From: an uncultured Chromatiales bacterium
Lineage (GTDB): Bacteria > Pseudomonadota > Gammaproteobacteria > Poriferisulfidales > Poriferisulfidaceae
Reading direction: 5' to 3'
Assembly: GCA_964526195.1 (NCBI GenBank)
Contig: CAZGIH010000020.1
Location: 12,803-76,802, forward strand
Length of the DNA stretch: 64,000 bases
Shown: piece after piece, positions 1 to 64,000 of the stretch
How positions within the stretch are numbered: position 1 is the first letter of the stretch
How the letters are laid out: every line of letters starts with the position of its first letter
The notes under the pieces: generated by a model
The model's database searches: none
What the model saw: the letters and a program-made list of their open reading frames with translations, nothing else
Told to the model about the DNA's origin: nothing
Made by a program: the position numbers and the translations under genes

Positions 1-1
1 C

Positions 2-1939
2 GGTATTGATCTGGGAACCACGAACTCCTGCGTCGCAGTGATGGAGGGTTCGGGTGCGCGCGTCATCGAAAACAGCGAAGGCGATCGGACCACGCCGTCG
101 ATCGTGGCGTTCACCGAGGACGGTGGCGAGGTGCTGGTTGGACAGACTGCCAAGCGTCAGGCGGTGACCAACCCGGAACACACGGTGTTCGCGGTCAAGC
201 GGCTGATTGGCCGGCGCTTCGACGAGGGCGAAGTCCAGAAGGACATCAAGCTCGTTCCGTTCTCCATCGTCAAGGCCGACAACGGCGATGCCTGGGTTGA
301 GGCACATGGAAAGAAGATGGCACCGCCGGAAATCTCCGCGCGGGTGCTCGGCAAGATGAAGCAGACGGCCGAGGAGTACTTGGGCGAGGAAGTGACCGAG
401 GCGGTCATCACCGTGCCGGCGTATTTCAACGATTCGCAGCGTCAGGCGACCAAGGACGCCGGGCGCATCGCCGGACTCGAGGTCCGGCGCATCATCAACG
501 AGCCGACTGCGGCGGCGTTGGCCTATGGCATGGACAAGAAGCACGGCGACACCAAGATCGCGGTATACGATCTCGGTGGCGGAACCTTCGACATCTCGAT
601 CATCGAGATTGCCGAGGTCGACGGCGAACACCAGTTCGAGGTGCTGGCAACCAATGGCAACACCTTCCTGGGTGGCGAAGATTTCGACCTGCGCCTGATC
701 GATTTCCTGTCGGACGGCTTCCAGAAAGAGTACGGGGTCGACCTGCACAATGATCCGATTGCCCTCCAGCGCCTGAAAGAGGCTGCCGAGAAGGCCAAGG
801 TGGAATTGTCCACTGCACAGCAGACCGAAGTGAACCTGCCGTACATCACGGCGGACTCCAGCGGGCCGAAGCACTTGAACGCGAAGATCACGCGTGCCAA
901 GTTCGAATCCCTGGTCGAAGACCTGGTCGAGGGCACCCTGGAACCGTGCCGGATCGCGATGAAGGATGCCGGAGTGTCGGCCGGAGATATTTCCGGAGTG
1001 ATCTTGGTCGGTGGCCAGACCCGGATGCCGAAGGTTCAGGAAGCGGTCGAGGGCCTGTTTGGCAAGGCGCCGCGCAAGGACGTCAACCCCGACGAGGCGG
1101 TGGCGATTGGTGCGGCTATTCAGGGTGGCGTGCTTGGCGGCGACGTCAAGGACGTCCTGTTGCTGGATGTGACCCCGCTGTCGCTTGGCATCGAAACCCT
1201 GGGTGGGGTGATGACCAAGCTGATCGAGAAGAACACCACCATTCCGACCACTCAGACCCAGGTATTCTCGACGGCGGCGGACAACCAGCCGGCGGTCACG
1301 GTGCATGTACTGCAAGGCGAGCGGGAGCGTGCCGATGCCAACAAGTCGCTGGGTCGTTTCGACCTGACCGACTTGCCGCCCGCTCCGCGCGGCGTGCCGC
1401 AGATCGAGGTGTCCTTCGACATCGACGCCAACGGAATTCTCAGCGTCTCGGCCAAGGACAAGGCTACCGGCAAGGAACAGTCGATCGTCATCAAGGCGTC
1501 CAGCGGACTGACGGACGATGAGATCGACCGGATGGTCAAGGATGCCGAAGCGCATGCCGAGGAAGACCGCAAGTTCCAGGAACTGGTGCAGGCGCGCAAT
1601 ACCGCGGATGCCTTGATCCATGCCACGACCAAGGCGATGGAGGACCTGGGCGACAAGGTTTCGGGTGAAGAGCGCGCGCAGGTGGAAAGTGCCGCAAACG
1701 ACCTGAAGGAAGCACTGAAGGGTGACGACTTGGCGGTCATCGAGGCGAAGACGAAGGCCCTGTCCGATGCTAGCGGTGACATTGCCCAACGTGCCTATCA
1801 GGAGGCGCAGCAGGAGGCAAGTGCCGGCGAGCAGGCTCCGCCCGACTCCGAAAAAAGCGATGATGGCGTAGTGGATGCCGACTTCGACGAAGTCGACGAG
1901 GCGGGCAAGTCCGGGTCGGGCAACGGCAAGTCTTCCTGA
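2..1939 (+). CDS. dnaK: Molecular chaperone DnaK (Hsp70), 5'-truncated by window edge
   Basis: The frame is open from the first bases and reads [14 protein letters not shown]...; Hsp70 signature stretches ([19 protein letters not shown]) and the acidic C-terminus are present; dnaJ follows. Confidence 0.97.
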
Positions 1940-1969
1940 TCCTGGAGGGGGCTCGATGCCGCATGCCCG

Positions 1970-3100
1970 ATGGCCAAACGCGACTACTATGAAGTACTAG
2001 GCGTCGACCGAAAGGTCAGCGAGGCGGACCTCAAGAAGGCGTATCGCCGGTTGGCCATGAAGCACCACCCGGACCGCAACAAGGACGACGCTGACGCCGA
2101 CCGCAAGTTCCGGGAGATCCAGGAAGCCTACGGCGTCCTGTCCGATTCCGAGAAACGTTCCCTGTACGACCGCTTCGGGCACGATGCGGTCGGGGCTTCG
2201 GGTGCATCCGGTGCCGCAGGGGCGGCCAGCGGGTTCGAAGATATATTCGGTGACATGTTCGGCGACATGTTCGGTCGGGCGAGCCGGGGCCGCACGGAAG
2301 TACGCGGCGCAGACCTGGCCTACCGGGCTGAGTTGGATCTGGAAGAAGCGGTATTCGGGGTAACCCGCGAGATCGATGTCGAGATGGCGATGCAGTGCGA
2401 AACCTGCGATGGCACCGGTTGCGCACCCGGCACCCAGCCGGAAACCTGTTCGACTTGCCAGGGCCGCGGCGAGGTGGTGGTCCAACAGGGCTTCTTCACC
2501 CTGCGCCAGACCTGCCCGAAATGCCATGGCGAGGGCCGCACCATTCGCGTGCCCTGCCACGATTGCCATGGTGCGGGACGCGTGCGCAAGACGCGCACGC
2601 TGCGAGTCAAGATCCCGGCGGGCGTGGATCAGGGAGACCGGGTTCGCCTGACCGGAGAAGGCGAGGCCGGCATGCGCGGTGGTGCGCCGGGGGATCTGTA
2701 CGTAGAGGTGAGGGTGCGCAAGCACCGCCTGTTCCGCCGCAAGGGGAACGACCTGCATTGCGATGTGCCGATTAGCTTTGCCATGGCGGCGTTGGGCGGG
2801 GCTGTCGAGATCCCGACGCTGGACGGCCACGTGAACCTGAAGATCCCTCCGGAGACGCAAACGGGCGTGTCGCTGCGCCTGCGCGGCAAGGGTGTTAGTT
2901 CGGTCCGCAACTCGTCTCCGGGCGACATGATCTGTACCATGGTCGTCGAGACCCCAGTCAGTCTGAATGCGGGACAGCGCAGGCTTCTCGAAGAATTGGA
3001 AGAGTCCCTGACCGGAAATGAGGTACACTCCCCCCGTGCCGATTCCTGGCTGAAGCGGGGGCGGCATTTCGTGGACAACCTGAAGTCTTGGTTGCACTAG
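1970..3100 (+). CDS. dnaJ: Co-chaperone DnaJ
   Basis: N-terminal J-domain (YYEVLGV...HPDRN), G/F-rich linker ([10 protein letters not shown]), four CxxCxG zinc-finger repeats; sits directly after dnaK. Confidence 0.97.
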
Positions 3101-3116
3101 AAAAAAGGATTTTCAA

Positions 3117-3932
3117 ATGGGAAAAGTTCGAGTAGGGATTGCTGGTGTTACCGGCCGAATGGGCAGCACCCTGGTTCGGGTGGCGCTGGAGACTCCCGGC
3201 ATTGCGCTGGGCGCGGCCAGCTCGCACAGCCAAGACGAGTTAGTGGTTGGGCGGGACGCCGGGCTGTTCTCGGGAGGGGAAGAGTCGGGTGTGGCGATTT
3301 CCGGGTCGCTCGAATACTGCCATGGAGATTTCGACGTTGCGATCGACTTCACGTGCCCCGAATACACGGTGGAACTGGCCCGGTTCTGTGTGGAACAGGA
3401 AAAGGGCATGGTGATCGGTACGACTGCGCACAGCAAAGAGCAGTTGGAAGCCGTTGCCGAGGCGGCGAAAAAAATCCCGATCGTGATGGCGCCGAACATG
3501 AGTATTGGCGTCAACCTGATGTTGAACCTGATCACCGAGGCCGCCAAGTCGCTTGGCGACGAGACGGATACGGACATCGTGGAATTGCATCATCGCAAGA
3601 AGCACGACGCCCCGTCCGGTACCGCGCTGGCTTTGGGCAAGGCGGTGGCGAAAGGAAGGAAACAGGCATTCCCGGACTGTGCTTCGTTCAGGGCCCTGTC
3701 GACGGGCGACGAAAGAGATGCGGACAAGATCCAATATCACATCATGCGGATGGCGAACGTTGTCGGCGAGCACCGGGTGGTTTTCGCCTGGAACAACGAA
3801 CGGTTGGAGTTAGTGCACCGGGCGGGCAGCCGGGAGATTTTCGCTGGCGGTGCCTTGCGCGCGGCGGCTTGGGTTTCTGGCCGGTCACCCGGGCTGTATT
3901 CGATGCAGGACGTACTCGCGATGTTAGACTAA
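3117..3932 (+). CDS. dapB: 4-hydroxy-tetrahydrodipicolinate reductase
   Basis: 271 aa; N-terminal Rossmann motif [11 protein letters not shown]; conserved dnaKJ-dapB neighbourhood. Confidence 0.92.
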
Positions 3933-3966
3933 CCCGCCACGGCTGCTAGCCGCCGGGACGTCATGC

Positions 3967-4053
3967 GGAGAGGTGGCAGAGTGGTCGAATGCGGCGGTCT
4001 TGAAAACCGTTGAACCGAAAGGTTCCGGGGGTTCGAATCCCTCCCTCTCCGCC
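3967..4053 (+). tRNA. tRNA-Ser (anticodon UGA)
   Basis: The acceptor stem GGAGAGG pairs with CCTCTCC, followed by discriminator G and CCA. The anticodon stem GCGGT pairs with ACCGT around the loop CTTGAAA (anticodon TGA). A long variable arm is characteristic of type II (Ser) tRNAs, and the T-loop is GTTCGAATC. Confidence 0.9.
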
Positions 4054-4078
4054 ACACGGACGTTGATGGACTACTCGC

Positions 4079-5638
4079 ATGGGGTTTTGGGAACTCGTCG
4101 TCGGCTTGTCGGAAAACCTGTTCTACGCATGGGGCTGGCCTTGGCTCGGCCTGCCAGGCGGAATCCTCCTTGTTCTCGGTCTGCTGCGGGCTCCGCGGGT
4201 GCTCGGCCTGCTGATGCTGATGCTGTCCGCCGCGACCGTGCTGGTGGTCTTGGCTCCGCACGTGACGGGGGCGGGCCGTCCAGACTGGCATGTCTTGCTG
4301 TTCGTCGGGGAATTCCTGCTTGGAGCAGCGGTGGCCGCCTTCGCGGCACGCGGGACGACCAACCTGCTTGAGCGTTGGCGCGGGCGCTGGATGCAGCGCA
4401 GCCCGCTGGCTCGCGATGCGCGGACCGATATCCGCACGGTCGGGGATTTGCTGCCGAAAGCTCGTGATGCCTATGATCCGCTGCCTCATTGCGAGTCGCT
4501 GGAGCAAATCTTCTTGGGCCTGGGTCCGGACGGCGATGCCGTTCATGTTGATCAAGCCTTATGGCGGAACTCCCATGTCGACATTGTCGGCATGACCGGC
4601 AGCGGCAAAGGGATTTTGGCCGGAGTACTGCTGACCCAAGCTGTGCGGCAGGGTGAGGCGGTGGTAGTGGTCGATCCCAAGGACGACGAATACGCACCGC
4701 GCGTGATGGCTCGTGCCGCCCGAGAGGCGGGCGTGCCGTTCTACCGCTTGGATCTCATGGACGAGACGGCGCAGTGGAATCCTCTTCGGGGCAAGACGGC
4801 CGACGAGATCGAAGAACTCCTGGTGGCGAGTCTGGGTTTGGGAGAGCGGGGCACCGAGGCGGATTTCTATCGCCTCAACGACCGCCGTGCCGCGCGGGAA
4901 TTCGCGCAACTGTACGACGATGAACCTTTGCCGATCCTGCTGGAGACGTTCCGCGGCCAGCCCGCAGCCCGCAAGGCGACGAAATTCATCGACGATATGG
5001 AAGAAATTGTCGCGACTCCTTCAGCGCGAGCCGAGGAAGGATTGGATATTGCCGGGGCGATTTCCGAAGGTGCGGTGATTTACGTGCGTGGTTCCGTGCG
5101 CCACTCTCGCATCCTCAAGCTGCAGAAGATGTTCGTGCTGTCGGTGATTCAGTACTGTGAACGGCGCGCTCGCGAGGAAGCCCGTCAGGTTTGCTTATTC
5201 TTGGATGAATTCCGCTATCTGGTCAGCGCACCCGTGCTGGAAGCGCTTGCTTCCATCCGCGACAAGCGAGCACACTTGGTTCTGGCGCATCAGACGGTGA
5301 ACGATTTGCGGAATGTCCCCGACGACCTAGATCCGGAGCAGGTGGTGTCCTCAGTGACTGAAAACTGTGGCCTGAAATTCTCCTACCGGGTCAACGATCC
5401 GGACACCGCGTTATGGTTGGCGCGCATGAGCGGAAATATCCTGGTCGACGACGAGGTGCGAAGCCTTGAGACCAATACGGTGCTCGCTGAACGGGAGCGA
5501 GATTTTCGCAGTTTGCGCCAGTCGGAACGCTATCTAGTGGATACTAATATGCTGCAATCCCTGCCGCCGCGTTGCGCGGTCAACTACGGCAACGGGCTCG
5601 CCCGATTTGTGTTTACGTCTCCGGTACCAGTTGAGTAG
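4079..5638 (+). CDS. Membrane-anchored P-loop ATPase resembling TraD/VirD4-type (type IV coupling protein-like) family; function unknown
   Basis: Two or three N-terminal hydrophobic helices; Walker A-like GMTGSGKG (the Ser/Thr after Lys is replaced by Gly); Walker B-like LFLDEF; LVLAHQTVNDL resembles the conserved Q-motif of TraG/TrwB coupling proteins. The start codon is uncertain. The gene lies 25 nt downstream of tRNA-Ser. Confidence 0.45.
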   Translation: MGFWELVVGLSENLFYAWGWPWLGLPGGILLVLGLLRAPRVLGLLMLMLSAATVLVVLAPHVTGAGRPDWHVLLFVGEFLLGAAVAAFAARGTTNLLERWRGRWMQRSPLARDARTDIRTVGDLLPKARDAYDPLPHCESLEQIFLGLGPDGDAVHVDQALWRNSHVDIVGMTGSGKGILAGVLLTQAVRQGEAVVVVDPKDDEYAPRVMARAAREAGVPFYRLDLMDETAQWNPLRGKTADEIEELLVASLGLGERGTEADFYRLNDRRAAREFAQLYDDEPLPILLETFRGQPAARKATKFIDDMEEIVATPSARAEEGLDIAGAISEGAVIYVRGSVRHSRILKLQKMFVLSVIQYCERRAREEARQVCLFLDEFRYLVSAPVLEALASIRDKRAHLVLAHQTVNDLRNVPDDLDPEQVVSSVTENCGLKFSYRVNDPDTALWLARMSGNILVDDEVRSLETNTVLAERERDFRSLRQSERYLVDTNMLQSLPPRCAVNYGNGLARFVFTSPVPVE

Positions 5639-5654
5639 GGTGTAACAGGTGCTG

Positions 5655-5942
5655 TCAGGTTGCAGGTGAAAGTCGCTTAGTGAGTTGGCTTGCTTTTTTC
5701 ATAGCTTGAGCCAGATCGCAGGATGCCTGAATTCGATACCAGGTTTCGGCCCCGCCTCCGAACACCTTGTCAAGGCGAATAGCCATCTCGGGGGAGATTC
5801 TTGAGCGGCAGTTCACTATGTTCGACAGTTGCTTACGGCTAACTCCAAGCTTTTGGGCAGCTTCTGTTACGCTCAGACCTAAGGGCTCCAGACAATCATG
5901 GCGCACGGATAGCCCCGGGTGGGGTGGACTTTTCATGGGCAT
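5655..5942 (-). CDS. HigA-family (XRE HTH) antitoxin-like protein, apparently orphan
   Basis: [65 protein letters not shown] matches the HigA antidote HTH pattern. The start was chosen at Met20 of the track ORF (5655..5999). No RelE/HigB-like ORF lies upstream on the same strand. Confidence 0.7.
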
Positions 5943-5986
5943 GCTGTAATCTTCCTGCTGGAATGTTGGACGGGTTAGAAGGAAAT

Positions 5987-6127
5987 CATGGCCAAACATA
6001 GTAAACCACTTACGCCTGAACAGATCGCGGAGATTGAAGACGAGGATATCGATTTCAGTGATATTCCCGAACTGGATGAATCTTTTTGGGAAGAAGCAGA
6101 AATCGTTGAGCCAGACCTAGCCGAATA
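5987..6127 (+). CDS. Small ORF (46 aa) with BrnA/DUF4415-like antitoxin signature; absent from the ORF track
   Basis: Reads [51 protein letters not shown] lies 4-5 nt upstream of the ATG. The [11 protein letters not shown] pattern is typical of DUF4415 proteins. Coordinates +/-1. Confidence 0.4.
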
Positions 6128-6239
6128 GACTCTCTTTACTTGACGTTTTTTCGCTATTTGACCCCTCTGCTGTAAAATAGTCTCCCGGCATAATTTTTAC
6201 GGCTCGCCAAGCCCAAAGCCGGACTTTCAGGAGACATTC

Positions 6240-7376
6240 TTGGCCAAACGCGCGTTGCTCGCTCTCGAAAACGGCGCGTTGTTTTTCGGAGATTCTATTG
6301 GGGCGGACGCCACCGCCGTTGGCGAAGTCGTTTTCAATACCGCCATCACCGGCTACCAGGAAATCCTGACCGACCCGTCGTATTGCCGGCAACTGATTAC
6401 GCTGACGCATCCGCACATCGGGAACGTCGGCACCAATGACGAGGACAACGAATCAAGCCCCCGGGTGCATGCCGCCGGGCTGATTGTCCGCGACGTGCCC
6501 GCGCGCATGAGCAACTGGCGCGGGGAACGGCCTCTGGGTGATTTTCTCGAAAGCCATGAGCTCCCCGGCATTGCCGGCATCGACACGCGCCGTCTAACCC
6601 GAATTCTGCGCGATCAAGGCGCCCAGTCGGGCTGCCTCACGACGGACGTCTCTGACTCGGATCGGGCGGTCGAGCAGGCTCGCGCATTTGCTGGGCTTGC
6701 GGGGATGGATTTAGCGCGGGAAGTCACCACAGAGACGGCCTACGACTGGGACGAGGGGGCTTGGGAAACAGAGTCCAACGAGTTGCCGCCCGTGCAATAC
6801 CGAGTGGTGGCCTACGACTACGGAATCAAACAAAATATCCTGCGTCTGCTGCGCGAACGGGGCTGCGCGGTCACGGTGGTGCCAGCCATGACTCCGGCCT
6901 CGGAAGTGCGCGCCCAGGATCCGGACGGTGTCTTCCTGTCCAACGGGCCGGGAGACCCTGAGCCATGCACCTACGCCCAAGAGGCGATTCAGGAACTGCT
7001 CGACGCCAAAATCCCGATGTTCGGCATATGTTTGGGCTGCCAACTGCTGGGTCTGGCCAGTGGCGCGCGCACGGTCAAGATGAAGACCGGTCACCATGGC
7101 GCCAACCACCCGGTGCTGGAACTGGACACGGGGCGGGTCCTGATCAGCAGCCAGAACCACGGGTTCGCGGTGGACGAGGGGTCACTGCCGGATCATTTGC
7201 GCCTCACTCATCGCTCGCTGTTCGACGGTACCGTACAAGGGATCAGTCACACCGAGGCGCCGGCGTTTGCCTTCCAAGGGCACCCGGAGGCCAGTCCCGG
7301 ACCGCATGACGTGGCCAGCCTGTTCGATCATTTCACCGACCTGATGCAGCAGCATCGCGCTGGGCAGTCCGGCTGA
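6240..7376 (+). CDS. carA: Carbamoyl-phosphate synthase small (glutaminase) subunit
   Basis: 378 aa; [19 protein letters not shown] and the class-I amidotransferase Cys motif GICLGCQ. Apparent TTG start with AGGAGA 7 nt upstream. Confidence 0.95.
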
Positions 7377-7381
7377 GCACC

Positions 7382-10300
7382 ATGCCTAAGCGGACCAACA
7401 TCGAAAGCATCCTCGTGATCGGGGCCGGGCCGATCGTGATCGGCCAGGCCTGTGAGTTCGACTACTCCGGGGCGCAGGCCTGCAAGGCGCTGCGCGAGGA
7501 AGGCTACCGCGTCATCCTGGTTAACTCCAATCCCGCCACCATCATGACCGACCCGCAGATGGCACAGTCCATCTACATTGAGCCGGTCGAATGGCAGACC
7601 CTGTCGCGTATCATCGAGCGCGAGAAGCCGGACGTGCTGCTGCCGACCATGGGTGGGCAAACCGCCCTGAACTGCGCGCTGGACCTGCATCGCGAAGGGG
7701 TGCTGGAGGCTCACGGCGTGGAATTGATCGGTGCGTCGCTGGAGGCCATCGCCATGGCCGAGGACCGGCAACTGTTCCGCGAGGCTATGGGGGAGATCGG
7801 ACTGGAGCAGGCCCGGTCCCAAGTGGTGCGCAGCGTAGAGGAAGCGCTGGATTTCCAGCCCCAGATCGGTTATCCCGTGATTGTGCGGCCTTCGTTCACT
7901 TTGGGTGGAACCGGGGGAGGCATAGCCCGGGACGAGGAGGAATTACGGCGCGTCGTCGCGCACGGCTTGGACCTGTCACCCGCCCATGAGGTTTTGTTGG
8001 AGGAGTCGCTTCTGGGCTGGAAGGAATTCGAGATGGAGGTGGTGCGCGACGCCAATGACAACTGCATCATCGTCTGCTCGATCGAGAACCTCGATCCAAT
8101 GGGGGTGCACACCGGGGACTCGATCACGGTAGCACCGGCACAGACCCTGACGGATAAGGAGTACCAGCGAATGCGCGATGCTTCCATTGCGGTGTTGCGC
8201 AAGATCGGTGTGGATACCGGAGGCTCCAACGTGCAGTTCGCGGTTCATCCGGACAACGGGCGGCTGGTGATCATCGAAATGAACCCGCGTGTTTCGCGCT
8301 CCTCGGCACTCGCCTCCAAGGCCACCGGCTTTCCGATCGCCAAAGTGGCGGCCCGCTTGGCCATTGGCTACACGCTGGACGAACTCCGCAACGACATCAC
8401 GGACGGTGCGACGCCATGCTCGTTCGAGCCGACCCTCGACTACATTGTGACGAAGATTCCTCGATTCACGTTCGAGAAATTCCCGCAGGCCGAGCCGCTC
8501 CTGACCACCCAGATGAAGTCGGTCGGGGAGGCGATGGCGATTGGGCGCACTTTCCAGGAATCCCTGCAGAAGGCGTTGCGTAGCTTGGAGACCGGGCAAT
8601 GCGGGCTGGATCCGGTCGGACCGATGGACCGGGATGAGCGGAAGCATCGGCTGATGTATCCGGATCCGCATCGGCTGAGGCACGTTGCCGACGCCTTGCG
8701 CGAGGGTTGGAGCCCGGAAGAGATCTACGAGTTGACGGGCATCGATCCGTGGTTTGTCGCGGAGATTGCGGACCTGGTGGCGCAGGAGCAGTCGCTGTCG
8801 GGCCGGGCTCTGGAGGAATTGTCGAAAGACGAGATGTTTGCTCTCAAGCGTGCCGGCTTTTCGGACCAGCGCTTGGGGCAACTGCTTGAGACGACCGAAG
8901 AAGCGGTGCGCGCGCATCGCCATGAGCAGGGGTTGCGCCCGGTGTACAAGCGGGTCGACACCTGCGCAGCGGAATTCCCGACTTCCACGGCCTACCTCTA
9001 TTCGACCTACGAAGAGGAATGCGAGGCGCGGCCGACGCAGGCGCGTAAGGTGGTGGTGCTCGGTGGCGGGCCAAACCGGATCGGGCAGGGGATTGAATTC
9101 GACTACTGTTGCGTGCATGCCGCCCAGGGTGCGCGCGAACTGGGTTTCGAGACCCTCATGATTAACTGCAATCCCGAGACGGTCTCCACCGACTACGACA
9201 CTTCCGATCGCCTGTATTTCGAGCCGCTGGTGCTGGAGGACGTGCTGGAAATCCTGCATGTCGAGCAGCCGTATGGCGTGATCGTCCAGTTCGGGGGGCA
9301 GACGCCGTTGAAACTCGCCCAGGGACTGGCCCGTGCGGGAGTTCCGATCCTGGGCACCTCGCCAGACGCGATCGACGCGTCCGAAGACCGGGAGCGTTTC
9401 ACCGGGGTACTGAAGAGCCTGGGGCTGCACCAGCCGCCGGGAGGCACGGCCCGCGACCGCGACGGGGCATTGAACCTGGCGCGCCGGCTAGGCTACCCCT
9501 TGGTGGTGCGGCCATCCTACGTACTGGGCGGACGGGCCATGGAAATCGTATTCGATGAGGCGGAGCTTGAACAATACATCGAGGATGCGGTGCAGGTGTC
9601 CGACCAGACCCCGGTATTGCTTGACCGTTATCTGGAAGACGCGGTGGAGGTAGATGTCGACGTCGTGTGCGATGGCGTGGACGTGCTGATTGGCGGCATC
9701 ATGCAGCACATCGAGCAGGCGGGCATCCATTCCGGGGATTCGGCCTGTTCGCTGCCGGCCTATTCGATTGAAGAGCCGGTGATCGCAGCCCTGCGCAGCC
9801 AGGCCGAGGCGCTGGCACGCGCACTTGAAGTAGTGGGACTGATGAATGTCCAGTTCGCCGTGCAGGGGGAGGCGATCTACGTGATCGAGGCCAACCCCCG
9901 TGCTTCGCGGACAGTGCCGTTCGTCTCCAAGGTGACCGGCCGGTCACTGGCGCGGATCGCGACCGCATGCATGCTGGGCCGGTCCTTGCGTGACCAAGGT
10001 TGTGAGCAAGAAGTGCAACTGGAATATTTCTCGGTCAAGGAGGCAGTGTTCCCCTTCATCAAGTTCCCGGGCGTCGATCCGATTCTGGGCCCAGAGATGA
10101 AGTCGACCGGCGAGGTCATGGGCGTGGGAGCCCGCTTCGAGGAAGCGTTCGCCAAGTCGCAGCGCGCCGCCGGGGTGAACATCCCGACCAGTGGGTGCGC
10201 CCTGATCAGCGTGCGGGACCCGGACAAGTCCCGAAGCGTCGAATTGGCGCGTGACCTGATCGAAGCAGGATTCGAACTGGTGGCAACCCACGGAACGGCG

Positions 10301-10591
10301 GAATTTCTAAGGCAGGCAGGTTTGGCCTGCGCGGGAATCAACAAGGTGGCGCAAGGCTCGCCTCACGTGGTCGACATGATCCAGGACGGGCAGATCGACC
10401 TGATCATCAACACGACTCAGGACAAGCAGGCCATCCGCGATTCGCTGACCATTCGGCGAGAAGCACTGCAGCATCAGGTCTGCTATACCACCACTTTGAC
10501 GGGTGCCAGCGCCTTGGTGCGCGTGTTAAAATGCGGCACACCTGAAGAGGTTTATCGACTACAGACTTTGCACAGCGAGCGTGTGCACTGA
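7382..10591 (+). CDS. carB: Carbamoyl-phosphate synthase large subunit
   Basis: 1069 aa with duplicated ATP-grasp halves and a C-terminal MGS-like domain; directly follows carA. Confidence 0.97.
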
Positions 10592-10633
10592 GCATGCGCG
10601 CAGGGTGCGTTTTCCAGTCCGATTGGGGGACCG

Positions 10634-11110
10634 ATGAGCAAAGTGCCAATGACCGTGCGGGGGGCCACCCTGCTGCGCGAAGAACTTGACCGTCTCAAGC
10701 GGGTAGAACGCCCGGCCGTGATCCAGGCGATCGCCGAGGCGCGTGCGCATGGAGACCTGCGCGAGAATTTCGAGTACAAGGCGGCGCGGGATCAGCAGGG
10801 ATTCGTGGAAGGGCGCATCAAGGAAATCGAATCCAAGTTGTCGCACGCACAGGTTATTGATGTCTCCGAACTTCAGATCAACGGCAAGGTAGTGTTCGGC
10901 ACCACGGTGGAACTGGTGGACATGGAATCCGGCGAGCACGTGTGCTACCAGATCGTCGGCGAGGACGAGGCGGATCTCGAGACGGATCGGATTTCGGTCC
11001 ACTCGCCCATTGCCCGGGCACTGATCGGTTGCCTGGAGGGCGACGAGGTTTCGGTTGAAACCCCTGGCGGGAAACGAGTGTTCGAGATCATGGCGGTGCG
11101 CGGCGAATAG
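10634..11110 (+). CDS. greA: Transcription elongation factor GreA
   Basis: 158 aa; conserved carAB-greA order; N-terminal coiled-coil and C-terminal FKBP-like domains. Confidence 0.94.
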
Positions 11111-11240
11111 CAGATTTCGCCACAAAGCAAATTCACGGTGCCGTCTGGCGCCGAAGCCCGCGTCAGTCCATTTGAGAAAAGCGCGGAACCTAATTTTCTA
11201 TAATTGTTGACAGCGGCGAAGCCTGGGACGCCGCCTTGTT

Positions 11241-14051
11241 ATGTCTCAAAAAACTGCCACCCCGGCTTTCTACACCCCTTGGCATGGGCGTTTTCCCCTT
11301 GTTGCGTTGGCGCTGATCCTGGCCGCTTCCGGGGTCTTGGCCGAAGATGTTCCGGAACCGTCCGAGGAACTTGAGCAGGTGACGGTGACCGGCTCCCGCA
11401 TCAAGCGGACACAGCAACAGGACGTTGCTACGCCGCTGACCAGCTACGATTTCGAAGAACTTCGGAATTTGGGTGTCGATGATCCCCGGGATCTGATGCA
11501 GTTGTTGCCCAGCAATGTCGGTGCCCAGAACAACGCCGATTCCCTGTCGCAGAACTATACGGTTGGTACCTCCAACATCAACCTTCGCGGGTTGGGTGTT
11601 TCCTCGACCTTGGTGCTGCTCAATGGCCGTCGTCAGGTGACCTCGGCCATCCCTACCATTGATGGGTCCAGTTTCGTGGACTTGTCGGCACTGGTGCCCA
11701 CGCTCGCGTTGGAACAAGTCGAAATCCTGAAAGATGGCGCGGCCGCGGTCTACGGTTCGGATGCCATTGCCGGAGTCGCCAATTTCGTCACCCGCTCCGA
11801 CTATGAAGGCTTCGAGGTATCCGTCGGACACCGTGAACGTACCAATAATGGATCCCAGTCGGACGATCGCGTGGAAGTCGTATACGGCCGTAACTTTCTG
11901 GAATCCGGCAACCTGCTACTTGCGCTGAGTTATCTGGATCGGACCCAGTTGGTGATGGGCGAGGTCGACTGGAGGGCTCCGGCATGGAGCTCCGCGGCCA
12001 ACCCCGGCAATTTCATCGTGCTGGCCGACACGGTGCTGGCAGATGGCACTGAACTAGCCACCGGCACGACAACGGCCGCACCTCACTGCACTCAGCACGT
12101 TCCGCCTGCCAGCTACATCCCGCCACAGGCACTTGCAGCCAACCCCAGTACGCACAGCGTCTGCCGATTCGACTTCGCTCCGCAAATTACGGTCGGTCCG
12201 GAAGAAGAACGCATCCAGGCCTTCGCCCAGCTCGGCTTCGACCTTGGCGAGCAGACTCGCTTGACGGCAGAATTAGGCTACACGCACAACAATATCCGTC
12301 GCACCATCTCTCCCAGCCTTCCCGCTATTAGCCCTAGGTTGCCTACTATTCCGGCCGCGCATCCAGGCAACCCGTTTCGGGACAGCAACGACGATCCGGT
12401 GGCATTGCGCTACATCGGCCGCATCTATGGCGTCGATGAACCGTCCGAAACCAACGACTTCAACAGCGAGACGAAGCGAATCGCGCTGATCGCCGAGGGC
12501 GACGTAACCGACCACTTGTCATGGGAAATGTCGTTCCTTCATGCCCGTAGCGACATCGACTGGCGAATTCCCGATACCCTGCATCGCCACCTGCAGAATG
12601 CCATGGGTGCCAACGAGGACGATACCGGGTTGCTTGGTGTCGGTCCGGATTGCCCGGGCCATCGCGACGACCTCCAGGATGGCGATGTCTGCCTGTTCTA
12701 CAACCCGTTCAGCGTCGCCAACAAGGTGTTGGCCATGACTTGGGATGGCGGCACGTTTGGCGGCACACGCTCTGGCACGACTGCCGAACAGGCCTTCATG
12801 CGCAACTACCTGCTTGCGGATGCGATGGCCGCGACCGAATCCGAGCTGGATGTCCTTGAGGCGGTCTTGACCGGTGATGTCCTGTCCTTGTCGGATGGCA
12901 GCCTGATCGGCTATGCCTTCGGCGTCCAATACCGCGACGAATCCATTCGTGGCGACTTCAACCAGTTATTCAACGATTTCGAATTCTCATTTGCCGGCGG
13001 CAACCCGGACTATTCCGGCTCGCGGGATGCCATTGCCGTCTTCGGCGAAGTGTTGTTGCCCCTGAGTCCGGACTTAGAAGCGACGATTGGCGTGCGCCAC
13101 GAGGATTATGGTGGCAGCATCGGCAGCACCACCGACCCGAAACTGTCCCTGCTCTGGACGCCAGCGGATATCCTCTCGCTACGTGCCTCGGCAAGCACTT
13201 CATTCCGCGCCCCCTCATTGCATCAGACGCAGGGCGTGCAGGCGACCTACTCCGACGTCCAGGAAAACGAGCGCCAATTCTTCGTGCCCAACCTGACTTA
13301 CGGCAACAGAAACCTGAAGCCAGAGACCGCTACCTCGTTGAATTTGGGCGGTTCCGTGGCCATGGAGAATTGGGAACTGAATCTGGATTACTGGAGCTTC
13401 CGTTTCGAGGATGCCCTCGCTCGCGAGAACCCGCAGGAAGTCGTCGATACCGATGCGGAGCGCGTTGCTGCCGGCGAAGAAAGCCGCGTTGTTCGCGCCG
13501 CCGGTGGCACCATCGCCCGCGTCAACACCCGCTACATCAACACCGACGAGATCCGAACCTCCGGCCTCGATTTCTCGATTCGGGGACAATTTCAAACGCC
13601 CTCTGGCCGTTTCCTCACCGGCCTGCATGCGACGCACATCCTCGAATACGACATTACCCGTCCGGGCGGGCAAAAGATCGACGGTGCCGGCTACCTGAAC
13701 TTCGCCAACATCGGCAGCCCCACGCCGGCATGGCGCGGCACCCTGAATCTGACCTGGCAGCGCAGCAATCATCAGGCGGTCCTGACGCTCAACTACACGG
13801 ACGACTACCGGTACCGCCGCACGGCCACAGTAATCGACCGAATCGACTCCTTTACGACTGTTGACCTGCAGTACCGTCTGGAACTCGCCGGGCTTATCGG
13901 CCCGGACGCCGACACCTCCCTGACGGCTGGAGTCCTCAATGTTACGGATGAAGATCCACCCTCCGTGAACATCAGCGGTGGCTACGACCCGCGTACTGCC
14001 GACCCGCGTGGGCGCCGGGCGTACGTGTTGCTCAGTTCCCGCTTCGAATAA
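11241..14051 (+). CDS. TonB-dependent outer-membrane receptor
   Basis: 936 aa; signal peptide; plug-domain motifs (QVTVTGSR, INLRGLG); C-terminal beta-barrel ending in an aromatic-rich terminus. Substrate unknown. Confidence 0.85.
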   Translation: MSQKTATPAFYTPWHGRFPLVALALILAASGVLAEDVPEPSEELEQVTVTGSRIKRTQQQDVATPLTSYDFEELRNLGVDDPRDLMQLLPSNVGAQNNADSLSQNYTVGTSNINLRGLGVSSTLVLLNGRRQVTSAIPTIDGSSFVDLSALVPTLALEQVEILKDGAAAVYGSDAIAGVANFVTRSDYEGFEVSVGHRERTNNGSQSDDRVEVVYGRNFLESGNLLLALSYLDRTQLVMGEVDWRAPAWSSAANPGNFIVLADTVLADGTELATGTTTAAPHCTQHVPPASYIPPQALAANPSTHSVCRFDFAPQITVGPEEERIQAFAQLGFDLGEQTRLTAELGYTHNNIRRTISPSLPAISPRLPTIPAAHPGNPFRDSNDDPVALRYIGRIYGVDEPSETNDFNSETKRIALIAEGDVTDHLSWEMSFLHARSDIDWRIPDTLHRHLQNAMGANEDDTGLLGVGPDCPGHRDDLQDGDVCLFYNPFSVANKVLAMTWDGGTFGGTRSGTTAEQAFMRNYLLADAMAATESELDVLEAVLTGDVLSLSDGSLIGYAFGVQYRDESIRGDFNQLFNDFEFSFAGGNPDYSGSRDAIAVFGEVLLPLSPDLEATIGVRHEDYGGSIGSTTDPKLSLLWTPADILSLRASASTSFRAPSLHQTQGVQATYSDVQENERQFFVPNLTYGNRNLKPETATSLNLGGSVAMENWELNLDYWSFRFEDALARENPQEVVDTDAERVAAGEESRVVRAAGGTIARVNTRYINTDEIRTSGLDFSIRGQFQTPSGRFLTGLHATHILEYDITRPGGQKIDGAGYLNFANIGSPTPAWRGTLNLTWQRSNHQAVLTLNYTDDYRYRRTATVIDRIDSFTTVDLQYRLELAGLIGPDADTSLTAGVLNVTDEDPPSVNISGGYDPRTADPRGRRAYVLLSSRFE

Positions 14052-14101
14052 GGCTGAAATCTGCCGAGGGTCTGTCTAGAACGGCTTTCATCCTCAATAT
14101 C

Positions 14102-14137
14102 GTTTGATATGAAGTAGACTGTCTCCCGCTATCAAAC
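14102..14137. promoter_or_regulatory. Nested inverted repeats (possible operator) upstream of a small ribbon-helix-helix-like gene
   Basis: GTTTGATA (14102-14109) and TATCAAAC (14130-14137) form an 8-bp perfect inverted repeat 20 bp apart. It encloses the palindrome AGACtGTCT. Confidence 0.3.
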
Positions 14138-14157
14138 ATTGCACGCACAGGGATTGA

Positions 14158-14361
14158 ATGATGACAACTAAACGACTGAGTTCGCGAATTGATGCAGATC
14201 TCAAGAAGAGCCATAAGCACGTGGCGATTCGCGAGGCTGTAGCAGAGGCGGAGAGGGGGGTCTTCATCTCGCAGGAAAAAATGGATGCTTGGGTCTCTTC
14301 TTGGGGCATGGACTCGGAACTCCCACCTCCCGAACCGGATATATTTCCCAGCCCCAAGTAA
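14158..14361 (+). CDS. Small ribbon-helix-helix-like protein (antitoxin- or regulator-like), orphan
   Basis: 67 aa. TKRLSSRIDADLKK resembles a ribbon-helix-helix beta-strand. The C-terminal ...RGVFISQEKMDAWVSSWG resembles RHH antitoxin tails. It lies in a lower-GC intergenic stretch with no toxin-like partner. Confidence 0.4.
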   Translation: MMTTKRLSSRIDADLKKSHKHVAIREAVAEAERGVFISQEKMDAWVSSWGMDSELPPPEPDIFPSPK

Positions 14362-14454
14362 TAGGAATACGCCGAATTTTTGCGTTCAATACCGGGCAAA
14401 TACGCTTGAACCGTGTATAATTGAGCGCAGGACGCAACCTGGGTTCCCATAGAA

Positions 14455-14477
14455 GCCCCCGAAAGGGGGTTTCTGTT
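14455..14477 (+). promoter_or_regulatory. GC hairpin plus U-tract in the rimP-nusA-infB leader (attenuator or terminator-like)
   Basis: GCCCCC-GAAA-GGGGGT followed by TTCTGTT, 14 nt before the rimP RBS AGGAGGA. A perfect TATAAT (14416-14421) lies upstream. Confidence 0.45.
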
Positions 14478-14490
14478 AGGTTCAGGAGGA

Positions 14491-14961
14491 ATGTTGATGA
14501 AGGCCGATGGCACGACTCAAACATTAAAGTCCCTGATCGCACCCCAAATCGAGAGAATGGGCTACGAGCTGTGGGGGCTTGTATGCCAGTTGGGCGTGCG
14601 CCAAGGTCGAGTGTGCGTGTACATCGACCACCCGGACGGCATCAGCCACGCCGACTGCGCGGCCGTCAGCGACCAGGTGAGCGGGCTGCTGGACGTGGCG
14701 GACCCGATCCGGACCGCCTACCGGCTGGAAGTATCCTCGCCGGGGCTGGACCGGCTGCTGCTGTGCCCGGAGCATTTCCAGCGCTACCGGGATTCGCAGG
14801 TGTCCATACGCCTGCGCTGGCCGCTGGAAGGACGCCGTCGCCTGTTCGGAACGATCGAGGCGGCGAACGGCAATGCCGTGGAAATCCGGGAAGACGAACA
14901 GACGTTCGTGGTTCCCTACAACGTAATCGCCCAGGCGCGATTGCATTATGAGGAGGAATGA
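14491..14961 (+). CDS. rimP: Ribosome maturation factor RimP
   Basis: 156 aa; conserved position before nusA; RBS AGGAGGA. Confidence 0.92.
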   Translation: MLMKADGTTQTLKSLIAPQIERMGYELWGLVCQLGVRQGRVCVYIDHPDGISHADCAAVSDQVSGLLDVADPIRTAYRLEVSSPGLDRLLLCPEHFQRYRDSQVSIRLRWPLEGRRRLFGTIEAANGNAVEIREDEQTFVVPYNVIAQARLHYEEE

Positions 14962-14967
14962 CTGGCG

Positions 14968-16455
14968 ATGAGTGATGCCGGTATAGACATTCTGGCCGTG
15001 GTCGAGACCGTCTCTACGGAGAAGGGGATCGGGCGCGAAATTATTTTCGATGCGCTGGAAGTGGCTCTGGCGGCGGCGACCCGCAAGAACCTGGGCGGCG
15101 ATGCCGACGTGCGCATTGCCATCGACCGGGATACGGGCGCCTACGACACGTTCCAGCGTTGGCTGGTGATGGCCGACGACGACCCCGAGTTCCAGTCGCC
15201 CGACGGGCAGATCCTGTTGAGCACTGCGCAGCAGCGGGACCCGAACCTTGAAATCGGCGACTACATCGAGGAGCCGATCGATTCTGTGGACATTGGGCGG
15301 ATTTCCGCGCACACCGCCAAACAGGTCATCGTGCAGAAAGTGCGCGAGGCTGAACGGGCGCAGATCGCGGAAGCTTACGAAGACAAGGTTGGCGACCTGC
15401 TGATCGGCATCGTCAAGCGGGTTGAGCATGCTGGCGCTTACATCGACCTGGGCGGGAACACGGAAGGGTTCATTCCGCGCGAGGACACCATCCAGCGCGA
15501 AATCATCCGTACCGGCGACCGGCTTCGCGCCTACCTGCGCGAAGTGCGCCAGGAAACACGCGGCCCGCAGTTGATCCTGTCCCGGACAGTGCCGGAGTTC
15601 CTGATTCAACTGTTCCACCTGGAAGTCCCGGAGATCGAGCAGGGGCTGATCGAGATCGTGGGTGCTGCGCGGGACCCTGGAATCCGCGCCAAAATCGCGG
15701 TGCGCACCAACGACTCCCGGCTGGATCCAGTGGGCGCCTGCGTGGGTATGCGCGGTTCCCGGGTACAGGCAGTCTCCAACGAGTTGTCCGGCGAACGCAT
15801 CGACATCATTACCTGGCACGAGAATTCGGCGCAGTACGTGATCAACGCCATGTCGCTCCCTTCGGTCGACGAGATCGTCCAGGACGAAGAGAACAAGGTC
15901 ATGGATATTGCGGTCGAGGAGGACCGCCTGTCGCAGGCGATCGGCCGGAATGGGCAGAACGTCCGCCTGGCGAGCCAGTTGACCGGCTGGACGCTGAACG
16001 TCATGACGGCGCAGGAGCTGCGCGAAAAGAGTGATCAGGAGCAGCGGGTGCTCGAAGAAAAATTCCAGGAAGAGCTGGATGTCGACGAGCATATTGCAGG
16101 AATCCTGGTGGAAAACGGCTTCCGCGAAGTCCAGGAACTTGCGTACGTGCCGGATCAAGACCTGCTGCTGATCGACGAATTCAACGAGCAGGTAGTGGCC
16201 GAACTGAAGGAACGGGCACAGGACAGCTTGGCACAGAGAGCGGAGATGGCAGAGGATGAGGATATCCTCAATGTGGAGGGAATGGATCCCGACTTGGCCA
16301 TGCAGTTGGCCTTGCACGGCATTACCACGCGGCGGCAACTGGCGGAACTGGCCCTGGACGAGTTACCCGAGATCGAGTCACTGGACGAAGAGCGGGCAGG
16401 TACCCTGATCATGAAGGCGCGCGAAAACCTGGTAATGCAGTTGCCGGAGGCCTGA
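14968..16455 (+). CDS. nusA: Transcription termination/antitermination factor NusA
   Basis: 495 aa; N-terminal domain, S1 and KH domains, acidic C-terminal repeats; rimP-nusA-infB synteny. Confidence 0.97.
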   Translation: MSDAGIDILAVVETVSTEKGIGREIIFDALEVALAAATRKNLGGDADVRIAIDRDTGAYDTFQRWLVMADDDPEFQSPDGQILLSTAQQRDPNLEIGDYIEEPIDSVDIGRISAHTAKQVIVQKVREAERAQIAEAYEDKVGDLLIGIVKRVEHAGAYIDLGGNTEGFIPREDTIQREIIRTGDRLRAYLREVRQETRGPQLILSRTVPEFLIQLFHLEVPEIEQGLIEIVGAARDPGIRAKIAVRTNDSRLDPVGACVGMRGSRVQAVSNELSGERIDIITWHENSAQYVINAMSLPSVDEIVQDEENKVMDIAVEEDRLSQAIGRNGQNVRLASQLTGWTLNVMTAQELREKSDQEQRVLEEKFQEELDVDEHIAGILVENGFREVQELAYVPDQDLLLIDEFNEQVVAELKERAQDSLAQRAEMAEDEDILNVEGMDPDLAMQLALHGITTRRQLAELALDELPEIESLDEERAGTLIMKARENLVMQLPEA

Positions 16456-16470
16456 TCAGGATCAATCAAA

Positions 16471-18876
16471 ATGGCCACGATCGCTGAATACGCTCCTTCC
16501 CTGCGCATGTCGCCTGAGCAGTTGCTCGCGATGTGCCAGCATGCCGGGTTGGCCAAAAAGGACGAGCAGGACACGCTCAGCGACGACGACAAGAAACAAC
16601 TGGTGCGTTACATGCGCAATGGCGGACCCACGGGCGCGACCTTGGTGCAGTCCCGGCCGTCGGCGGGCCAAGTGGAGATTCCGCGAACCGGCGGGCCTGG
16701 GCGCAATCGGGTCAAGGTCAAGGTCAAGGGCAAATATCGCCTGGTGCGGCCCAAGATCGAGGCTCCCGAGAAGGTGCCGGAGCCGGAACCGGCTCCCGAG
16801 TCTCCGCCGGACGCTCCGGCCGAGGTTCCAGCCGAGGCCCAACAGGAGGAACCGCAAGCACAGAAGGCGAAACCTGCAGCCAAGGCTGGAGAAGAAAAGC
16901 GCAAGCCCGCAGCCAGTGCCGCACCCCGTGGCGGACGAAAGGCGAAGCCGCGCGCCAAGCCTCGGGAAGACCGGGAACCCCGCGGCAAACCCGCTCAGAG
17001 CCGGGAACGACATCGCGGCCAGTTACATATTGACGACCAGCGCCGGACGCGCAAGCCGCGCACGAAGAAACAAGCCCGGGTGGTGGTCGACAACAAGCAT
17101 CAATTCACGGAACCGATGGCACAGATCGTCCGGGAAGTTGCCTTGGCCGGGCCGATGACGGTGGCGGAACTGGCGATGGCGATGGCGGTCAAGGCCTCGG
17201 CGGTAATCAAGACGCTGATGGATCTGGGTGAGACGGCAACCATCAACGATTCGCTGGACCCCGATACCGCGGAGCTGGTGGTCGAGAACATGGGCCACAA
17301 AGTACAGCGGATGCATGTCGAGGACGTGGAAGCCGACCTGCTGGTGGACTGCGCGCCAACCGGCGACCCCGTGCAACGACCGCCTGTGGTGACGGTCATG
17401 GGCCATGTCGACCACGGCAAGACCTCGTTGCTGGACTACCTGAGAAAAACCCGGGTGGCCGCTGGCGAAGCGGGCGGGATTACCCAGCATATCGGAGCCT
17501 ACCAGTTGGAGACCCCGAACGGCAAGATCACATTCCTGGACACGCCGGGGCATGCCGCGTTTACCGCCATGCGCGGGCGGGGCGCGCGGTGCACGGACCT
17601 CATCGTGCTGGTGGTGGCTGCCGACGATGGTGTGAAGCCACAAACCGAAGAGGCGATCCAGCATGCCCGCGACGCGGAAGTCCCGATCATCGTGGCGATC
17701 AACAAAATCGATCGCGACAATGCGGATCCCGAAAAGGTGCGGACCGGGCTTTCGGCGCTCGGTGTGCAGCCTGAAGACTGGGGGGGCGACACCATGTTCG
17801 TCCAGGTTTCAGCCAAAACCGGAGAGGGGATGGATTCGCTGCTGGAGGCGATTACCCTGCAGGCGGAAGTACTGGACCTGAAGGCGCCGGCCGAGGGAAT
17901 GGCCCGCGGCGTGGTCATCGAATCCAGCCTGGATCGTGGCCGGGGCGCGACCGTGACGGTCCTGGTCCAGGAAGGCTGCCTGAACCAGCGTGATTTGTTG
18001 CTGTGCGGCCAGGAATACGGACGAGTCAAGGGAATGTTCGACGACAGCGGGCAGAAGATTGAACAGGCGGGACCGGCGTTCCCGGTCCTAGTGCTGGGCC
18101 TGTCGGGCGTACCTCAAGCGGGCGACCCGATGCATGTGGTGGCCGACGAACAGAAGGCGCGCGAAATCACGGATCACCGCAAGGAATCTGTACGACACCT
18201 GCAGACGGACGAGCCCCGCGAGGCCAGTCTGGCTTGGGCGGCGCAGATGGACGAAGAGCAGAAGACGGCCCTCAACCTGATCATCAAGACGGATGTGCGG
18301 GGCAGTGGTGAAGCCTTGCGCGAGTCGCTGGAGAAACTTTCCACCGATGAGGCACAGATCAAGATCGTGCTCTCGGGGATCGGCGGCATTAACGAATCGG
18401 ACGCCCTGTTGGCGGATGCTTCCGGATCCATCCTGCTGGGCTTCAATGTCCGCGCCGACAGTGCGGCGCGACGCACCATCGCGGATCGAAACCTTGATTT
18501 GCGTTACTACAACGTAATCTACGAACTGATCGATGACGTCAAGTTGTTGCTCGAGAAGCAGTTGGCACCGGAGGTTCGCGAAGAAATCATGGGCTTGGCA
18601 GAGGTGTTGGAAGTATTCCGCTCCAGCAAGATGGGGCCGGTGGCCGGGTGCCGGGTCGCCGAAGGCATGGTCCAGCGAGGCTATCCGATCCGGGTGTTGC
18701 GCGAGAACGTGGTCATTTACGAGGGGGAACTCGAGTCCTTGCGTCGCCACAAGGACGACGTCGCGGAAGTGCAGGTCGGGACCGAGTGCGGCATCGCCGT
18801 GGCGAACTACAACGATGTCCAGGTGGGCGACCAGATCGAGGTCTACCGACGCGTGGAGACTGCTCGCACGCTCTAG
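16471..18876 (+). CDS. infB: Translation initiation factor IF-2
   Basis: 801 aa; low-complexity N-terminal region; G-domain motifs ([18 protein letters not shown]). Confidence 0.97.
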
Positions 18877-18885
18877 GAGAACGCA

Positions 18886-19251
18886 ATGATCCCCGGACAG
18901 CGCCCGGTGGCGGTGGGCGAACAGGTTCGCAGGCTTATCGGCCCGGCCTTGCTGCATGAAGTCAACGACCCGCGCCTTCGGCGGCTGACGGTTTCCGAGG
19001 TCGTCATGAGCCGGGATCTGAAGCATGCCACCGTGTACGTAATCAGCGCGGAAACGCCGGATTCGCGCCGGCGTGCGGAAATCGAAGCTGGATTCGAGCG
19101 CAGCACACCGTTCTTTCGCCGGTTGATTGGCGAGCGTGGTGGTCTGCGCTATGTGCCGAAGCTGCGCTTCATCCTGGACGATACCGAGGACCGGGCAGAG
19201 CGGATCGAAAGTCTTCTGGAGACATCTACCCGCGCCAAGACCACTCCGTGA
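18886..19251 (+). CDS. rbfA: Ribosome-binding factor A
   Basis: 121 aa; conserved position after infB. Confidence 0.92.
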   Translation: MIPGQRPVAVGEQVRRLIGPALLHEVNDPRLRRLTVSEVVMSRDLKHATVYVISAETPDSRRRAEIEAGFERSTPFFRRLIGERGGLRYVPKLRFILDDTEDRAERIESLLETSTRAKTTP

Positions 19252-20141
19252 CTCCACTTGTGCCTTGCGGCTGGTTGCTGCTGGACAAGCCGGTCGGACT
19301 GAGTTCGACCCGTGCCGTATCCCGAGTCAAGCGCCTCTTTCAGGCGAAGCGTGCCGGACATGCGGGCACTCTCGATCCATTGGCGAGCGGACTCCTCGCC
19401 ATCGCCCTGGGCCCGGCCACCCGCTGGTGCGCCTACCTGCTGGATGCCCCGAAATCCTACCGGTTCACAATCCGGCTGGGCCGAGAGACAGACAGCCATG
19501 ATGCGGAAAGCTTGGAGCAAGCGGCTCCGCCTCGTGCCGAAATCCCCTCGCTGGAGCGCGCTGAAATCGACGACCTGCTGTCCCGCTTTACCGGGGAAAT
19601 CCAACAGGTCCCGCCCATGTATTCCGCGCTCCACAGCGAAGGGCGACGCCTGTACGAACTGGCTCGCGAGGGCAAGGTGGTTGATCGGCCTCCCCGCGAA
19701 GTAAGGATCGACCGGCTGGAGCTGCTTGCGGATCGCCGGGAGGAGTGGGAACTTGAGGTTTCCTGCGGCAAGGGCACGTATGTGCGCTCGCTGGGGCACG
19801 ATATCGGCCAGGCGTTGGGTTGCGGAGCATACGTGAGCCAGTTGCGGCGCACGGAGCTCGGGGTTTTTGACGAAGCCCAGGCAGTCAGCCTGGAACAGGT
19901 CGAGGCCGATTCCGAGGAAGCACGCTTGGCGCGATTGCTTCCCCCAGATGCAGTGCTACCCGAGTGGCCGGTTCATTCCTGCACGGCGAGTGAGGAGGCC
20001 GCGTTGCGCAAAGGGCAGCAGATCGTTCACGAGGGATCTGCGGGATTTTGGAAATTACAGGATGCGCAGGGCCAGTTTTTCGGTGTGGCCGAGGTGCTGG
20101 AGACGGGACGGCTCCAACCGCGGCGCCTGATGGATAGATAA
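19248..20141 (+). CDS. truB: tRNA pseudouridine(55) synthase
   Basis: 297 aa; GHAGTLDPLASG catalytic-Asp motif; C-terminal PUA domain; conserved position after rbfA. Confidence 0.95.
   Translation: MTPLVPCGWLLLDKPVGLSSTRAVSRVKRLFQAKRAGHAGTLDPLASGLLAIALGPATRWCAYLLDAPKSYRFTIRLGRETDSHDAESLEQAAPPRAEIPSLERAEIDDLLSRFTGEIQQVPPMYSALHSEGRRLYELAREGKVVDRPPREVRIDRLELLADRREEWELEVSCGKGTYVRSLGHDIGQALGCGAYVSQLRRTELGVFDEAQAVSLEQVEADSEEARLARLLPPDAVLPEWPVHSCTASEEAALRKGQQIVHEGSAGFWKLQDAQGQFFGVAEVLETGRLQPRRLMDR
20124..20133. repeat. Left copy of a 10-bp direct repeat CGCCTGATGG (last codons of truB) flanking the low-GC islet
   Basis: An exact 10-mer also occurs at 21338-21347; the two copies bracket about 1.2 kb of markedly AT-rich DNA. 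Confidence 0.5.
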
Positions 20142-20250
20142 CTTGATAGAGATTGTGGTGCCCTCTAATCCTACAGACATCGAATGGTTGCAGTAACGGA
20201 TAAAATTTTTTTATTTTCAATCATTTATAGAAACGAATCGTCTAAACATC

Positions 20251-20279
20251 AAAACACAGAGAAACTTAGGACTATAATG
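20251..20279 (+). promoter_or_regulatory. Candidate sigma70-like promoter for the islet gene
   Basis: Consensus -10 TATAAT at 20274-20279; weak -35 AAAACA at 17-nt spacing; AT-rich upstream region. Confidence 0.3.
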
Positions 20280-20329
20280 ACGACTCAAATGAAATTACAG
20301 ATTATTTGGATTTTTTAGGAGAAAAAATA

Positions 20330-20767
20330 ATGGGCGTACAGGCGATTGATGTGGCCGCCTACATTCTTAAAGAGCTTGGCACAATGCCCGCCATGAAGCT
20401 CCATAAGCTTGTCTATTATTCTCAAGCATGGTCTCTTGTGTGGGACGACAAGCCCATTTTCCATGACCGGATTGAGGCATGGGCAAATGGCCCAGTCATC
20501 CGGAATTTGTATAACAAACACAAAGGAAGGTTTCGTGTGGGCAGCATTAAGGGCGCCGAACGGACATTGCTGAACTCCGAACAGTGTGAAACCATAGATG
20601 CTGTTCTTGATTACTATGGTGACAAGTCTTCGCAATGGCTCAGTGATTTGACCCACATGGAGGCTCCGTGGCAAGAAGCACGAGCAAAAGCGGGTCTTGC
20701 CAGTGGACAACGCGGAAACGCATGTATCACTCATGCATCTATGGCTGAATACTACTCTGGTTTGTAA
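20330..20767 (+). CDS. Panacea-domain (DUF4065 / GepA-SocA-like) protein, antitoxin-type domain
   Basis: 145 aa from the ATG with AGGAGA 8 nt upstream; KLHKLVYYSQAWSLVWDDKPIFHDRIEAWANGPVIRNLYNKHK matches the DUF4065 core. About 40% GC against about 65% in the flanks. Ends at TAA 20765-20767. Confidence 0.7.
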   Translation: MGVQAIDVAAYILKELGTMPAMKLHKLVYYSQAWSLVWDDKPIFHDRIEAWANGPVIRNLYNKHKGRFRVGSIKGAERTLLNSEQCETIDAVLDYYGDKSSQWLSDLTHMEAPWQEARAKAGLASGQRGNACITHASMAEYYSGL

Positions 20768-20773
20768 AGCAAC

Positions 20774-21217
20774 TTGGGCAGGAAGCCAGCCAGAAAATTA
20801 TCCAAATCATCCGAACTCCCCCGTCCCACTAAAAAAGCAAAGAGTGGCGGGGATTCGGGCAAAGACGGTCATTTGTCCTGGAGGTTCAGTGCGTGTGACA
20901 AGAACGGTCCTTGGCCTTGGTTGGGGCTATCAGATCCCGAAACACATCAACGTGTAATAGAGAAATTATCAGGTTTTGAACAACTGAACCCAGAGCAAAT
21001 TAAAAAAACAGGGAGTCATCCTATAGAGGTTGGTAAACTTGTAAAAGACGCTAGAGACCGCCTTCAGCAACTTCATAAAGATGATGTGGATGAACTTTAT
21101 TCGTTCCGCATTTCTAGCAGAGAAAGAGTTTGGTGCATAAGGAAACAGAATGTTATGGAAGTCTTGTGGTGGGATCCAGAACACCATGTCTATCCAACAC
21201 AGCCTAGTAATACCTAA
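20774..21217 (+). CDS. 147-codon ORF in the same frame as the Panacea gene, separated from it by one TAA and two codons; no ATG or RBS; possible C-terminal portion or readthrough product
   Basis: A long open frame in AT-rich DNA. The only in-frame starts are TTG. The C-terminal stretch DELYSFRISSRERVWCIRKQNVMEVLWWDPEHHVY loosely resembles the final strands of RelE/ParE-fold toxins. Confidence 0.4.
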   Translation: MGRKPARKLSKSSELPRPTKKAKSGGDSGKDGHLSWRFSACDKNGPWPWLGLSDPETHQRVIEKLSGFEQLNPEQIKKTGSHPIEVGKLVKDARDRLQQLHKDDVDELYSFRISSRERVWCIRKQNVMEVLWWDPEHHVYPTQPSNT

Positions 21218-21337
21218 ACTACTTTTCCGACTTCAAAAAACTAGAATCATTCAGATGGCTTGGCTGGAAACCGCCTTTATGGGCATTTGCCGCTCGGCAT
21301 GCTCGGTCGCACTTGGCAAGTTATCCATACAATCCCT

Positions 21338-21347
21338 CGCCTGATGG
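21338..21347. repeat. Right copy of the 10-bp direct repeat CGCCTGATGG
   Basis: Exact match to 20124-20133; lies where high GC resumes, upstream of sppA. Confidence 0.5.
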
Positions 21348-21394
21348 CCGACCCCGAGAGTCCAGTACAATCGGCAATCTAGAGGAAAGCCGCC

Positions 21395-22318
21395 ATGGAT
21401 GAAAAAGAATCCGCTCTCGTCGTTGCGGTCCGCGAACTGACCGCCGAGACCCGCCGTGCCCGACGTTGGCGAACCGCGTTCGCCACGATTCCGTTTCTTA
21501 TCCTGCTGCTGATCCTGCTCGCGATGCTCGGAGGAGAGTCCTCGTTGCCGAGGCAGGATGCGCACACTGCCCGGATCGACGTGTTCGGCCCGATCGTGCC
21601 CCAGGCCCCGGCAAGTGCGGAATTCATCAACCAGTCGCTGCGCGAGGCATTCGAGGAAGAACAGGCAAAAGGGGTGGTGTTGCGCATCAACAGCCCCGGC
21701 GGATCGCCCGTCCAGGCGGATCGCATTAGTTCGGAGATCCAGAGGCTGAAGGCGGAATACCCGGAAAAGAAAATCTATGCGGTGGTCGAGGACCTGTGCG
21801 CGTCTGCCGCGTACTACATTGCTGTCGAGGCAGACGAGATCTACGTCAACGGTTCCAGCCTGGTCGGCTCGATCGGTGTGATCGCCAGCGGGTTCGGTTT
21901 CGCCGAACTGATCGAAGAGTGGGGCATCGAGCGGCGCGTAACGGCTTCCGGGCGGCATAAGGCGATGCTCGATCCGTTTCTGCCGCAGGATCCGGAGGCT
22001 GAGGCACATCTTCAGAATCTGGTGGATCGGATCCACCAACAGTTCGAGAACGCTGTCAAGGATGCCCGGGGAGAGCGTTTGACGGCCTCGGACGAAGAGG
22101 TGTTCGACGGGCGGATCTGGACCGGCGACCAGGCGCAGGAGATGGGGCTGGTGGACGGATTTTCGGATGTTGCGCAGGTTGCGCGCGACCAGGTCGGGGC
22201 CGAATCAGTGGTGAATTACACCTATGAGCCGGATTTCCTGGAGCGCGTGGCGGACCGGGTTGGTGCCCGGCTGGCCCAGATGGCAGAATCTTGGTTGCGC
22301 AGCCCGGTGCGGTTCTAG
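21395..22318 (+). CDS. sppA: Signal peptide peptidase SppA (36K type, S49 family)
   Basis: 307 aa; N-terminal membrane anchor; LRINSPGGS active-site Ser motif; RBS GAGGAAAG. Confidence 0.9.
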   Translation: MDEKESALVVAVRELTAETRRARRWRTAFATIPFLILLLILLAMLGGESSLPRQDAHTARIDVFGPIVPQAPASAEFINQSLREAFEEEQAKGVVLRINSPGGSPVQADRISSEIQRLKAEYPEKKIYAVVEDLCASAAYYIAVEADEIYVNGSSLVGSIGVIASGFGFAELIEEWGIERRVTASGRHKAMLDPFLPQDPEAEAHLQNLVDRIHQQFENAVKDARGERLTASDEEVFDGRIWTGDQAQEMGLVDGFSDVAQVARDQVGAESVVNYTYEPDFLERVADRVGARLAQMAESWLRSPVRF

Positions 22319-22902
22319 TCCGCGCCCGGGATATCAAGACCCGCTTCCCGCAGCATTTCAATCAAACGGATCATCGGCAGGCCGATCAGGGCCGTCGGGT
22401 CGTCACCGCTGACATGGTGCACCAGGCTGATGCCGAGCCCTTCGGATTTGAAACTCGCCGTGCAGTTGTAGGGCTGTTCGCTCTGCAGGTAGTGCTCGAT
22501 CGCATCCTCGCTCAATTCTTTGTAGTACACCGTGTGGGGGGATTCGGAGTAGCGGCACGTACCGTTCCCGGTGTCGAGCAGGCATAGCCCAGTCAGGAAG
22601 GTTGCTTCCTGTCCGCTCAACTGGCGTAGCTGCTCCACGGCCGCATTGTGTGTGCCGGGTTTGCCGAGCAGTTGCCCGTTCAACTCCGCGCACTGGTCGC
22701 TGCTGATGATCAGGGCGTCCTGATGCCGGTTTCCGACTTCCTCGGCCTTCTCGTGAGCAAGCCGTCGCACGTAATCCGATGCGATTTCGCCGGGCTGGGG
22801 TGTTTCGTCAATATCGGGGGCATCCACCGTAAAGTCCAGATGCAGGCGTTCGAGGAGTTCCCGGCGATAAGGGGAGCTGCTGCCAAGGATAAGAGTGCGC
22901 AT
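22315..22902 (-). CDS. maf: Maf-like nucleoside triphosphate pyrophosphatase
   Basis: 195 aa; MRTLILGSSSPYRRELLERL is the typical Maf/YhdE N-terminus. Confidence 0.9.
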   Translation of the reverse strand: MRTLILGSSSPYRRELLERLHLDFTVDAPDIDETPQPGEIASDYVRRLAHEKAEEVGNRHQDALIISSDQCAELNGQLLGKPGTHNAAVEQLRQLSGQEATFLTGLCLLDTGNGTCRYSESPHTVYYKELSEDAIEHYLQSEQPYNCTASFKSEGLGISLVHHVSGDDPTALIGLPMIRLIEMLREAGLDIPGAD

Positions 22903-23027
22903 GGAGTTTGGGTGGAGAGGATGTAGACCTAAAAGTGTGGCGTCAACACTTGATATTCCTCATTATAAAAGGCTTGGCGAGGCAGTTGCGCGGGGCTTCG
23001 ACTGCTATAATTGCATAAATTACCGCT

Positions 23028-23696
23028 GTGAGACCGATAGTGACGAACATTGCATCGCTACGTTTGTCCGGGGGCGCATTTGCGCTTGCCGTCCTATTGC
23101 TGTGGGCGGGCATTGGGGTCACGGCGGAATCCCCGCAGGCCCGGCTGCAGAGCGTCAGCGATGAGTTGCTGGAGCAAATCCGCCTGAGAATGGACGAATT
23201 CGAGCGCGATGACGAGGCGCTGTACACTTTCGTGGACGCCACGCTGGGCGGCGTGCTGGACTACGACCAGATCCTGAAGATCATCCTCGGCAAGAAGATC
23301 TATCAGGAGGCGACACCGACGCAACGCGACGAGTTCATTGTTTCACTCAAGCGGCAGTTGCTCGAACTGTACGCGAAAGTCATACTCAAGTACGCCGACG
23401 GCAAAGTGCAGTACCTGCCGTTCGAGCTCAAGCCCGACAAAGCCTATCAAGTGGTTCGCACGGAATTCCTGATGTCCGGCAAGGCTCCGGTCGACCTGAC
23501 CTACCTGATGCGCGAAATCGAAGGCGAATGGTACGTGTTCGAGATCCGCGCCGACGGGATTTTCCTGATCAAGAGCCTGAAGGACAGCCTGCGCCCCGAA
23601 ATCAAACAGAATGGCCTGGATGCCGTGATTGAGCGTCTGCGTGGCGAAACGCCTGGGAAGACTTCCCGGCGATTTACGCTGCACGCGCACGCCTGA
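23028..23696 (+). CDS. MlaC/Ttg2D-family periplasmic phospholipid-binding protein
   Basis: 222 aa; signal peptide; MlaC-like core (ATPTQRDEF..., LKYADGKVQY...); followed by murA as in mla-murA neighbourhoods. Confidence 0.75.
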   Translation: MRPIVTNIASLRLSGGAFALAVLLLWAGIGVTAESPQARLQSVSDELLEQIRLRMDEFERDDEALYTFVDATLGGVLDYDQILKIILGKKIYQEATPTQRDEFIVSLKRQLLELYAKVILKYADGKVQYLPFELKPDKAYQVVRTEFLMSGKAPVDLTYLMREIEGEWYVFEIRADGIFLIKSLKDSLRPEIKQNGLDAVIERLRGETPGKTSRRFTLHAHA

Positions 23697-23714
23697 GCAG
23701 CGTCCAGTTTTCCA

Positions 23715-24971
23715 ATGGACAGGCTGCTGATTCAAGGCGGAACGCCGCTGTGTGGCGAGGTGTCAATCTCCGGCGCCAAGAACTCGGTGTTGCCCGTGCT
23801 GGCCGCCTCGCTGATGAGCGAGGAGCCCCTGCTGATCCAGAACGCCCCGCATTTGCAGGACGTGGCCTCGACCATGCGGTTGTTGGGCAGCATGGGGGCG
23901 ACGGTGACGTTGGGCGAAGACAATAGCCTGCGCGTCGACACCTCCGGGGTCAACCGCTGCTACGCCTCGTACGACATCGTGCGGACCATGCGGGCGTCCA
24001 TCCTCGTGCTGGGGCCGTTGCTGGCACGTTACGGCCAAGCGGAAGTCTCGTTGCCGGGAGGATGCGCGATCGGGACCCGGCCGATCGACCTGCATCTGCA
24101 TGGGTTGACCGCGATGGGAGCGGCCATCGACGTGAACAACGGCTATATCCGGGCGCGGGCCAAGCGCCTCAAGGGGGCTCTTTTGGCCTTGGACCAGATC
24201 ACGGTGACCGGGACCGAGAACCTGATGATGGCCGCGACGCTGGCCGACGGCACGACCGTGATCGAGAATGCCGCCCGCGAGCCGGAAGTCGAGGACTTGG
24301 CATCTTGCCTGATGGCGATGGGTGCGCGTATTCGCGGGGCCGGGACCAGCCGCATCGAGATCGAAGGTGTTCGTGAATTGAAGGGTGCGACGCACCAGGT
24401 GCTGCCCGATCGAATCGAGGCCTCAACCTATCTGGCTGCAGCATGCATGACCGGCGGGAAAGTCCGGGTCAACCAGGTGCGGCCGGACACGATGGAAGCC
24501 GTTCTGGTCAAGCTTGGCGAGTACGGTGCAAGTGTCGAATTGGGCGAGGATTACGTGGAGATTGACATGCAAGACCGCCGCCCCCGGGCCGCCGACGTCT
24601 ATACGGCGGCTTACCCGGGGTTTCCGACCGACATGCAGGCGCAGATGACAGCGGTCAGCACGGTGGCGGAGGGAACCAGCACCATCACCGAGACGATTTT
24701 CGAGAACCGCTTCATGCACATTCAGGAACTGGTCCGGATGGGCGCGAACATCGAGGTGCACGGCAGTGCCGCCGTAATCCAAGGCGTGGAGAAGCTGTCC
24801 GGCGCGCCGGTGATGGCTACGGACCTGCGGGCCTCGGCCAGCCTGATCCTGGCCGGCCTTGCGGCGGAAGGGGAGTCGGTCGTGGATCGGGTCTATCACA
24901 TTGATCGAGGCTACGAGTGCGTGGAAGAGAAATTCCAGCGCCTCGGCGCCAGCATCCAGCGCTTGAGCTGA
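23715..24971 (+). CDS. murA: UDP-N-acetylglucosamine 1-carboxyvinyltransferase
   Basis: 418 aa; [31 protein letters not shown] is the canonical MurA N-terminus. Confidence 0.97.
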
Positions 24972-24982
24972 GGAGGATCCCG

Positions 24983-25624
24983 ATGAGAATCGCTGTTTCC
25001 AAGGGACGCATCATGAGCGAAGCGCTTGAGGTGTTCGCGCGCGCCGATATCGTGCCGAAAGAAGACCCTGCGAAGAGTCGGCAATTGATCCTGCCGTGTA
25101 CTGAGCCGGGCCTCGAGTTGGTGGTGTTGCGGGCCGCGGATGTGCCGACTTACGTGGCATTGGGCGCGGCGGAACTCGGAATTACCGGGCGAGATGTGCT
25201 GATGGAGAACCAGGTTCCCGGCCTGTACGAGCCGTTGGATCTCGGCATCGCGCGTTGCCGGATGGTGGTGGCCGGACCGAAGGGTGGTGAAGCCTGCCTG
25301 GAACAGCCCCGGGTTCGGGTGGCGACCAAGTACGTGCGCCTCGCCCGAGAGTTTTTTGCTGCGCGTGGCAGGCAGGCCGTTACGATAAAATTGTACGGCT
25401 CAATGGAGCTGGCGCCACTGGCAGGGCTGTCGGATTGCATCGTGGATTTGGTGGAGACCGGCCGGACCTTGGCCGCCAATGGATTGGAACCGTATGCCAC
25501 GCTCGCTGAAATCAGCGCGCGTGTGGTGGTCAACAAGGGTGCATGGAAGATGCGGCATGACCAGATCATGCCGATTCTGGCACGCCTTCAGGAAGCCGCG
25601 GAGGCGGCAGGGATAGACGCATGA
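24983..25624 (+). CDS. hisG: ATP phosphoribosyltransferase (short form)
   Basis: The ATG has GAGGAGGA upstream; MRIAVSKGRIMSEALEVF... is the HisG N-terminus; about 213 aa. Confidence 0.93.
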   Translation: MRIAVSKGRIMSEALEVFARADIVPKEDPAKSRQLILPCTEPGLELVVLRAADVPTYVALGAAELGITGRDVLMENQVPGLYEPLDLGIARCRMVVAGPKGGEACLEQPRVRVATKYVRLAREFFAARGRQAVTIKLYGSMELAPLAGLSDCIVDLVETGRTLAANGLEPYATLAEISARVVVNKGAWKMRHDQIMPILARLQEAAEAAGIDA

Positions 25625-26691
25625 AATACCCAACGGACGACCTGCGGATTACCGACTTACAAAACGTCAGTGCTCCGAAAGAGATCTTGGAAGAATTCCC
25701 GCTGACGGAAGCGGGCGCGCGTACGGTGTTCGAGGCGCGGGCGCAGATTCGCGAAATTCTGCAGCAATCGGACGATCGCCTGATGGTGATCGTCGGCCCG
25801 TGCTCCATTCACGACGTGGAGGCGGCGCACGAGTACGCGCAGCGCCTGCAGCCGGTCCGGGACCGGCTGGCGGAAGACCTCCTGATCGTAATGCGGGTGT
25901 ATTTCGAGAAGCCACGCACCACGGTCGGCTGGAAGGGTTTAATCAACGATCCGGACCTGGACGACAGCTATCACATCAACCAAGGTCTGCGTTTGGCTCG
26001 CGGGTTACTTGTATGGTTGGGCGAACAGGGGCTTCCGACCGGAACCGAGTTTCTGGACCTGATTACGCCGCAGTACATTGCCGACAGCGTCAGTTGGGGG
26101 GCGATCGGCGCCCGCACCACTGAAAGCCAGTGCCACCGGGAACTGGCCTCCGGGCTGTCCTGCCCGGTGGGCTTCAAGAACGGGACCAGCGGCGATATTC
26201 AGGTGGCGGTGGACGCATTGCGTTCGTCTACCCAGCCGCACTGCTTCCTGTCGCTCACCAAGGAGGGGCGGAGTGCGATTTTTCACACGACTGGTAACCA
26301 GGACTCCCACGTCATCATGCGGGGCGGGCAGCAGCCGAACTTCGAGGCCAATGCGGTCGAGGAGGTTTGTGCACGCCTGGAACAGGCGAAACTGCCGGTT
26401 CGCGTCATGATCGACTGCAGCCACGCGAACAGCCGGAAGGTTCCCGAACAGCAGATGCGGGTGGCCGACAATATCGGCGAGCAGATTTGCGCGGGAGACC
26501 GGCGGATCGTCGGGGTCATGGTGGAAAGCCACTTGGTCGGCGGCAACCAGAAGCTGGTTCCTGGTGAGCCGTTGCAATACGGCCAGAGCATTACGGACGC
26601 CTGTCTCGGATTCGAGCAGACGGAACAGTTGCTCGAAGGCTTGGCCGAGGCGGTTCGGACGCGACGGCAGCGCGCCAGCCGGGCTGCATGA
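25621..26691 (+). CDS. 3-deoxy-7-phosphoheptulonate (DAHP) synthase, class I (AroG/F/H type)
   Basis: 356 aa; near-collinear with the E. coli AroG pattern (DDRLMVIVGPCSIHD, VMRVYFEKPRTTVGWKGLINDP, GAIGARTTESQ, SGLSCPVGFKNGT). Confidence 0.96.
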   Translation: MKYPTDDLRITDLQNVSAPKEILEEFPLTEAGARTVFEARAQIREILQQSDDRLMVIVGPCSIHDVEAAHEYAQRLQPVRDRLAEDLLIVMRVYFEKPRTTVGWKGLINDPDLDDSYHINQGLRLARGLLVWLGEQGLPTGTEFLDLITPQYIADSVSWGAIGARTTESQCHRELASGLSCPVGFKNGTSGDIQVAVDALRSSTQPHCFLSLTKEGRSAIFHTTGNQDSHVIMRGGQQPNFEANAVEEVCARLEQAKLPVRVMIDCSHANSRKVPEQQMRVADNIGEQICAGDRRIVGVMVESHLVGGNQKLVPGEPLQYGQSITDACLGFEQTEQLLEGLAEAVRTRRQRASRAA

Positions 26692-28001
26692 GCACTTCTT
26701 TTCCGCGCATTCTGTCGACCGGAACGCCGGAATTTGAGGGTGAATTTCAGGCACTGATCGACGGCAGGGCACAGGATTCGCGCCCGGAACAAGCCGAAGC
26801 AGTCGCGGCCATCATCGAAGAGGTCCGCACACGCGGCGATAACGCCCTGCTCGAATACACCCGGCGATACGACGGGCACGAAGCCGACTCGGTGGCGTCA
26901 CTGCTTTGGCAGGCAGCCGATTTTCAGGCCGCATTCGAGGCGTTGGATGAACCCTTGCGCGATGCACTGCAGGCCGCGGCCGATCGAATCCGGGATTATG
27001 CGCAGCGGCAGAAACTGGAATCGTTCGAGTTCGAGGACGAACACGGTTCCCGGCTCGGGCAACGGGTCAATGCCCTGCAGCGTGTCGGCGTCTATGTTCC
27101 CGGAGGAACCGCAGCGTATCCGTCTTCGGTGCTGATGAACGCGATCCCGGCGAGAGTCGCCGGGGTAGAAGAGATCCTGATGGTCAGCCCAACGCCGGAC
27201 GGGCAGGCCAATCCGGTCGTATTGGCGGCAGCGCATGTGGCTGGCATTGACCGTGGATGGGCACTGGGAGGTGCCCAGGCCGTTGCCGCACTGGCGCTGG
27301 GGACGGAAACCATCCCGGCAGTCGACAAGATCGTCGGTCCCGGGAACCTCTGGGTAGCCGAGGCCAAGCGGCAGGTGTTTGGCAGGGTCGGAATCGACAT
27401 GATGGCCGGGCCATCGGAAGTGGTGGTCGTAAGCGACGGCAGCGCGGACCCGCGATGGCTGGCGGCCGACCTGATGGCTCAGGCAGAGCACGACGAACAG
27501 GCGCAGGCGATTCTCCTGAGTCCGGATTTGGAACACATCAACGCGGTGGCGGATGCGTTGGCTGCGCAATTGGAAGAACTGCCGCGCGCGAAAATCATCC
27601 GCGAATCCTTGGTAACCAACGGCGCACTGATCCAGACCGATGATCTGGAGCAGGCTGCAGAACTGGTTGACCGGTTGGCGCCCGAACACTTGCAACTGGC
27701 CTTGAAGGAGCCGGATGCAGTGATGGATCGAATCCATCATGCTGGCGCGATCTTCTTGGGCGTACACAGCCCGGAGGTGATGGGCGATTACTGCGCCGGA
27801 CCTAACCACGTGCTGCCGACCATGCGGGCTTCCCGCTTCACGTCGCCACTGGGGGTCTACGACTTCCAGAAGCGCAGCAGCACCATTCGCCTGTCGCAGG
27901 CCGGCGCTGCGGATCTCGCCGGCTTGGCCGAGTGTTTGGCAAAGGCGGAGGGTTTGGGTGCGCACGCCGCTTCGGCCCGTTGGCGAAGCGACTCGAAGTA
28001 A
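26688..28001 (+). CDS. hisD: Histidinol dehydrogenase
   Basis: 437 aa; canonical HisD domains; overlaps the next gene by TAATG. Confidence 0.96.
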   Translation: MSTSFPRILSTGTPEFEGEFQALIDGRAQDSRPEQAEAVAAIIEEVRTRGDNALLEYTRRYDGHEADSVASLLWQAADFQAAFEALDEPLRDALQAAADRIRDYAQRQKLESFEFEDEHGSRLGQRVNALQRVGVYVPGGTAAYPSSVLMNAIPARVAGVEEILMVSPTPDGQANPVVLAAAHVAGIDRGWALGGAQAVAALALGTETIPAVDKIVGPGNLWVAEAKRQVFGRVGIDMMAGPSEVVVVSDGSADPRWLAADLMAQAEHDEQAQAILLSPDLEHINAVADALAAQLEELPRAKIIRESLVTNGALIQTDDLEQAAELVDRLAPEHLQLALKEPDAVMDRIHHAGAIFLGVHSPEVMGDYCAGPNHVLPTMRASRFTSPLGVYDFQKRSSTIRLSQAGAADLAGLAECLAKAEGLGAHAASARWRSDSK

Positions 28002-28759
28002 TGGTTGAGCGAACGGAGCTTTCTGCTTATCTGGACGAATTGCTCCAGCCTTCAGAATTCTCGGACTATTGCCCCAACGGGTTGCAGGTCGAGGGCCGAG
28101 ACCGGATCGAAACGCTGATCTCGGGCGTGACTGCAAGCCAGGCGCTGATCGAAGCCGCTCAGGAACAGGATGCCGATGCTTTGCTCGTGCATCACGGGTA
28201 TTTCTGGCGTAACGAGGATGCGAGGGTCACCGGAATGAAAGCGCGGCGGCTTCGCGCACTGTTGGCTTCGGACATCAACCTGTTCGCCTACCATCTGCCG
28301 CTGGATGCGCATGAAAAGTTCGGAAATAACGTCCAGTTGGCGGAATGCTTGGATCTGGATGTCACCGGTCTTCTGGAGCCCGGCGCCCCGGAGACCGGAA
28401 GGGTCGGACGGCTGAAAGAACCGCAACCAGCGCAGGAATTCGCGAGCAGGCTGGAGGAGCGGTTGCAGCACCCGGTGGTGTGGGCCGGCCCTGAGGCGGA
28501 AGATCCGATTGCTACGGTTGGATGGTGTACCGGTGCCGGACAGCAGTTCATTGAACAGGCAGCCCGCCTGGGGCTGGACGCCTTCATCAGTGGGGAGATT
28601 TCCGAGCAGACCGTGCATACGGCCCGCGAATGCGGGGTGCATTACTTTGCCTGCGGCCATCACGCGACCGAGCGTTACGGCGTGCAGGCCGTCGGTCGGC
28701 ATCTTGAAGAAAAATTCGGGTTGCACCACCAGTTCATCGATATTTCAAACCCGGCTTGA
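28001..28759 (+). CDS. Nif3-family (YbgI-like) metal-binding protein
   Basis: Starts at MVERTEL; NIF3 motifs (LLVHHGYFW, GHHATE). Confidence 0.85.
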   Translation: MVERTELSAYLDELLQPSEFSDYCPNGLQVEGRDRIETLISGVTASQALIEAAQEQDADALLVHHGYFWRNEDARVTGMKARRLRALLASDINLFAYHLPLDAHEKFGNNVQLAECLDLDVTGLLEPGAPETGRVGRLKEPQPAQEFASRLEERLQHPVVWAGPEAEDPIATVGWCTGAGQQFIEQAARLGLDAFISGEISEQTVHTARECGVHYFACGHHATERYGVQAVGRHLEEKFGLHHQFIDISNPA

Positions 28760-28875
28760 GAGAGGTGCCGTATTTCGCTATATGTTAAAATTTGCCGCCG
28801 CAAATGGAACGGACACGACCGACACGCAAGATGGGTGACGGCTGTGTTTTTTGATCGCCTAGAAATTCCCGACAC

Positions 28876-29475
28876 ATGCCAGACGACACAGTTGATGTGG
28901 GCCGCCGCCGGTTTTTAACCGGCAGCACGGCTCTAGTGGGTGGAACGGGTGCTGCAGTGGCCATGTGGCCGTTCATCGCATCCATGTCGCCGAGCGCTCG
29001 CGCCCGTACGGCAGGTGCCCCGATTGAAGTGGATATCGGGCAGATGGAATGGGGCCAGAAGATCGACCTGATCTGGCGCAAGCAGCCAATTTGGATCATT
29101 CGCCGCACGCCCGAGATGGTGACGGCGCTGGAGGCCGAAGCCAGTTACCTCCGGGATCCGCACTCCGAGCAAGAACAACAGCCGGAATTCGCGCGGAATT
29201 CCCACCGCTCGCTGAATCCGGAATTCCTGGTGCTGGTCGGCATCTGCACGCACCTCGGTTGCAACCCGACCTACCGTCCCGATACTGCTCCGGAGGACCT
29301 GGGCCCCGAGTGGCAAGGTGGATTTTTCTGCGCCTGCCACGGTTCCCGATTCGACTTGTCGGGCCGCGTGTACGACCACGTGCCGGCCAACGCCAACCTG
29401 CGGGTACCGCCGTACCGTTTCGTCAGCGATACGCGAATCCTGATCGGTGAGATGCCCGAGGACGCTCCCGCATGA
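28876..29475 (+). CDS. petA: Ubiquinol-cytochrome c reductase Rieske iron-sulfur subunit
   Basis: 199 aa; Tat-like signal (RRRFL); Rieske boxes CTHLGC and CPCHGS. Confidence 0.93.
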   Translation: MPDDTVDVGRRRFLTGSTALVGGTGAAVAMWPFIASMSPSARARTAGAPIEVDIGQMEWGQKIDLIWRKQPIWIIRRTPEMVTALEAEASYLRDPHSEQEQQPEFARNSHRSLNPEFLVLVGICTHLGCNPTYRPDTAPEDLGPEWQGGFFCACHGSRFDLSGRVYDHVPANANLRVPPYRFVSDTRILIGEMPEDAPA

Positions 29476-30863
29476 AATCCCTTTTCGAGGGCCTGATTGG
29501 CTGGATCGACGCCCGTTTCCCGCTGATGCAGCTGTGGAACGATCATCTGGCGAAATACTACGCGCCCAAGAACTTCAACTTCTGGTACTTTTTCGGTTCG
29601 CTGGCGTTGCTGGTGCTGGTCATCCAGATCGTCACCGGCATCTTCCTGACTATGCACTACAAGCCGGACGCGGAACTCGCGTTCGCCTCTCTTGAATACA
29701 TTCGCCGCGATGTTCCTCTCGGTTGGCTGATCCAGTACATGCACTCCACGGGTGCGTCGTTCTTCTTCATCGTGGTGTACCTACACATGTTCCGGGGAAT
29801 CATGTACGGTTCCTTCAAGGCGCCCCGCGAGTTGATCTGGCTGCTCGGCATGTTCCTGTACATGACGCTGATGGCGGAAGCTTTCATGGGTTACCTGCTG
29901 CCTTGGGGCAACATGTCGTACTGGGGGGCGCAGGTCATCGTCAACCTGTTCAGTACCATTCCTTGGGTCGGCCCGGATATCGCCATCTGGTTGCGTGGCG
30001 ATTTCGCGATATCCGATGCAACCCTGACCCGATTCTTCGCATTGCACGTGTCGGCCATCCCGCTGGCACTATTGGCGCTGGTGGCATTGCATCTCATGGC
30101 ACTGCATGAAGTGGGATCAAACAATCCCGACGGCATCGAGATCAAGGAACACAAGGACGCGGACGGCAAGCCGCTGGACGGCGTCCCGTTCCACCCGTAC
30201 TACACCGTCAAGGACATCTGGGGATCGGTCGCGTTCCTGTTCCTGTTTGCGCTGGTGGTGTTCTTCGCTCCCGAAATGGGCGGTTATTTCTTGGAGCCAG
30301 ACAACTTCACGCCGGCCAACCCGCTGTTGACCCCGGAGCACATCGTTCCGGTGTGGTACTTCACGCCGTTCTATTCGGTTCTCCGAGCGATCCCGGATCC
30401 GCAGTTCGGGGCGCTGGCCATGCTGTTGTCCATTCTGGTTCTGTTCTTCCTGCCATGGATCGACCGCAATCCGGTGCGTTCCGTGCGCTATCGCAGCCTG
30501 CTGTACAAGATCAACCTGGGCGTATTCGTGGTCACGTTCGCGGCATTGGGCTATCTGGGCTTCAACCCGCCGACCCCGCTGTACAGCGAACTCGCGCTGC
30601 GCTTCAGCGAATGGTACTTCCTGTTCTTTATTGCGCTGTGGTTCTTCAGCCGCCCGCGCCGCAACTTCGAACGCTTGCTGACCTTGGTGGTGGTCCTGGG
30701 TCTGATCAGTCTCTACGACGTTGTGAGGGTAGAACCCGGACACGGAATGTTGGTCTTCCTGGGCTGGCTGATGCCGGCCGTGTTTGTGGCCGTCATGGTT
30801 TTTGGCAGCGGCATCGAGAAACTGGGACGTGACCTTCCAGTACCGGACCGGTTGACCGGATGA
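29472..30863 (+). CDS. petB: Cytochrome b of the bc1 complex
   Basis: 463 aa polytopic membrane protein with conserved heme-ligand His spacing; follows petA. Confidence 0.95.
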   Translation: MKSLFEGLIGWIDARFPLMQLWNDHLAKYYAPKNFNFWYFFGSLALLVLVIQIVTGIFLTMHYKPDAELAFASLEYIRRDVPLGWLIQYMHSTGASFFFIVVYLHMFRGIMYGSFKAPRELIWLLGMFLYMTLMAEAFMGYLLPWGNMSYWGAQVIVNLFSTIPWVGPDIAIWLRGDFAISDATLTRFFALHVSAIPLALLALVALHLMALHEVGSNNPDGIEIKEHKDADGKPLDGVPFHPYYTVKDIWGSVAFLFLFALVVFFAPEMGGYFLEPDNFTPANPLLTPEHIVPVWYFTPFYSVLRAIPDPQFGALAMLLSILVLFFLPWIDRNPVRSVRYRSLLYKINLGVFVVTFAALGYLGFNPPTPLYSELALRFSEWYFLFFIALWFFSRPRRNFERLLTLVVVLGLISLYDVVRVEPGHGMLVFLGWLMPAVFVAVMVFGSGIEKLGRDLPVPDRLTG

Positions 30864-31603
30864 AACGCGCACTTTTTCTGTCGGTCTTGTGCCTGGGTTC
30901 GGCCGGGCCCGCATTCGCTGCGGTCGGAGCCGAACTGCCCGGCTACCAGGTGGTGATCGATCTCAACAACCGGGCTTCCCTGCAGCGGGGCGCGAAGTAT
31001 TTCGTCAACTACTGCATGGGTTGCCATTCGCTGCAATACAGTCGCTACAGCCGGGTCGGAGAGGACTTGGGGCTGGACATGCAGATGGTGGCGGACAACC
31101 TGATCTTCAACGGTCGGCGCGTCAGCGAAAGAATGGAAATCTCCATGTCTCAGGACGATGCCGAGCGGTGGTTCGGGGCGAAGCCCCCGGATCTGAGCAT
31201 GCTTGCCCGGCGCAAGGGCCCCACCTACATCTACCAGTACCTGATGACGTTCTACATCGACGAAAACCGCCCGTGGGGCGTCAACAACTGGCGTTTCCCG
31301 TTCACGACCATGCCGCATGTGCTGTGGCAGGAACAGGGTCTGCAACGCGCGGAATGGGAGGAAGTCGACAATGGAAACGGGAGCAAGCCGGTCATCACGG
31401 GATTGACGCTGGAGACCCCGGGGCTGAAGACCCCCGAAGAATATGAACAACTCGTAGTCGATCTCACTTCATTTCTGGTTTATGTTTCAGAGCCGGCGCG
31501 GCTGACGCGCGAGAGCGTAGGGACGTGGGTGCTGCTGTTCCTCCTGGTGCTGGGAGGATTCGCCTATTTCCTCAAGCGCGAATACTGGGAAGACGTCCAC
31601 TAA
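30860..31603 (+). CDS. petC: Cytochrome c1
   Basis: 247 aa; signal peptide; heme motif CMGCHS; C-terminal membrane anchor. Confidence 0.9.
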   Translation: MKRALFLSVLCLGSAGPAFAAVGAELPGYQVVIDLNNRASLQRGAKYFVNYCMGCHSLQYSRYSRVGEDLGLDMQMVADNLIFNGRRVSERMEISMSQDDAERWFGAKPPDLSMLARRKGPTYIYQYLMTFYIDENRPWGVNNWRFPFTTMPHVLWQEQGLQRAEWEEVDNGNGSKPVITGLTLETPGLKTPEEYEQLVVDLTSFLVYVSEPARLTRESVGTWVLLFLLVLGGFAYFLKREYWEDVH

Positions 31604-31609
31604 AACGCC

Positions 31610-32218
31610 ATGCAGCTGTTTTCCTCTCCCCAGTGCCCGCAGTGTCACCGGGTCCGCATGGTTCTGGCCGAGAAGGAAACGCAGGCCCGCTACGCATACA
31701 CGGACGATCCGCAACACCGCGAGGATCTGGCCGTCATCAATCCCGAAGGCACGACACCGACTTTCAACGATCGGGGAATGACGCTAACGGAACCTCGAAT
31801 CATCATGGAATATCTGGATGATCGGTTCCCGCATCCGCCCCTGATGCCGGTCGATCCGGTCGGCAAGGCGAAGGCACGGGTCTGGCTGCTCGAAATCGAA
31901 CGTCGCCTGTACGGCCAGCTGGACGACCTGCACTCGCCGGGGGCAAAAAAGTCCGCCGCTGCCCGGGAGACCATGCGGAGTTTCCTGATTCGGGTGACAG
32001 CGGAACTCAAGCAGCGGGAAAACAAGAAATTCTTCACCAGCGACAGCTTCACCTTGCTGGATGCCTCGCTGGCGCCGATCCTGTGGCGCCTGAAAAGCTA
32101 CAAGATCGAAATGCCGCGCAGCTCCGGACCGCTTTGGAAATACGCCCGCGAGGTCTATTCGCGTCCGTGCTTCCAGCGCAGCCTGACCGAAGTCGAACGG
32201 GACCTGCACCTGTCCTGA
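31610..32218 (+). CDS. sspA: Stringent starvation protein A (GST-like)
   Basis: 202 aa; GST fold; conserved petABC-sspAB arrangement of gammaproteobacteria. Confidence 0.9.
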   Translation: MQLFSSPQCPQCHRVRMVLAEKETQARYAYTDDPQHREDLAVINPEGTTPTFNDRGMTLTEPRIIMEYLDDRFPHPPLMPVDPVGKAKARVWLLEIERRLYGQLDDLHSPGAKKSAAARETMRSFLIRVTAELKQRENKKFFTSDSFTLLDASLAPILWRLKSYKIEMPRSSGPLWKYAREVYSRPCFQRSLTEVERDLHLS

Positions 32219-32244
32219 CGGGCTGATTCCATGCCGATTCGGCG

Positions 32245-32616
32245 ATGACCTCCAATCGCCCCTACCTGATTCGCGCCATCTACGAATGGGTGGTCGACAA
32301 TGACCTGACCCCGATGCTGGTGGTCCGGAATGGGGGCACCGAGCTCGGAACGGCATTGGAGGACGACCAGCTCACCGTCTACAACATTTCTCCGCGGGCG
32401 GTGCGCGACCTTGTGATCGACGAAGAAAGCATCCGCTTCCATGCCCGATTCCAGGGCGTCTCGAAGCACATCGTCCTGGATGTGGAGAAGGTGGCGCGCA
32501 TCTTTTGCAAGGAAAACGATGAGGGACTGATATTTCCCTGGAACAACAAAGAATCGTCATCGGATGAGGACCCGACCCCGCCGAAAGGGCCGCCTCACCT
32601 GAAAGTCGTCAAGTGA
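32245..32616 (+). CDS. sspB: ClpXP adaptor SspB
   Basis: 123 aa; MTSNRPYLIRAIYEWVVDNDLTPMLVV is the conserved SspB N-terminus. Confidence 0.9.
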   Translation: MTSNRPYLIRAIYEWVVDNDLTPMLVVRNGGTELGTALEDDQLTVYNISPRAVRDLVIDEESIRFHARFQGVSKHIVLDVEKVARIFCKENDEGLIFPWNNKESSSDEDPTPPKGPPHLKVVK

Positions 32617-32632
32617 TGAAGGCGAAGCCAAC

Positions 32633-33133
32633 ATGATCGAAGTCGTCGTCGGAGACATCACCGGCTTGGAGGTCGATGCAATCGTCAATGCCGCCAACGC
32701 CAGCCTGATGCCAGGCGGAGGCGTGGATGGTGCCATCCACCGCGCGGCAGGTCCGGAACTGGCCCGATTCACCGCCACCTTGGGAGGCTGTGAGACGGGG
32801 GAGGCGAAGATCGCACCCGGTTTCGACCTGAAAGCTCGCCATGTGATTCTCACGGTGGGGCCGATCTGGAAAGGGGGCCAGGGAGGCGAGGAAGCGTTGC
32901 TTGCATCCTGCTATCACAACAGTTGCCGGTTGGCGGAGCAGGAAAAACTCAGGTCGCTGGCGTTCCCGGCGATCAGCACCGGGGTCTATGGCTACCCGAA
33001 AGCCGAAGCGGCGAGGGTCGCGCTGGAAGCGTTGCGCCAGCACGAAACTGACTTCAACCGCTTGATTTGCTGCTGTTTTTCAGAACAGGATGCGGAATTG
33101 TATTGGCAGAAACTTTCTGAAACAGGGACCTGA
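32633..33133 (+). CDS. Macro-domain protein (O-acetyl-ADP-ribose deacetylase, YmdB-like)
   Basis: 166 aa; GDITGLEVDAIVNAANASLMPGGGVDGAIHRAAG is the macro-domain signature. Confidence 0.88.
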   Translation: MIEVVVGDITGLEVDAIVNAANASLMPGGGVDGAIHRAAGPELARFTATLGGCETGEAKIAPGFDLKARHVILTVGPIWKGGQGGEEALLASCYHNSCRLAEQEKLRSLAFPAISTGVYGYPKAEAARVALEALRQHETDFNRLICCCFSEQDAELYWQKLSETGT

Positions 33134-33139
33134 AACTAC

Positions 33140-34528
33140 CTAGTCCTCAGCCAGATCCGGCAGGTTCTTCCCCGGATTGAGGATGCCGTCCGGATCGAAG
33201 TCGCGCTTGATCGCGTGCATCATCTTCAGTGAAGCGGGATCCAACTCGCGGGCGATGTGCTCTCGTTTTGCTATGCCTACGCCGTGTTCGCCCGACAGGG
33301 TGCCGCCGAGGCGCAGGACTGCTCCGAAAACTTCGTCCAGGCAGCGGTAGGCGATTTCCCGCTGTTCATCCGAGCCATCCGGCATCAGGTTGACGTGGAT
33401 GTTTCCGGATCCTGCATGCCCAAAGCAGACGATGGGGACGGCATAACGCCCACGAATCCCGTCCAGTTCTTTCAACAGTTCCGCAAGCCGACTGACCGGA
33501 ACCACGACATCCTCGTTGATTTTCTCGGGAGCGATGCGACGCAGCGCGGGTGAAAGCGTGCGCCGAGCCTGCCACAAGGTCTCGCGTTCCTCGTCCCCGA
33601 AAGCAATCTGAAAATCCAGACATTTTTCGGTGGAAGCCGCTTGGGCGATGGGCGCGGAGGTCTGTGGCAGTTGGTCGGCATTGCCATCAATGTCGATCAA
33701 GAGGAGGGCGCGAGCATCTTCCAGAAGCTCTACCTGTCCGTCGTCGCGGATCAGGTCCAGGCAGGCAGCGTCCATGAATTCCAGCGCACACGGCAGGTTG
33801 GGTTGGGCGAGGACGGCCTCGATGGCTTCCATAGCATGTTGGGGATCGGCATAAACGGCGCGCGCGGTCGCGAGCGCCTGCGGGCGCGGGCGCAGCAGCA
33901 GGGTCGCCTCGGTGAAAATCGCCAGCGTTCCTTCCGAGCCGATCAGCAGGCGCATCAAATCAAGCCCGACCACGCCCTTGCGGGTCAGGGTGCCAGCGCT
34001 CAGAGACTCGCCAGCGCCGGTGATGGCCCGAATCTGGAGCGTGTTGTCGCGGGTGGTGCCGTACTTGAGTGCCCGGGGCCCGGCCGCATTGCAGGCCAGG
34101 TTGCCGCCGATGGTACAAAACGGGGAACTGGACGGGTCTGGTGCCCAGAACAACTGGTACTCGCCCGCGGCATCCTGGAGTTGCTGGTTGATGAGCCCGG
34201 GTTCAACCCGCGCGGTCTGTTCACGCGGGTCAATGTCCAGGAGCCGGTTCATGCGCTCGGTGGAGAGGACGATGCCATGCTGCAGGGGGACTGCGGCGCC
34301 TGTGGTGTTGGTGCCGAGACCCCGGGTAGTCAGGGCGATGCGATGGGTCCGACAGAACTGGACCAGATCCTGGATTTGGCTTGCCTCGCGGGCGAAAACT
34401 ACGGCCTGCGGGGCACTGTGCTGTCGGCTGTTGTCGTAGCCGTAGGTCCAGCAGTCGGCCGGGTCGTCGAGCAAGTCCTCGGGATCGACCAGGTCGCGAA
34501 GCGCGGCCAGCCAGCCCGGATCACTCAT
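33140..34528 (-). CDS. FAD-linked oxidase (GlcD / D-lactate dehydrogenase family)
   Basis: 462 aa; FAD-binding PCMH domain plus C-terminal oxidase domain. Confidence 0.85.
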   Translation of the reverse strand: MSDPGWLAALRDLVDPEDLLDDPADCWTYGYDNSRQHSAPQAVVFAREASQIQDLVQFCRTHRIALTTRGLGTNTTGAAVPLQHGIVLSTERMNRLLDIDPREQTARVEPGLINQQLQDAAGEYQLFWAPDPSSSPFCTIGGNLACNAAGPRALKYGTTRDNTLQIRAITGAGESLSAGTLTRKGVVGLDLMRLLIGSEGTLAIFTEATLLLRPRPQALATARAVYADPQHAMEAIEAVLAQPNLPCALEFMDAACLDLIRDDGQVELLEDARALLLIDIDGNADQLPQTSAPIAQAASTEKCLDFQIAFGDEERETLWQARRTLSPALRRIAPEKINEDVVVPVSRLAELLKELDGIRGRYAVPIVCFGHAGSGNIHVNLMPDGSDEQREIAYRCLDEVFGAVLRLGGTLSGEHGVGIAKREHIARELDPASLKMMHAIKRDFDPDGILNPGKNLPDLAED

Positions 34529-35111
34529 GCACGAGCTGATCGGTCAGGTCGCACAGGCAGTGCAGGATCAGGATATGGACTTCCTGGACCCGGGCCGTGG
34601 AATCGGACGGAACGCACAGTTCAATGTCACTCTCGCGCATCTGGCCGCGAATGGCGCCGCCGTCCCGGCCGGTAAGGGCGATCACCCGCATTTGCCTGGA
34701 TTGTGCTGCCTCGATGGCCTGCACGACGTTGGGGGAATTGCCGCTGGTGCTGATCGCGACAAGAATGTCGCCTTCCCGTCCAAGCCCTTCGACCTGGCGG
34801 CTGAAAACCCGTTCAAATCCGTAGTCGTTACCGATGGCGGTGAGCGCCGAGGTATCGGTGGAGAGGGCAACGGCGGGCAGGGCCTCCCGTTCCTTTTCAA
34901 AGCGGCCGATCAGTTCGGCGGCAAAATGTTGTGCGTCTGCCGCTGAGCCGCCATTACCGCAACTCAATACCCGACGGTCGTCCGACAAGGCCTGTGCCAG
35001 CAAGGCCCCGGCCTGGGAGATCGGTTCGACAAGCCGTTCCTGAGAGTCCCGATGGGTCGCAAGGCTGTCTTCAAACAGTTGCCGGACCCGTTGCTCGTAT
35101 GCCGCACTCAT
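34521..35111 (-). CDS. gmhA: Phosphoheptose isomerase / DiaA-type SIS-domain protein
   Basis: Start taken at the internal Met (MSAAYEQRVRQ...); SIS motifs VLSCGNGGSAADAQHFAAEL and VAISTSGNSPNV; about 196 aa; ATGA overlap with the upstream gene. Confidence 0.85.
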   Translation of the reverse strand: MSAAYEQRVRQLFEDSLATHRDSQERLVEPISQAGALLAQALSDDRRVLSCGNGGSAADAQHFAAELIGRFEKEREALPAVALSTDTSALTAIGNDYGFERVFSRQVEGLGREGDILVAISTSGNSPNVVQAIEAAQSRQMRVIALTGRDGGAIRGQMRESDIELCVPSDSTARVQEVHILILHCLCDLTDQLVHE

Positions 35112-35968
35112 GTCGGGCCCTGGAAGTGGAGCAACAGCAGCCAGAACCCTGAACTGGCCAGCAATAACCCGGTTATCGTTCGGAATAGCCGCGCAGGGCT
35201 TGGAAGGGCCTTTTCGACGATCACGAAAAGCGCGATAGCCGCGACCCACAGCATGTTCATCATGCCGACGGCGAACAGGACCAGCATCAGCGCCCAGCAG
35301 CACCCGATGCAATACAGTCCGTGTTCAAAAGACATCTGCAGGGCGCCAGCCCGGCCGTCTTTCCAGCGGGCAAGCAGGAACTGCATGGGTGTTCGGCACA
35401 GGGTGAGGCAGACATCTTTCCATGGCGTCCACTGGTACAGGCCCGCCACGATCAGCAAAATGCCGCTGAACAACTGGCTTCGACTGTCCATCATGGGGTC
35501 GAGCAGCCCCCATTCGTGCAGGGGCCACTGCACGACCGAGATCACTGCGGAAAACGCGGCCCAAGAGGCGAGATAACCGACCAGAAAGATCATCCAGGGG
35601 ACGATTTTCAAGGTCTGCCGGCTCCGGTTCCGTTGTACGACCCGGTACATCCGCAGCATCGGCACGGCACTGGGCGTCATCATCGCGACCATCATGATCG
35701 ACCACATGGCGAACAGCATCCAGAAGTCGTATCCGCTCCAGCCGCCGACTCCGGCGGGCGGAGGCATCCACGCGATAGAGGGCCCGCCCCGCATCATGTC
35801 GCGCATCATCCATTCCATGTACAGCATCCAGCCCCACCCGCTGGCGGTGACGGCGATGACGGCGCCGATGAGGGTCCAGCGTTCAGCCGTCGGCAGGGGC
35901 GCGAATTCAGGAGTGGAGGCGGTGGCAGGCATGAGCGAAGCTCCCGCGGCCATTTTAACAGGTGGCAT
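35108..35968 (-). CDS. DUF2182-family polytopic membrane protein (predicted metal-binding)
   Basis: Multiple TM helices; HGLYCIGCCW motif; start codon ambiguous. Confidence 0.6.
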   Translation of the reverse strand: MPPVKMAAGASLMPATASTPEFAPLPTAERWTLIGAVIAVTASGWGWMLYMEWMMRDMMRGGPSIAWMPPPAGVGGWSGYDFWMLFAMWSIMMVAMMTPSAVPMLRMYRVVQRNRSRQTLKIVPWMIFLVGYLASWAAFSAVISVVQWPLHEWGLLDPMMDSRSQLFSGILLIVAGLYQWTPWKDVCLTLCRTPMQFLLARWKDGRAGALQMSFEHGLYCIGCCWALMLVLFAVGMMNMLWVAAIALFVIVEKALPSPARLFRTITGLLLASSGFWLLLLHFQGPT

Positions 35969-35997
35969 ATGTTGGAAGATGGGGATATAGTGGCCTA

Positions 35998-36963
35998 ATG
36001 AAAGCGGTAAATCGAGACAAGCCGGACCAATGGAAAGAAGACATTATCCGGTCAGTCGACATGTACAACAAGTGGTTTATCAGATTTGCGCCAAAAGCGT
36101 ATCGGGATGTTCGAGAGCAGACAGCCGAGGATGTCAAAAAGATGTTAAAAGCGACGGGCAATTTCAGAAAAATTGATGTAGCATTGCTCAAGGCATTTCC
36201 TGCTGTGTTGCCGACACTTCGGATGACCACTTCTCCACCGCTTGCAATAGATCGCTTGGTAGGACTCTCGGGCGCTTCAGCCAACCTTGTCAAAGTGATG
36301 GAAAAACAAGGCAAGCTTCCCTCTCGGATGTCACCGAGGGAATTGGATGCCAACCTTAGGAAAATCAGCAAAACGATCCAGAAAATGATTGATCCGGACA
36401 TTTTTGGCTGGTTGAAGAACGACAGAAAACCATCTCGACAGGACTTGTACCGGGCCGCGACAATTGTGGCTGACCGGTTATGCGGTGCTGTTGCAAACCC
36501 GATTATTCGCAATGCTCAGGAAAGAAGACAGCTTGCTACCATCGGGAAGTGGCTAAAGAATCGTGGCTATTTGAAGATTTCACCAGGAGAGGGAGCAAAA
36601 TATGATGAAATGCAGCCGGGAACATATTCGTTCCGACTGAATGTGCCAGCCGAGCAGGATCAAACTGGTAAATCAGTTAATATTCCTATGGATGTTGCCG
36701 TGATGCCTAAAAATGCGAAAGTGAGGAATTTGCCGCTTCTCATAGAGGCAAAATCTGCGGGTGACTTTACAAATGTCAACAAGCGCCGAAAGGAAGAAGC
36801 CACAAAAATGAGTCAATTGCGGCGAACCTATGGCAACAACGTGCGGTTTATTTTGTTTCTATGTGGATATTTCGACAGTGGCTATCTCGGCTATGAAGCA
36901 GCAGAAGGTATCGACTGGGTGTGGGAGCACCGTGTCGATGATCTCGAAAAATTTGGGATTTAG
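35998..36963 (+). CDS. Putative type II restriction endonuclease (PD-(D/E)xK), partner of the downstream methyltransferase
   Basis: IPMDVAVMPKNAKVRNLPLLIEAK gives a D...EAK nuclease motif. Its TAG stop abuts the methyltransferase ATG. About 47% GC against about 65% for the host. An alternative GTG start lies at 35962. Confidence 0.55.
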   Translation: MKAVNRDKPDQWKEDIIRSVDMYNKWFIRFAPKAYRDVREQTAEDVKKMLKATGNFRKIDVALLKAFPAVLPTLRMTTSPPLAIDRLVGLSGASANLVKVMEKQGKLPSRMSPRELDANLRKISKTIQKMIDPDIFGWLKNDRKPSRQDLYRAATIVADRLCGAVANPIIRNAQERRQLATIGKWLKNRGYLKISPGEGAKYDEMQPGTYSFRLNVPAEQDQTGKSVNIPMDVAVMPKNAKVRNLPLLIEAKSAGDFTNVNKRRKEEATKMSQLRRTYGNNVRFILFLCGYFDSGYLGYEAAEGIDWVWEHRVDDLEKFGI

Positions 36964-38550
36964 ATGGCTAGAAGTGAAATTGCGACGCTGGAGAAGCATC
37001 GTTTGATGCTTCAGGGGCAACTGGACTCAAAAAAGCATCAAGTTGAACGGAATCGGATGGGGCAATTCGCCACGCCTCCAGAATTGGCAGTGGACATTCT
37101 CCGTTATGCTGAAACCCATAGCGGGATCAACGAAAGAGTCCGTTTCCTTGACCCAAGCTTGGGAACCGGGTCGTTTTATTCAGCTTTGCTCAAAGTGTTT
37201 CCACAAAACCGCATTGATTCTGCTGTAGGCTACGAAATCGATTCCCATTATGGAATTCCTGCGGCAAATTTGTGGGAAAAGACAGGCTTGGATGTCCGTT
37301 TGAGTGATTTTACGCGGGCTGAAGCGCCACCAGATTCTGAAAAGTTTAACCTGCTTGTTTGTAACCCACCTTACGTTCGGCACCATCATATTGACAGTGG
37401 AGAAAAACAGCGCCTGAAGGCCTGTTTGCAGAAAGCGTGCAGCATGCGGCTCAGTGGATTGGCCGGATTGTACTGTTATTTTCTTGGGTTAAGCCATAAG
37501 TGGCTGGCCGAGGGAGGGCTTGCGGGCTGGTTGGTGCCAAGCGAATTTATGGATGTGAATTATGGTGCTGCAGTAAGGAATTACCTGCTAAATAACGTGA
37601 CGCTGCTGCATCTGCATCGATTTGATCCAGACGATGTGCAGTTTGAAGACGCCTTGGTGTCTTCGGTTGTGGTCTGGTTCCGCAAAGCGAAACCGCCGCT
37701 AGAACACCACGTCAGGTTCACATACGGTGGATCGCTTGGCAGCCCAAGGCTGGAACGTTTGGTGCCCGCCGAGACGCTGTGTCGTAGCTCTAAGTGGACA
37801 GGCTATCCGGCAAAAGAGGACGGTGATAAAGCAAATGTGCCAGTTTTGGGTGATTTCTTCAGCATTAAGCGGGGACTGGTGACCGGGGGCAACCGGTATT
37901 TCATCTTGACACTTGAGGAAATCAAGTACCGTGGATTACCTCGAGAAGCATTTCGGCCCATATTGCCGAGCCCGCGTTATTTGCGAGAGAACGAAGTAGT
38001 AGCCGACGGGGATGGAAACCCGGTGCTGGGCCGTCGTTTATTCTTGCTTGATTGCCGACTGGGAGAGGCGCAGATAAGGAAGAAATATCCAGCCTTGTGG
38101 AAATATCTTGAAGAAGGGGAAGCACTGGGTATAGCCAAACGCTACCTCTGTCGGCATCGGACACCTTGGTATACACAGGAAGAACGGCCGCCAGCGCCAT
38201 TCGTATGCACTTACCTTGGAAGAAAGGGAACAAAAAACGGGCGGCCGTTTCGCTTCATACTGAACCACTCTCGGGCGACTGCCGCAAATGTCTACCTCAT
38301 GCTCTACCCTAAAGGACCGATTGCCCGAGCCTTAGAGGAAGATCCGGACTTGAAAAAGAAACTCTGGAAGTTTCTCAATGCAATTCGTCCCCAGACAATG
38401 CTGGATGAGGGACGAGTCTATGGTGGGGGGTTGCATAAGCTTGAGCCAAGAGAATTGAGTAATGTACCGGTTGCGGAATTTGCGGAACTATTGCCGGAAC
38501 CAGCACGATTGCAGTCCGAAAAGCAAGGAGAATTATTTGTGGCAGTTTGA
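36964..38550 (+). CDS. Gamma-class N6-adenine DNA methyltransferase (Eco57I/TaqI-like) with C-terminal target-recognition domain
   Basis: 528 aa. Motif I FLDPSLGTGSF precedes motif IV LLVCNPPYVRHH, the gamma-class order. The low-GC composition is shared with the upstream nuclease. Confidence 0.85.
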   Translation: MARSEIATLEKHRLMLQGQLDSKKHQVERNRMGQFATPPELAVDILRYAETHSGINERVRFLDPSLGTGSFYSALLKVFPQNRIDSAVGYEIDSHYGIPAANLWEKTGLDVRLSDFTRAEAPPDSEKFNLLVCNPPYVRHHHIDSGEKQRLKACLQKACSMRLSGLAGLYCYFLGLSHKWLAEGGLAGWLVPSEFMDVNYGAAVRNYLLNNVTLLHLHRFDPDDVQFEDALVSSVVVWFRKAKPPLEHHVRFTYGGSLGSPRLERLVPAETLCRSSKWTGYPAKEDGDKANVPVLGDFFSIKRGLVTGGNRYFILTLEEIKYRGLPREAFRPILPSPRYLRENEVVADGDGNPVLGRRLFLLDCRLGEAQIRKKYPALWKYLEEGEALGIAKRYLCRHRTPWYTQEERPPAPFVCTYLGRKGTKNGRPFRFILNHSRATAANVYLMLYPKGPIARALEEDPDLKKKLWKFLNAIRPQTMLDEGRVYGGGLHKLEPRELSNVPVAEFAELLPEPARLQSEKQGELFVAV

Positions 38551-38640
38551 CGCTTGGCCTTGGCGCAATAGCCTGCGGGCCGTGTTATACTCCCCACCCG
38601 AACAACGCGCCGCGTACTCTAATAAAAAGGAGGAACAGCC

Positions 38641-39252
38641 ATGGCATCAGATAATTGGAGCATCAAAGGCAATTACTTTGAATCCTGCACGTGCGACCTC
38701 ATCTGCCCGTGCATCACGCTGAAACCCCCCACCACTGGAACCTGTACTGCACTGCTGGGATGGCATATCGACGAAGGCCATCTGGACGACCTGGAAATCA
38801 ACGATCTCAATGTCGCAATGTTTCTTGAAGCCCCCGGTCTTCTGACCGAAGGCGGCTTCAAGGTAGCCCTGTACGTCGATGAGCGTGCCAGCGAAGCGCA
38901 GTTCGATGCCATCACCCAGATGTACTCAGGCCAACTCGGCGGCCATTTAGCGGTCGTGTGCAGCTTGGTTGGCGAGGTGGTCAGCGTCAAGCAGACCTCG
39001 ATCGAGTACTCCGTGGATGGCAAGACCCGTCGCCTGAAAGTCGGTGACGGCATCGGAGAGAGCGAAGTCGTGGAAGTCGAAGGTGCCGACGGAGGCCCGG
39101 TCATCGTTTCCAACCCACCCCTGGCCATTGCCCCGGGCAATGACATCACGATCAGTGATACCGTCAAGGTGGCGTACAGCGATAACGGAGTCACCCATGA
39201 GCATTCAGGTACCGTAAGTTTGGCTTCGAACTTCACCTATGGCCCGGACTGA
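38641..39252 (+). CDS. DUF1326-like Cys-rich protein of unknown function
   Basis: 203 aa; N-terminal FESCTCDLICPC cluster; strong RBS AAAGGAGGA; terminator downstream. Confidence 0.55.
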   Translation: MASDNWSIKGNYFESCTCDLICPCITLKPPTTGTCTALLGWHIDEGHLDDLEINDLNVAMFLEAPGLLTEGGFKVALYVDERASEAQFDAITQMYSGQLGGHLAVVCSLVGEVVSVKQTSIEYSVDGKTRRLKVGDGIGESEVVEVEGADGGPVIVSNPPLAIAPGNDITISDTVKVAYSDNGVTHEHSGTVSLASNFTYGPD

Positions 39253-39311
39253 TCAGGATTTGACCGGTCAGGGTTCGCAGACAACAATAATAACTATTAC
39301 CTCCAAAACTC

Positions 39312-39337
39312 AGGCCGCCGCAAGGCGGCCTTGTTTT
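39312..39337 (+). terminator. Rho-independent terminator
   Basis: AGGCCGCC-GCAA-GGCGGCCT hairpin with an 8-bp GC-rich stem, followed by TTGTTTT; lies between the DUF1326 gene and msrA. Confidence 0.7.
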
Positions 39338-39351
39338 ATGGGGCGACGGCA

Positions 39352-39957
39352 ATGACAGATGCTGGCTTGATGGAAGAGACGAGAGAGTTGCATCTGTTCA
39401 CGCGCAACCCTCTGACGCCGCCGTATCCGGTGCAGTTGCAAATCGCGGAATTCGCGTTGGGGTGCTTCTGGGGGGCGGAGCAGCGCTTCTGGCAATTGAA
39501 GGGCGTATGGACTACTGCGGTGGGCTATACCGGTGGAAAAACTCTGGATCCCACTTACGAGGAAGTCTGCTCCGGACAGACCGGGCACGCCGAAGCGGTA
39601 CGCGTTGTCTATGATCCCGGCCTGATTACCTACCCGGAGTTGCTGGCCTGTTTCTGGGAGGGCCACGACCCAACCCAGGGAATGCGCCAGGGGAACGACA
39701 TTGGCACCCAGTACCGTTCTGCCGTGTACTGTGCCGACCGCGAACAAGAGGAACTGGCCAAGCGGAGCCTAGAGTTGTATCAGGCGACACTTTCCGCAAA
39801 AGGGGGCGACCCGATCACAACCGAAATCGTCCCGTCCGAAACGTTCCACTTTGCCGAGTCTTATCACCAGCAATACCTGGGCAAGAACCCGGGAGGCTAC
39901 TGCGGCCACGGCGGCACCGGTGTGCCGTTTCCGCTTAAAGCGTTATGCAAAGAATGA
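39352..39957 (+). CDS. msrA: Peptide methionine sulfoxide reductase A
   Basis: Starts at the ATG reading MTDAGLMEE; GCFWGAE catalytic Cys motif. The track ORF begins earlier at a TTG inside the terminator. Confidence 0.93.
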
Positions 39958-40421
39958 TGGCAGCGGGAACCGGTTCGGTTCTGCGACGAAGGGAGGGCCG
40001 TTGGATCGTTTGCGGGTTGATCGGCATCCTGCTCGGCGCCTCAGCGACGCTGTCGCACGCACGCGACGTGAACCAGCAGTACAAGGCACAGGGGCTGGGC
40101 CTGGATACCTGCACCAGTTTTCTGGACGTTTCGGTGGAGGGACGTGGCCTGTACTACAGTTGGCTGGCCGGTTACCTCACCGCATACAATTATCTCGTGC
40201 GCGACACGTACAGCATCGCGGAATACTCCGGGCTCACCCGCACCAACGAATGGCTTGAGAAGTATTGCAATGAACACCCCAACCACCTGATGCACGAGGC
40301 GGCACGGAGGTTCGTGACGGAACGCTACCGGATCCGGCTCAAGCAGAAACCTGAACGTGAGGACATGCTACGATTTCAGGAACGAATTCCTCGTGAACCG
40401 GTCCAAAACCGGCCACGTTGA
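39945..40421 (+). CDS. Hypothetical exported protein
   Basis: 158 aa; signal peptide; no recognisable family. Confidence 0.45.
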
Positions 40422-40435
40422 TCTTGCGAGAAACT

Positions 40436-41263
40436 ATGGACAGGGTTGCTGCGGTACAAATGGCTTCCGGCCCTAACTTGGATGCCAATCTGCTGGAGGC
40501 CGGGCGTCTGATCAAAACAGCGGTCGAGGACGACGCGCGGCTGGTAGTCCTGCCCGAAAACTTTGCCATGATGGGCCTGCAGGACAAGGATATCCTGCAA
40601 TATCGGGAGTTGCCGGGAGATGGGCCGATCCAGGCATTCATCCGCAAGCAGTGCCGCCGACACCAGATCTGGATCGTGGGGGGCACCATCCCGTTACATT
40701 GCGGGGTCGATAGCAAGACGGCGGCCGCGTGTATGCTGTTCGACGACCAGGGAGAAATCCGGGCACGCTACGACAAAATCCACCTGTTCGATGTGACGCT
40801 GGTCGCCAGCGGTGAGAGCTACAACGAGTCTGCGACCATTCGCAGCGGAAACGAGGTGGTCGTCGCGGATTCCCCGTTCGGACGCATCGGGCTGACCGTT
40901 TGCTACGACCTGCGCTTCCCGGAACTGTTCCGCGCGCTCTTGGATCAGGGGGCGGAGATCATCACGTTGCCTGCCGCGTTCACGGCACTGACGGGCAAGG
41001 CGCATTGGGAGAGCCTGCTGCGCGCCCGCGCGATCGAGAACTTGGTCTACCTGGTTGCCAGCGCACAGGGAGGCTACCACTTGAACGGGCGCGAGACCCA
41101 CGGGCATTCCATGATCATTGATCCTTGGGGTTCGATCAAGGGGGAACGGGCTCACGGGGCGGGCGTGGTCGTCGCGGATATCGATCGGCAGCGGCTCGAG
41201 GAGATTCGGAAAAACTTCCCCAGCATCCACAATCGGAGGCTGACATGCCAGATGAGCGCGTAA
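40436..41263 (+). CDS. Carbon-nitrogen hydrolase (nitrilase superfamily)
   Basis: E-K-C triad context (VVLPENF..., VCYDLRFPELF). Start taken at the ATG reading MDRVAAVQM. Confidence 0.88.
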   Translation: MDRVAAVQMASGPNLDANLLEAGRLIKTAVEDDARLVVLPENFAMMGLQDKDILQYRELPGDGPIQAFIRKQCRRHQIWIVGGTIPLHCGVDSKTAAACMLFDDQGEIRARYDKIHLFDVTLVASGESYNESATIRSGNEVVVADSPFGRIGLTVCYDLRFPELFRALLDQGAEIITLPAAFTALTGKAHWESLLRARAIENLVYLVASAQGGYHLNGRETHGHSMIIDPWGSIKGERAHGAGVVVADIDRQRLEEIRKNFPSIHNRRLTCQMSA

Positions 41264-42705
41264 CCGACGGCGCGGTCCGGCGTTACCTCCTGGATCCGGG
41301 AGATCTGACGCCGCAAACGCTGGAGCAGACCCTTGCGCATGCCTGGTCGCGGGCCTGCGATTATGCGGACGTGTACCTGCAGCATTCACAGCACGAATCA
41401 CTGACGATCGAGAATGGAGTGGTCAAGGATGCAGCTTTTACCCTGGAACAGGGCGCTGGTGTCCGTGCGGCATTGGGCGAAAAGACCGGGTTTGCGTATT
41501 CCGAGGAACTGAGTCCCGACCAATTGCTGGAGGCGGCCCGGGCCGCGCGTTCCATCGCGCATGGCGACCGGCAGGCCCGCCTGCCGCAGTCGTCTTCGAC
41601 TCCGCCGCCCGCCGTTTGTGCCTACGACAATCCGCTGCAGGACTTGGACATGGAGAAGAAGATCGCCCTGTTGCGCGAAGTGGACGAAACCGCCCGCGGA
41701 TTGGCTCCCGAGATCAAGAAGGTGACGGCCACCTTGGCGTCCACTTATGAGGTAATACTGATTGCCTCGACGGAAGGCGTATACCAGACCGATATCCGCC
41801 CGCTGGTGCGCCTGAGCGTCAGCGTTATTGCCGAACGGGATGGGCGGCGTGAAATCGGCGGACATGGCGGAGGCGGGCGCTACGGATACAGCCGGCTCCT
41901 GGAGACCGGGGCGCCGGCTCGATTTGCGCAGGAAGCCGTGCGCGTGGCTTTGCTCAACCTGGAATCCCAGGAAGCCCCGGCCGGCACCATGACCGTGGTG
42001 CTCGGGCACGGCTGGCCCGGCGTGCTGTTGCACGAGGCCATAGGACACGGTCTGGAGGGCGATGCGATTCGCAAGGGCACTTCGGCGTTCACCCACCTGA
42101 TGGGCCAGCGCGTGGCCAGCCCTGAAGTTACCGTGGTGGACAATGGCACCCTGCCGGACCGCCGTGGTTCCCTGTGCATGGACGATGAGGGCACCCCAAC
42201 CCAGAACACAGTGTTGATCGAGGACGGCATCATCCGCGGTTTCCTCTACGACCGGCTCAACGCGCGGCTGTGCAAGACTGAATCGACTGGTAACGGCCGC
42301 CGCGAATCCTACGCACACCAGCCGATGCCGCGCATGACCAATACCTACATGCAGGCGGGCGCCCATTCACCGGAAGAAATCCTGGCATCGGTCGACCATG
42401 GGCTGTATGCGGTCGGGTTCAATGGCGGACAGGTCGACATCACGTCCGGCAAATTCGTGTTTTCTGCCTCCGAGGCCTATCTGATCAAGGATGGGAAGAT
42501 TGCTCATCCCGTGAAGGGAGCGACCCTGGTCGGAGACGGCCCCAGCGTGCTGCGGCGCGTCAGCATGGTCGGCGACGATCTGGAACTCGACGATGGAATT
42601 GGCACCTGCGGCAAGGATGGACAGCAGGTCCCGGTGGGCGTTGGCCAGCCGACGTTGCGGGTCGACGAACTGACAGTCGGGGGGACCCGGATGCATGACG
42701 GCTGA
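41245..42705 (+). CDS. tldD: Metalloprotease TldD
   Basis: Start at MPDERVTD; HEAIGHGLEGD motif; followed by pmbA. Confidence 0.93.
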   Translation: MPDERVTDGAVRRYLLDPGDLTPQTLEQTLAHAWSRACDYADVYLQHSQHESLTIENGVVKDAAFTLEQGAGVRAALGEKTGFAYSEELSPDQLLEAARAARSIAHGDRQARLPQSSSTPPPAVCAYDNPLQDLDMEKKIALLREVDETARGLAPEIKKVTATLASTYEVILIASTEGVYQTDIRPLVRLSVSVIAERDGRREIGGHGGGGRYGYSRLLETGAPARFAQEAVRVALLNLESQEAPAGTMTVVLGHGWPGVLLHEAIGHGLEGDAIRKGTSAFTHLMGQRVASPEVTVVDNGTLPDRRGSLCMDDEGTPTQNTVLIEDGIIRGFLYDRLNARLCKTESTGNGRRESYAHQPMPRMTNTYMQAGAHSPEEILASVDHGLYAVGFNGGQVDITSGKFVFSASEAYLIKDGKIAHPVKGATLVGDGPSVLRRVSMVGDDLELDDGIGTCGKDGQQVPVGVGQPTLRVDELTVGGTRMHDG

Positions 42706-44035
42706 ATCCGCCTCGGCGCAGGACCTGCGCACGTGCGTTCAGCAAGCATTGGACCAGGCCCGTGGGCAAGGGGCCACCGCTGCGGCGGTTTCTCTGGATC
42801 GCGGTGAGGGTCTGACGGTCTCGGTGCGGCTTGGCGAGCTTGAGACCATCGAACGCGAGCAGGATCAAGGCCTGTCGATTACCGCCTACTTTGGCCAGCG
42901 GCGCGGTAATGCCTCCAGCACGGACCTGCGTGAAGATTCGGTCGAACGCACAGTCGAAGCGGCCTGCCAGATCGCCCGCAGTACCGAAGAAGATACCTGC
43001 CACGGCCTGCCGGACGAAGACCGACTGGCCTTCGAATACCCAGAGTTGGACCTTCATCATCCTTGGGATCTCGATAACGACGAAGCCATCCGGCTTGCAC
43101 TTGAGTGCGAAGATGCCGCGCGTGCCGATGCCCGCATCGCAAACTCGGAAGGGGCGGAAGTCCGCCGCTACGACGGCATCCGGGTGCTTGGCAACAGCTT
43201 GGGTTTCATGGGCGCCTACCGGCGCAGCAGCCACGATCTCAGTTGCTGTGTCGTGGCGGCAGACGAGGCTGGAGCGCAGGAGCGGGACTACTGGCACAGC
43301 ACTCACTGCGACTGGCGCAAGATGCAGGATCCCGGAACGGTGGGGCGCATTGCGGCAGAGCGAACCGTACGCCGCTTGGGAGCCCGACCGCTTGCCAGTT
43401 GTACCGCACCGGTATTGTTCGAGGCTCCGGTCGCGCGATCGCTACTCGGACATTTCGTGGGCGCGGCCAGCGGCCGGGCCCTCTACCATGAGGCGTCTTT
43501 TCTGCTGGGTCGGAAGGATGAACAGGTTTGGGCGGAGGAGGTCACCCTGACCGAACATCCACATGAGGTCGGAGGGGCAGCCAGCGCGCCGTTTGATGCG
43601 GAAGGCGTGGCGACGCAGGAGCGGACCGTGGTGGATAACGGCATCCTGCGCGAGTGGTTTCTGAGCAGCTATTCCGCACGCAGGCTCGGCCTGGCCTCTA
43701 CCGGCAATGCCGGCGGAGTACGGAATCTCGTATTGGAATCCCGGGAGCCTGCGTTGTCCTGGGATGAATTGTTGCAGCGCCTCGGGCGGGGATTGGTGGT
43801 GACGGAGCTGATGGGGCAGGGCGTCAACCAGGTGACCGGCGATTACTCCCGCGGTGCGGCGGGATTCTGGGTCGAGAATGGTGCCGTGGCGCACCCCGTG
43901 CACGAAATCACCATCGCTGGTTCCCTACCGGACATGTACCGTGGGATTGTCGCGGTCGGAGCGGAGCAGGACCGCCGCGGTTCTCTTCAGACCGGAGCGT
44001 TACTGGTCGACCGGATGCAGATCGCTGGCGTCTGA
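42695..44035 (+). CDS. pmbA: Metalloprotease PmbA (TldE)
   Basis: 446 aa; paralogous to TldD with its typical C-terminal domain; overlaps the tldD stop. Confidence 0.93.
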   Translation: MTAESASAQDLRTCVQQALDQARGQGATAAAVSLDRGEGLTVSVRLGELETIEREQDQGLSITAYFGQRRGNASSTDLREDSVERTVEAACQIARSTEEDTCHGLPDEDRLAFEYPELDLHHPWDLDNDEAIRLALECEDAARADARIANSEGAEVRRYDGIRVLGNSLGFMGAYRRSSHDLSCCVVAADEAGAQERDYWHSTHCDWRKMQDPGTVGRIAAERTVRRLGARPLASCTAPVLFEAPVARSLLGHFVGAASGRALYHEASFLLGRKDEQVWAEEVTLTEHPHEVGGAASAPFDAEGVATQERTVVDNGILREWFLSSYSARRLGLASTGNAGGVRNLVLESREPALSWDELLQRLGRGLVVTELMGQGVNQVTGDYSRGAAGFWVENGAVAHPVHEITIAGSLPDMYRGIVAVGAEQDRRGSLQTGALLVDRMQIAGV

Positions 44036-44710
44036 CTGATCCAGGCTGGCCAATTCAAGCCGAACCTTTTCGTCGCCGTCCTCCATGCGCACGGTGCGAA
44101 CCATCCACTGGCCGCGCTTGGGATCGTGCCAGGTGATGATGCGTGAGTCCTCGGCGCTTCCGCGAATGCGGATCACCTTCCAGACCAGCCGCTCTTGACC
44201 CAGCACTTCGAGGGGTTCCAACACCGGAGTCTCGAAACGATATACCTTGAGCAGGCCCTTGGAGAGGACACTGTAGTTGGGCGAGGGGCTGGGCAGGTCA
44301 CGAAGCAGACGTACGGCCATGGCGGCAGGATCCAGTGTGCTGTCCCCGAGTGGTTCGGTGGATTCGTTTTCATGGGTTGTGATGAGAACTTGGCCGTGAG
44401 ACCAGTCGTAGACGTATCGGTAGTGGCGTTCCCGGCCTGAATCGTGATAGAAGTACTCTTGGGGCTGCAGATTTTCGCTGCTCATGGTGCCGCGCTCGAT
44501 GATGGTGCCTTGGCCGAACAGGCGGGCCAGCCAGTTCGGTTTTGCAATGGCCTTGTAGTAGGTGTGGGCCGTTTCGCGCGTGAGAGTGACGGTGACCGTC
44601 CCGGTCCGCGCGCCTTGGTAGTAAAGGTCGTAGGTGGCTTGGGTGGTGTCCGCAGCGGCAGCGGATAAGCCAAAAAATAAAAGGCCGCAGAGGCTAGGGG
44701 CCAGCCTCAT
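44000..44710 (-). CDS. DUF3108-family exported protein
   Basis: 236 aa; signal peptide; sits beside purN as in other gammaproteobacteria. Confidence 0.55.
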   Translation of the reverse strand: MRLAPSLCGLLFFGLSAAAADTTQATYDLYYQGARTGTVTVTLTRETAHTYYKAIAKPNWLARLFGQGTIIERGTMSSENLQPQEYFYHDSGRERHYRYVYDWSHGQVLITTHENESTEPLGDSTLDPAAMAVRLLRDLPSPSPNYSVLSKGLLKVYRFETPVLEPLEVLGQERLVWKVIRIRGSAEDSRIITWHDPKRGQWMVRTVRMEDGDEKVRLELASLDQSDASDLHPVDQ

Positions 44711-45329
44711 AAATCAACGGTTCGTCGAGCCGTTCTCCGCGAAGATGGACAGCCCCGTCATGCAAGCGCAGGAGGCCGTCGCAGTACCACTGGACCGCCA
44801 GCGGCAGGATCAGGTGTTCTTGTTCCAGCACGCGAAGGGCCAGTGCTCTTTCGGTATCGTCCAGATGTACGGGCACGCTCGCCTGGATAATCAGCGGGCC
44901 TTCATCCAGATCCACGGTCACGAAGTGTACGCTGCACCCGTGGTGTTTTTCGCCAGCTTCCAAGACTCGGCGATGAGTGTTTGCGCCGCGGTAGGCCGGA
45001 AGCAGGGAGGGGTGGATGTTGAGTATGCGCCCGAGATAGGGCCCGACTATGATTTCGGACAAGACGCGCATGTAGCCGGCTAGGCAGACCAACTCGACGC
45101 CGTGTCCCTGCAGGGCCGCGAGCGTTTTTTCTTCCCGAGCTGTCCGGTCGGTGTCGCCAATGACCAGCGTCTCGATGCCGGCCGCTCTCGCGCGGTCCAG
45201 CCCGTGCGCTTGTGGTTTGTTGCTGATAACGCAGCGAATTTCAGCATAGATACGGCGCTGGTGCACCGCATCGATCAGGGCTTGCAGATTTGTTCCCTCA
45301 CCGGAGAACAAGATCGCCATCGGGATCAT
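44694..45329 (-). CDS. purN: Phosphoribosylglycinamide formyltransferase
   Basis: 211 aa; ILFSGEGTNL and NIHPSLLP motifs. Confidence 0.93.
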   Translation of the reverse strand: MIPMAILFSGEGTNLQALIDAVHQRRIYAEIRCVISNKPQAHGLDRARAAGIETLVIGDTDRTAREEKTLAALQGHGVELVCLAGYMRVLSEIIVGPYLGRILNIHPSLLPAYRGANTHRRVLEAGEKHHGCSVHFVTVDLDEGPLIIQASVPVHLDDTERALALRVLEQEHLILPLAVQWYCDGLLRLHDGAVHLRGERLDEPLIYEAGP

Positions 45330-46378
45330 GGCTGCGTATTATATGCCGTTTGAGCGGGGCCTTCCCGGGCGATGATTTCGCCGATGATTCGGGCGCCCAA
45401 TCCAGTGGATTGAATGTTCTGCGTCACGGTTTCTGCGTCTTCCGAACGGATCAACGCGACCATGCCGATTCCGCAGTTGAAAATGCGCCGCATCTCTTCT
45501 TCATCAACGTTGCCCTCCGACTGTATCCAGTCGAACAACTCCGGGCGTGTCCAGCTTTCTAGGTCGATTTGTGCGGACAGGCCTTCCGGCAGGACGCGCG
45601 GAACGTTTTCGGTCAAGCCGCCACCCGTAATGTGGGCCAGTGCGAGAGCCTTTCCGGAATCGATGACTTCCCGCAAGTGCGGTTCGTAAATCGTGGTGGG
45701 TTGCAGCAGCGCTTCCAGTCGGTTTGGATCTTCCGGTGCCGTCTCCAGCAGGCGGTTGACGAGCGAGAAGCCGTTGGCGTGCACGCCGCTGGAGTCCATC
45801 CCGATCAAAACGTCTCCCGGCTGGATGTCCGGACGGGGGAGCAGGCGGTCGCGTTCAGCAAGACCGACGCAGAACCCAGCGAGGTCGTAGTCGCCGGGGC
45901 GGTAGAGCTTGGGCATCTCGGCTGTTTCCCCGCCAAGCAGGACGCAACCGGCCTGTTGGCATCCCGCCGCGATCCCGCGAACTACATCTTCCGCTTCTTC
46001 CACGTTCAGCGTCCCGCAGGCGTAATAGTCGAGGAACAGCAGGGCGCGTGCGCCGTGCGTCAGGACATCGTTCGCGCACATGGCCACGAGGTCGATGCCA
46101 ATGGTTTCGTGTTGCTGGAGCTTTTGAGCCAGGAGCAGCTTGGTGCCGACCCCGTCTGTTCCGCAGACCAGCACGGGTTGCGTATAGTCCTGCGCTAGCT
46201 GGTAAAGTCCGCCGAATCCACCAAGGTCACCGAGGACTTGTTCGTTGAAGGTTTGCCGCGCGAGCGGCGCAAGGCGTTTCACCAAGCGATTGCCGGCGTC
46301 GATATCGACCCCGGCCTCCCGGTAGGCGGAAGCAGAAGATTTTTTCTCTGGCACGGAACCGCTCGGTACGCGCGCCAT
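45326..46378 (-). CDS. purM: Phosphoribosylformylglycinamidine cyclo-ligase (AIR synthetase)
   Basis: 350 aa; VCGTDGVGTKLLLA and PurM C-terminal domain. Confidence 0.96.
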   Translation of the reverse strand: MARVPSGSVPEKKSSASAYREAGVDIDAGNRLVKRLAPLARQTFNEQVLGDLGGFGGLYQLAQDYTQPVLVCGTDGVGTKLLLAQKLQQHETIGIDLVAMCANDVLTHGARALLFLDYYACGTLNVEEAEDVVRGIAAGCQQAGCVLLGGETAEMPKLYRPGDYDLAGFCVGLAERDRLLPRPDIQPGDVLIGMDSSGVHANGFSLVNRLLETAPEDPNRLEALLQPTTIYEPHLREVIDSGKALALAHITGGGLTENVPRVLPEGLSAQIDLESWTRPELFDWIQSEGNVDEEEMRRIFNCGIGMVALIRSEDAETVTQNIQSTGLGARIIGEIIAREGPAQTAYNTQP

Positions 46379-46412
46379 TTTACTCCTGCATTAAAATATC
46401 TGTGGAAAGCCC

Positions 46413-46964
46413 ATGATCCAGCACATTCCTAATCTGATCAGCGTCCTGCGCCTGCTTTTGGTGCCATGGTTTGCCATGCTGCTGCTGGAACAGCAGTTCG
46501 GTTTGGCACTGATCCTGTTCATCGTGATGGGCATCTCGGATGGCCTGGATGGCTTCCTGGCCCGTTATTTGAAAGCTACGAGCGCTCTGGGGGCCGGGTT
46601 GGATCCGCTTGCGGACAAGGTGATGCTGGTGGCCGCTTTCGTGGTGCTGGGGCACCTGGAATTGCTGCCAGTGTGGCTGGTAGCGTTGGTGGTGGGGCGC
46701 GATGTCATGGTCATCGGGGGAACCCTGATGAACTACCTGCTCCATCCCGGCCAAAAAACCGCAGTTCTGAAAGTCGGGAAAATTAATACTTTCGTGCAAA
46801 TCATCACGGTGTTCGCCTTCATGGGAAACCAGTTGGCCGTTCTGCCGCCGATGTTGCTTGATGTCCTGCTGTGGGCGACCGTGCTCGCAACGTTCGTCAG
46901 CGGGATCGGGTACATACTGGTCTGGGGTGGATTGCTGGCGGATCCTGGGGACGCTTCCCAATGA
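46413..46964 (+). CDS. CDP-alcohol phosphatidyltransferase-family membrane protein
   Basis: 183 aa; DG..AR...G...D...D motif (SDGLDGFLAR...GAGLDPLADK); multiple TM helices. Confidence 0.8.
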   Translation: MIQHIPNLISVLRLLLVPWFAMLLLEQQFGLALILFIVMGISDGLDGFLARYLKATSALGAGLDPLADKVMLVAAFVVLGHLELLPVWLVALVVGRDVMVIGGTLMNYLLHPGQKTAVLKVGKINTFVQIITVFAFMGNQLAVLPPMLLDVLLWATVLATFVSGIGYILVWGGLLADPGDASQ

Positions 46965-47668
46965 GCCAATTGATTCTGCCGCTCGGCTCCAATCCGCGGC
47001 ATACCTTTGCCAATTTCTGCACGGACGGCAACGAGGGAATTCTCGATGCGCTGGAATCCTTGCCGCGACAGGGCGGGTCCTTGTGGCTGCATGGCCCTCA
47101 GGACAGCGGGAAGACGCACCTGCTGCAAGCGGTCTGCCATCAGGCGAAGGCTCGGGAAGAGTCCGCGGCCTATCTGCCGCTGAAGCAAATGCGGGAACTG
47201 GGTCCGGAAACTCTGGACGGCCTGGAGCAGTGCCTGTGGATTTGCCTGGATGACGTGGATGCCGTGCTGGAACAAGGGGATTGGGAACAACGGCTGTTCG
47301 GCTTGGTCAATCAGGCGATGGATCATGGTGCCAGCCTGATGATGGCAGCGCGTCAGCCTGCGGAAAGTGTGTCGGTGGAATTGCCCGATCTGCGTTCCCG
47401 ACTCCGCGGTGCCGTGTCGTTTCCACTGCAGCCCCTAGATGACGAACGGCAATCCGAAGCATTGCGTCGCCGCGCGCGCAGCCAAGGGTACGACCTGCCG
47501 GAGGATGCGGTGCGCTACATGCAGCGCCATGTGGTCCGCGGTTTAGGACAACTCTGTCAGTTGCTGGATCAGTTGGAGCAGGCCTCGCTAAGCCAGCAGC
47601 GGCGAATTACCGTGCCGTTCGTGCGTGAGGTGTTGGCCCAGTCGCCGACTTCGGAGAGCCGGCTCTGA
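46961..47668 (+). CDS. hda: DnaA regulatory inactivator Hda
   Basis: Start at MSQLILPLG (ATGA overlap with the previous gene); AAA+ P-loop LWLHGPQDSGKTHLLQA; about 235 aa. Confidence 0.85.
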   Translation: MSQLILPLGSNPRHTFANFCTDGNEGILDALESLPRQGGSLWLHGPQDSGKTHLLQAVCHQAKAREESAAYLPLKQMRELGPETLDGLEQCLWICLDDVDAVLEQGDWEQRLFGLVNQAMDHGASLMMAARQPAESVSVELPDLRSRLRGAVSFPLQPLDDERQSEALRRRARSQGYDLPEDAVRYMQRHVVRGLGQLCQLLDQLEQASLSQQRRITVPFVREVLAQSPTSESRL

Positions 47669-47670
47669 AT

Positions 47671-48629
<959 letters not shown>

Positions 48630-48642
48630 GCGCGTGGGAGAC

Positions 48643-49380
48643 TTAGGGGATAGGCAGCATGATGACGGCACCCATCGTCTTCACCGCGGCCTGGTGGGCA
48701 CGGTCCCGCCAACCGCTCGTGATGCTCGCCAGCACTCGCTGGTGCCCGACGAGTCGATCCAGGATCTGCTCGGGAGTCGGCTTAGGAAGCCCCGATTCCA
48801 GGAGCTGGTCATCGCCCTCGTGCCGTATGATCGGCTGGCCATCCGATCCAGTCCGACGTTCCAGGCTGACGCGAACGATTTCCAGGTTGTTGGCGAAGTT
48901 TTCGAGATTCTCGGAATCCAACCGGTTCAGGGCGAAAAATTCCAGCTTGTCGTTGTACGCAATCCGCATCTGGCTGACGAGGCCGACCATCAGCGCGAAG
49001 ATCCGGTCGCCGATGAAGCGGGGCTCGAATGCCAACTGCATCGCCTCGGTGCCGCGGTGGCTGTTCAGTTCTCCGAATCGCAACTCGTCGTAAGTGCGGT
49101 CCGGCAGTACCAGGGCGACCCGCTCGTCGACCGTGGCGGTCGGCATTTTCTCCAGTTCTTCGGGGTTGAGCCGGTACAACTCCCGCATCAGTTCTTCGAG
49201 CCCCTCGGTGGTCGCGTTCAGGTGTGCGTCCAAGGCGTAGTCCACGCTGGTTTTGGCGATTCCCTTGACCTCTTCGGGGATGTCCTGGGTGCTGAAGAGG
49301 TCGGTTTTGCAGCCGGTCAGCGCCAGCACCAGTGTCAGTGCCAAGCCGATGCGGATTCCATGGGGGTAAATAGTGTTCAT
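48643..49380 (-). CDS. Hypothetical lipoprotein
   Basis: 245 aa; lipobox LALTGC after the signal peptide. Confidence 0.5.
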   Translation of the reverse strand: MNTIYPHGIRIGLALTLVLALTGCKTDLFSTQDIPEEVKGIAKTSVDYALDAHLNATTEGLEELMRELYRLNPEELEKMPTATVDERVALVLPDRTYDELRFGELNSHRGTEAMQLAFEPRFIGDRIFALMVGLVSQMRIAYNDKLEFFALNRLDSENLENFANNLEIVRVSLERRTGSDGQPIIRHEGDDQLLESGLPKPTPEQILDRLVGHQRVLASITSGWRDRAHQAAVKTMGAVIMLPIP

Positions 49381-51611
49381 AGGGTGATGCGGCGGTAGAT
49401 GTCGGACACCTTGGTCGGGAGTTTCTCGATGTGGCTGACCACGGCGAAGTTAGAGGCTCCGTACATGTGCGGAAGGTACTCCATGCCCTCTTTGTCTATG
49501 GTAATGCAATACGAGTGGATTCCCAAATGTCGGGCCTCATTCAGCGCTTGGCGGGTATCCTCGATGCCGTAAGTGCCCCGGTAGCCGTCCTGGTCGTCCG
49601 GCTTGCCGTCAGACAGCGTGATCAGCAAGCGGGTGCGGGCTTCCGTGTCTTTCAGCAGTTGCGTGAGATGGCGGATCATCACGCCCATGCGGGTGTAGTT
49701 CCGGGGCGTAATGCCGCTGATGCGGCGGCGAACGTCGCTGCCGTAGGCCTCGTCCAGGTTCTTGATCGGGTACAACTCGCAATTGCGATGGGTGCGCCCG
49801 GAAAATCCATAGATCGCATAGCGATCCCCCAACGCTTCCAATGCACCGCACAGCAGCACCAGCGCCTCGCGCATCAGATCGTTGATCCAGCCGGACGTGG
49901 AGCTGCTCATGTCGATCAGGAACATCACGGCGATGTCGCGGTCTAGCTTCTTCATCCGGGTGAATAAACGTTCATCCAGTTCCGAGCCGTTGACATAGTC
50001 GCTGTAGGCGTTGATGAAACTGTCCAGGTCTACCTCGTCGCCGTGCATCTCCCGACGAACGCGCTTTTCCTCGTCGCGCAGGGCTTCGAACGTGCGCCGG
50101 AGCCCGGCGAGCAGGCGGCGGTGCCGATCCATCGTGTCCAGTGCGAACTGTTCGCTGGTGCCGGTGATCGGGCGTTCGTACAACTGGCACCAGTCGGTCC
50201 GGTACTTCTGGCGGGAATGATCCCACTCCGGGTAAACGTAGTCAGCGTCTCCGTTCGCGGGTGAAGAAGCATCCTCCAGTTCTTCCGAAGCCGGGGGATA
50301 GGCGCCGGTGCTGGCCGGCTCGAGATATTCATCGGGGATTTCCCCGAGGTCCTGAATGATGGACTCCAGCAGTTGCTGGACATCTTCGGACGGAATGACG
50401 GTTTCGTCGCCGAGTTCCAGGGAAAACGCAAACTCGTCGGCCACTTGATTTTGATCCCTGCGCACGGTGAAGCGTTCGTTTTGTTCTTTCTCGGACTGGA
50501 AAGGAGACAGTTCCTTCTTCAGGCTGAGCAGAGCATTCGCCAGTTGATGTTGCTCTTCGTCCACCCGTCTGACTAGGATTTCGGATGCAAGCTCCGGGCG
50601 CAGTACGCCTTGGTACGGAACCTCCGGAAGCGTTACTGCGGTCGGGTAGAGCCCTTCGAGCAGGCGGAGAGAGTCTTCGACCGTGGCTTTCGGATCCGAG
50701 ATTTCCGCGACGGCGGCCGTCCATGCGTCGGGCAATTCCGTCCACGCATCGGGCGGGTTATGGCGCTTGAGGATGCGGCCGATGCCGGGCATGTCGCGCC
50801 GGATCCGGGCATCCAAACGGAGCATTTCCAGTGCGTGGAAGTAGTGGCGGGCGCGGGCACGATCCGAATAGCTGGCAAAGGCGTCAGTGGGTGCCCGATA
50901 TGTCCCGCACCGGATTTGCGCCCACAGGTACGCGGCGGTAGCCTTGAGCAGGTCGAAGTTTTCTTCCCGGGTGCCGCAGGCGTCTATCAGTTCGGGCAGG
51001 TAGACGGTTTCCGTGTCGGTGTAGGGTTCTGCAGCGGTTCCCACTTTGAGCGGCCGTCCACCGAAGCCGACCAGTAGTGATTCGACCAGCCGCTCCACAT
51101 CGCTGAGACGGACGCTACGGGTGCCACCGAGGATTTTCTGCAGGTAGCCTTCGACTTCCTGCATGGCTTGTACGGCGGCGTCGACCCCGATCTGGTCGTA
51201 GCAGGCGCGCAGATGGTCGAGCCAGCCATCCCAGTGCTCCTCGTCGATCAGCCGAAGCGATGGGATGCCGAAGTGGAAGAATTGATAGGCCAGTTCGACG
51301 TCGCGATCAGCCAGGGCTTGCCCGGAATTCAGGAAGCGGCGTTGCTCGAAGTGGTTGAAGGGAGCCAGTTGCTTTGCGGGTTCGTGCACGCGGCGCCGAG
51401 TGGAAAGGATGCGCTCGATGATCTGCTCCATGCGCAGTTCCAACTCGCGTTCTCCCATCCCGCCGTATTGGGCACTGGCTTGGATGCGGGGGCCTTGTTC
51501 AATTAGTTCTTCCGGTAGCCGGGCCGAGCCTTGACGGACGTTTCGGTACAACTGGACCCACGGTGCGGCGAGCTTGCCGAGAACCAATTTCAGGAATGAC
51601 CGAGCCGGCAT
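49377..51611 (-). CDS. Large VWA-domain protein of the NorD/CbbO type (cognate MoxR-type AAA+ partner not adjacent)
   Basis: 744 aa; C-terminal VWA domain (DMSSS MIDAS motif; ...LLITLSDGKPDD...); long alpha-helical N-terminal region. Confidence 0.7.
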   Translation of the reverse strand: MPARSFLKLVLGKLAAPWVQLYRNVRQGSARLPEELIEQGPRIQASAQYGGMGERELELRMEQIIERILSTRRRVHEPAKQLAPFNHFEQRRFLNSGQALADRDVELAYQFFHFGIPSLRLIDEEHWDGWLDHLRACYDQIGVDAAVQAMQEVEGYLQKILGGTRSVRLSDVERLVESLLVGFGGRPLKVGTAAEPYTDTETVYLPELIDACGTREENFDLLKATAAYLWAQIRCGTYRAPTDAFASYSDRARARHYFHALEMLRLDARIRRDMPGIGRILKRHNPPDAWTELPDAWTAAVAEISDPKATVEDSLRLLEGLYPTAVTLPEVPYQGVLRPELASEILVRRVDEEQHQLANALLSLKKELSPFQSEKEQNERFTVRRDQNQVADEFAFSLELGDETVIPSEDVQQLLESIIQDLGEIPDEYLEPASTGAYPPASEELEDASSPANGDADYVYPEWDHSRQKYRTDWCQLYERPITGTSEQFALDTMDRHRRLLAGLRRTFEALRDEEKRVRREMHGDEVDLDSFINAYSDYVNGSELDERLFTRMKKLDRDIAVMFLIDMSSSTSGWINDLMREALVLLCGALEALGDRYAIYGFSGRTHRNCELYPIKNLDEAYGSDVRRRISGITPRNYTRMGVMIRHLTQLLKDTEARTRLLITLSDGKPDDQDGYRGTYGIEDTRQALNEARHLGIHSYCITIDKEGMEYLPHMYGASNFAVVSHIEKLPTKVSDIYRRITL

Positions 51612-51645
51612 CGCGATCTATCCGCAGGCGTCGGATTCGGCGGAG

Positions 51646-54249
51646 TCAATCATCATCCGCGGGAGAATCCAGTTTCTGCAATTCATAAATCAGGTCCAGA
51701 GCCTCCTTCGGCGACAGCTGGTCGGGCTTCACCTGTCGGAGACGTTCCAGGGCGGCCGGGATGGATGGAGGATCGGAAGGTGGCACGAACAGGTCTTTTT
51801 GCGGATTGCTGCGCGCCCAACGCTGAGTGCTGTCATCCTCGAGTTCCAGCAGGTATGCCTGGGCCCGTTCCAGCACCGGCGCAGGAATGCCCGCGAGACG
51901 TGCGACCTGCAGGCCGTAGCTTTGGCTGGCAGGTCCTTCCTTGACGGCGTGCAGGAAGACGATTTTCTGGCCATGCATCGTGGCGTCCAGGTGAAGGTTG
52001 ACGATCCCGGGATGGATTTCGGCCAGCTGGGTCAGCTCGAAGTAGTGGGTGGAGAAAAGGGTGAATGCCCGATTTCGGGTGGCCAGGTATTCGGCGCAGC
52101 CCAGTGCCAGTGCCATCCCGTCGAAAGTGCTGGTGCCGCGACCGATCTCGTCCATCAGCACCAGACTGTATTCGGAGGCGTGGTGCAGGATGTTGGCGGC
52201 TTCCGTCATCTCGACCATGAACGTGGAACGACCCGAAGTCAGGTCGTCGGAGGCCCCGATTCGGGTGAAGATGCGGTCGATGGGGCCAATCCTGGCCTGC
52301 TTGGCCGGCACGTGGCTGCCGATGCAGGCCATCAGCACGATCAGTGCGGTCTGCCTCATATAGGTGGATTTGCCGCCCATGTTCGGACCGGTGACGAGGA
52401 GCAGGCGGCGTTGCTCGGAGAGCAGCGTGTCGTTCGGCACGAATGGTTCGTTCCAGGTCAGCTCGATTACCGGGTGGCGACCGGCTTCGATCTCGACGCC
52501 GGGTTCGTCGACCAGTTCGGGGCAGCAGTAGTGGTGTGCCTTGGCCTGCTCGGCGAAGCTGCAGAGCACGTCCAGTTCGGACAGCGCATCTGCACATCGC
52601 TTGAAGTGGTTCAGGTGTGGCGTCAGGCTTTCCAAGAGATCTTGGTAGACCTGTTTTTCCCGCTCCAGCGCCCGGCTGCGCGCGCTCAGAACGCGGTCCT
52701 CGAATTCCTTCAGCTCCGATGTCAGGTAACGCTCGTAGTTCTTGAGCGTCTGCCGCCGCCGGTAGTGATCGGGCACCCGCGCGGCTTGGCTGCGCGGGAC
52801 CTCGATGTAGTAGCCGTGAACCCGGTTGTAGGCGACTTTGAGCTGGGCGATGCCGGTACTCTCCCGTTCGGTTGCTTCCATCTCCAAAAGAAAATCGTCG
52901 GCTCCGCGCGACAGTTCGCGTAGCTCATCCAGCTCGGGATCGAATCCTGCCGCAATGGCGCCGCCCTCGCGAATGGTCGGAGGGGGATTTTCCGCGAGCG
53001 CTGAAGCCAGATGTGCAGCCAGTTCCGGGTCCGATTGCAGATGGGCACGATAGGAGTCGAATTCTGCCGCGTCGATATCCTCCAGCAGGCGGCGCAGGTC
53101 TGGCAGGCGCTGCAGGGTTTGGGCCAGGCCGCACAAGTCCCGAGGGGAAGCGGTATGCAGGGCAAGGCGGGCGATGACGCGCTCGATGTCGGAGACTTTC
53201 CTCAACTGTTCGCGAATCGGGGCGCGGTGCGTGTTGTCCAACAGGTGAGAAACGATTTGGTGGCGTGTCGCCAGTGTTTCCCGGTCGCGAAGGGGAGATT
53301 GGATCCATCGACCGAGACAACGGTGGCCCATGGCCGTGACGGTTTTGTCCAATACACCCAGCAAGCTGTGGCGGGAATCGCCGGAGATAGTCTGCTCCAG
53401 CTCGAGATTGCGTCGGCTGGTGGCATCTAGGTAGATATGAGTATCGCGCCGTTCCCTTTGCAGGCTCGTAATGTGTGGCAGGGCCGCCCGTTGTGTCTCT
53501 TGGGCGTAGTAGAGCAGGGCTCCGGCGGCTCCGGTGGCGGAGGGCGCGTCTTGGCAGTCGAAGGCAGACAGGTCATAAACCCCGAGTTGCTGGCACAAGA
53601 GCCGGGAAGCGGTTTCGGCATCAAAATGCCAGTCCGAAAGAGGCTGCCAGTGCGTGTCTTCCCAGTCCGGAGGGGTGTTCGATTCCGGGTACAGGATTTC
53701 CGCTGGACGGAGACGTTCCAGTTCCGCGTACAGGTCTTCGATGGATGGGAGATCCATCACGTTGAAGCGGCCCGAGCTCAGGTTCAGGCTGGCCAGCCCG
53801 ATCGGATCCCCCGGCCACAGTGCAAGCAGCAGGGCGTCGCGCCCGGCGTCCAGCAGTTCATCCTCGATCAGGGTTCCGGGTGTGACGATGCGCGAAATCT
53901 GGCGTTCCATCGGCCCCCGGCCGGGCGGGCTGTCACCGACCTGCTCGCAAACCACCGCGGATTCTCCGAGGTCGACGAGTTTTGCGAGATAGGAATCAAG
54001 CGAAACCACCGGGATGCCCGCCATCGGGATAGGCTGGCCCTTGGAGCGTCCGCGCTCGGTCAGTACGATATCCAGCAATTCGGAGCCGCGCTTGGCGTCC
54101 TCGAAGAACAACTCGTAGAAGTCTCCCATTCTGTAGAGCAGCAGGTGCTGGGGGTATTGCGCCTTGAACTCAAGGTACTGGCGCATGCTGGGAGTGTGCT
54201 GCTGCTGTGGCGAGGGTGACGTCAACAGTGGAGCCGGTTGCAGTGCCAT
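51646..54249 (-). CDS. mutS: DNA mismatch repair protein MutS
   Basis: 867 aa; [28 protein letters not shown]-terminus; Walker [10 protein letters not shown]. Confidence 0.97.
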
Positions 54250-54349
54250 CCGGCTATTTTGTCAAATTTCTAAAATCCCCTGAAACGGCTGCCGGAAGGA
54301 GCCCGCGACGGAGCAGATGGTTGCAGGGAACTCGGGTCGAAAAAGCCCT

Positions 54350-55384
54350 TTACTCAGTTCCCGAATGCTTGGGTTTACGGGCCAAGAAGAAAAACGCCGG
54401 GGTAAAGAGACCGGATTCGCCTCCCGCGACCAGTGCGTCCGCTCCCCTGTTCAGCATTGTGCTGACCATGGTGGAGCCCTTCGGAATGATCCGCAGCGTC
54501 TCCCCGACTCTTAAGGTCAAATTGGTCAGGGCGCGCCCGATGGGCGTGCGAGGAATGCTCGCGAGACTGAGGTCGCGACCCTGCAGGGCGCGATACCAGG
54601 GCATACCCGGATCCGCTTCAGGGGCGAGGTCGCGGGCTTCCAAAAACTCGAACCCGGCCGCACTCAATGCGGGACCGATTTCAGACGTGACGGCGATATC
54701 CGGTAGCCCGTTCCCTTTCTCGATGTCTTTCTTGATCCGAAGGTGCTCGGCATTCTCCGGATCGAAGTCCTCGGTGAGACACCACTCGTAACCCGCGAAG
54801 CAGGCTCCCGGGCACAGGATGCGGAAGACCTCCCGGAACGCTGCGGTCTTGTCCGGCGCATGGGGCATGGACTCGATCGCGATGGCGGCGTCGTAGGAGT
54901 TGTCGTCCTCGGGAATCTGCATGAAGTCGCCGTGGATGAAGCGGCACAACGACTGGATGTCTTGGCTTTGTGCTTCGGCGCGCCTGATCTGGTAGGCGTT
55001 GTTGTTAAGCCCGACGAAACTGGCCCCGGAGTAACGGGCCAGCGTGCGCATTGGTCCGCCGATCCCGCAACCCAAGTCGATAACCTGCATCCCGGGTTTC
55101 AGGGACAGTTGGTCGGCTAGGAAATGCTCGTGCCTGAGCAGCGACTCCTTGAAGCTTTCGCCGCGGAGCCGGGGCGCGAAGTGAAAGGACTGGCCCCAGC
55201 CAAATTCGTAGAAATCGGTCGCTAGGTCGTAGTAGTGATTGACGAGTGTCTGATAGTCCTCTTTCCTGTTCTCCAGGTCGTCGTCGTGGAGCCCGGTGTA
55301 TTGATCGACCGCTTGGGTTACTTCATCCGGAGTGAGGTCCGAAAAAGAACGGGAACTCGATTGCTTGGTGGAAGTGCTGCTCAT
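54350..55384 (-). CDS. Sterol C-24 methyltransferase (ERG6/SMT family), SAM-dependent
   Basis: Start at the internal Met (MSSTSTK...). YYDLATDFYEFGWGQSFHF matches the SMT region-I hallmark (YEYGWG..FHF). SAM motif VIDLGCGIGGP. About 344 aa. Confidence 0.85.
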   Translation of the reverse strand: MSSTSTKQSSSRSFSDLTPDEVTQAVDQYTGLHDDDLENRKEDYQTLVNHYYDLATDFYEFGWGQSFHFAPRLRGESFKESLLRHEHFLADQLSLKPGMQVIDLGCGIGGPMRTLARYSGASFVGLNNNAYQIRRAEAQSQDIQSLCRFIHGDFMQIPEDDNSYDAAIAIESMPHAPDKTAAFREVFRILCPGACFAGYEWCLTEDFDPENAEHLRIKKDIEKGNGLPDIAVTSEIGPALSAAGFEFLEARDLAPEADPGMPWYRALQGRDLSLASIPRTPIGRALTNLTLRVGETLRIIPKGSTMVSTMLNRGADALVAGGESGLFTPAFFFLARKPKHSGTE

Positions 55385-55413
55385 TCGATTATCCTGCCAG
55401 TTCGCGTTCTTCT

Positions 55414-58400
55414 TCAAGAAGGAGCAGGCGCGTTGGGCTGCTCTTCCAAAGCCGCTGCCGCCAAAGGCACCGCGTCGCTCGCAATTGCGCCGGTGGCAAG
55501 GGAATCGGCGGTTGCCAGTTCCAGCCGGGCCCGGCGCCGCTGCTCGTAGAGGCCGAGGGCGCGCAGGGGGAAATACTGCCGATACAGGACGTAGTCCAGC
55601 AGGGCCGTACGGAAAAAGACTCCGGCCATGTCTTGCTTGGGCCATGCGCCATCCGCATCCTGGGTGTTGAGCAGGAACCGGACGCCCTGCGAGATCGCGG
55701 CCCAGTTGGGGTCCTCCGCCTCAAGGAGCGCAATCAATGCCCATGCGGTCTGGATGACCTGGCTTTCATCGTGCGCAATGTACTGGCCGGTGAAGCAACC
55801 GCTGTGGTGCTCACCCCATCCCCCGTCTCCGCGCTGACGGTCCAGCAACCACCGGCAGGCCAAGCGTAGCGCCGTATCACCCGGACGGGCTCCGGCCGCA
55901 AGCAGGCCCCTGATCCCGAAGGAAGTGCCGTAGATGAACTGAACTCCCCATACGCCGCGCCACGACCCATCGCTTGCCTGGGTTCGGCGAAGCCAGGCGC
56001 CGGCTCGCGACATGGCATCCGTCACTGCCTGGTCCGTGATGTCTGAAAAGTGCTTCTTGCAGGCGGCGAATGCCGCGAGGCAAGAAGCGGTGCACTCGAC
56101 ATAGGAATGTTCAGTCATCGACTCGCCGAACATTTCGGCTGGATTCAGCCATTCGAGCCCGATTACGGAACGCTGTGCTTCATAGCTGCCAAAGCCGCCA
56201 TCGCGGTTCTGACCTCGCAGCATGAACTGGATCGCATCCTTGAGCATGGCCGTGTTCGTCGTCCCGCGGTGGACGGCGATAATCCCGAGCACCGCTTCCG
56301 CGGTGCAGTCGGTGACTGGCCAGCCATGCCACTGTCCGGCAAAGCACCAGCCACCCTTGGGGTCGTTTCGAAAAGCCTCACGAAATCCTTCGAAACTGGT
56401 CTTGATTTGTTGCGTTTCCAGGAAATCGGCTCCACGCTGGAGGGAATTTTGAACTTCAGGGGCCAGATCGAGTCCGGACATTGTGTCCAATGCCTGCAGG
56501 GCGAAGCCGGTATCCCACGAAATGCTTCTCGCCCCGGTGACTCGTGCCCCGTATTCCTCGTCTTCCCAGATCCAGTCGTCCGACTTCGCGAGTGCCTGGC
56601 GACTGTCGGGATCGTTTGGGTCGCGCAGCCATAAGGCCAAGATGTTGAGGAGCCCGCTGACCGGGGAGATACTCGTGTGATTGGTCGTTCGAAGTTCCCA
56701 TTGGATGCGCTCGGTGATCGCGTCCATGCATCGAGCACGCAGGTATTGACTATGGAATCGTTCAAACAATTGCGAAAACCCGTACCCGATCCGGAGCCAT
56801 ACACTGGGCCGCGCATGGAGGTCGGCGCTTCGCAGGCGATTGCGGCCCGCGGAAAAGCCGACATTGGCAAAGCCCTCGGGGTACAGTTCTTCTCGCAGTG
56901 ACGCGATCAAAGGCGTGACGGGTGCCTGAAACCGATGTGAGTAGACGGCCGCCATCGCCATGTAGATGAGCCGGGTATGGCAATACCAGTTGGAAGGGTG
57001 CAGCGGAATCCAACGCGGCAGACTCCACAGTTCTGGCAGGATGGCGTTGATTCCGCGCCAGTCGTATAGATTGAGGAGCGCCAGCCAGAATTTCCCCCAG
57101 CTCGGAATGCCGAGAACTCCTTCGGTTTGCAGGAATTCCTGGGCAGGTTTAAGCAGCGGGTCATCCCGCTCGATGCCGAGCAGTCTTGCCGCGACGTAAA
57201 CCAGCGTGGTAACAAACAAGTTGGGGGGCGGGTACTCGTGCAGGCCCCATGCGCCTCCTTCTAGGCGAGTCTGTTCGAAAGACCGCAGCACGCGTCGGCG
57301 CCGATCGGGATCGAGCGACTGCCCCATGACGTAGTGCAGCAGTACGTACTGCGCGGTGAGCATGGGGCACCAGACCATCTCGCCTTCCCAGGCGCCATCC
57401 CCACCCTGGAGACTCAGCAGGCGCTCGCTCGCGCTCTTCAACGCCGGACCAGCATCAGGCGATTCGACCGTCCATGGGCGGGCAGGTTGAGAGTCGTTGG
57501 TCTTCGACGGGATGGAGACCAGGAATGTGCGGGACCAGGTGTCCCGAATTTGCTCGTCCTCTCCTTCGCCCGTGCTTCTCACCCGATGCAACATCCGGGC
57601 ACCCCGCAGCAGCCATTTGATTCGGCCCGAGAGTGAATTAAAGGTGTCTCGGGCACGTCGCCAGGCAAGTTTGTCGAGAGATCGCGGCATTTCTCCGGCA
57701 ACCGCCCGGGCCATCGTCGTAAAAAATGCAGAACTCAGGTGAATGACCGATGTGTCTTCGCAGGCGAGTAAACGCATGGTCCGGTCGCGCATCGTAGAAC
57801 TTGCCCGCCAGCCTCGGTAGGCTGCATGCCGGAGAGCCGCCACCTCGGTCCGATGATCAGCAAAGACCTCGTAGAGTCCTATGGCAAGGAATTCCGGGGC
57901 CCGGATCGCCCGGAAGCGCTTCTTGGTGAAGTCGCGAAAGTCCCCGTTTTCGGCGAGTGCAAGTGCATCACCGAAACCAAGGGTGATTCCGACCGCCGAC
58001 ATGGGGTGGTAGTGCCCGGCCGCATCGCCGATCAGTACTCGATGCGGGCTCCCGTAGCTAACGCGCGGCCTTAGTTTATTGCTGGCAGTGCGAAACTGCC
58101 CCGCCCGCAGCGCTTCAACAAATGCGGGCCTGACTGATTCCGGCAACCAACCGGTGTACGAGTCCAACAGGAACCCAATCCGATCCCGGGGTATCCAGCG
58201 ATCCGCCGGGACATCAACGACGATGCGCACGCCGCGCTCTCCGAGGCGGTACATGAGGATCGGCCCGGGTCCACCTCCCAACACGTACCCATAACCCTCC
58301 AACGGCAACGTCACGTCGTCGACCAGGACTCCCACCATCCACGAGCAAGTTTTGTGGTTCGTCGGCAAGCCCAGCGATCGACGCACGACCGAACCCCGGC

Positions 58401-58875
58401 CATCGGCGCCGACGATCCGCGTGGTCGCGACGGACTCATCGGTCCCGTTTCGAGTAAAAGTGATTCGTCCGTCTACAACCTCACGGACTTGTGCATTGAA
58501 AATGAAATCAATGCTCGATTCGTTCTCGATCGCTTCGTGCAGATGCGAGACGAGTGCCGAATGCTCACAGGCCAATCCGTGAGCACCGTCCGGATAGGGA
58601 AGTATGATCGGTTCCGAGTCGTCTTCCGGGTACACCACGAACCCATTGCCTGCACCGATGGGAGGCTGCGTGTCGATCCCGACCCCGATCTCGCGCAGGA
58701 TCTGCACGGCGGGGGGGTGCAGCCATTCTCCCGCCAGTCGCTTGGAAGCTTCGGGGCTCGCTTCGAGCAGGACAACCCGGGCACCTTTTCGCGCGTGGGC
58801 GAGCGCACACACACTGCCGACTGGTCCCCCGCCGACAATCGCGACGTCGTAATGCCGGGAGGGGGGGATGCTCAC
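55414..58875 (-). CDS. Single ORF encoding squalene monooxygenase (N-terminal) fused in frame to oxidosqualene cyclase (C-terminal)
   Basis: N-terminus: FAD Rossmann DVAIVGGGPVGS and the squalene-epoxidase motif GDAAGHYHPMSAVGITLGFGD. C-terminus: terpene-cyclase QW repeats (RDGGFGSY, GDGGWGEH) and the oxidosqualene-cyclase catalytic motif VTDCTAEA. No stop separates the two domains. Probable GTG start overlaps the CYP51 stop (GTGA). Confidence 0.85.
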   Translation of the reverse strand: MSIPPSRHYDVAIVGGGPVGSVCALAHARKGARVVLLEASPEASKRLAGEWLHPPAVQILREIGVGIDTQPPIGAGNGFVVYPEDDSEPIILPYPDGAHGLACEHSALVSHLHEAIENESSIDFIFNAQVREVVDGRITFTRNGTDESVATTRIVGADGRGSVVRRSLGLPTNHKTCSWMVGVLVDDVTLPLEGYGYVLGGGPGPILMYRLGERGVRIVVDVPADRWIPRDRIGFLLDSYTGWLPESVRPAFVEALRAGQFRTASNKLRPRVSYGSPHRVLIGDAAGHYHPMSAVGITLGFGDALALAENGDFRDFTKKRFRAIRAPEFLAIGLYEVFADHRTEVAALRHAAYRGWRASSTMRDRTMRLLACEDTSVIHLSSAFFTTMARAVAGEMPRSLDKLAWRRARDTFNSLSGRIKWLLRGARMLHRVRSTGEGEDEQIRDTWSRTFLVSIPSKTNDSQPARPWTVESPDAGPALKSASERLLSLQGGDGAWEGEMVWCPMLTAQYVLLHYVMGQSLDPDRRRRVLRSFEQTRLEGGAWGLHEYPPPNLFVTTLVYVAARLLGIERDDPLLKPAQEFLQTEGVLGIPSWGKFWLALLNLYDWRGINAILPELWSLPRWIPLHPSNWYCHTRLIYMAMAAVYSHRFQAPVTPLIASLREELYPEGFANVGFSAGRNRLRSADLHARPSVWLRIGYGFSQLFERFHSQYLRARCMDAITERIQWELRTTNHTSISPVSGLLNILALWLRDPNDPDSRQALAKSDDWIWEDEEYGARVTGARSISWDTGFALQALDTMSGLDLAPEVQNSLQRGADFLETQQIKTSFEGFREAFRNDPKGGWCFAGQWHGWPVTDCTAEAVLGIIAVHRGTTNTAMLKDAIQFMLRGQNRDGGFGSYEAQRSVIGLEWLNPAEMFGESMTEHSYVECTASCLAAFAACKKHFSDITDQAVTDAMSRAGAWLRRTQASDGSWRGVWGVQFIYGTSFGIRGLLAAGARPGDTALRLACRWLLDRQRGDGGWGEHHSGCFTGQYIAHDESQVIQTAWALIALLEAEDPNWAAISQGVRFLLNTQDADGAWPKQDMAGVFFRTALLDYVLYRQYFPLRALGLYEQRRRARLELATADSLATGAIASDAVPLAAAALEEQPNAPAPS

Positions 58876-60260
58876 TGGAAAATGCTGGCCTGTGGGCGGC
58901 GGCGGTAACGGACCCAGCAGGGTTCCCTGGGGCCTGTCACCCAACTGCCGTAATTCGGTTCGGGAAACTCGGTGATGGGCTCAAAATCGAAACAATCAAA
59001 CAGCACGGTCCAGATTGCTTTCAACTGCATGTAAGCAAAATGTTCACCGATGCATCGATGTTTGCCGCCGCCGAAACTGATCAAGGCGTAGTGGTGCTGT
59101 TTGCCCTCGGATGCAGGTGGAGCGAACCGGTCCGGATTGAAGCGGTTCGGATCGGCAAACAGGTGCGGCAACCGTTGAGAGACCGCCGGCGACACCATGG
59201 CCAGGGCGCCGGCCGGCACGACATGGTCCTTGTAGTGCAAGGGTCTGAGCACCTTGCGGATCAGCATGATCAACGGCGGGTGCATCCGCTCGCATTCACG
59301 GATGGCATGCTCCAGTATTACTTGGTGCCTGAGGTTCTCGTAGCTCACGGTTCCCGCCTCGCGGTAGGTGTCTTGCACCTCGTCTTTCACCCGCGCCAGG
59401 TATGACGGTGCCCTCATGAGTTCCAGAAGAGTCCAGGTTGCGAGCACTGCGCTGGTGTGCTGGCCCGCGAACAACACCGTCAGCAGGATTCCGGTAATCT
59501 CGTCGTCGCTCGGGGCGTGGCCATCCTTGTAGCGAGCATTCATGAGGGTCTGCATGAAATCGTCAGGCTGGGCTTCGGTCCGCCGGCGTTCCGCCATGAT
59601 CTGGCCGAAGAGTTTGGCGACTTTTCGCCGGGCCCGGTCGCGGCTCCGATGTGCCGGAATCGGGAGATAGGGAAAAAAGAACCCCAAGGTGTTGATGCCG
59701 TTTTGCAGTTCGTGGTAAGCCTCGGCGAATCCTGCGTCCAGCTGGGTCCGGACCTCTTCTCCAATGAGGCAGCGACTGGCGATTTTGACGGTGAGTTCGT
59801 TCATTGCGTGGGGCAGATCGACTTCCCCACGCTCGCCGAGGTCCTCGGCGAACTGCCAGGTTTCCTTGAACATGATGCGGGCGAACCGGCGCATCGCGGC
59901 TTCGTTGAGTGCCGGATACAAAAATCCCAATTGCTCGAGCATCAGTTCAGGCGTAGTGTCGTAAGCTACGCCGCGCCCGAAGATGGGCACCGTGAACTGG
60001 TAGACCTCTTTGGCGCTGAGTTGGTCTTCGGGTGCGTGGAAGTAGAAATCGTGAGCTTCGGGCCCGGTGAAGAGGAAGAACTCGCGCGGGCCGAGCCGGA
60101 ACCGGATGAGTTCGCCTTGCTCGCGCCAGCCGCGCTGCAGCATCGCGATCGGGTCTTTCTGGAAATCCAGCAGATGGCCGATCAGCGGCCACTTGCCCGC
60201 GATCTCGGGAATGGCCCGGGCCTCCTGCGGCGAAAGTGGGGTGGAACGTACGGTGGTCAT
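58872..60260 (-). CDS. Sterol 14-alpha demethylase (CYP51), stand-alone P450 without ferredoxin fusion
   Basis: Start at the internal Met (MTTVRST...); I-helix FAGQHTS; heme loop FGGGKHRCIGEHFA; about 463 aa. Confidence 0.88.
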   Translation of the reverse strand: MTTVRSTPLSPQEARAIPEIAGKWPLIGHLLDFQKDPIAMLQRGWREQGELIRFRLGPREFFLFTGPEAHDFYFHAPEDQLSAKEVYQFTVPIFGRGVAYDTTPELMLEQLGFLYPALNEAAMRRFARIMFKETWQFAEDLGERGEVDLPHAMNELTVKIASRCLIGEEVRTQLDAGFAEAYHELQNGINTLGFFFPYLPIPAHRSRDRARRKVAKLFGQIMAERRRTEAQPDDFMQTLMNARYKDGHAPSDDEITGILLTVLFAGQHTSAVLATWTLLELMRAPSYLARVKDEVQDTYREAGTVSYENLRHQVILEHAIRECERMHPPLIMLIRKVLRPLHYKDHVVPAGALAMVSPAVSQRLPHLFADPNRFNPDRFAPPASEGKQHHYALISFGGGKHRCIGEHFAYMQLKAIWTVLFDCFDFEPITEFPEPNYGSWVTGPREPCWVRYRRRPQASIFQ

Positions 60261-60274
60261 GTCGTCAGGTCGCC

Positions 60275-61381
60275 TCAATAGACGAACGGCAGCATCGCGA
60301 AACGCACTCGCTTCGTGTACCGCTCCCAGAGTTCGCCGTACTTGGCGCGGCAGCGGCGATCGTCGCGTCTTGAGCGATGCGACAACAGCCCCGCCAACCA
60401 CGCGGGCAACAGGTAAGGCACCCAGGATGCGAATCCGGTGGTCAGGGCGAACGAAAGGTAGATGCAGATCTCGCCGGTATAGTTGAGATGCCGCCCGATT
60501 CCCCAAAATCCGGAGACCAGCAGGTGCCCGTCCAGGGACTCGGCGGGTTTCCCCCAGATCGTGGCGTGAGAGTCACGCTTGAAACGGTGCTTCTGCCCGT
60601 TGGCGCCGCGGAAGACCCAGAAGCCGAAGACGAACAGCAGGGTGATTGCGACGGCAGCGACGGGGGGCAGGGGATCGGTTGCGTGAACCAGCCACCAGCC
60701 GGCGAGGCAATAGAAAAACGGGACCAGTACATAGTCTCCCCAAACCAGCATCCACCCGAAGCGTTCGCTGACGATGTCCCAGGTGTGGACCATTCCGTAT
60801 TCGAAGTGGAAGTAGTTGAGGACGTACAGGAAAGTGAAGGTCTGGTAAAGCATCATCGCCAAGGTCAACTCGCCGTAGGTTTCGTACTGCACGGCGGCGA
60901 ACGAGACGTTGAACAACGCGAGGCCGATGAGGGAAGGGCGGTAGCTGAAAAACTTCAAGTCCACCCCGAACCAGGTCGGATGGCCTTCCACGCCATAGAA
61001 GAAACCTTCCAATCCCTTCGGGGAATCGCCCTGGGTCCGGGTGCCTTGGTAGTACAGCAAGGCGGAAAAAGCAAACGCGAATATGTTCGCTACCACGAAC
61101 AGGGCGAGAAAGTGGGTATACAGCACCGAAAGAGAGAACCAACCGGAGACTTGGGCAAGTCCTCCCACGATCATGGTCAGCAGGAACAGGGCGAGGCCGT
61201 TGCTCCTGTAGATCCTTGATTTTCCATTGTAATCCGGTCCCGTAACCCGGCGTCCGGGCAACAGCATCGAACCCAGGAACAGGAAGCCGAAGAATGCCAG
61301 CATCATGGCTGCCGCGTCGAGCAGGGTGCTGCCGGACAGCGCAGTCAGCGAGAAGGGCAGGTCAGGCATAAGCGTTGCCAT
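60275..61381 (-). CDS. ERG4/ERG24-family sterol reductase (C-14 or C-24(28) reductase type)
   Basis: 368 aa polytopic membrane protein; family signature LLVSGFWGIGRHLNYTGE. Confidence 0.8.
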   Translation of the reverse strand: MATLMPDLPFSLTALSGSTLLDAAAMMLAFFGFLFLGSMLLPGRRVTGPDYNGKSRIYRSNGLALFLLTMIVGGLAQVSGWFSLSVLYTHFLALFVVANIFAFAFSALLYYQGTRTQGDSPKGLEGFFYGVEGHPTWFGVDLKFFSYRPSLIGLALFNVSFAAVQYETYGELTLAMMLYQTFTFLYVLNYFHFEYGMVHTWDIVSERFGWMLVWGDYVLVPFFYCLAGWWLVHATDPLPPVAAVAITLLFVFGFWVFRGANGQKHRFKRDSHATIWGKPAESLDGHLLVSGFWGIGRHLNYTGEICIYLSFALTTGFASWVPYLLPAWLAGLLSHRSRRDDRRCRAKYGELWERYTKRVRFAMLPFVY

Positions 61382-62459
61382 TCTCCGCTTTGCGTGTCAG
61401 GTATTCGCGCCACTTGCGCACGGTCACGTCCTGGAAAGCCTCCACCACGGGATTGAACTCGACGGTCGGGGCGTCCCAATGTTTCTCGTAACCCTCCTGT
61501 TCTCCTTCGAGTGCGTATTGATCCTGAGAAAGCAACGGGCCGATGAGGATGCGGTTCGAGATCTTTAGAACGAAGGTCATGGCGAAACGGGGAATGTGCA
61601 CCGGCAGCAAGGGTATCTTCAGCGACTTGAAGTAGAACAAAAAGAAGGTCCGGGTTGTCCGCTCGTCGATGGGCAGCACGAAAAGCCAGTGTTTGATCCA
61701 GTCATCGGTGTTCGACCACTGGTAAGGGTATTGGTAGCAGAGATCCATGTGATTGGTGTCGAGCCGTTTGTGGTCGACGAACAGCCCGGAGATACGCCCG
61801 CGTCCGACCTGCGTGTCGTAGGAGAGGTGCACATCATCACCGATAGTCTCGCAGCGGGTGAGGGCAGCGCCGACGAAAGGCCGGTATTGACGGTGCAGGT
61901 GGGCATGAGAGAAGTCGCTCACGTTGTCGATCACCATCGAGTGGTGGGCCAACCAGGTGAAAGTGAGCGGGACGCAGGCCCATCGGTCGGGTCCCTCGAG
62001 TTCAGGAATGTCCGGGATCTGCCGTGACTCCGCTTTCTCCGGATCCCCAGGGAACAACCAGACCAGGCCGTATCGGACCTTCACGGGATAGGATCGAATC
62101 GAGACATTCTGACAACTTTCTCCGAGGTGCTCGCGAGGCCCCCCGGCACGTTGCCCCCCTCCGTCGTATTGCCAGCCATGGTAGGCGCAGACGAGCCGGC
62201 AGCCCTCAACATGGCCGAGAGAAAGCTTGAGTTGGCGATGGGCGCAGCGATCCTCGACCGCATGGAACGAACCATCCTTTGCTCGGAACAATGCGATGGC
62301 GTGTTTCCAGAAAACAACCTCGGTCACGGTTCCCGGCTTGACGCGGCGTACTTCTTCGACCGCGTACCAATAATCCGGGTCCATGCCCGCGGCGCGCGCT
62401 TTCTGTCGCAAATTGCTGGCTTCATCGAAGCCAGGAGGCGGGCTTGTCATTGAGTCCAT
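61362..62459 (-). CDS. Rieske [2Fe-2S] non-heme iron oxygenase, SdmA-like (sterol C-4 demethylation type)
   Basis: 365 aa; Rieske box CAHRQLKLS...CAYHGW; C-terminal catalytic domain; paired with a 3beta-HSD-like gene. Confidence 0.7.
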   Translation of the reverse strand: MDSMTSPPPGFDEASNLRQKARAAGMDPDYWYAVEEVRRVKPGTVTEVVFWKHAIALFRAKDGSFHAVEDRCAHRQLKLSLGHVEGCRLVCAYHGWQYDGGGQRAGGPREHLGESCQNVSIRSYPVKVRYGLVWLFPGDPEKAESRQIPDIPELEGPDRWACVPLTFTWLAHHSMVIDNVSDFSHAHLHRQYRPFVGAALTRCETIGDDVHLSYDTQVGRGRISGLFVDHKRLDTNHMDLCYQYPYQWSNTDDWIKHWLFVLPIDERTTRTFFLFYFKSLKIPLLPVHIPRFAMTFVLKISNRILIGPLLSQDQYALEGEQEGYEKHWDAPTVEFNPVVEAFQDVTVRKWREYLTRKAENGNAYA

Positions 62460-62460
62460 T

Positions 62461-63648
62461 TCAGCCTCCGTCTGAAGTGATGGGTGTGCCTTGATCCGGC
62501 ATGAGTTCTTCTACTTGTCCTGTGCCGTCCATGCACGGGGGTTTCGCGTCCGGGTTCGTGATCGCCTTGCGCTGGTGGTAGTGAAAGGCGTAGGCTTCGT
62601 GAACCGCGGCGCGGATGCTGGTCGGACGATAACCGAGATCTTCTTTCGCCTTGCTGTTGTTGGCGTGGCGGCACTTTTGCAGCAGGCGAATGGCGCCGGG
62701 AGTGAAACGCTGAGGGAAACTTGGATGAAACCGGCTCAGGTAAAAACTGGCCACTTCTGAGAAAGCAAGCATTGCACGGACCGGAATCCGTCGGTTGGGT
62801 CGCGGGATGCCGGAGACTTCCTCGTACAGGTCGATGATGTCGGAGATGGTTTTGTATTCGGAACTGAAGATGTATTTCTCGCCTGTGCGCCCGCGGCCCA
62901 TGCACAACCGGTGTCCTTCAACAATGTCCCGTGCCGCGACGAACTCGAAGCCGCCATCGACGTAGGCATGGAGCTTGCCGTTTGTGTAATCGCACAAGGT
63001 TCTACCCAATCGTGAAGGGAAGAAATCGCTGCCCCCCACAACCGCGCAACACGTTGCGACGATGACATCCTGTCCGGCCGCCGCGGCGCGCCAGCACACC
63101 TGTTCGACGAGCGTCTTGCTGCGCTCGTAGGGCATCGTGCGTTCCATGGGATAGAACAGCATCGTCTCGTCGCTGGGGGCGGAGGGGTCATCCAGGTTGT
63201 ACCCGACCGCGCTGAAAGAGCCCGTCACGACCACCCGGCCGGCTTCCGTCTCCCGTGCCGCCTGCAGCATGTTGCGGGTGCCGAGAACGTTGCACTCGTA
63301 TATTTCCCGACGATGGGCGTGGTTTCCTTCGATGGTTGAAACCTTGGCCGCGCAGTGATAGACGCCTTGGCAGCCCTCGACCGCACGCCTGACGGAATTC
63401 AAGTCCCGCAGGTCGCCGAACACGCGTTCGACCTCAAGGCCTTCCAGCGCCTCGTTGTTCTCTTCGTGTCTTAGCAGCACCCGGACCCGGGTGCCTTCGT
63501 TGAGTAGCCGACGCACGAGATTGGCACCCACGTGCCCGGCCGCGCCGGTGACGAAAACGGGTGCAGCCGATGAATTGTCGGGTGTGCTCGATCCTGAAGT
63601 CATCTTGTGCCCTGATTCCGAAACTTTTTCATCCATGTTTGACGGCAT
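62461..63648 (-). CDS. NAD(P)-dependent 3beta-hydroxysteroid dehydrogenase/decarboxylase-family enzyme, SdmB/ERG26-like
   Basis: Extended-SDR motifs VFVTGAAGHVGANL and Y-E-R-S-K; an alternative start at Met16 lies at 63603. Confidence 0.72.
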   Translation of the reverse strand: MPSNMDEKVSESGHKMTSGSSTPDNSSAAPVFVTGAAGHVGANLVRRLLNEGTRVRVLLRHEENNEALEGLEVERVFGDLRDLNSVRRAVEGCQGVYHCAAKVSTIEGNHAHRREIYECNVLGTRNMLQAARETEAGRVVVTGSFSAVGYNLDDPSAPSDETMLFYPMERTMPYERSKTLVEQVCWRAAAAGQDVIVATCCAVVGGSDFFPSRLGRTLCDYTNGKLHAYVDGGFEFVAARDIVEGHRLCMGRGRTGEKYIFSSEYKTISDIIDLYEEVSGIPRPNRRIPVRAMLAFSEVASFYLSRFHPSFPQRFTPGAIRLLQKCRHANNSKAKEDLGYRPTSIRAAVHEAYAFHYHQRKAITNPDAKPPCMDGTGQVEELMPDQGTPITSDGG

Positions 63649-63925
63649 CGAGGGTACGCAGGCAGAACGCTCAACAACGGCCAGGATATGCCAGCGTCCG
63701 CCGCTTCATAGCCGCCTTGTTTCAAGCCAATCAAGCTACCGCAATCACCGATCTGCATCCAGCCATCCCTCGCAATATGACTGATGGCATAATTCTAACA
63801 AACTTCATAAAACTGAAGCGTCAAGGATTTTTGAGGCCGTTGCAGGCTTCCGTCAGGTGTCTTGACTATGCTGGAGTGTGTCTGGAAACGGATAGATGGT
63901 CGCGAAAGTCTGCAAGCCGCCTTCA

Positions 63926-64000
63926 CTTGGCAAGAGTGATGGCAAGAGTGATTACGACGCTGAGAATGGTGGTCATGACGCCTCCGCCGATGAGCAGGAA
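63926..64000 (-). CDS. C-terminal end of an unidentified hydrophobic protein, truncated by the window edge
   Basis: The frame is open to the window end and reads ...FLLIGGGVMTTILSVVITLAITLAK*. Confidence 0.25.

Follow-up and report, generated by a model that had tools for sequence, protein, structure and literature searches.

Organization of the tRNA-Ser locus

The locus described here comprises a tRNA-Ser gene, a 519-aa ORF that starts directly behind it, a minus-strand antitoxin gene and a small acidic ORF, all found between positions 3967 and 6239 of the window, by which we mean the whole 64-kb stretch of DNA that was analysed. The tRNA-Ser gene (3967–4054, plus strand; anticodon UGA, encoded CCA) was called by ARAGORN and scores 59.9 bits against Rfam RF00005, and it follows the stop codon of dapB by 34 nt. 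Across an alignment of 11 loci from Candidatus Porisulfidus, which are sponge-associated sulfur-oxidising Gammaproteobacteria with genomes of 1.6–2.0 Mb, the tRNA is near-identical, with three variable positions only. It alone scored in an Rfam scan around the locus, two sub-threshold matches being artefacts of overlap with the tRNA itself.

Between the tRNA and the ORF lies a spacer of 24 nt (4055–4078, plus strand), the core of which, ACGTTGATGGA, is conserved in the alignment of Porisulfidus loci. The ATG of the ORF (4079–5638, plus strand) begins at the 25th base past the tRNA end, confirming the statement of an earlier note on this DNA that the 519-aa protein starts 25 nt after tRNA-Ser. 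Neither promoter-like nor terminator-like sites were predicted in the spacer by the promoter and terminator scan; given this and the 24-nt spacing, the ORF is probably transcribed together with the tRNA-Ser, in a transcript that possibly includes dnaK-dnaJ-dapB as well. The tRNA-spacer-ATG junction is kept even in locus L018, where the block has been relocated between lepA and mucD.

The variable segment downstream

The antitoxin gene, higA (5655–5942, minus strand; open frame to 5999), encodes an HTH_3 protein that matches the TIGR02607 antidote_HigA model at 4e-28, with 97 bits against a cut-off of 47.7. Its true start is probably the ATG at 5942, since this is preceded by a Shine-Dalgarno-like GGAAGA and since the HMM match begins at residue 22. 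The protein is thus a bona fide member of the HigBA type II toxin-antitoxin modules, from which it differs in that the adjacent RelE-like HigB is absent: tblastn found neither HigB nor a HigB remnant anywhere in the 64-kb window, bearing out the earlier description of a minus-strand HigA-type antitoxin with no partner. Orthologues in loci L012 and L016 belong to complete higB-higA pairs, the HigB of L016 matching PF05015 at 1.9e-15. When the window is compared with L012 by blastn, a deletion scar of 28 nt (5957–5984) replaces 391 nt that hold higB in L012; judged from this alignment, higB is cleanly deleted from the window genome, which would leave HigA as a solitary HTH regulator.

The small ORF, orf46 (5988–6128, plus strand), encodes 46 residues, is acidic, and is conserved with 85–91% amino-acid identity in seven Porisulfidus loci. 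It has no Pfam match of its own at E ≤ 1, and PF14384/DUF4415 is found in 2 (76–78 aa) of its 81 homologues, which are 33–81 aa long. A relationship to the N-terminal portion of BrnA/DUF4415 is possible. The ORF itself is present as noted earlier, but with so few matching homologues the label “DUF4415-like” that came with it is weakly supported.

The contents of this position differ among relatives: higBA is found in L012 and L016, vapBC in L020, and unknown genes in L005 and L013. By this comparison, the segment 5639–6239 is a toxin-antitoxin-rich insertion hotspot.

Architecture of the coupling protein

HMM matches, membrane anchor and predicted fold identify the product of the 519-aa ORF as a full-fledged type IV coupling protein (T4CP) of the VirD4/TraG/TraD/TrwB kind. 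In Pfam, it matches T4SS-DNA_transf (PF02534; 1.5e-14, 54.2 bits against a gathering cut-off of 20.1), TrwB_AAD_bind (PF10412; 1.5e-11, 44.3 bits against 20.5), TraG-D_C (PF12696; 5e-7, 30.1 bits against 22) and DUF87 (8e-7, above the gathering cut-off), so that the assignment to TraD/VirD4-like ATPases made in the earlier note stands on all three of the families it had singled out for searching (TrwB_AAD_bind, TraG-D_C and DUF87). The AF2 model (pLDDT 82.4) is composed of a membrane domain (residues 1–107), a nucleotide-binding domain (141–240 and 331–519) and, inserted between the two halves of the latter, an all-alpha domain, seen as a helical block at residues 241–330. N-terminal transmembrane helices, which had been noted before, are supported both by three hydrophobic segments (Kyte-Doolittle hydropathy ≥ 1.6) within residues 20–90 and by helices 3–22, 24–36, 41–62 and 70–107 of the model.

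The catalytic motifs can be read directly in the sequence: a Walker A of GMTGSGKG (residues 171–178; 4589–4612), a Walker B of LFLDEF (residues 373–378; 5195–5212) and an LVLAHQT motif (residues 400–406; 5276–5296), all on the plus strand, the last two just as they had been noted before as a DEF Walker B and a TraG-like sequence. The family alignment shows no variation at D376, E377, H404 and Q405. The P-loop had likewise been recognized but called atypical, for the glycine that follows the Walker lysine, and here we differ: the pattern GxxGxGKG is invariant in 31/31 checked members with a recognisable motif, plasmid-borne copies included, so that across these sequences “GKG” is the norm for the subfamily and no sign of decay.

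Sequence searches of the PDB were unproductive. With the T4CP itself, phmmer gave no match, and the matches of a T4CP-family profile were weak, without significance and confined to P-loops (0.008 for a DUF87 protein, 0.03 for DotL). A fold search was therefore needed to place the protein, and the best PDB matches of the AF2 model were Cag-beta (8dol) and TrwB (1e9s), at E ≈ 5e-14 and with a TM score of 0.68 normalised to TrwB. In overall size and architecture the T4CP equals TrwB of R388 (507 aa), with approximately 420–460 aligned columns, while its sequence identity to TrwB and to Cag-beta/VirD4 of H. pylori is only 14–17%. Both of these proteins are encoded alongside their own type IV secretion system (T4SS) and relaxase, whereas the T4CP of the window is found alone.

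Relationship to MobB and to mobile long forms

Closer than these is MobB of CloDF13, a MOBC1 mobilizable-plasmid T4CP, with 30% identity over 361 aa between the T4CP and the CloDF13 mobB region (tblastn; E 4.5e-24). Three N-terminal helices are predicted for MobB (PMC7431656), and the two proteins have in common about three N-terminal membrane helices and an ATPase core into which an all-alpha domain is inserted. They differ in size (519 aa in the window, 653 aa in CloDF13), in the Walker A (GKG and GKS, respectively) and at the C-terminus, which in MobB is an acidic GDDDFAGLY; the T4CP of the window has no acidic tail. They differ also in setting: MobB is plasmid-borne, whereas the T4CP gene has been fixed in the chromosome and passed on vertically within a single genus, with neither MobC nor an oriT-bearing element around it.

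The nearest relatives of all are “long forms” of ≈ 580 aa, which are 40–55% identical to the T4CP and were collected from loci L006–L010 and L023–L026, from a 5.5-kb Klebsiella plasmid (L029) and from the Spongiibacter plasmid NZ_CP011478.1 (L030, typed MOBC). All conserved motifs are shared between the long forms and the T4CP of the window, including GTxADFYRLxDRxAAR in the all-alpha domain. The differences lie at the C-terminus and in the neighbourhood. The long forms have 45–60 extra C-terminal residues, with an acidic tail that ends in LLDVD, NNADF or IDFGDE and is the presumed relaxosome docking site, while the T4CP terminates in ...FTSPVPVE without it. In the family alignment and tree, the short forms are monophyletic, and all of them are without the acidic tail of the long forms from integrative mobilizable elements and plasmids.

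The long forms, further, are part of a module (integrase, orf~441, HTH_17, wHTH, mobB, mobC) that is found at variable positions as mobile DNA, whereas the gene in the window is solitary. Directly after the T4CP in 11/11 long-form loci lies an ORF of ≈ 245 aa; between its profile and the mobC region of CloDF13 there are four colinear matching fragments (E 7.5e-8 and 8.7e-5 for the top two), with the PD...ExK motif aligned. According to the literature, a mobilizable plasmid that brings its own T4CP brings a MobC relaxase as well (PMC5704250, PMC7431656). An integrase is present as well in L009, where it adjoins tRNA-Met, and in L010. The mobB-mobC module is found in about 1,400 PLSDB records, mostly from Klebsiella, as well as in tRNA-integrated elements. 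A phage origin of the T4CP was considered and dropped, one marginal match being all that the phage collection gave.

Absence of transfer genes around the short forms

The MobC relaxase gene that follows the long form in all 11 of its loci is missing both in the window and in every short-form locus. For the 12 Porisulfidus loci and for L027, L028, L032 and L033, a search over ±10 kb gave no homologue of MobC, the wHTH protein or the integrase, and no relaxase or T4SS gene was found over this distance in any of these 16 short-form loci. In the 64-kb window, a Pfam search of 31 large ORFs and tblastn with MobC, the wHTH protein and other proteins of the module gave no integrase, relaxase or T4SS gene, and the earlier observation that such genes are lacking thus holds for the window as a whole. 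An all-against-all ORF comparison (±4 kb, 9 loci) revealed no conserved partner of the short form. A BRCT-domain protein common to L032 and L033 was the sole shared neighbour among the short-form loci compared.

Conservation and selection in Candidatus Porisulfidus

The T4CP gene is intact in 12 species-level Porisulfidus genomes, a count from a scan that returns carriers only. In 10 of the 12 it starts 24–25 nt after the same tRNA-Ser; the remaining two Porisulfidus species (L021 and L022), like four further short-form loci, have it away from tRNA-Ser. All 11 tRNA-Ser-linked copies compared are 519 aa in length and have no internal stops, and the two unlinked copies among the 12 genomes are of 528 and 533 aa. 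A second T4CP fragment in L021 was considered as a transfer between lineages, a reading that was rejected as the fragment is 95% identical to the gene of L021 itself and is a local duplication.

The median dN/dS of the T4CP gene is 0.091, compared with 0.103 for dapB, 0.100 for dnaJ and 0.041 for carA, at dS values (up to 1.6) that are comparable to those of the neighbouring genes. Within the protein, the all-alpha domain has a dN/dS of 0.056 and the membrane domain of 0.24, while the ATPase core has 0.038 in its C-terminal half against 0.10 in its N-terminal half. The GC3 of the gene is 0.706, with host genes at 0.735–0.80, higA at 0.52 and orf46 at 0.40. As far as these comparisons of sequences go, the T4CP gene is lineage-specific and under strong purifying selection, and is no decaying cargo.

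The locus had earlier been read as island cargo inserted next to a tRNA gene, and this reading divides in two. Variable presence and an odd GC3 (0.40–0.52) are found in 5639–6239, whereas the T4CP gene, with its 12 carriers, host-like dN/dS and host-like GC3, has neither; by these measures, only the segment with higA and orf46 behaves as variable cargo of atypical GC, distinct from the T4CP gene. The content of the interval, whose conservation as core genes the earlier note had named as speaking against an island, is split in the same way: the T4CP gene is conserved, while the higA/orf46 segment varies among relatives. The attR proposed as a partial repeat of the tRNA 3' end was not found, since a search for the 25-nt tRNA 3' end with ≤ 3 mismatches gave the tRNA itself and no second copy, and a repeat search over 3900–6300 gave short, chance-level repeats only.

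Discussion

We think it rather likely that the T4CP of the window is a domesticated, orphaned coupling protein of the MobB (CloDF13/MOBC) type that has become fixed in the Porisulfidus lineage. Its ancestors would have been carried by small mobilizable plasmids and by tRNA-integrated mobilizable elements, where mobB, for the coupling protein, would have been translationally coupled to mobC, for a restriction-endonuclease-like relaxase. The lineage that gave rise to Candidatus Porisulfidus would have lost relaxase and integrase as well as the acidic C-terminal tail. Strong purifying selection would have preserved the remainder of the protein, with its membrane anchor, its ATPase core and the all-alpha domain as substrate receptor, and the gene would then have been fixed directly behind tRNA-Ser(UGA). 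The protein may act as an ATP-driven ring translocase or receptor anchored in the inner membrane, with an all-alpha domain that would still recognise a specific DNA or protein substrate and with the ancestral relaxosome presumably no longer docked. Of the two alternatives offered in the earlier note, a repurposed ATPase is thus the one we favour, over a decayed integrative element.

Whether the protein now works outside secretion altogether is a separate matter. It is possible, albeit doubtful, that the T4CP has been exapted to a chromosomal core gene that works without T4SS or relaxase and is expressed in the tRNA transcript; examples would be a stand-alone membrane translocase of DNA or protein, or an anti-plasmid gatekeeper. 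To our knowledge, this would be the first case of a T4SS-independent cellular function for any T4CP.

The strongest alternative, unlikely in our view but to be taken seriously, is that of an ordinary working coupling protein, which recruits DNA or effectors to a T4SS, possibly with a relaxase and an oriT, encoded elsewhere on the chromosome. The strong constraint on the catalytic motifs and on the all-alpha, substrate-recognising domain is what such a protein should display. Reduced symbiont genomes often have their operons scattered, and in some bacteria the T4CP genes are unlinked from the T4SS genes. TrwB-type T4CPs, moreover, function without a long C-terminal tail, and the loss of the tail alone is therefore no proof that coupling has been lost. 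MobB-type T4CPs also dock onto heterologous T4SSs (PMC7431656). Against this reading stand the lack of any T4SS or relaxase gene over the distances searched around the window gene and the 16 short-form loci, and the loss of both the tail and the relaxase that every mobile relative has, the latter always adjacent in the long-form loci. The literature on Porisulfidus and on orphan T4CPs yielded nothing that bears on T4SS content.

We regard as improbable a role in defence, in which the stand-alone ATPase would sense or block invading DNA, for example as a decoy in competition with the coupling proteins of incoming conjugative or mobilizable elements. Nothing in the searches speaks directly for the defence or partition functions suggested earlier, the only notable PADLOC match of the T4CP being a partial one (E 6e-12) to mad8, a component of the MADS defence system. 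The MADS operon has 8 genes (bioRxiv 10.1101/2023.03.30.534895); no other mad genes are present beside the match and nothing nearby resembles the operon, nor does the T4CP have an effector domain or a conserved partner. The gene does border on variable regions with many toxin-antitoxin and defence genes, with higBA and vapBC at this position and with Fic, AAA_14, DndB, HNH, AbiEii-like and Mrr-ResIII genes in L001 and L002. Typical defence genes, however, turn over quickly, whereas the T4CP is stably and vertically inherited with a host-like GC, and it is the adjacent hotspot genes that vary. That the gene is the decaying, functionless remainder of an integrative element at tRNA-Ser is very improbable and is contradicted by its dN/dS and base composition. 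The tRNA adjacency, the loss of integrase, relaxase and HigB, and the origin of the family in mobile elements would all suit this reading, but no genome examined has a broken frame, the dN/dS of 0.09 goes with dS values as high as 1.6, the motifs are invariant, the GC is ameliorated to host values and no attR repeat is found.

Coupling proteins, which normally feed plasmid DNA into a conjugation channel, are regarded as obligate components of the machines for conjugation and type IV secretion. In Porisulfidus, a T4CP without relaxase and docking tail is conserved in genome-reduced symbionts as tightly as dapB. The case also shows that close adjacency to a tRNA is by itself insufficient to label a gene as island cargo, and from the analysis a compact mobB-mobC module emerges, widespread both in small plasmids and in tRNA-integrated elements. 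With the T4CP of Porisulfidus, nature provides a clean test of what a lone coupling protein is capable of and of how genes of mobile elements come to be domesticated.

Gene order around tRNA-Ser(UGA)

The window begins with dnaK (38–1939), dnaJ (1970–3100) and dapB (3117–3932), followed by tRNA-Ser(UGA) (3967–4054) and a 519-aa ORF resembling a type IV coupling protein (T4CP; 4079–5638). Next come a minus-strand HTH ORF (5655–5999), a 46-aa acidic ORF (orf46, 5988–6128) and then carA, carB and greA, in that order. The HTH ORF is indeed the HigA-type antitoxin that the earlier note had proposed (TIGR02607, 4e-28), with its true start probably the ATG at 5942. The motifs quoted in that note are all found in the 519-aa ORF (Walker A GMTGSGKG, residues 171–178; Walker B LFLDEF, 373–378; LVLAHQT, 400–406), which also scores above the Pfam gathering thresholds for T4SS-DNA_transf, TrwB_AAD_bind, TraG-D_C and DUF87. 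The observation made in the note is confirmed. The stretch from dapB to this ORF contains no predicted promoter-like or terminator-like site, which suggests that the ORF is co-transcribed with tRNA-Ser.

Two further loci in the window deserve mention. At 35962–38550 (plus strand) lies a type II restriction-modification pair, an XamI-family endonuclease (7e-112) and then an Eco57I-type methylase. At 54350–63648 (minus strand) this sponge symbiont has what looks like a complete cluster of bacterial sterol-pathway genes, comprising a sterol methyltransferase (Sterol_MT_C), a 1176-aa squalene epoxidase-oxidosqualene/squalene cyclase fusion, a cytochrome P450, an ERG4/ERG24 sterol reductase, a Rieske/VanA_C oxygenase and a 3-beta-HSD-type dehydrogenase; the cluster bears on the debate over sterol methyltransferases in bacteria and sterol biomarkers of sponges.

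A MobB-type coupling protein

Searching the PDB by sequence was uninformative for the 519-aa protein. Its AlphaFold2 model (mean pLDDT 82, from a 28-sequence family alignment) has N-terminal helices at 3–22, 24–36, 41–62 and 70–107, a RecA-like core and a helical insertion at 241–330. Among solved structures the model most resembles two coupling proteins, Cag-beta (8dol) and TrwB (1e9s and related entries), with E ≈ 5e-14 and a TM score, normalised to TrwB, of 0.68; HerA, DndH-C and VirB4 rank after them. A translated search of plasmids gave 1,389 records matching the family, 856 of them from Klebsiella and many about 5.5 kb long, and the protein matches the mobB region of CloDF13 at 30% identity (E 4.5e-24). 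Among the rare mobilizable plasmids of the MOBC1 type, the coupling protein that has been characterised is CloDF13 MobB, which is predicted to have three membrane helices and doubles as a relaxosome accessory protein (PMC7431656). The 519-aa protein is thus a MobB-type T4CP.

Its P-loop, which had been called atypical, is the norm for the family: all 31 members with a recognisable motif, including plasmid-borne and presumably active copies, have GxxGxGKG, whereas CloDF13 MobB has GKS. The glycine that follows the Walker A lysine is thus a selected trait of the family and no mark of degeneration.

The mobB–mobC module

Long-form relatives (about 580 aa, 46–55% identity) occur in Methylophaga, Methylotenera, Methylobacillus, Methylococcales and other bacteria. 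Where their context is visible, it consists of an integrase, an unknown ≈441-aa ORF in the opposite orientation, a small HTH_17 gene, a ≈265-aa winged-helix gene, the T4CP and an overlapping ≈245-aa ORF; the whole module (about 6 kb) was seen in loci L009 and L010 only, in L009 with the integrase directly after tRNA-Met. The ≈245-aa ORF directly follows the T4CP in 11/11 long-form loci, among them Nitrospira copies that share just 31–32% identity with the window protein, a plasmid from Klebsiella and one from Spongiibacter, the latter typed MOBC by PLSDB.

A profile of the ≈245-aa ORF matches the CloDF13 mobC region in four colinear pieces (best two E 7.5e-8 and 8.7e-5); the old CloDF13 record contains many frameshifts. 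The alignment covers PD...(A)xE(L/V)ERT(V/I)K, a motif typical of restriction-endonuclease-like relaxases. The T4CP and the ≈245-aa ORF are therefore the mobB–mobC pair; according to the literature, a mobilizable plasmid that encodes a T4CP of its own encodes a MobC relaxase as well (PMC5704250). The mobB–mobC core is found again in methylotrophs, in Nitrospira and in other bacteria (L006–L010, L023–L026), and the module at these loci seems to represent a so far undescribed family of integrative mobilizable elements (IMEs) of MOBC type in Proteobacteria and Nitrospira.

Two plasmid records bear on annotation. The 5.5-kb Klebsiella plasmid L029 (NZ_CP065835.1) has the mobB–mobC pair, with a mobC-like ORF at 3–674, by the record start, that is missing from the PLSDB gene table; MOB-suite types it non-mobilizable all the same. 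The reference record of CloDF13 itself (L031, NC_002119.1) carries multiple frameshifts in mobB and mobC (6700–9250), so that its annotation breaks both genes into fragments and MOB-suite types this plasmid, too, as non-mobilizable.

Orphan state and loss of the acidic tail

Partner genes of the module are absent from the 64-kb window, from ±10 kb around the T4CP gene in 12 Porisulfidus loci, and from ±10 kb in the short-form loci L027, L028, L032 and L033, in which the gene lies among housekeeping genes on large chromosomal contigs. The main rival to an orphan gene is that a T4SS or relaxase is encoded elsewhere in the chromosome, beyond the window. A role in defence has on its side no more than a partial mad8 match and the flavour of the neighbourhood.

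In the long forms of IMEs and plasmids the C-terminus is an acidic tail, with the endings A(E/Q)xLLDVD, ...NNADF or ...IDFGDE. By analogy with the TraM-binding tail of F-plasmid TraD, an established analogy that the naming of PF12696 in Pfam mirrors, the acidic tail is probably the relaxosome docking site. CloDF13 MobB ends in ...GDDDFAGLY, as taken from a primer sequence (PMC7431656). The short forms (519–557 aa) end straight after the last conserved beta-strand; a neighbour-joining tree groups them in a single clade, and a library clustered at 50% identity reduces them to essentially one cluster, the entire family making up 358 clusters at E ≤ 1e-30. Relaxase, integrase and tail have been lost from this monophyletic lineage.

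BRCT-domain proteins that are related to each other (38% identity, E 5e-42) adjoin the T4CP in L032 (9366–9983) and L033 (11565–12494), upstream in one and downstream in the other, and are absent from the remaining short-form loci.

Conservation and selection in Porisulfidus

In a scan of one genome per species, the protein was present in 12 genomes labelled Candidatus Porisulfidus or with the same synteny, all sponge-associated Gammaproteobacteria, the complete chromosomes among them measuring 1.57–2.02 Mb. The gene starts 24–25 nt past the same tRNA-Ser(UGA) in 10 of the 12, nine of these having the order dapB, tRNA, T4CP, and two metagenome contigs show the same tRNA-Ser/T4CP arrangement. 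At L001 (the same place as L018), the tRNA-Ser and T4CP block lies between lepA and mucD (9592–16575) and still has about 40 nt of the dapB–tRNA spacer, and was therefore relocated by rearrangement. That range also holds Fic, AAA_14/DUF4143 and two HTH genes, and DndB, HNH and ABC-ATPase/DUF4435 genes lie just past lepA.

In a comparison of 11 tRNA-Ser-linked copies, every one measures exactly 519 aa and is free of internal stop codons. Median pairwise dN/dS is 0.091 for the T4CP gene, 0.103 for dapB, 0.100 for dnaJ and 0.041 for carA, and the T4CP dS is on par with that of neighbouring genes. By domain, the ATPase core in its C-terminal part (dN/dS 0.038) and the all-alpha domain (0.056) are the most constrained, and the membrane domain (0.24) is the least. 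GC3 is 0.706 for the T4CP gene, 0.735–0.80 for host genes, 0.52 for higA and 0.40 for orf46. All this marks the gene as a long-standing resident, inherited vertically and functionally constrained; these selection data contradict a decaying remnant, and island cargo, as which the gene had been proposed, does not fit a gene fixed in Porisulfidus with near-host GC3. No attR-like copy of the tRNA-Ser 3′ end was found.

At L021 (the same place as L002), a 527-bp direct repeat of the T4CP 3′ end (95% identity; 11100–11626 and 14889–15412) brackets a 3.3-kb insert with genes for a protein of 423 aa and an AbiEii-like one of 290 aa. The layout resembles a Campbell-type insertion with the T4CP gene as homology or attachment site.

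The T4CP-to-carA interval varies between Porisulfidus genomes: it holds an intact higB–higA in L012 and L016 (HigB PF05015, 1.9e-15), with an additional putative GIY-YIG-like ORF, spotted by eye, in L012; a vapB–vapC (PIN) pair in L020; and three genes of no known kind in L005 and L013. In the window, 28 nt (5957–5984) stand in place of 391 nt carrying higB in L012, and no HigB remnant occurs anywhere in the 64 kb. A separate, fast-changing toxin–antitoxin hotspot thus lies next to the T4CP gene.

orf46 had zero protein family matches and is conserved in several related genomes; only two of its 81 small homologues (33–81 aa, P0121–P0201) carry PF14384/DUF4415. Its family occurs in MAGs named Gammaproteobacteria, Gemmatimonadetes and Rhodospirillaceae, which suggests that unrelated bacteria, perhaps inside sponge microbiomes, have exchanged this small gene.

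A probably repurposed coupling protein

The window gene derives from MobB-type coupling proteins but is an orphan without the tail, fixed in the chromosome and under strong purifying selection in the genus Porisulfidus; the earlier interpretation finds partial support, a repurposed ATPase being the reading that stands. The protein would still assemble as a membrane-anchored, ATP-driven ring and, because its all-alpha domain is constrained as much as the ATPase core, would still bind a specific substrate, but would no longer serve the ancestral relaxosome.

Follow-up and report, generated by a model that had tools for sequence, protein, structure and literature searches.

A low-GC islet in the last codons of truB

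The locus described here lies in a 64,000-nucleotide stretch of DNA from a Candidatus Porisulfidus sponge symbiont, hereafter the window; all positions are those of the window and all features are on its forward strand. It comprises truB (19248..20141), an inserted islet of 1,204 bp (20134..21337) carrying panA (20330..20767) and a second open reading frame, ORF2 or putative panT (20774..21217), and sppA, which encodes an S49 peptidase (21395..22318). As proposed in the initial annotation, the segment between truB and sppA has a low GC content, 44% (0.442 for 20134-21337) against 62-64% in the flanks (0.64 for truB and 0.62 for sppA). The GC content of its 5' leader is 0.30, and GC3, at 0.71 and 0.75 in the genes on either side, is 0.50 in panA and 0.40 in ORF2. 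The same window also holds a XamI-type restriction-modification islet.

A 10-bp direct repeat, CGCCTGATGG, was found at the positions given previously, and its two copies match perfectly. The left copy (20124..20133) covers the truB codons R-L-M-G/ and the right copy (21338..21347) directly follows the islet. The truB gene now ends in ...RRLM-DR*, with a stop codon that comes from the islet, and its product matches the Pfam families TruB_N, TruB_C_2 and TruB-C_2 with domains complete to residue 295 of 297. The displaced original 3' end of truB (RLMADPESPVQSAI*) is located on the other side of the islet (21338..21382), in the same reading frame as the left copy of the repeat, and it matches the tails of the intact truB genes in L007 and L009-L015.

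Comparison of the truB-sppA junction with nine related Candidatus Porisulfidus genomes, whose chromosomes are small (1.6-2.0 Mb), confirmed that the islet is an insertion. In eight of the nine, the islet is missing, truB is uninterrupted with a tail like ...RRLMADPE.SVQSES* (more generally ...RRLM[A/V][D/G/E]..SVQS..*), sppA starts 12 nt past the truB stop codon, and the empty site holds CGCCTGATGG just once, either exact or with one mismatch. The only sister genome with the same insert is L008, where the repeat copies are likewise 1,214 bp apart and the islet is 97.6% identical to that of the window. Because the insert is found in two of ten lineages only and its two copies are this similar, the insertion looks recent, contrary to the earlier suggestion that it is old. 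We also confirmed that the islet contains no integrase or transposase; its flanks are collinear core genes, again without an integrase. The segment is a foreign, horizontally acquired, recombinase-less islet in the last codons of truB.

Features of the islet ends

Direct repeats of this length are common by chance. Two perfect 10-mer direct-repeat pairs were observed within the 1.5 kb around the islet, where shuffled sequences gave 1.1 on average and at least one in 56% of shuffles, and CGCCTGATGG occurs twice more in the window, at 25777 and 47137, in ordinary coding DNA. The repeat is nevertheless meaningful because it coincides with both junctions, which are set independently by the empty sites of the eight sister genomes; the chance that 10 bp agree at one given junction is 4^-10, or about 1e-6.

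Two arms of an inverted 9-mer lie inside the islet ends. The left arm, GATAACTTG (20137..20145), is 3 nt from the end and is kept in L008, and the right arm, CAAGTTATC (21317..21325), is 12 nt from the other end. An inverted match of 9 nt was reached in at most 0.3% of shuffles (p ~0.002-0.003). The 3' tail of the islet (21218..21337) is not common to the copies at other loci (see below). It showed no similarity to the flanks of the copies in L087 or L088, no Rfam match, no terminator and no unusual hairpin, as it folds no better than shuffled sequences (z = 0.45 and -1.07). The Rfam search for RNA elements returned just two sub-threshold chance matches.

panA encodes a Panacea protein

The product of panA (145 aa) consists of a Panacea (DUF4065/SocA-like) domain alone, without an N-terminal domain. 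The assignment of the initial annotation to this family was borne out by a search with PF13274, which is matched over its full profile (1-113) with E = 1.2e-18 and 68.5 bits against a gathering cut-off of 25.7. The protein also matches phrog_1281 (8e-34) and the NCBIfam model SocA_antitoxin (1.6e-9), the latter with 37.7 bits, far under the equivalog cut-off of 190 bits. No PADLOC model matched PanA. Comparison with L008 gave a pN/pS of 0.003/0.052 for panA, and pN/pS is likewise below 0.1 for ORF2.

The promoter-like leader described previously was found with its TATAAT and AGGAGA motifs and the start codon of panA, which is the ATG at 20330, about 2 nt from where it had been placed. The TATAAT -10 box (20273..20278) is kept in five of six Porisulfidus copies at five different loci. 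There is no good -35 box for this promoter, and a consensus promoter scan did not call the TATAAT because of the weak -35. The AGGAGA ribosome-binding site (20317..20322) lies 7 nt upstream of the panA ATG.

ORF2 encodes a candidate toxin with a predicted RelE/YafQ-type fold

ORF2 encodes 147 aa and begins with a TTG codon 6 nt past the panA stop codon (20765-20767). A Lys/Arg-rich disordered tail (residues 1-33) precedes a RelE/YafQ-like BECR domain (residues ~34-140). The AlphaFold2 model (pLDDT 83.9) had as its top Foldseek matches only RelE, YoeB, YafQ, HigB or ParE proteins, and the predicted fold of ORF2 is accordingly of the RelE/YafQ/YoeB (BECR) type. This relationship was not seen at the sequence level: none of 87 members of the ORF2 family matched the Pfam RelE/ParE/YafQ/YoeB/HigB/Gp49-type families even at E <= 1, a profile search of the PDB came back empty, and hhalign against YafQ gave a probability of 0.2%.

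The family, absent from Pfam, is large: clustering at 50% identity gives about 2,500 clusters, and matches at E <= 1e-10 number about 1,800. R96, R118, D134 and H137 are invariant in it, and at least 90% of sequences share H82. Of the 87 family members, 61 matched the last 80 residues of the PADLOC NsnC model (best E = 1.7e-7), with just 9.5e-4 for the window ORF2 (model positions 200-280 of 284). A weak match to NCBIfam NF046006, 'MAG6450 family protein', was obtained for 70 of the 87 (best E = 2.4e-8); here the window ORF2 scored 17.9 bits, below the curated cut-off of 40 bits. The window ORF2 also matches phrog_8366 (1.7e-9 over residues 57-141).

ORF2-family genes are paired with Panacea genes

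A Panacea gene adjoins the ORF2-family gene in 29 of 29 toxin-seeded loci, a set that covers four distinct contexts (6 loci), a Rhizobium conjugative plasmid, a phage contig and 23 viral or proviral loci from IMG/VR (PanA adjacent in 23/23). Reciprocally, 47 of 56 PanA-seeded metagenome loci contain an ORF2-family gene, nearly always directly downstream; about four of the other nine are interrupted by a contig end. Protein searches returned one phage and one plasmid record, and a DNA-level search of the phage collection gave no relatives of the islet. The 6-nt gap between panA and ORF2 is within the 100 nt that Kurata et al. allow between the two genes of a PanAT locus (PMC8832971).

Within the genus the module is mobile. 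Near-identical modules occur at four other chromosomal sites, namely sat/periplasmic-binding-protein, fur/acs, DUF2799/methylase and a ccmE toxin-antitoxin island, making five loci in all. These other copies have ragged, non-homologous ends, with left limits that correspond to window positions 20151, 20200, 20258 and 20286 and a right limit at ~21224, and the copies of L087, L088, L089 and L090 contain neither inverted 9-mer. In L089 and L090 the module adjoins restriction-modification and other toxin-antitoxin genes. In two of the five Porisulfidus loci, both found by the PanA-seeded search, panA is intact and ORF2 is truncated or lost, and ORF2 stands alone in none; although only two loci are concerned, decay to panA alone is what a toxic ORF2 would lead one to expect. 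The obligate Panacea neighbour, the RelE/YafQ-type predicted fold and the loss of the gene on module decay together make ORF2 a strong toxin candidate. The suggestion that the downstream ORF is an uncharacterised toxin was therefore strengthened as to the toxin, whereas the predicted fold makes its domain not wholly unknown.

Acquisition of the islet

The CGCCTGATGG repeat and the one-copy empty sites would look the same whether the target site was duplicated or a crossover took place in 10 bp of identity. In the second case a donor, circular or linear, may have recombined once within the identity, after which the islet spread between lineages by homologous recombination of the flanks; we put this course of events somewhat short of an even chance. 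The identity could be an att-like core for an integrase acting in trans, or the event could be a microhomology-mediated illegitimate recombination. In favor of such a crossover are the ragged ends and the absence of conserved termini among the copies, and the choice of a gene 3' end as the target, as for many integrase-borne islands. The neutral divergence between the window and L008 also fits subsequent spread through the flanks: it is low in the islet (4.5% in non-coding DNA, pS 0.05-0.08) and in sppA (pS 0.087) but high in truB (pS 0.24), and in the left flank L008 is not nearer to the window than are four empty-site genomes. However, an integrase is missing, other junctions show no convincing further copy of the 10-mer core, and the displaced end of truB was not restored, unlike what is seen with many integrative elements.

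We consider it rather unlikely that a transposase acting in trans duplicated the target site and so produced the repeat, with the islet a non-autonomous MITE-like element carrying cargo. This would account for a duplication exactly at both junctions, for the perfect inverted 9-mer 3 nt and 12 nt inside the ends (p ~0.002-0.003) and for the presence of the module at five different loci in the genus. An imperfect 12-bp repeat (10/12) near the junctions of the fur-acs copy also speaks for it, although the empty site of L151 is so diverged (87% identity) that it does not fix this junction to the base; a search around the copies in L087 and L088 gave no convincing direct repeats. Moreover, the inverted 9-mers are neither terminal nor symmetric, the copies at other loci have ragged ends without either 9-mer, and no transposase was seen. 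In a more far-reaching version, which we regard as improbable, the PanA-toxin pair and its promoter would be the minimal mobile unit, an enzyme acting in trans would recognise GATAACTTG/CAAGTTATC and make 10-bp duplications, and the toxin would found a large stand-alone family of BECR RNases under Panacea control only. If true, the unit would be an undescribed class of non-autonomous 'toxin-antitoxin transposon' in reduced symbiont genomes.

Three further candidates were rejected. A shared att core, CGCCTCATGA (CGCCTSATG), at the L088 junction is background (1.9 matches per kb at <=2 mismatches). The 3' tail has neither an attC-like fold nor core sites as expected of an integron cassette. A circular permutation, with the window 3' tail upstream of the module in L087, gave p = 0.2-0.9 in Smith-Waterman comparisons against shuffles.

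Proposed function

We consider it likely that the islet is a mobile PanAT toxin-antitoxin module with a BECR-type putative RNase, acquired horizontally into truB with a 10-bp duplication left behind. In such a module panA, with its strong ribosome-binding site, would be driven by the islet promoter with its conserved -10 box. Translation of the toxin would probably depend on coupling and yield less protein than that of the antitoxin, since its weak TTG start lies 6 nt past panA without a ribosome-binding site of its own. From its predicted fold and conserved residues we infer that ORF2 is an RNase, most likely cutting mRNA on the ribosome by means of His82, Arg96 or Arg118, and His137. By analogy with other PanAT pairs, PanA would neutralise the toxin by direct binding. 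Should PanA be lost or inactivated, for example when the module is lost or under stress or phage infection, the RNase would be set free and arrest translation.

A reading compatible with this one is that the module serves primarily in anti-phage abortive infection, in which a phage product removes or titrates PanA and the RNase shuts the cell down. This would suit a toxin domain that has a relative in the effector domain of NsnC, a protein of Menshen defence, and a family that is often found on viral or proviral contigs (the 23 IMG/VR loci) and matches phrog_8366. It would also suit the position of the module beside restriction-modification and toxin-antitoxin genes in L089 and L090, and the XamI-type islet of the window. 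Closeness to defence genes is, however, equally typical of plain toxin-antitoxin modules; PanA has no PADLOC match, ORF2 reaches just 9.5e-4, and there is no NsnA or NsnB partner. On balance a primarily anti-phage role seems possible but doubtful. As for the activity itself, we see only a small chance that ORF2 poisons gyrase in the manner of ParE, or is some other RelE/ParE-fold protein without RNase activity, instead of cutting mRNA as an endonuclease. Least probable of these alternatives, in our view very unlikely, is that ORF2 is no toxin at all but a harmless RNA-binding or regulatory partner of the Panacea protein. Some predicted PanT genes were indeed not validated by Kurata et al. (PMC8832971). 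In addition, Panacea proteins of the SocA type may be protease adaptors. Against this stand the strict pairing, the compact operon, the mobility and foreign composition of the module, the conservation of catalytic-type residues and a decay that retains the antitoxin only.

The toxin-antitoxin reading gives a large Pfam-less family a testable role, that of RelE/YafQ-like RNase toxins which Panacea proteins would neutralise and for which candidate catalytic residues are named. The link of this family to the Menshen effector domain supports the idea that toxins and defence effectors share one domain pool. The locus is in addition an unusually clean natural record of toxin-antitoxin insertion, with exact junctions, eight empty sites, four other loci and two decay stages, which is useful for understanding how selfish modules move and persist in small symbiont chromosomes.

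Comparison with known systems

The islet is a new case of a selfish or defence module whose kind is already known, and it brings no new principle. Its closest counterparts are the PanAT operons, in which antitoxin-first is the commonest gene order and for which direct complexes were shown (Kurata et al. 2022, PMC8832971). The module resembles them in its Panacea-only antitoxin, its compact antitoxin-first operon, the occurrence of the pair across phyla and phages and its high mobility. It differs in that the ORF2 family has no Pfam model and is not known to be represented among the nine validated pairs. Several PanT clusters are RelE/YoeB/HigB/ParE-like, including T14 and T28 (PMC8832971). The ORF2 family appears to be previously unnamed and may be one of the 88 clusters of Kurata et al. 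(PMC8832971). Cluster T6, which includes a Mesorhizobium member, was considered as the ORF2 family and rejected, as T6 is MazF-like.

With the ribosome-dependent type II mRNA interferases RelE, YafQ, YoeB and HigB of the BECR superfamily, ORF2 shares a predicted core fold of helices on an antiparallel beta-sheet. In contrast to them it is about 50 residues longer, with its Lys/Arg-rich tail and a conserved W-R-F-S..D..GPW motif, it has no detectable sequence similarity, and its partner is a Panacea protein and not RelB, DinJ, YefM or HigA. The C-terminal domain of Menshen NsnC (PB-BECR1) is described as an RNase of the BECR type that carries an H-R-H triad and is structurally closest to YafQ (PMC12065111). 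The ORF2 family is similar to it at the HMM level and has a conserved set of the His-Arg-His type. Unlike NsnC, the 147-aa ORF2 protein is stand-alone under an antitoxin and has no inactive PIN domain, and its gene neighbours are truB, panA and sppA instead of NsnA (ParB-DUF262) and NsnB (ABC ATPase). NF046006 and phrog_8366, the other families matched by sequence from the ORF2 family, are both of no known function.

PanA has the same antitoxin domain as SocA, the founding Panacea protein, of the type VI SocAB system of Caulobacter, but the partner of panA is not SocB, and the SocA_antitoxin score is far under the equivalog cut-off. SocA is a ClpXP adaptor, and SocA-type Panacea proteins can be protease adaptors rather than simple inhibitors. 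The PanAT pairs tested so far act by direct binding (PMC8832971). As a mobile unit, the islet differs from MITE-like elements and integrase-borne islets in that it has no terminal inverted repeats, no ends conserved between copies, no tRNA or tmRNA target and no attC-like structure, and it resembles them in its exact 10-bp duplication, its foreign composition, the lack of a recombinase of its own and its occurrence at multiple sites.

An islet inserted in the 3' end of truB

Between truB and sppA the 10-bp direct repeat CGCCTGATGG is present as two exact copies, at 20124-20133 and 21338-21347, with a spacing of 1,214 bp. The GC fraction between the copies is 0.44 (0.30 in the first 200 bp of the islet) versus 0.64 in truB and 0.62 in sppA, and the two islet genes have third-codon-position GC values of 0.50 and 0.40, compared with 0.71 and 0.75 for the genes on either side. 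The low-GC insert with a perfect flanking repeat described in the initial annotation was thus recovered. Shuffles of the 1.5 kb spanning the repeat gave a mean of 1.1 perfect 10-mer pairs, and CGCCTGATGG recurs at 25777 and 47137, both times within unremarkable high-GC coding sequence. Another perfect 10-mer direct repeat, GAAATTACAG, unrelated to it, is found at 20051-20060 (truB) and 20291-20300 (islet leader), a frequency consistent with chance. On its own the CGCCTGATGG repeat is proof of nothing; it is meaningful because its copies fall exactly on the two boundaries of an insertion that is defined independently.

A TruB search identified nine species-level relatives, Candidatus Porisulfidus or gammaproteobacterial sponge MAGs (TruB identity 84-96%), and the insertion proposed in the initial annotation is borne out at their truB-sppA junctions. 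Eight of the nine (L007, L009-L015) have no islet and carry CGCCTGATGG, or a one-mismatch variant, once each; there truB continues beyond ...RRLM with a short tail (e.g. ADPEDSVQSES-stop) and ends 12 nt before the sppA ATG. The ninth, L008, has the same insert with two repeat copies at identical spacing. In the window, the truB frame from the right repeat copy onward reads RLMADPESPVQSAI followed by a stop at 21380-21382, 12 nt before sppA. This displaced truB end indicates that the islet split truB within its last dozen codons. The present terminus, ...RRLM-D-R-stop, is drawn from islet sequence, and all three TruB Pfam domains are still complete.

Origin and age of the insertion

The islet may have been inserted by a transposition-like event. 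The exact 10-bp duplication favours it, as does a perfect inverted 9-mer (GATAACTTG / CAAGTTATC) whose arms are set in from the two ends by 3 nt and 12 nt, a match length attained in at most 0.3% of shuffles. However, neither 9-mer is terminal, both are absent from the other copies of the module, whose ends are not conserved, and no transposase lies nearby. A single crossover within 10 bp of identity (an att-like core or microhomology) would explain the duplication equally well, although the 10-bp core did not recur above background at the other junctions. No feature was detected in the last 120 bp of the islet (21218-21337), and fold analysis of this 3' tail excluded an integron-cassette origin.

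The initial annotation suggested an old or non-autonomous insertion. The islets of the window and L008 are nevertheless 97.6% identical without indels; their non-coding DNA diverges by 4.5%, and pS is 0.052 for panA, 0.076 for ORF2 and 0.087 for sppA versus 0.24 for truB. Across 4.9 kb of left flank the window shows 92-93% identity to each of L007, L008, L009, L010 and L011, so its genome and that of L008 are not obvious sisters; the sppA side alone is somewhat closer to L008. From this we infer a single, fairly recent insertion, after which islet and sppA would have moved among lineages by homologous recombination. Two independent insertions at the identical base are less likely.

Adjoining the conserved truB-sppA-maf block, just past maf (22315-22902), the window has a variable stretch at about 22760-23200, where its identity to most of the sister genomes drops from about 0.93 to 0.46-0.78; L009 holds at 0.92-0.93, and L008 and L010 have a different version in common. 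In a second low-GC islet of the window (35962-38550, about 0.47 GC), a gene for a XamI-type restriction endonuclease (PF09572, E = 7e-112) precedes one for an Eco57I/N6_Mtase-type methylase; the two look like a horizontally gained type II restriction-modification system.

Organization of the panA-ORF2 operon

The islet leader contains a TATAAT -10 box (20273-20278) kept in five of six Porisulfidus copies across five loci, and the 50-nt untranslated leader and AGGAG ribosome-binding site are likewise conserved among these copies; a consensus promoter scan did not call the TATAAT because the -35 is poor. Just 3' of the -10 box, an inverted repeat CAAAT-N13-ATTTG (20286-20312), retained in copies elsewhere, could be an operator, though PanA has no recognisable DNA-binding domain.

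The Panacea/DUF4065 assignment of panA (20330-20767, 145 aa) was upheld by HMM search (PF13274, E = 1.2e-18; phrog_1281, 8e-34), the protein consisting of the Panacea domain alone. ORF2 (20774-21217) lacks its own ribosome-binding site and starts with a TTG six bases past the panA stop codon. In alignments this TTG coincides with the homologues' ATG, and from this position on the N-terminus is conserved. Translation of ORF2 is likely coupled to that of panA, which together with the weak start would fit a toxin less abundant than its antitoxin. Between the window and L008, pN/pS is below 0.1 in both genes, albeit from small counts, which indicates purifying selection.

The two genes share one reading frame, parted by a stop and two codons (…YYSGL-stop-SN-L/M-GRKP…, 20330-21217). 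The panA stop (TAA or TGA) and the shared frame are retained in L087 and L088, two copies at other sites, and farther homologues overlap by 4 nt, so read-through is probably not conserved.

Copies of the module at other Porisulfidus sites

Proteins at least 90% identical to the window PanA form a 13-member cluster, whose contigs place the module at four further sites, with copies 85-91% similar to that of the window. One copy (L087; homology to window 20151-21224) is flanked by an ATP-sulfurylase operon and an ABC-transporter binding protein, on the very chromosome whose truB site is empty (L011). The others lie in the fur-acs intergenic region (L088, L094-L097; 20200-21223), adjoining a DNA methylase (L089; 20258-20858) and in a toxin-antitoxin cluster beside ccmE (L090, L091; 20286-20801). 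As the limits of homology differ from site to site, the ends of the copies are ragged. At the methylase and ccmE loci panA is intact and ORF2 is truncated or gone; such antitoxin-only remnants would be expected if ORF2 is the harmful partner. In L151 the fur-acs site is empty (2893-3000, 108 nt), confirming that the fur-acs copy is also an insertion, and in L150 (1167-3000) it holds a different insert, an unrelated 408-aa HTH_31 gene with a 42-aa ORF. This intergenic region, occupied by the PanA-toxin module at 3786-5032 of L088, is an insertion hot spot in Porisulfidus. Upstream of panA in L089 (about 3890-3915), a run of some 21 C residues takes the place of the AT-rich leader ahead of the -10 box, which is TACAAT in this copy; the run may be a phase-variable tract or an artefact of assembly.

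ORF2 homologues accompany Panacea genes

Four ORF2 homologues checked in their own contigs (an Acidiferrobacterales MAG, a Mesorhizobium genome and two metagenome assemblies) all adjoin a Panacea gene, antitoxin-first in three and convergent in one. The conjugative Rhizobium plasmid pTH2b carries an ORF2 homologue (26% identical) whose neighbour, annotated as a SocA-domain antitoxin, overlaps it by 4 nt, and a phage contig from human faeces bears the same pair. PanA is immediately upstream in 23/23 IMG/VR loci retrieved by the WWDP.H motif. Conversely, 47 of 56 PanA-seeded metagenome loci contain an ORF2-family gene, which in nearly every case follows PanA directly; of the other nine, about four end at a contig edge and the rest are orphan PanA genes.

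In the Acidiferrobacterales MAG (L001, about 3400-3560, downstream of smpB) the pair starts right after sequence ending ...GGTTCGATCCCCGCCACCTCCACCA, which looks like the 3' end of the tmRNA gene, a well-known site of island integration; about 3.5 kb downstream of the pair come genes for a BrnT toxin and an HTH-domain protein. The IMG/VR contig L155 has two Panacea genes and two ORF2-family matches side by side (1442-2361 and 2471-3342), one pair in the usual order and the other divergent and much weaker (1.9e-31 and 6.4e-13).

A predicted RNase domain in the ORF2 family

Pfam has no family for ORF2 or for 86 relatives. A word-indexed search yielded 29 relatives. With an exhaustive profile search the number of representative clusters came to 2,496 at E <= 1e-3 and to 1,830 at E <= 1e-10, almost all of 140-160 aa. 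Conserved features are a Lys/Arg-rich tail and the motifs W-R-F-S..D..GPW, GSH(P)I, A..RL, S(F/L)R...R(V)W and LWWDP.H.V.P; the invariant residues are R96, R118, W132, D134 and H137, and at least 90% of sequences have H82. Of 87 family members, 61 matched the PADLOC NsnC model over its C-terminal 80 positions and 70 matched NCBIfam MAG6450_fam, all below curated thresholds. This NsnC domain of the Menshen anti-phage system is described as a BECR-superfamily RNase with YafQ as its closest structural match, and carries an H-R-H triad where YafQ has H-D-H (PMC12065111). In ORF2, H82, R96 or R118, and H137, which directly follows the last strand, would fit this description. Direct profile comparisons linked ORF2 neither to PDB sequences nor to YafQ.

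Comparison with known systems

The locus is a PanAT module with a predicted BECR-fold toxin on a small recombinase-less islet. The overall interpretation in the initial annotation, an insertion in the truB end with a Panacea gene and a candidate toxin partner, was essentially right. The module agrees with the PanAT systems of Kurata et al. (PMC8832971) in all their computable criteria. PanT clusters with RelE, YoeB, HigB or ParE-like HHpred matches are already in that dataset, and this kind of system is therefore known; cluster T6, considered as the ORF2 family, was rejected as MazF-like. New here, with T6 as the sole Kurata cluster compared, are the recognition of this Pfam-less toxin family, of how large it is and of how strictly it depends on Panacea, together with its link to the Menshen effector domain and a natural insertion record exact to the base.

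Follow-up and report, generated by a model that had tools for sequence, protein, structure and literature searches.

The PanA antitoxins and 88 clusters of their PanT partners were defined by Kurata et al. 2022 (PNAS), who found the antitoxin-first order to be the commoner one (PMC8832971). At least 217 rows of their Dataset S1 belong to cluster T1, and two members of this cluster, from E. coli MOD1 and from the Salmonella phage vB_SemP_Emek, were tested; they are predicted to be 'mRNase' and are given as 'not toxic' (PMC8832971). Considering that two T1 members were not toxic, the toxicity of this cluster is so far a prediction, and T1 is probably the most abundant of the PanT clusters that still await validation. 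The founding Panacea protein, SocA of the type VI system SocAB of Caulobacter, is a proteolytic adaptor, and the PanAs characterised to date act by direct binding to their toxins (PMC8832971). Six T1 accessions were also sought in the NetFlax supplements and none was found in the portion accessible to us (PMC10440598).

We studied a locus of this kind in the window, that is, the whole 64,000-nt stretch of DNA analysed. The evidence described below makes it very probable that it is a type II toxin-antitoxin operon with two cistrons, panA-panT, located on a small mobile cassette, and that panT is translated from the TTG at 20774, likely by coupling, and likely encodes an mRNase. A suspected pseudogene or recoding event is in this way replaced by a standard, intact TA operon. 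The suspicion came from an earlier note, which described a lone TAA followed by a 147-codon ORF in phase with a Panacea ORF and devoid of a nearby ATG or Shine-Dalgarno (SD) sequence, and this description was borne out by the sequence. The junction, on the forward strand like all the gene features given here, reads ...GGT TTG TAA AGC AAC TTG GGC AGG..., with the panA stop TAA at 20765-20767, the intercistronic spacer AGCAAC at 20768-20773 and the TTG at 20774-20776. The frame that begins at this TTG runs for 147 codons to the TAA at 21215-21217 and has no in-frame ATG ahead of codon 128. No SD precedes the TTG: the anti-SD duplex there has an energy of -2.2 kcal/mol, and random positions average -2.8. 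The DNA of the distal frame is 44-45% GC, and its open length is unexpected for this composition; we found P ~1e-4 with the composition of the island, and 4 of 20,000 shuffles of the 447-nt distal segment stayed open. TTG is a normal bacterial start codon, though a weaker one, and therefore the statement that the distal ORF has no start was too strong, while the lack of an ATG near its 5' end and of an SD held.

The upstream gene, panA (20330..20767), encodes a stand-alone Panacea (DUF4065/SocA-like) antitoxin of 145 aa ending in ...AEYYSGL before the TAA. The beginning of the Panacea ORF had been placed at 20306, which is a mechanical TTG; the real start is the ATG at 20330, located 7 nt behind the SD AGGAG (20318..20322; anti-SD duplex -7.3 kcal/mol), and the same 145-aa call is present in a near-identical GenBank copy. 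PanA matched Pfam PF13274 over residues 24-115 with E = 1.2e-18 and 68.5 bits, which passes the gathering threshold of 25.7. The protein thus shares the SocA/Panacea domain with SocAB, but its match to NCBIfam SocA_antitoxin (37.7 bits) was far under the SocA equivalog cut-off of 190, and PanT is unrelated to SocB. The C-terminal motif A-[ED]-Y-Y-x-x-L is conserved in PanA. A hexamer that matches TATAAT perfectly is present at 20273-20278, at a distance of 52 nt ahead of the panA ATG and within a block conserved with locus L006 (related loci are referred to here by L numbers); a scan for promoter and terminator consensus sequences made no plus-strand call, and by eye this TATAAT had no convincing -35 box.

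The downstream gene, panT (20774..21217), belongs to a large family. Six homologues were obtained in the first search and 263 in a profile search, and running the profile exhaustively through 1.84 billion cluster representatives gave 2,116 homologues at E <=0.001, of which 1,294 at <=1e-10. By tblastn against species representatives the family was present in 454 GTDB species. Nearly all members are stand-alone proteins of 107-190 aa, typically ~145 aa, and all are annotated as 'hypothetical protein'; among the listed members the lengths go from 93 to 190 aa with a single exception. This exception is P0270, of 642 aa, with the PanT domain at its C-terminus; Pfam detected no domains, Panacea included, in the longer members, this one among them.

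Genomes of four related loci appear under T1 in Dataset S1 (PMC8832971): Phaeospirillum molischianum DSM 120 (L038), gamma proteobacterium L18 (L029), Desulfovibrio alcoholivorans DSM 5433 (L055) and Legionella gresilensis (L062). The four loci matched the window PanT in tblastn with E from 1e-27 to 1e-37. The intergenic gaps listed in the dataset for L029, L055 and L062 (7, -1 and 4 nt) were equal to the ones found here. For L038 the listed gap was 93 nt versus 3 nt here; the larger value reflects a late annotated start, and a GTG is found 3 nt past the stop. Besides, Emek orf161, a T1 member, matched the PanT family HMM with E = 5e-14. By homology, then, we assign the window locus as a new member of a known, predicted TA family, PanT cluster T1. 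It shares with the T1 pairs a stand-alone Panacea antitoxin in the first position, a partner of ~145 aa annotated as 'hypothetical protein' and gaps of a few nt, and it differs from them in that the window clade uses TTG starts, has kept every one of the Arg, His and Asp residues that are invariant in the family and is found mainly in MAGs of the sponge-symbiont type.

The comparison with homologous loci included 87 loci, namely the window and 86 that were fetched, 6 of them via exact protein look-ups and 80 from the 454 GTDB species representatives. A Panacea ORF was located directly upstream of the PanT relative and on the same strand in all 87. The geometry of the junction varied among them. 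L005 has TGA, 6 nt and ATG in frame, which is the geometry of the window with a canonical start; in L001 the genes overlap (TGATG) and in L003 and L004 they are separated by 8 nt, these three loci being out of frame. The arrangement of a stop, 6 nt and TTG is common to the window and to L006, L007 and L008, and the in-frame clade with the 6-nt spacer and TTG comprises in addition L011-L014, L019, L021 and L025. TAA, TGA and TAG all occur as the stop inside this clade, and its spacer varies in sequence, as it does in the whole family. L010, whose cassette has 83.6% nucleotide identity to that of the window, has TGA, 8 nt and TTG out of phase with panA, and L015 (2-nt gap) and L017 (8-nt gap) keep the TTG and the downstream frame, again out of phase with panA.

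The N-termini of the homologues, M-[AG]-[KR]-K..., align to L(TTG)-G-R-K of the window, so that their ATG, GTG or TTG starts fall on the TTG at 20774. The panT start was assigned in 82 loci by a heuristic (the in-frame start nearest to the N-terminus of the profile), and with many of these loci interrelated it was ATG in 40, GTG in 23 and TTG in 19. Measured from the end of the panA stop, 74 of the 82 starts fell in the range of -20 to +17 nt, and the modal gap was the +6 of the window (17 of 82 loci). The mean SD duplex was -2.2 kcal/mol for panT (-2.8 for random positions) and -7.8 for panA; duplexes of -6 kcal/mol or stronger were present in 9% of the panT starts, as at random positions, and in 77% of the panA starts. 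A start without SD, often other than ATG, is therefore a trait of the whole family, and the puzzle raised by the earlier note is not particular to this locus. Starts of this kind are often mis-annotated, in a family with at least 2,116 cluster representatives and in 454 GTDB species.

Taking into account that panT has no SD and that its start lies inside the footprint of a ribosome terminating on panA, the geometry makes termination-reinitiation (translational coupling) the most likely mode of translation of panT. Ribosomes that terminate on panA would reinitiate at the TTG 6 nt further on and make PanT, and the weakness of the TTG would keep the output of toxin under that of antitoxin. PanT would most likely be a translation-dependent mRNA endonuclease, kept inactive in the complex with PanA. 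We infer rather than demonstrate the four elements of this scheme, that is, the coupling, the RNase activity, the toxicity and the neutralisation. The organisation in two genes, the place of the panT start, its lack of an SD, the fold, the strict pairing of PanA with PanT and the purifying selection are what the analysis shows. Similar geometry is found in axe-txe and yefM-yoeB, where the toxin starts within a few nt of the antitoxin stop and coupling depends on this distance, declining as the stop-to-start distance grows (PMC8708949). The panT start is more extreme than in those operons, lacking an SD and being GTG or TTG in 42 of 82 loci, and its coupling is one that we infer.

Purifying selection acts on panA and on panT, each as a unit of its own. 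The panT of the window differs from that of L006 by 8 synonymous and 1 non-synonymous changes and from that of L007 by 7 and 2, and Ka/Ks for panT over the relatives compared was 0.03-0.17, with values of 0.16-0.17 against L008 and L010. For panA, Ka/Ks was 0-0.07, and 0.06-0.07 against the same two loci. Constraint is weaker over the first 33 codons of panT (Ka/Ks 0.3-0.9), but these keep their frame, length and basic character. As a separate observation, in L009 (~3992-4446), L030 (~1586-2031) and L032 (3994-4435) panT has a frameshift or an internal stop and panA is intact; these are either decaying toxin genes or assembly errors.

Fold prediction of the distal 147 residues, one of the checks that had been suggested, was carried out with AlphaFold2 from 88 sequences. 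The model (pLDDT 82, pTM 0.69) has a disordered tail followed by a compact alpha/beta core of the RelE/YoeB type. The tail comprises residues 1-33 (20774..20872), is basic (10 K/R, 3 D/E) and is predicted to be disordered, with pLDDT 50-55 over residues 1-30. The core comprises residues 34-147 (20873..21214), shows the RelE-type alpha/beta fold and has RelE, YoeB, YafQ and HigB as its top fold matches; this fold is itself common to the ParE gyrase poisons, whose matches rank under those of the ribosome-dependent RNases. The invariant residues of the family are W36, R37, D42, G45, E69, H82, A93, L97, D104, W132 and H137, and R112 and R118 are near-invariant. The confident RelE-like model and these defined invariant residues give clear targets for mutagenesis in PanT.

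Searches by sequence did not recover this relationship. Pfam found no family in the window PanT, and YoeB_toxin matched 1 of 50 PanT relatives, weakly (E = 0.006). With hhalign, the PanT family alignment gave no alignment to E. coli YoeB. The PanT profile found nothing significant among the PDB sequences (best E = 0.068, a designed repeat protein), and Foldseek found nothing at E <=0.001 for PanT among the BFVD viral structures. Given that sequence models miss the relationship with RelE, the membership of PanT is at the level of the fold only. Differences from the RelE, YoeB, YafQ and HigB mRNA interferases go beyond this lack of detectable membership in a sequence family: PanT adds the basic 33-residue N-terminal tail and a strand-helix insert (E82-85, H91-99), and its antitoxin is a Panacea protein and not RelB, YefM, DinJ or HigA. 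Residues 95-142 of PanT showed in addition two weak, sub-threshold similarities, one with NCBIfam NF046006 'MAG6450 family' and the other with the C-terminal end of PADLOC NsnC; NF046006 was matched by 38 of 50 family members, with a best E of 2.4e-8 and always under the cut-off, and the NsnC match had E = 0.001.

Two ORFs in phase with one stop codon between them could also be the remains of a single ancestral PanA-effector fusion of ~295 aa that a nonsense mutation has divided, or the TAA could be an error of sequencing or assembly, as had been proposed. We consider this extremely improbable. A PanA-PanT fusion was sought in the 87 loci and was present in none, with two genes and a proper second start throughout; none of the ~270 listed family members is 250-350 aa long, the relatives being stand-alone proteins, and the panA stop is placed after the conserved A-[ED]-Y-Y-x-x-L motif in most homologues, which is added to the selection acting on each gene separately. 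An error at the TAA disagrees with the junction TAA-AGCAAC-TTG being identical in L006 and L007, independent MAGs with ~98% identity over the cassette; L008 also has TAA, and TGA or TAG occupy the homologous positions elsewhere. The relative frame of panA and panT was 0, +1 and +2 in 32, 24 and 31 loci, respectively (binomial P = 0.28 versus one third), a count that is a description and not a strict test because the loci are phylogenetically related and their counts are not independent. This distribution supports the suggestion that two genes share a frame by chance, and we read the common frame as a coincidence, since the spacer happens to be 6 nt long. A programmed readthrough of the TAA, yielding a PanA-PanT fusion besides or in place of independent PanT, would fit the in-frame arrangement, which the clade with the 6-nt spacer and TTG keeps throughout. 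It is nevertheless very improbable: the type of stop and the spacer are not conserved inside that same clade, only the 32 loci mentioned are in frame, the RNA structure at the junction was no better than in shuffles (z = +0.62) and Rfam gave no match there. Furthermore, of the bacterial stop codons TAA terminates most strongly. In the sister loci L010, L015 and L017 the genes are out of phase and yet the TTG is kept, and therefore a product that depends on readthrough or fusion is impossible in these three. The earlier suggestion of readthrough or unusual initiation stands in its second part, as initiation at a TTG without SD 6 nt past the stop, and fails in its first. From these comparisons we take panA and panT to be two ordinary, separately translated genes and not one broken gene. 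A real distal gene with a start further on, at TTG 20873 (codon 34) or TTG 20921, is improbable too, even though the GenBank protein MCY4128054.1, the copy in L006, begins at the equivalent of 20921 and evolution is faster in the first 33 codons than in the rest (Ka/Ks of up to 0.93 versus L008). Over 88 sequences the N-terminal tail keeps its frame, its basic character and the near-invariant K8, P16 and K20, the homologues with an unambiguous ATG begin at the position of TTG 20774, and W36 and R37, both invariant, precede any later start. A start at 20921 deletes the first beta-strand of the fold, and because it removes the invariant W36, R37, D42 and G45, the GenBank start of MCY4128054.1 is almost certainly too short.

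With panT accepted as a gene that starts at TTG 20774, its activity has to be considered. The fold model and the conserved residues favour, with moderate confidence, a translation-dependent mRNase. In the alignment R37, E69, H82, R112, R118, D134 and H137 are invariant or near-invariant in PanT, and this set of Arg, His and acidic residues looks like, and may be, the active site of a nuclease. PanT could instead be a gyrase poison similar to ParE, or a non-toxic partner with a role other than growth arrest, and both the absence of any RelE, YoeB or HigB sequence model match and the two T1 members reported as not toxic in E. coli (PMC8832971) are in line with such a role. We regard it as rather unlikely, considering that the best fold matches are ribosome-dependent RNases and that the conserved Arg, His and acidic residues are of the kind usually found where RNases have their active site. 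No such conserved catalytic set is known in ParE toxins, and PanT differs from them in its conserved nuclease-type Arg and His as well as in the lower rank of their fold matches. A further point against it is that the tested Emek protein lacks D42, R118 and H137 and was cloned from an over-extended annotation.

Emek orf161 corresponds to L088 15152-15637, and the branch formed by the phage and the E. coli prophages is devoid of the same three residues, which sets the tested member apart from the window PanT. This branch may be a catalytically different or inactive subgroup. The Emek panAT region was matched in 82 of 5,426 complete E. coli genomes (48 at >=80% coverage), nearly all of the matches being chromosomal. 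The Emek protein as annotated, YP_006560566.1, starts at a TTG that precedes the panA stop by 62 nt, and it has 22 extra residues as a result. In identical DNA of an E. coli prophage (RefSeq WP_032219545.1, L128 755-1174) the PGAP start is an ATG 4 nt past the stop, at the point where the profile alignment begins. The over-extended form is the accession given as tested and 'not toxic' in PMC8832971, and that the over-extension affected the published result is speculation. The starts of the family are thus mis-called in both directions, as truncation in MCY4128054.1 (L006 5756-6014, from an internal TTG) and as over-extension in YP_006560566.1, which is among the tested constructs. Tentatively, we propose that T1 PanT may be translated only by ribosomes that have just come off panA, the start without SD, GTG or TTG in about half of the loci, acting as a control of the ratio that links the making of toxin to that of antitoxin, that the window subfamily, which has the Arg/His set intact and a basic N-terminal tail, may be an active ribosome-associated mRNase, and that the past 'not toxic' results may be due to divergent active sites and mis-annotated N-termini and not to an inert family.

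The two genes are contained in a cassette of 1.1 kb (roughly 20151..21235), delimited by a drop in GC to ~45% in host DNA of ~62% and located between truB and an sppA-like gene. The cassette alone is common to L006, L008, L009 and L010 (84-98% identity), each time in unrelated surroundings, and L007 is syntenic with the window throughout, at 94%. We regard the cassette as mobile because that stretch alone recurs in unrelated surroundings. Its 98% identical copy in L006 (GCA_026707945.1, JAPOVV010000027.1) is found beside an IS1595-family transposase, an EcoRI-like methylase and a GmrSD/HNH gene (1458-4469), surroundings that look like a defence or mobile island, unlike the truB-sppA site of the window. 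No tRNA was found near the cassette. Searching tblastn matches of PanT among PLSDB plasmids and INPHARED phages gave one weak match each, so the window subfamily is not notably plasmid- or phage-borne in these collections.

An exact 10-nt direct repeat, CGCCTGATGG, brackets the cassette at 20124-20133 and 21338-21347. The final codons of truB (…R R L M D R stop) are made up by the left copy, and translation in that frame from the right copy onwards gives R L M A D P E S P V Q S A I before a TAG at 21380-21382, 12 nt before the ATG of the sppA-like gene. This suggests that the cassette may have inserted in the 3' end of truB, replacing its last codons, and is only a lead, because 1.4 kb of DNA should contain about one repeat of 10 nt by chance. 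The empty site or a related junction was sought in metagenome contigs with the 21-mer CGCCTGATGGCCGACCCCGAG, and the 39 matches were all 22-nt chance matches.

Many of the closest relatives (L007-L025 and others) come from MAGs named Ca. Porisulfidus, Ca. Foliamicus, Ca. Poribacteria, Arenicellales, Binatia and Nitrospinota, lineages which we take to be of the sponge-symbiont type. The 1.1-kb mobile cassette is common to symbiont-type MAGs, and the variants of panT that start with TTG are concentrated among those lineages.

Follow-up and report, generated by a model that had tools for sequence, protein, structure and literature searches.

What is the low-GC, two-gene insert that separates a PpoB2/DUF2182 gene from a DUF1326 gene in the genome of an uncultured sponge symbiont, how did it get there, and which DNA sequence might it recognize? 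To answer this, we analyzed a window of 64,000 nucleotides, by which we mean the whole stretch of DNA around the insert, and compared it with related genomes. As proposed in an initial annotation of this DNA, two genes abut on the plus strand, the TAG stop codon of the first (hereafter R) being followed directly by the ATG start codon of the second (M; Table 1), and the neighboring genes were identified by Pfam as coding for PpoB2/DUF2182, DUF1326 and MsrA proteins. Apart from a short leader, R and M, the insert contains no further open reading frame. R could start at a GTG at position 35962 or at the ATG at 35998, which agrees with the N-terminus of the protein family. The DUF2182 gene is annotated as starting at 35968, inside the insert, while its true start is probably at 35932; in relatives this gene is also called at 274 aa. 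Base composition sets the pair apart, with a GC content of 0.468 for R (GC3 0.49) and 0.506 for M (GC3 0.505) compared to 0.607 for the remaining window and a GC3 of 0.68–0.80 for the flanking genes. The GC contrast noted initially therefore held for the pair (47–51%), but the background lies at around 60% and not at around 65%. In windows of 600 bp, the mean GC was 0.493 within the pair versus 0.607 ± 0.033 elsewhere (z = -3.5). However, the analyzed stretch also holds two other low-GC patches, and the R-M pair is therefore not unique by composition.

Table 1. Positions of the R-M cassette, its parts and its neighbors within the window
Feature	Position	Strand	Remarks
PpoB2/DUF2182 membrane protein (left neighbor)	35108..35932	-	Pfam PF09948; 274 aa from ATG 35932 (probable start)
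TGnTAAAAT element	35951-35959	-	conserved; in native sequence close to the left junction
Entire inserted cassette	35965..38550	+	~2586 bp, +/- 3 bp per end
R 5' leader	35965..35997	+	33 bp; no clear ribosome-binding site
R gene, XamI-family type II restriction endonuclease	35998..36963	+	321 aa
R catalytic PD-(D/E)XK signature	36691..36753	+	D232, E250, K252
R codon D232	36691-36693	+	
R codon E250	36745-36747	+	
R codon K252	36751-36753	+	
R stop/M start junction (TAG/ATG)	36961..36966	+	0-nt gap
M gene, gamma-class N6-adenine DNA methyltransferase	36964..38550	+	528 aa
M motifs in gamma order X-I-IV	37072..37374	+	aligned to their counterparts in M.BseCI
M motif X	37072-37080	+	F-A-T37-P-P
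M motif I	37144-37170	+	FLDPSLGTG, residues 61-69
M motif IV	37363-37374	+	NPPY, residues 134-137
Recombination breakpoint in M	~37200..37350	+	sliding identity, dS by segment, discordant NJ trees
TATACT (with AAGGAGG), upstream of DUF1326	38586-38591	+	native side of the right junction; invariant columns
DUF1326 protein (right neighbor)	38641..39252	+	Pfam PF07040

R matched the Pfam model RE_XamI (PF09572), whose namesake XamI comes from Xanthomonas campestris pv. amaranthicola, over its full length (373.4 bits at a cut-off of 25; profile positions 2–256 of 256), as well as the PADLOC profile REase_II (2.2e-111; positions 2–314 of 315), and its relatives carry the name 'XamI family restriction endonuclease'. 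A Pfam scan at E ≤ 0.1 returned RE_XamI alone; thus, of the two resemblances suggested initially, the one to XamI stood, while the one to PstI/BsuBI had to be rejected. XamI has been listed as a type II PD-(D/E)XK enzyme (PMC3424549), and what the XamI literature offers on the specificity of the family is a computational fold assignment only. In R, the motif residues read P-M-D232 and E250-A-K252. D232 was unchanged across 31 diverse representatives, and E250 and K252 were unchanged across 80 homologs (53–92% identity) and missing in the most divergent representatives only. An initial structure model based on 33 close homologs reached a pLDDT of 60.9, with values below 50 over the catalytic half, and was left out of the fold search; the model used there was built on a wider alignment obtained by profile search. 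In this model, the three residues are placed on beta-strands of the core, and R is predicted to adopt the restriction endonuclease fold (PD-(D/E)XK), so that the family match, the conserved residues and the modeled fold all agree with the nuclease inferred in the initial annotation. At the sequence level R had no meaningful match in the PDB, and its identity to the solved type IIP PD-(D/E)XK endonucleases with which we compared it, namely BsoBI (C/YCGRG), BstEII and PspGI, was 5–13%, which amounts to no sequence-level relationship. By analogy, these enzymes suggest that R might be a two-domain, DNA-clamping dimer that leaves 5' overhangs. According to its PDB title BsoBI has a catalytic histidine, whereas the canonical D...ExK is conserved in R.

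M comprises an N-terminal catalytic domain (approximately residues 26–245), followed by around 280 residues that form the C-terminal target-recognition domain (approximately residues 250–528). It matched the Pfam models Eco57I (PF07669; 1.7e-14, 54.7 bits at a threshold of 25.3), N6_Mtase (PF02384; 22.3 bits at a threshold of 20.4) and, weakly, M_Eco57I_C, and also the PADLOC profile MTase_II (1e-131). M.BseCI was the closest sequence match in the PDB (E 7.6e-9). With enzymes of the M.BseCI/M.TaqI type (Eco57I, N6_Mtase), M shares the order of the motifs and the catalytic NPPY loop, which identifies it as a gamma-class N6-adenine methyltransferase, as previously annotated. The similarity is low, however: the catalytic domain can be aligned, but the recognition domain only weakly so, and because the latter is only faintly related to the M.BseCI type, no specificity can be transferred.

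The two genes belong together throughout the family. Indeed, M lies directly 3' of R in 75 out of 75 unrelated, diverse metagenomic loci. In 73 of 74 loci the gap between the two genes ranges from -11 to +5 nt, and in the Porisulfidus alleles it is 0 or 2 nt. R and M are also arranged in this way on a Psychrobacter plasmid of 6.9 kb (pA15BP1) and on a Deinococcus plasmid, where IS elements flank them. XamI and its isoschizomer SalI from Streptomyces albus G likewise have R-then-M order, with the adenine methyltransferase directly downstream. R.SalI and M.SalI are 315 aa and 587 aa long, and the two matching PADLOC profiles have exactly these lengths. R is without an ATPase domain, M is without a nuclease domain, and both are encoded by separate, adjacent genes, as is typical of type II systems. 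Among the two open reading frames of the insert we found no ATPase/helicase, specificity subunit or fused R-M polypeptide, nor does the 2.59-kb insert with its 33-bp leader hold a controller (C-protein) gene. We also considered the opposite reading, namely a non-nuclease beside an orphan methylase; the first protein matches a nuclease family and is accompanied by its methyltransferase across that family. Moreover, dN/dS values of 0.10–0.13 for R and M, similar to those of the housekeeping flanks, indicate that both genes are under purifying selection. Family, motifs and family-wide linkage thus bear out a type II pair, and we consider it highly likely that the region carries an intact and, as predicted, probably active orthodox type II R-M system of the XamI/SalI family. 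In such a system, M would methylate the N6 position of an adenine on both strands of a short palindrome in the host DNA, and R, most likely a homodimer with a PD-(D/E)XK active site, would cut the same site when unmethylated, for example in incoming phage or plasmid DNA. R-then-M would form a single expression unit without a controller protein, and since the stop and start codons touch, ribosomes that terminate on R probably go on to translate M, meaning that translational coupling at the junction is probable. Mechanistically, the pair offers R-M biology nothing new; it is a further predicted member of a family that is large and already named.

Judged by family membership, the target of the system is most likely GTCGAC, as for XamI and SalI. 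M.SalI methylates the adenines of GTCGAC (PMC3708114); in methylome papers this motif is mostly reported for unrelated m5C enzymes. The system described here differs from those of XamI and SalI in its host, an uncultured sponge symbiont without GTCGAC avoidance: the window contains 34 sites versus 34.6 expected, and the ratios did not differ between carriers (0.93) and non-carriers (0.97) of the cassette. In the pooled flanks of 46 XamI-family loci GTCGAC was depleted (0.57), but no more strongly than several unrelated palindromes. As carriers resemble non-carriers and the depletion is unspecific, we discarded palindrome avoidance as evidence on the target, in either direction. The lack of GTCGAC avoidance in the host would fit an orthodox type II pair of the XamI family with another target, such as another NTCGAN palindrome, and we regard this alternative as less likely, though not remote. 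With 915 clusters at 50% identity, the family is broad enough to accommodate several specificities. CTCGAG is strongly depleted genus-wide (0.39 and 0.32), but equally so in non-carriers, and its depletion is therefore not tied to the cassette. ATCGAT is low in the window, and the closest solved relative of M is M.BseCI, an ATCGAT enzyme, yet this weak similarity concerns the catalytic domain only. Finally, XhoI-type endonucleases belong to a family of their own (PF04555), which is listed apart from XamI (PMC3424549), while R matches PF09572 alone. GTCGAC stays our preferred candidate, and the genomes with and without the cassette, as complete chromosomes, constitute a natural control for methylome-based target assignment. 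They include the carrier L011 (OZ241993) and the non-carriers OZ220694, OZ243950, OZ220480 and OY288106.

To define the insert, we compared the window with 12 Candidatus Porisulfidus genomes. The comparison revealed a bare 2.59-kb insertion between the divergent PpoB2/DUF2182 and DUF1326 genes and clean empty sites in six congeners, which directly demonstrates the horizontal acquisition that had been postulated. Homology to the six empty-site genomes ends at position 35964 (...TTTTAACAGGTG) and restarts 0–3 nt past the stop codon of M, and the right junction is identical in all carriers. In line with the annotation, neither the insert nor its borders contain a mobility gene; terminal repeats, inverted repeats or a target duplication were not found at the borders, and the sole word shared between them was the 6-mer GTGGCA, which is expected by chance and, not lying at the junctions, is positioned unlike a target-site duplication. 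Likewise, we found no tRNA or Rfam element near the insert and no phage match. Other members of the XamI family reside on plasmids or between IS elements. Kobayashi and co-workers are said to have shown, by genome comparisons, that bare R-M units can move without mobility genes of their own. The cassette resembles such units in its precise two-gene insertion between conserved neighbors, its lower GC content and its patchy occurrence among relatives, but differs from them in that long or short target duplications and flanking inverted repeats were not found and that its spread within Porisulfidus seems to have occurred via recombination through the flanks. The conserved TGnTAAAAT element, a candidate promoter of PpoB2/DUF2182, lies in native sequence close to the left junction, and the sequence CATTTTAACAGGT is unchanged across the empty sites. 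On the other side, TATACT and AAGGAGG are candidate promoter elements of DUF1326.

The insertion is not recent in the source genome; instead, the cassette is old and polymorphic across the genus. Identical junctions were found in at least five lineages, which are interleaved with clean empty sites on the host tree, and the relatives L015 and L012 differ in cassette content with flanks that are 97.6% identical. The R-M alleles are mosaic: left of a breakpoint in M (Table 1), the allele of the window groups with those of L001, L011 and L019, whereas right of it the allele is 94–98% identical to that of L009. The alleles are also older than the flanks, and their GC content is unameliorated in every lineage although dS reaches around 1, so that simple long vertical residence does not offer an explanation. 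Decay does happen in the genus, as shown by the R of L011, frameshifted beside an intact M, and by truncated copies of R or M in the same 90% clusters. The most likely scenario is that the cassette, as lower-GC foreign DNA, landed once in an ancestor of part of Porisulfidus, in the spacer of around 45 bp between the divergent PpoB2/DUF2182 and DUF1326 core promoters, and then persisted as a presence/absence polymorphism, while homologous recombination, acting through the conserved flanks, would have passed alleles and the empty site from one lineage to another. The modest value of the locus is ecological and evolutionary. Here, a clean-bordered defence cassette free of mobility genes sits between divergent promoters in a small-genome sponge symbiont, and sister species have acquired it, lost it, recombined it and in some cases let it decay.

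The same gap has been used by a second defence system, as one relative carries a class II pAgo and SIR2 pair stacked next to the R-M genes. It is tempting, if doubtful, to see in the PpoB2/DUF2182-DUF1326 spacer of around 100 bp a slot in which defence cassettes are swapped via the flanks throughout this genus of reduced sponge symbionts and maintained by balancing selection. If so, R-M, pAgo-SIR2 and the empty allele would be exchanged between species without any mobility gene, and the old, low-GC R-M alleles would represent a trans-species polymorphism kept by phage-driven balancing selection. We rejected the idea of a pure defence island based on the fillings of the gap in L016 and L017; housekeeping or transport genes are found there, meaning that synteny simply differs in these genomes.

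The persistence of the cassette could also be mainly selfish, with post-segregational killing as in an addiction module rather than phage defence keeping it in place. A bare two-gene cassette without mobility genes, long retained in small genomes of 1.6–2.0 Mb, is compatible with this idea, as are the unameliorated GC content and R-M alleles older than their flanks. We nevertheless judge it improbable, given that the clean empty sites in sister lineages indicate that loss or replacement has been repeatedly tolerated, and that, judging by the stacked pAgo-SIR2 pair, this locus may be under selection for defence. Moreover, neither role precludes the other.

With respect to expression, the short leader of R contains a -10-like TATAGT (35986–35991) 6 nt ahead of the ATG. 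The promoter-like match GTGGCA-18-TATAGT (35962–35991) occurs at chance frequency in our scan, in which promoter and terminator counts equaled the shuffled expectation, so that any promoter is hypothetical here. That R is silent or inactive in this genome, and M an orphan adenine methyltransferase that serves an epigenetic function or none at all, would be compatible with a truncated 33-bp leader devoid of a Shine-Dalgarno sequence (the leaders of L015 and L009 are around 135 bp longer and carry ribosome-binding sites), with the frameshift in L011 and with truncated R copies beside intact M within the same clusters, but is very unlikely considering that TATAGT would permit a leaderless mRNA, that every catalytic residue is intact and that the short-leader R genes of the window, L001 and L019 differ at a dS of 0.37–0.39 with a dN/dS of 0.10, which implies that purifying selection continued after the leader had been shortened.

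An ORF search recovered both genes as the initial annotation had described them, with the ATG of the methyltransferase gene (M) placed directly after the TAG of the restriction endonuclease gene (R). In the homologue alignment, the family N-terminus (MxVNxDKP...) lined up with the ATG start of R and not with the longer GTG start. The mean GC content of 600-bp windows within the R-M pair was 3.5 sd under that of the remainder of the window, for which we computed a background of approximately 60%, so that the roughly 65% initially given for the chromosome is too high for this window. Pfam confirmed the flanking genes as PpoB2/DUF2182 (on the minus strand), DUF1326 and MsrA. No controller gene or any further ORF was found within the insert.

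Features of the R-M locus and of other loci discussed in the text (window positions unless a comparison locus is named)
Feature	Position	Strand	Size	GC	GC3	Remarks
R	35998-36963	+	321 aa	0.468	0.49	ORF search; longest ORF from GTG 35962, ATG preferred from family N-terminus alignment
M	36964-38550	+	528 aa	0.506	0.505	ORF search
Rest of window				0.607
Neighbouring genes					0.68-0.80
pAgo + SIR2 pair	L003 4554-7554 (= L009 ~3911-7350)					corresponds to window gap 35936-35997
Second presence/absence site	33133/33140; L001 5907-7100; L005 4159-4791					2.8 kb left of cassette
truB	19248-20141
Second low-GC island	19800-21600			0.44-0.52		just after truB
SocA/Panacea-domain antitoxin-like protein	20306-20767					Pfam 1.4e-18
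ORF after SocA/Panacea gene	20774-21217		147 aa			no Pfam match
tRNA-Ser(tga)	3967-4054					directly followed by ATPase gene
TraG/VirD4/HerA-like ATPase	4079-5638		519 aa
HTH (XRE-type) gene	5655-5999	-		low

The Pfam model RE_XamI (PF09572) matched R from end to end (373 bits versus a cut-off of 25), as did a PADLOC model for type II REases (2e-111). Of the two likenesses proposed at first sight, XamI was therefore upheld, while a PstI/BsuBI-type endonuclease was ruled out because R matches no family besides RE_XamI. This family is large, with more than 8000 word-sharing relatives of R and, in an exhaustive search, 915 clusters at 50% identity. The literature places XamI among the type II PD-(D/E)XK enzymes solely by computational assignment (PMC3424549, PMC3045609). 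The motif originally noticed in R is borne out by conservation: D232 was invariant in 31 representatives with identities down to 31%, and E250-x-K252 among 80 homologues (53–92% identity). The most divergent family members (31–40% identity) kept the D232 equivalent but lost the E-x-K motif (P0283, P0296, P0300, P0312, P0338, P0346, P0351, P0353, P0359, P0374 and P0384), and these relatives may be inactive or re-purposed. A first AF2 model of R, based on a shallow alignment, was unusable; a second one, built from a broader alignment, reached a pLDDT of 88.6.

M carries Eco57I and N6_Mtase domains (Pfam), matches the PADLOC type II MTase model (1e-131) and has M.BseCI as its best solved relative. 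Its motifs follow the gamma order, from T37-P-P through FLDPSLGTG (61–69) and NPPY (134–137) to a long C-terminal domain. We surveyed the pairing of both genes across 80 metagenomic loci whose R shares 57–71% identity with that of the window. M was located directly downstream of R on the same strand in 75/75 loci with room downstream, and in 73 of 74 loci the M start fell between −11 and +5 nt relative to the R stop. On a 6.9-kb Psychrobacter plasmid the unit is the principal cargo, and on a Deinococcus plasmid it lies between IS elements; no phage carriage was detected in the phage collection searched.

With respect to specificity, XamI is an isoschizomer of SalI, whose site is GTCGAC. For M.SalI, methylation of the adenines in this site is documented (PMC3708114). 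The hexamer is our leading guess for the predicted target, at a likelihood even or slightly better. Host composition was of no help: the 34 GTCGAC sites in the window match expectation (22.9 by shuffling, 34.6 by a Markov model), R-M carriers and non-carriers were equal (0.93 vs 0.97), and in the pooled flanks of other XamI-family hosts the site was depleted (0.57), with several unrelated palindromes equally so. CTCGAG was strongly under-represented genus-wide (12 vs 24 in the window; observed/expected 0.39 in carriers and 0.32 in non-carriers, across L001, L008–L019 and the window), and this depletion is independent of the cassette.

Using the neighbouring DUF1326 protein as query, we retrieved 12 genomes, each representing a species, from Candidatus Porisulfidus and its close relatives. 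These sponge symbionts oxidise sulfur and have chromosomes of 1.6–2.0 Mb. Both window proteins were present verbatim on a 144-kb NCBI contig. Among the comparison loci, the gap between PpoB2 and DUF1326 was empty (approximately 100 bp; 343 bp in L014) in L008, L010, L012, L013, L014 and L018, and occupied by the R-M pair in the window, L001/L002, L009 (=L003), L011, L015 (=L005) and L019; in the more distant L016 and L017, where synteny differs, it held housekeeping or transport genes. The match to the empty sites ends at 35964 and restarts 0–3 nt from the M stop codon, and the insert therefore comprises approximately 2586 bp, namely a 33-bp leader and the two genes. At its borders, a search for direct or inverted repeats, mobility genes, tRNAs and Rfam elements yielded none. 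Conserved TGnTAAAAT (PpoB2 side) and TATACT/AAGGAGG (DUF1326 side) elements both lie outside the insert, and judging from them the cassette seems to be located between two divergent core promoters. The ORF-finder start of PpoB2 (35968) falls within the insert; the gene-caller start in relatives corresponds to 35932, which is probably the true one. In distant taxa (L020–L030; Acidobacteria, Alphaproteobacteria and others), the genes for DUF1326 and PpoB2/DUF2182 lie side by side in one orientation, which fits a functional pair; in Porisulfidus the two are divergent.

The right junction was common to all carriers, so the cassette originally inserted once. The 33-bp leader of the window recurs in L001, L019 and L011, and L015 and L009 retain approximately 135 bp more, including recognisable ribosome-binding sites. 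On the host tree, for which 6.9 kb of flanking sequence was used, carriers were interspersed with empty sites, the sister lineages being empty L010 for the window, empty L008 for L009 and empty L012 for L015; the flanks of L015 and L012 were 97.6% identical, even though one is a carrier and the other empty. The R tree was discordant with the host tree, while that of the M 3' part was concordant. Between the window and L009, identity was 76–86% up to approximately 37350 and 94–98% beyond, and dS was 1.05 for R, 0.16 for the M 3' part and around 0.24 for the flanks; the alleles are therefore mosaic. Generally, R-M dS exceeded flank dS 1.3- to 4-fold. Cassette GC was 0.46–0.52 in every carrier lineage (window, L001, L009, L011, L015, L019) versus 0.61–0.64 in the flanks, without any amelioration though allele dS reaches approximately 1, and simple vertical inheritance does not account for this. 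This history is most simply read as that of an old cassette under presence/absence polymorphism, with alleles and the empty site exchanged by recombination through the flanks. The original interpretation as an acquired R-M pair holds, except that the acquisition is not a recent one: the cassette is old and polymorphic across the genus.

The dN/dS ratios were 0.10–0.12 for R and 0.10–0.13 for M, both inside the 0.02–0.14 spanned by the housekeeping neighbours. As the ratios were equally low when only short-leader lineages were compared, R continued to be under selection after leader shortening, which speaks against R being silent in the window. In L011 (chromosome-level MAG OZ241993), R is 1 nt short in an A-run (L011 ~8200; window equivalent 36834–36840), representing either a frameshift approximately 27 codons from its end or a homopolymer error. 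Within the 90% clusters of both proteins, truncated R copies (241, 273 and 203+117 aa) occurred beside intact M, and one M was split (305 + 214 aa), which suggests that in some lineages the system is decaying step by step.

The R-M pair is a well-known kind of system and offers no new mechanism; mildly interesting is how the locus behaves across the genus, where one relative also has a class II pAgo + SIR2 pair stacked into this gap. This close relative (L003; MAG RHO3_bin_14) encodes, between PpoB2 and R, a class II prokaryotic Argonaute of 639 aa (PADLOC pAgo_II, 2e-191) and an Aga-SIR2 partner of 355 aa (5e-126). Its R and the 5' part of its M constitute a highly divergent allele that looks as though it arrived with the pAgo pair.

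Elsewhere in the window, the two genes after truB, within the second low-GC island, are probably an acquired toxin-antitoxin pair, and the stretch from the tRNA-Ser to the HTH gene looks like the remnant of a tRNA-linked integrated element. At the second presence/absence site, some relatives carry a DUF6338 gene between a Macro-domain gene and an FAD oxidase gene, accompanied in L001 by a 102-aa ORF; in the window, these two flanking genes are 6 nt apart.
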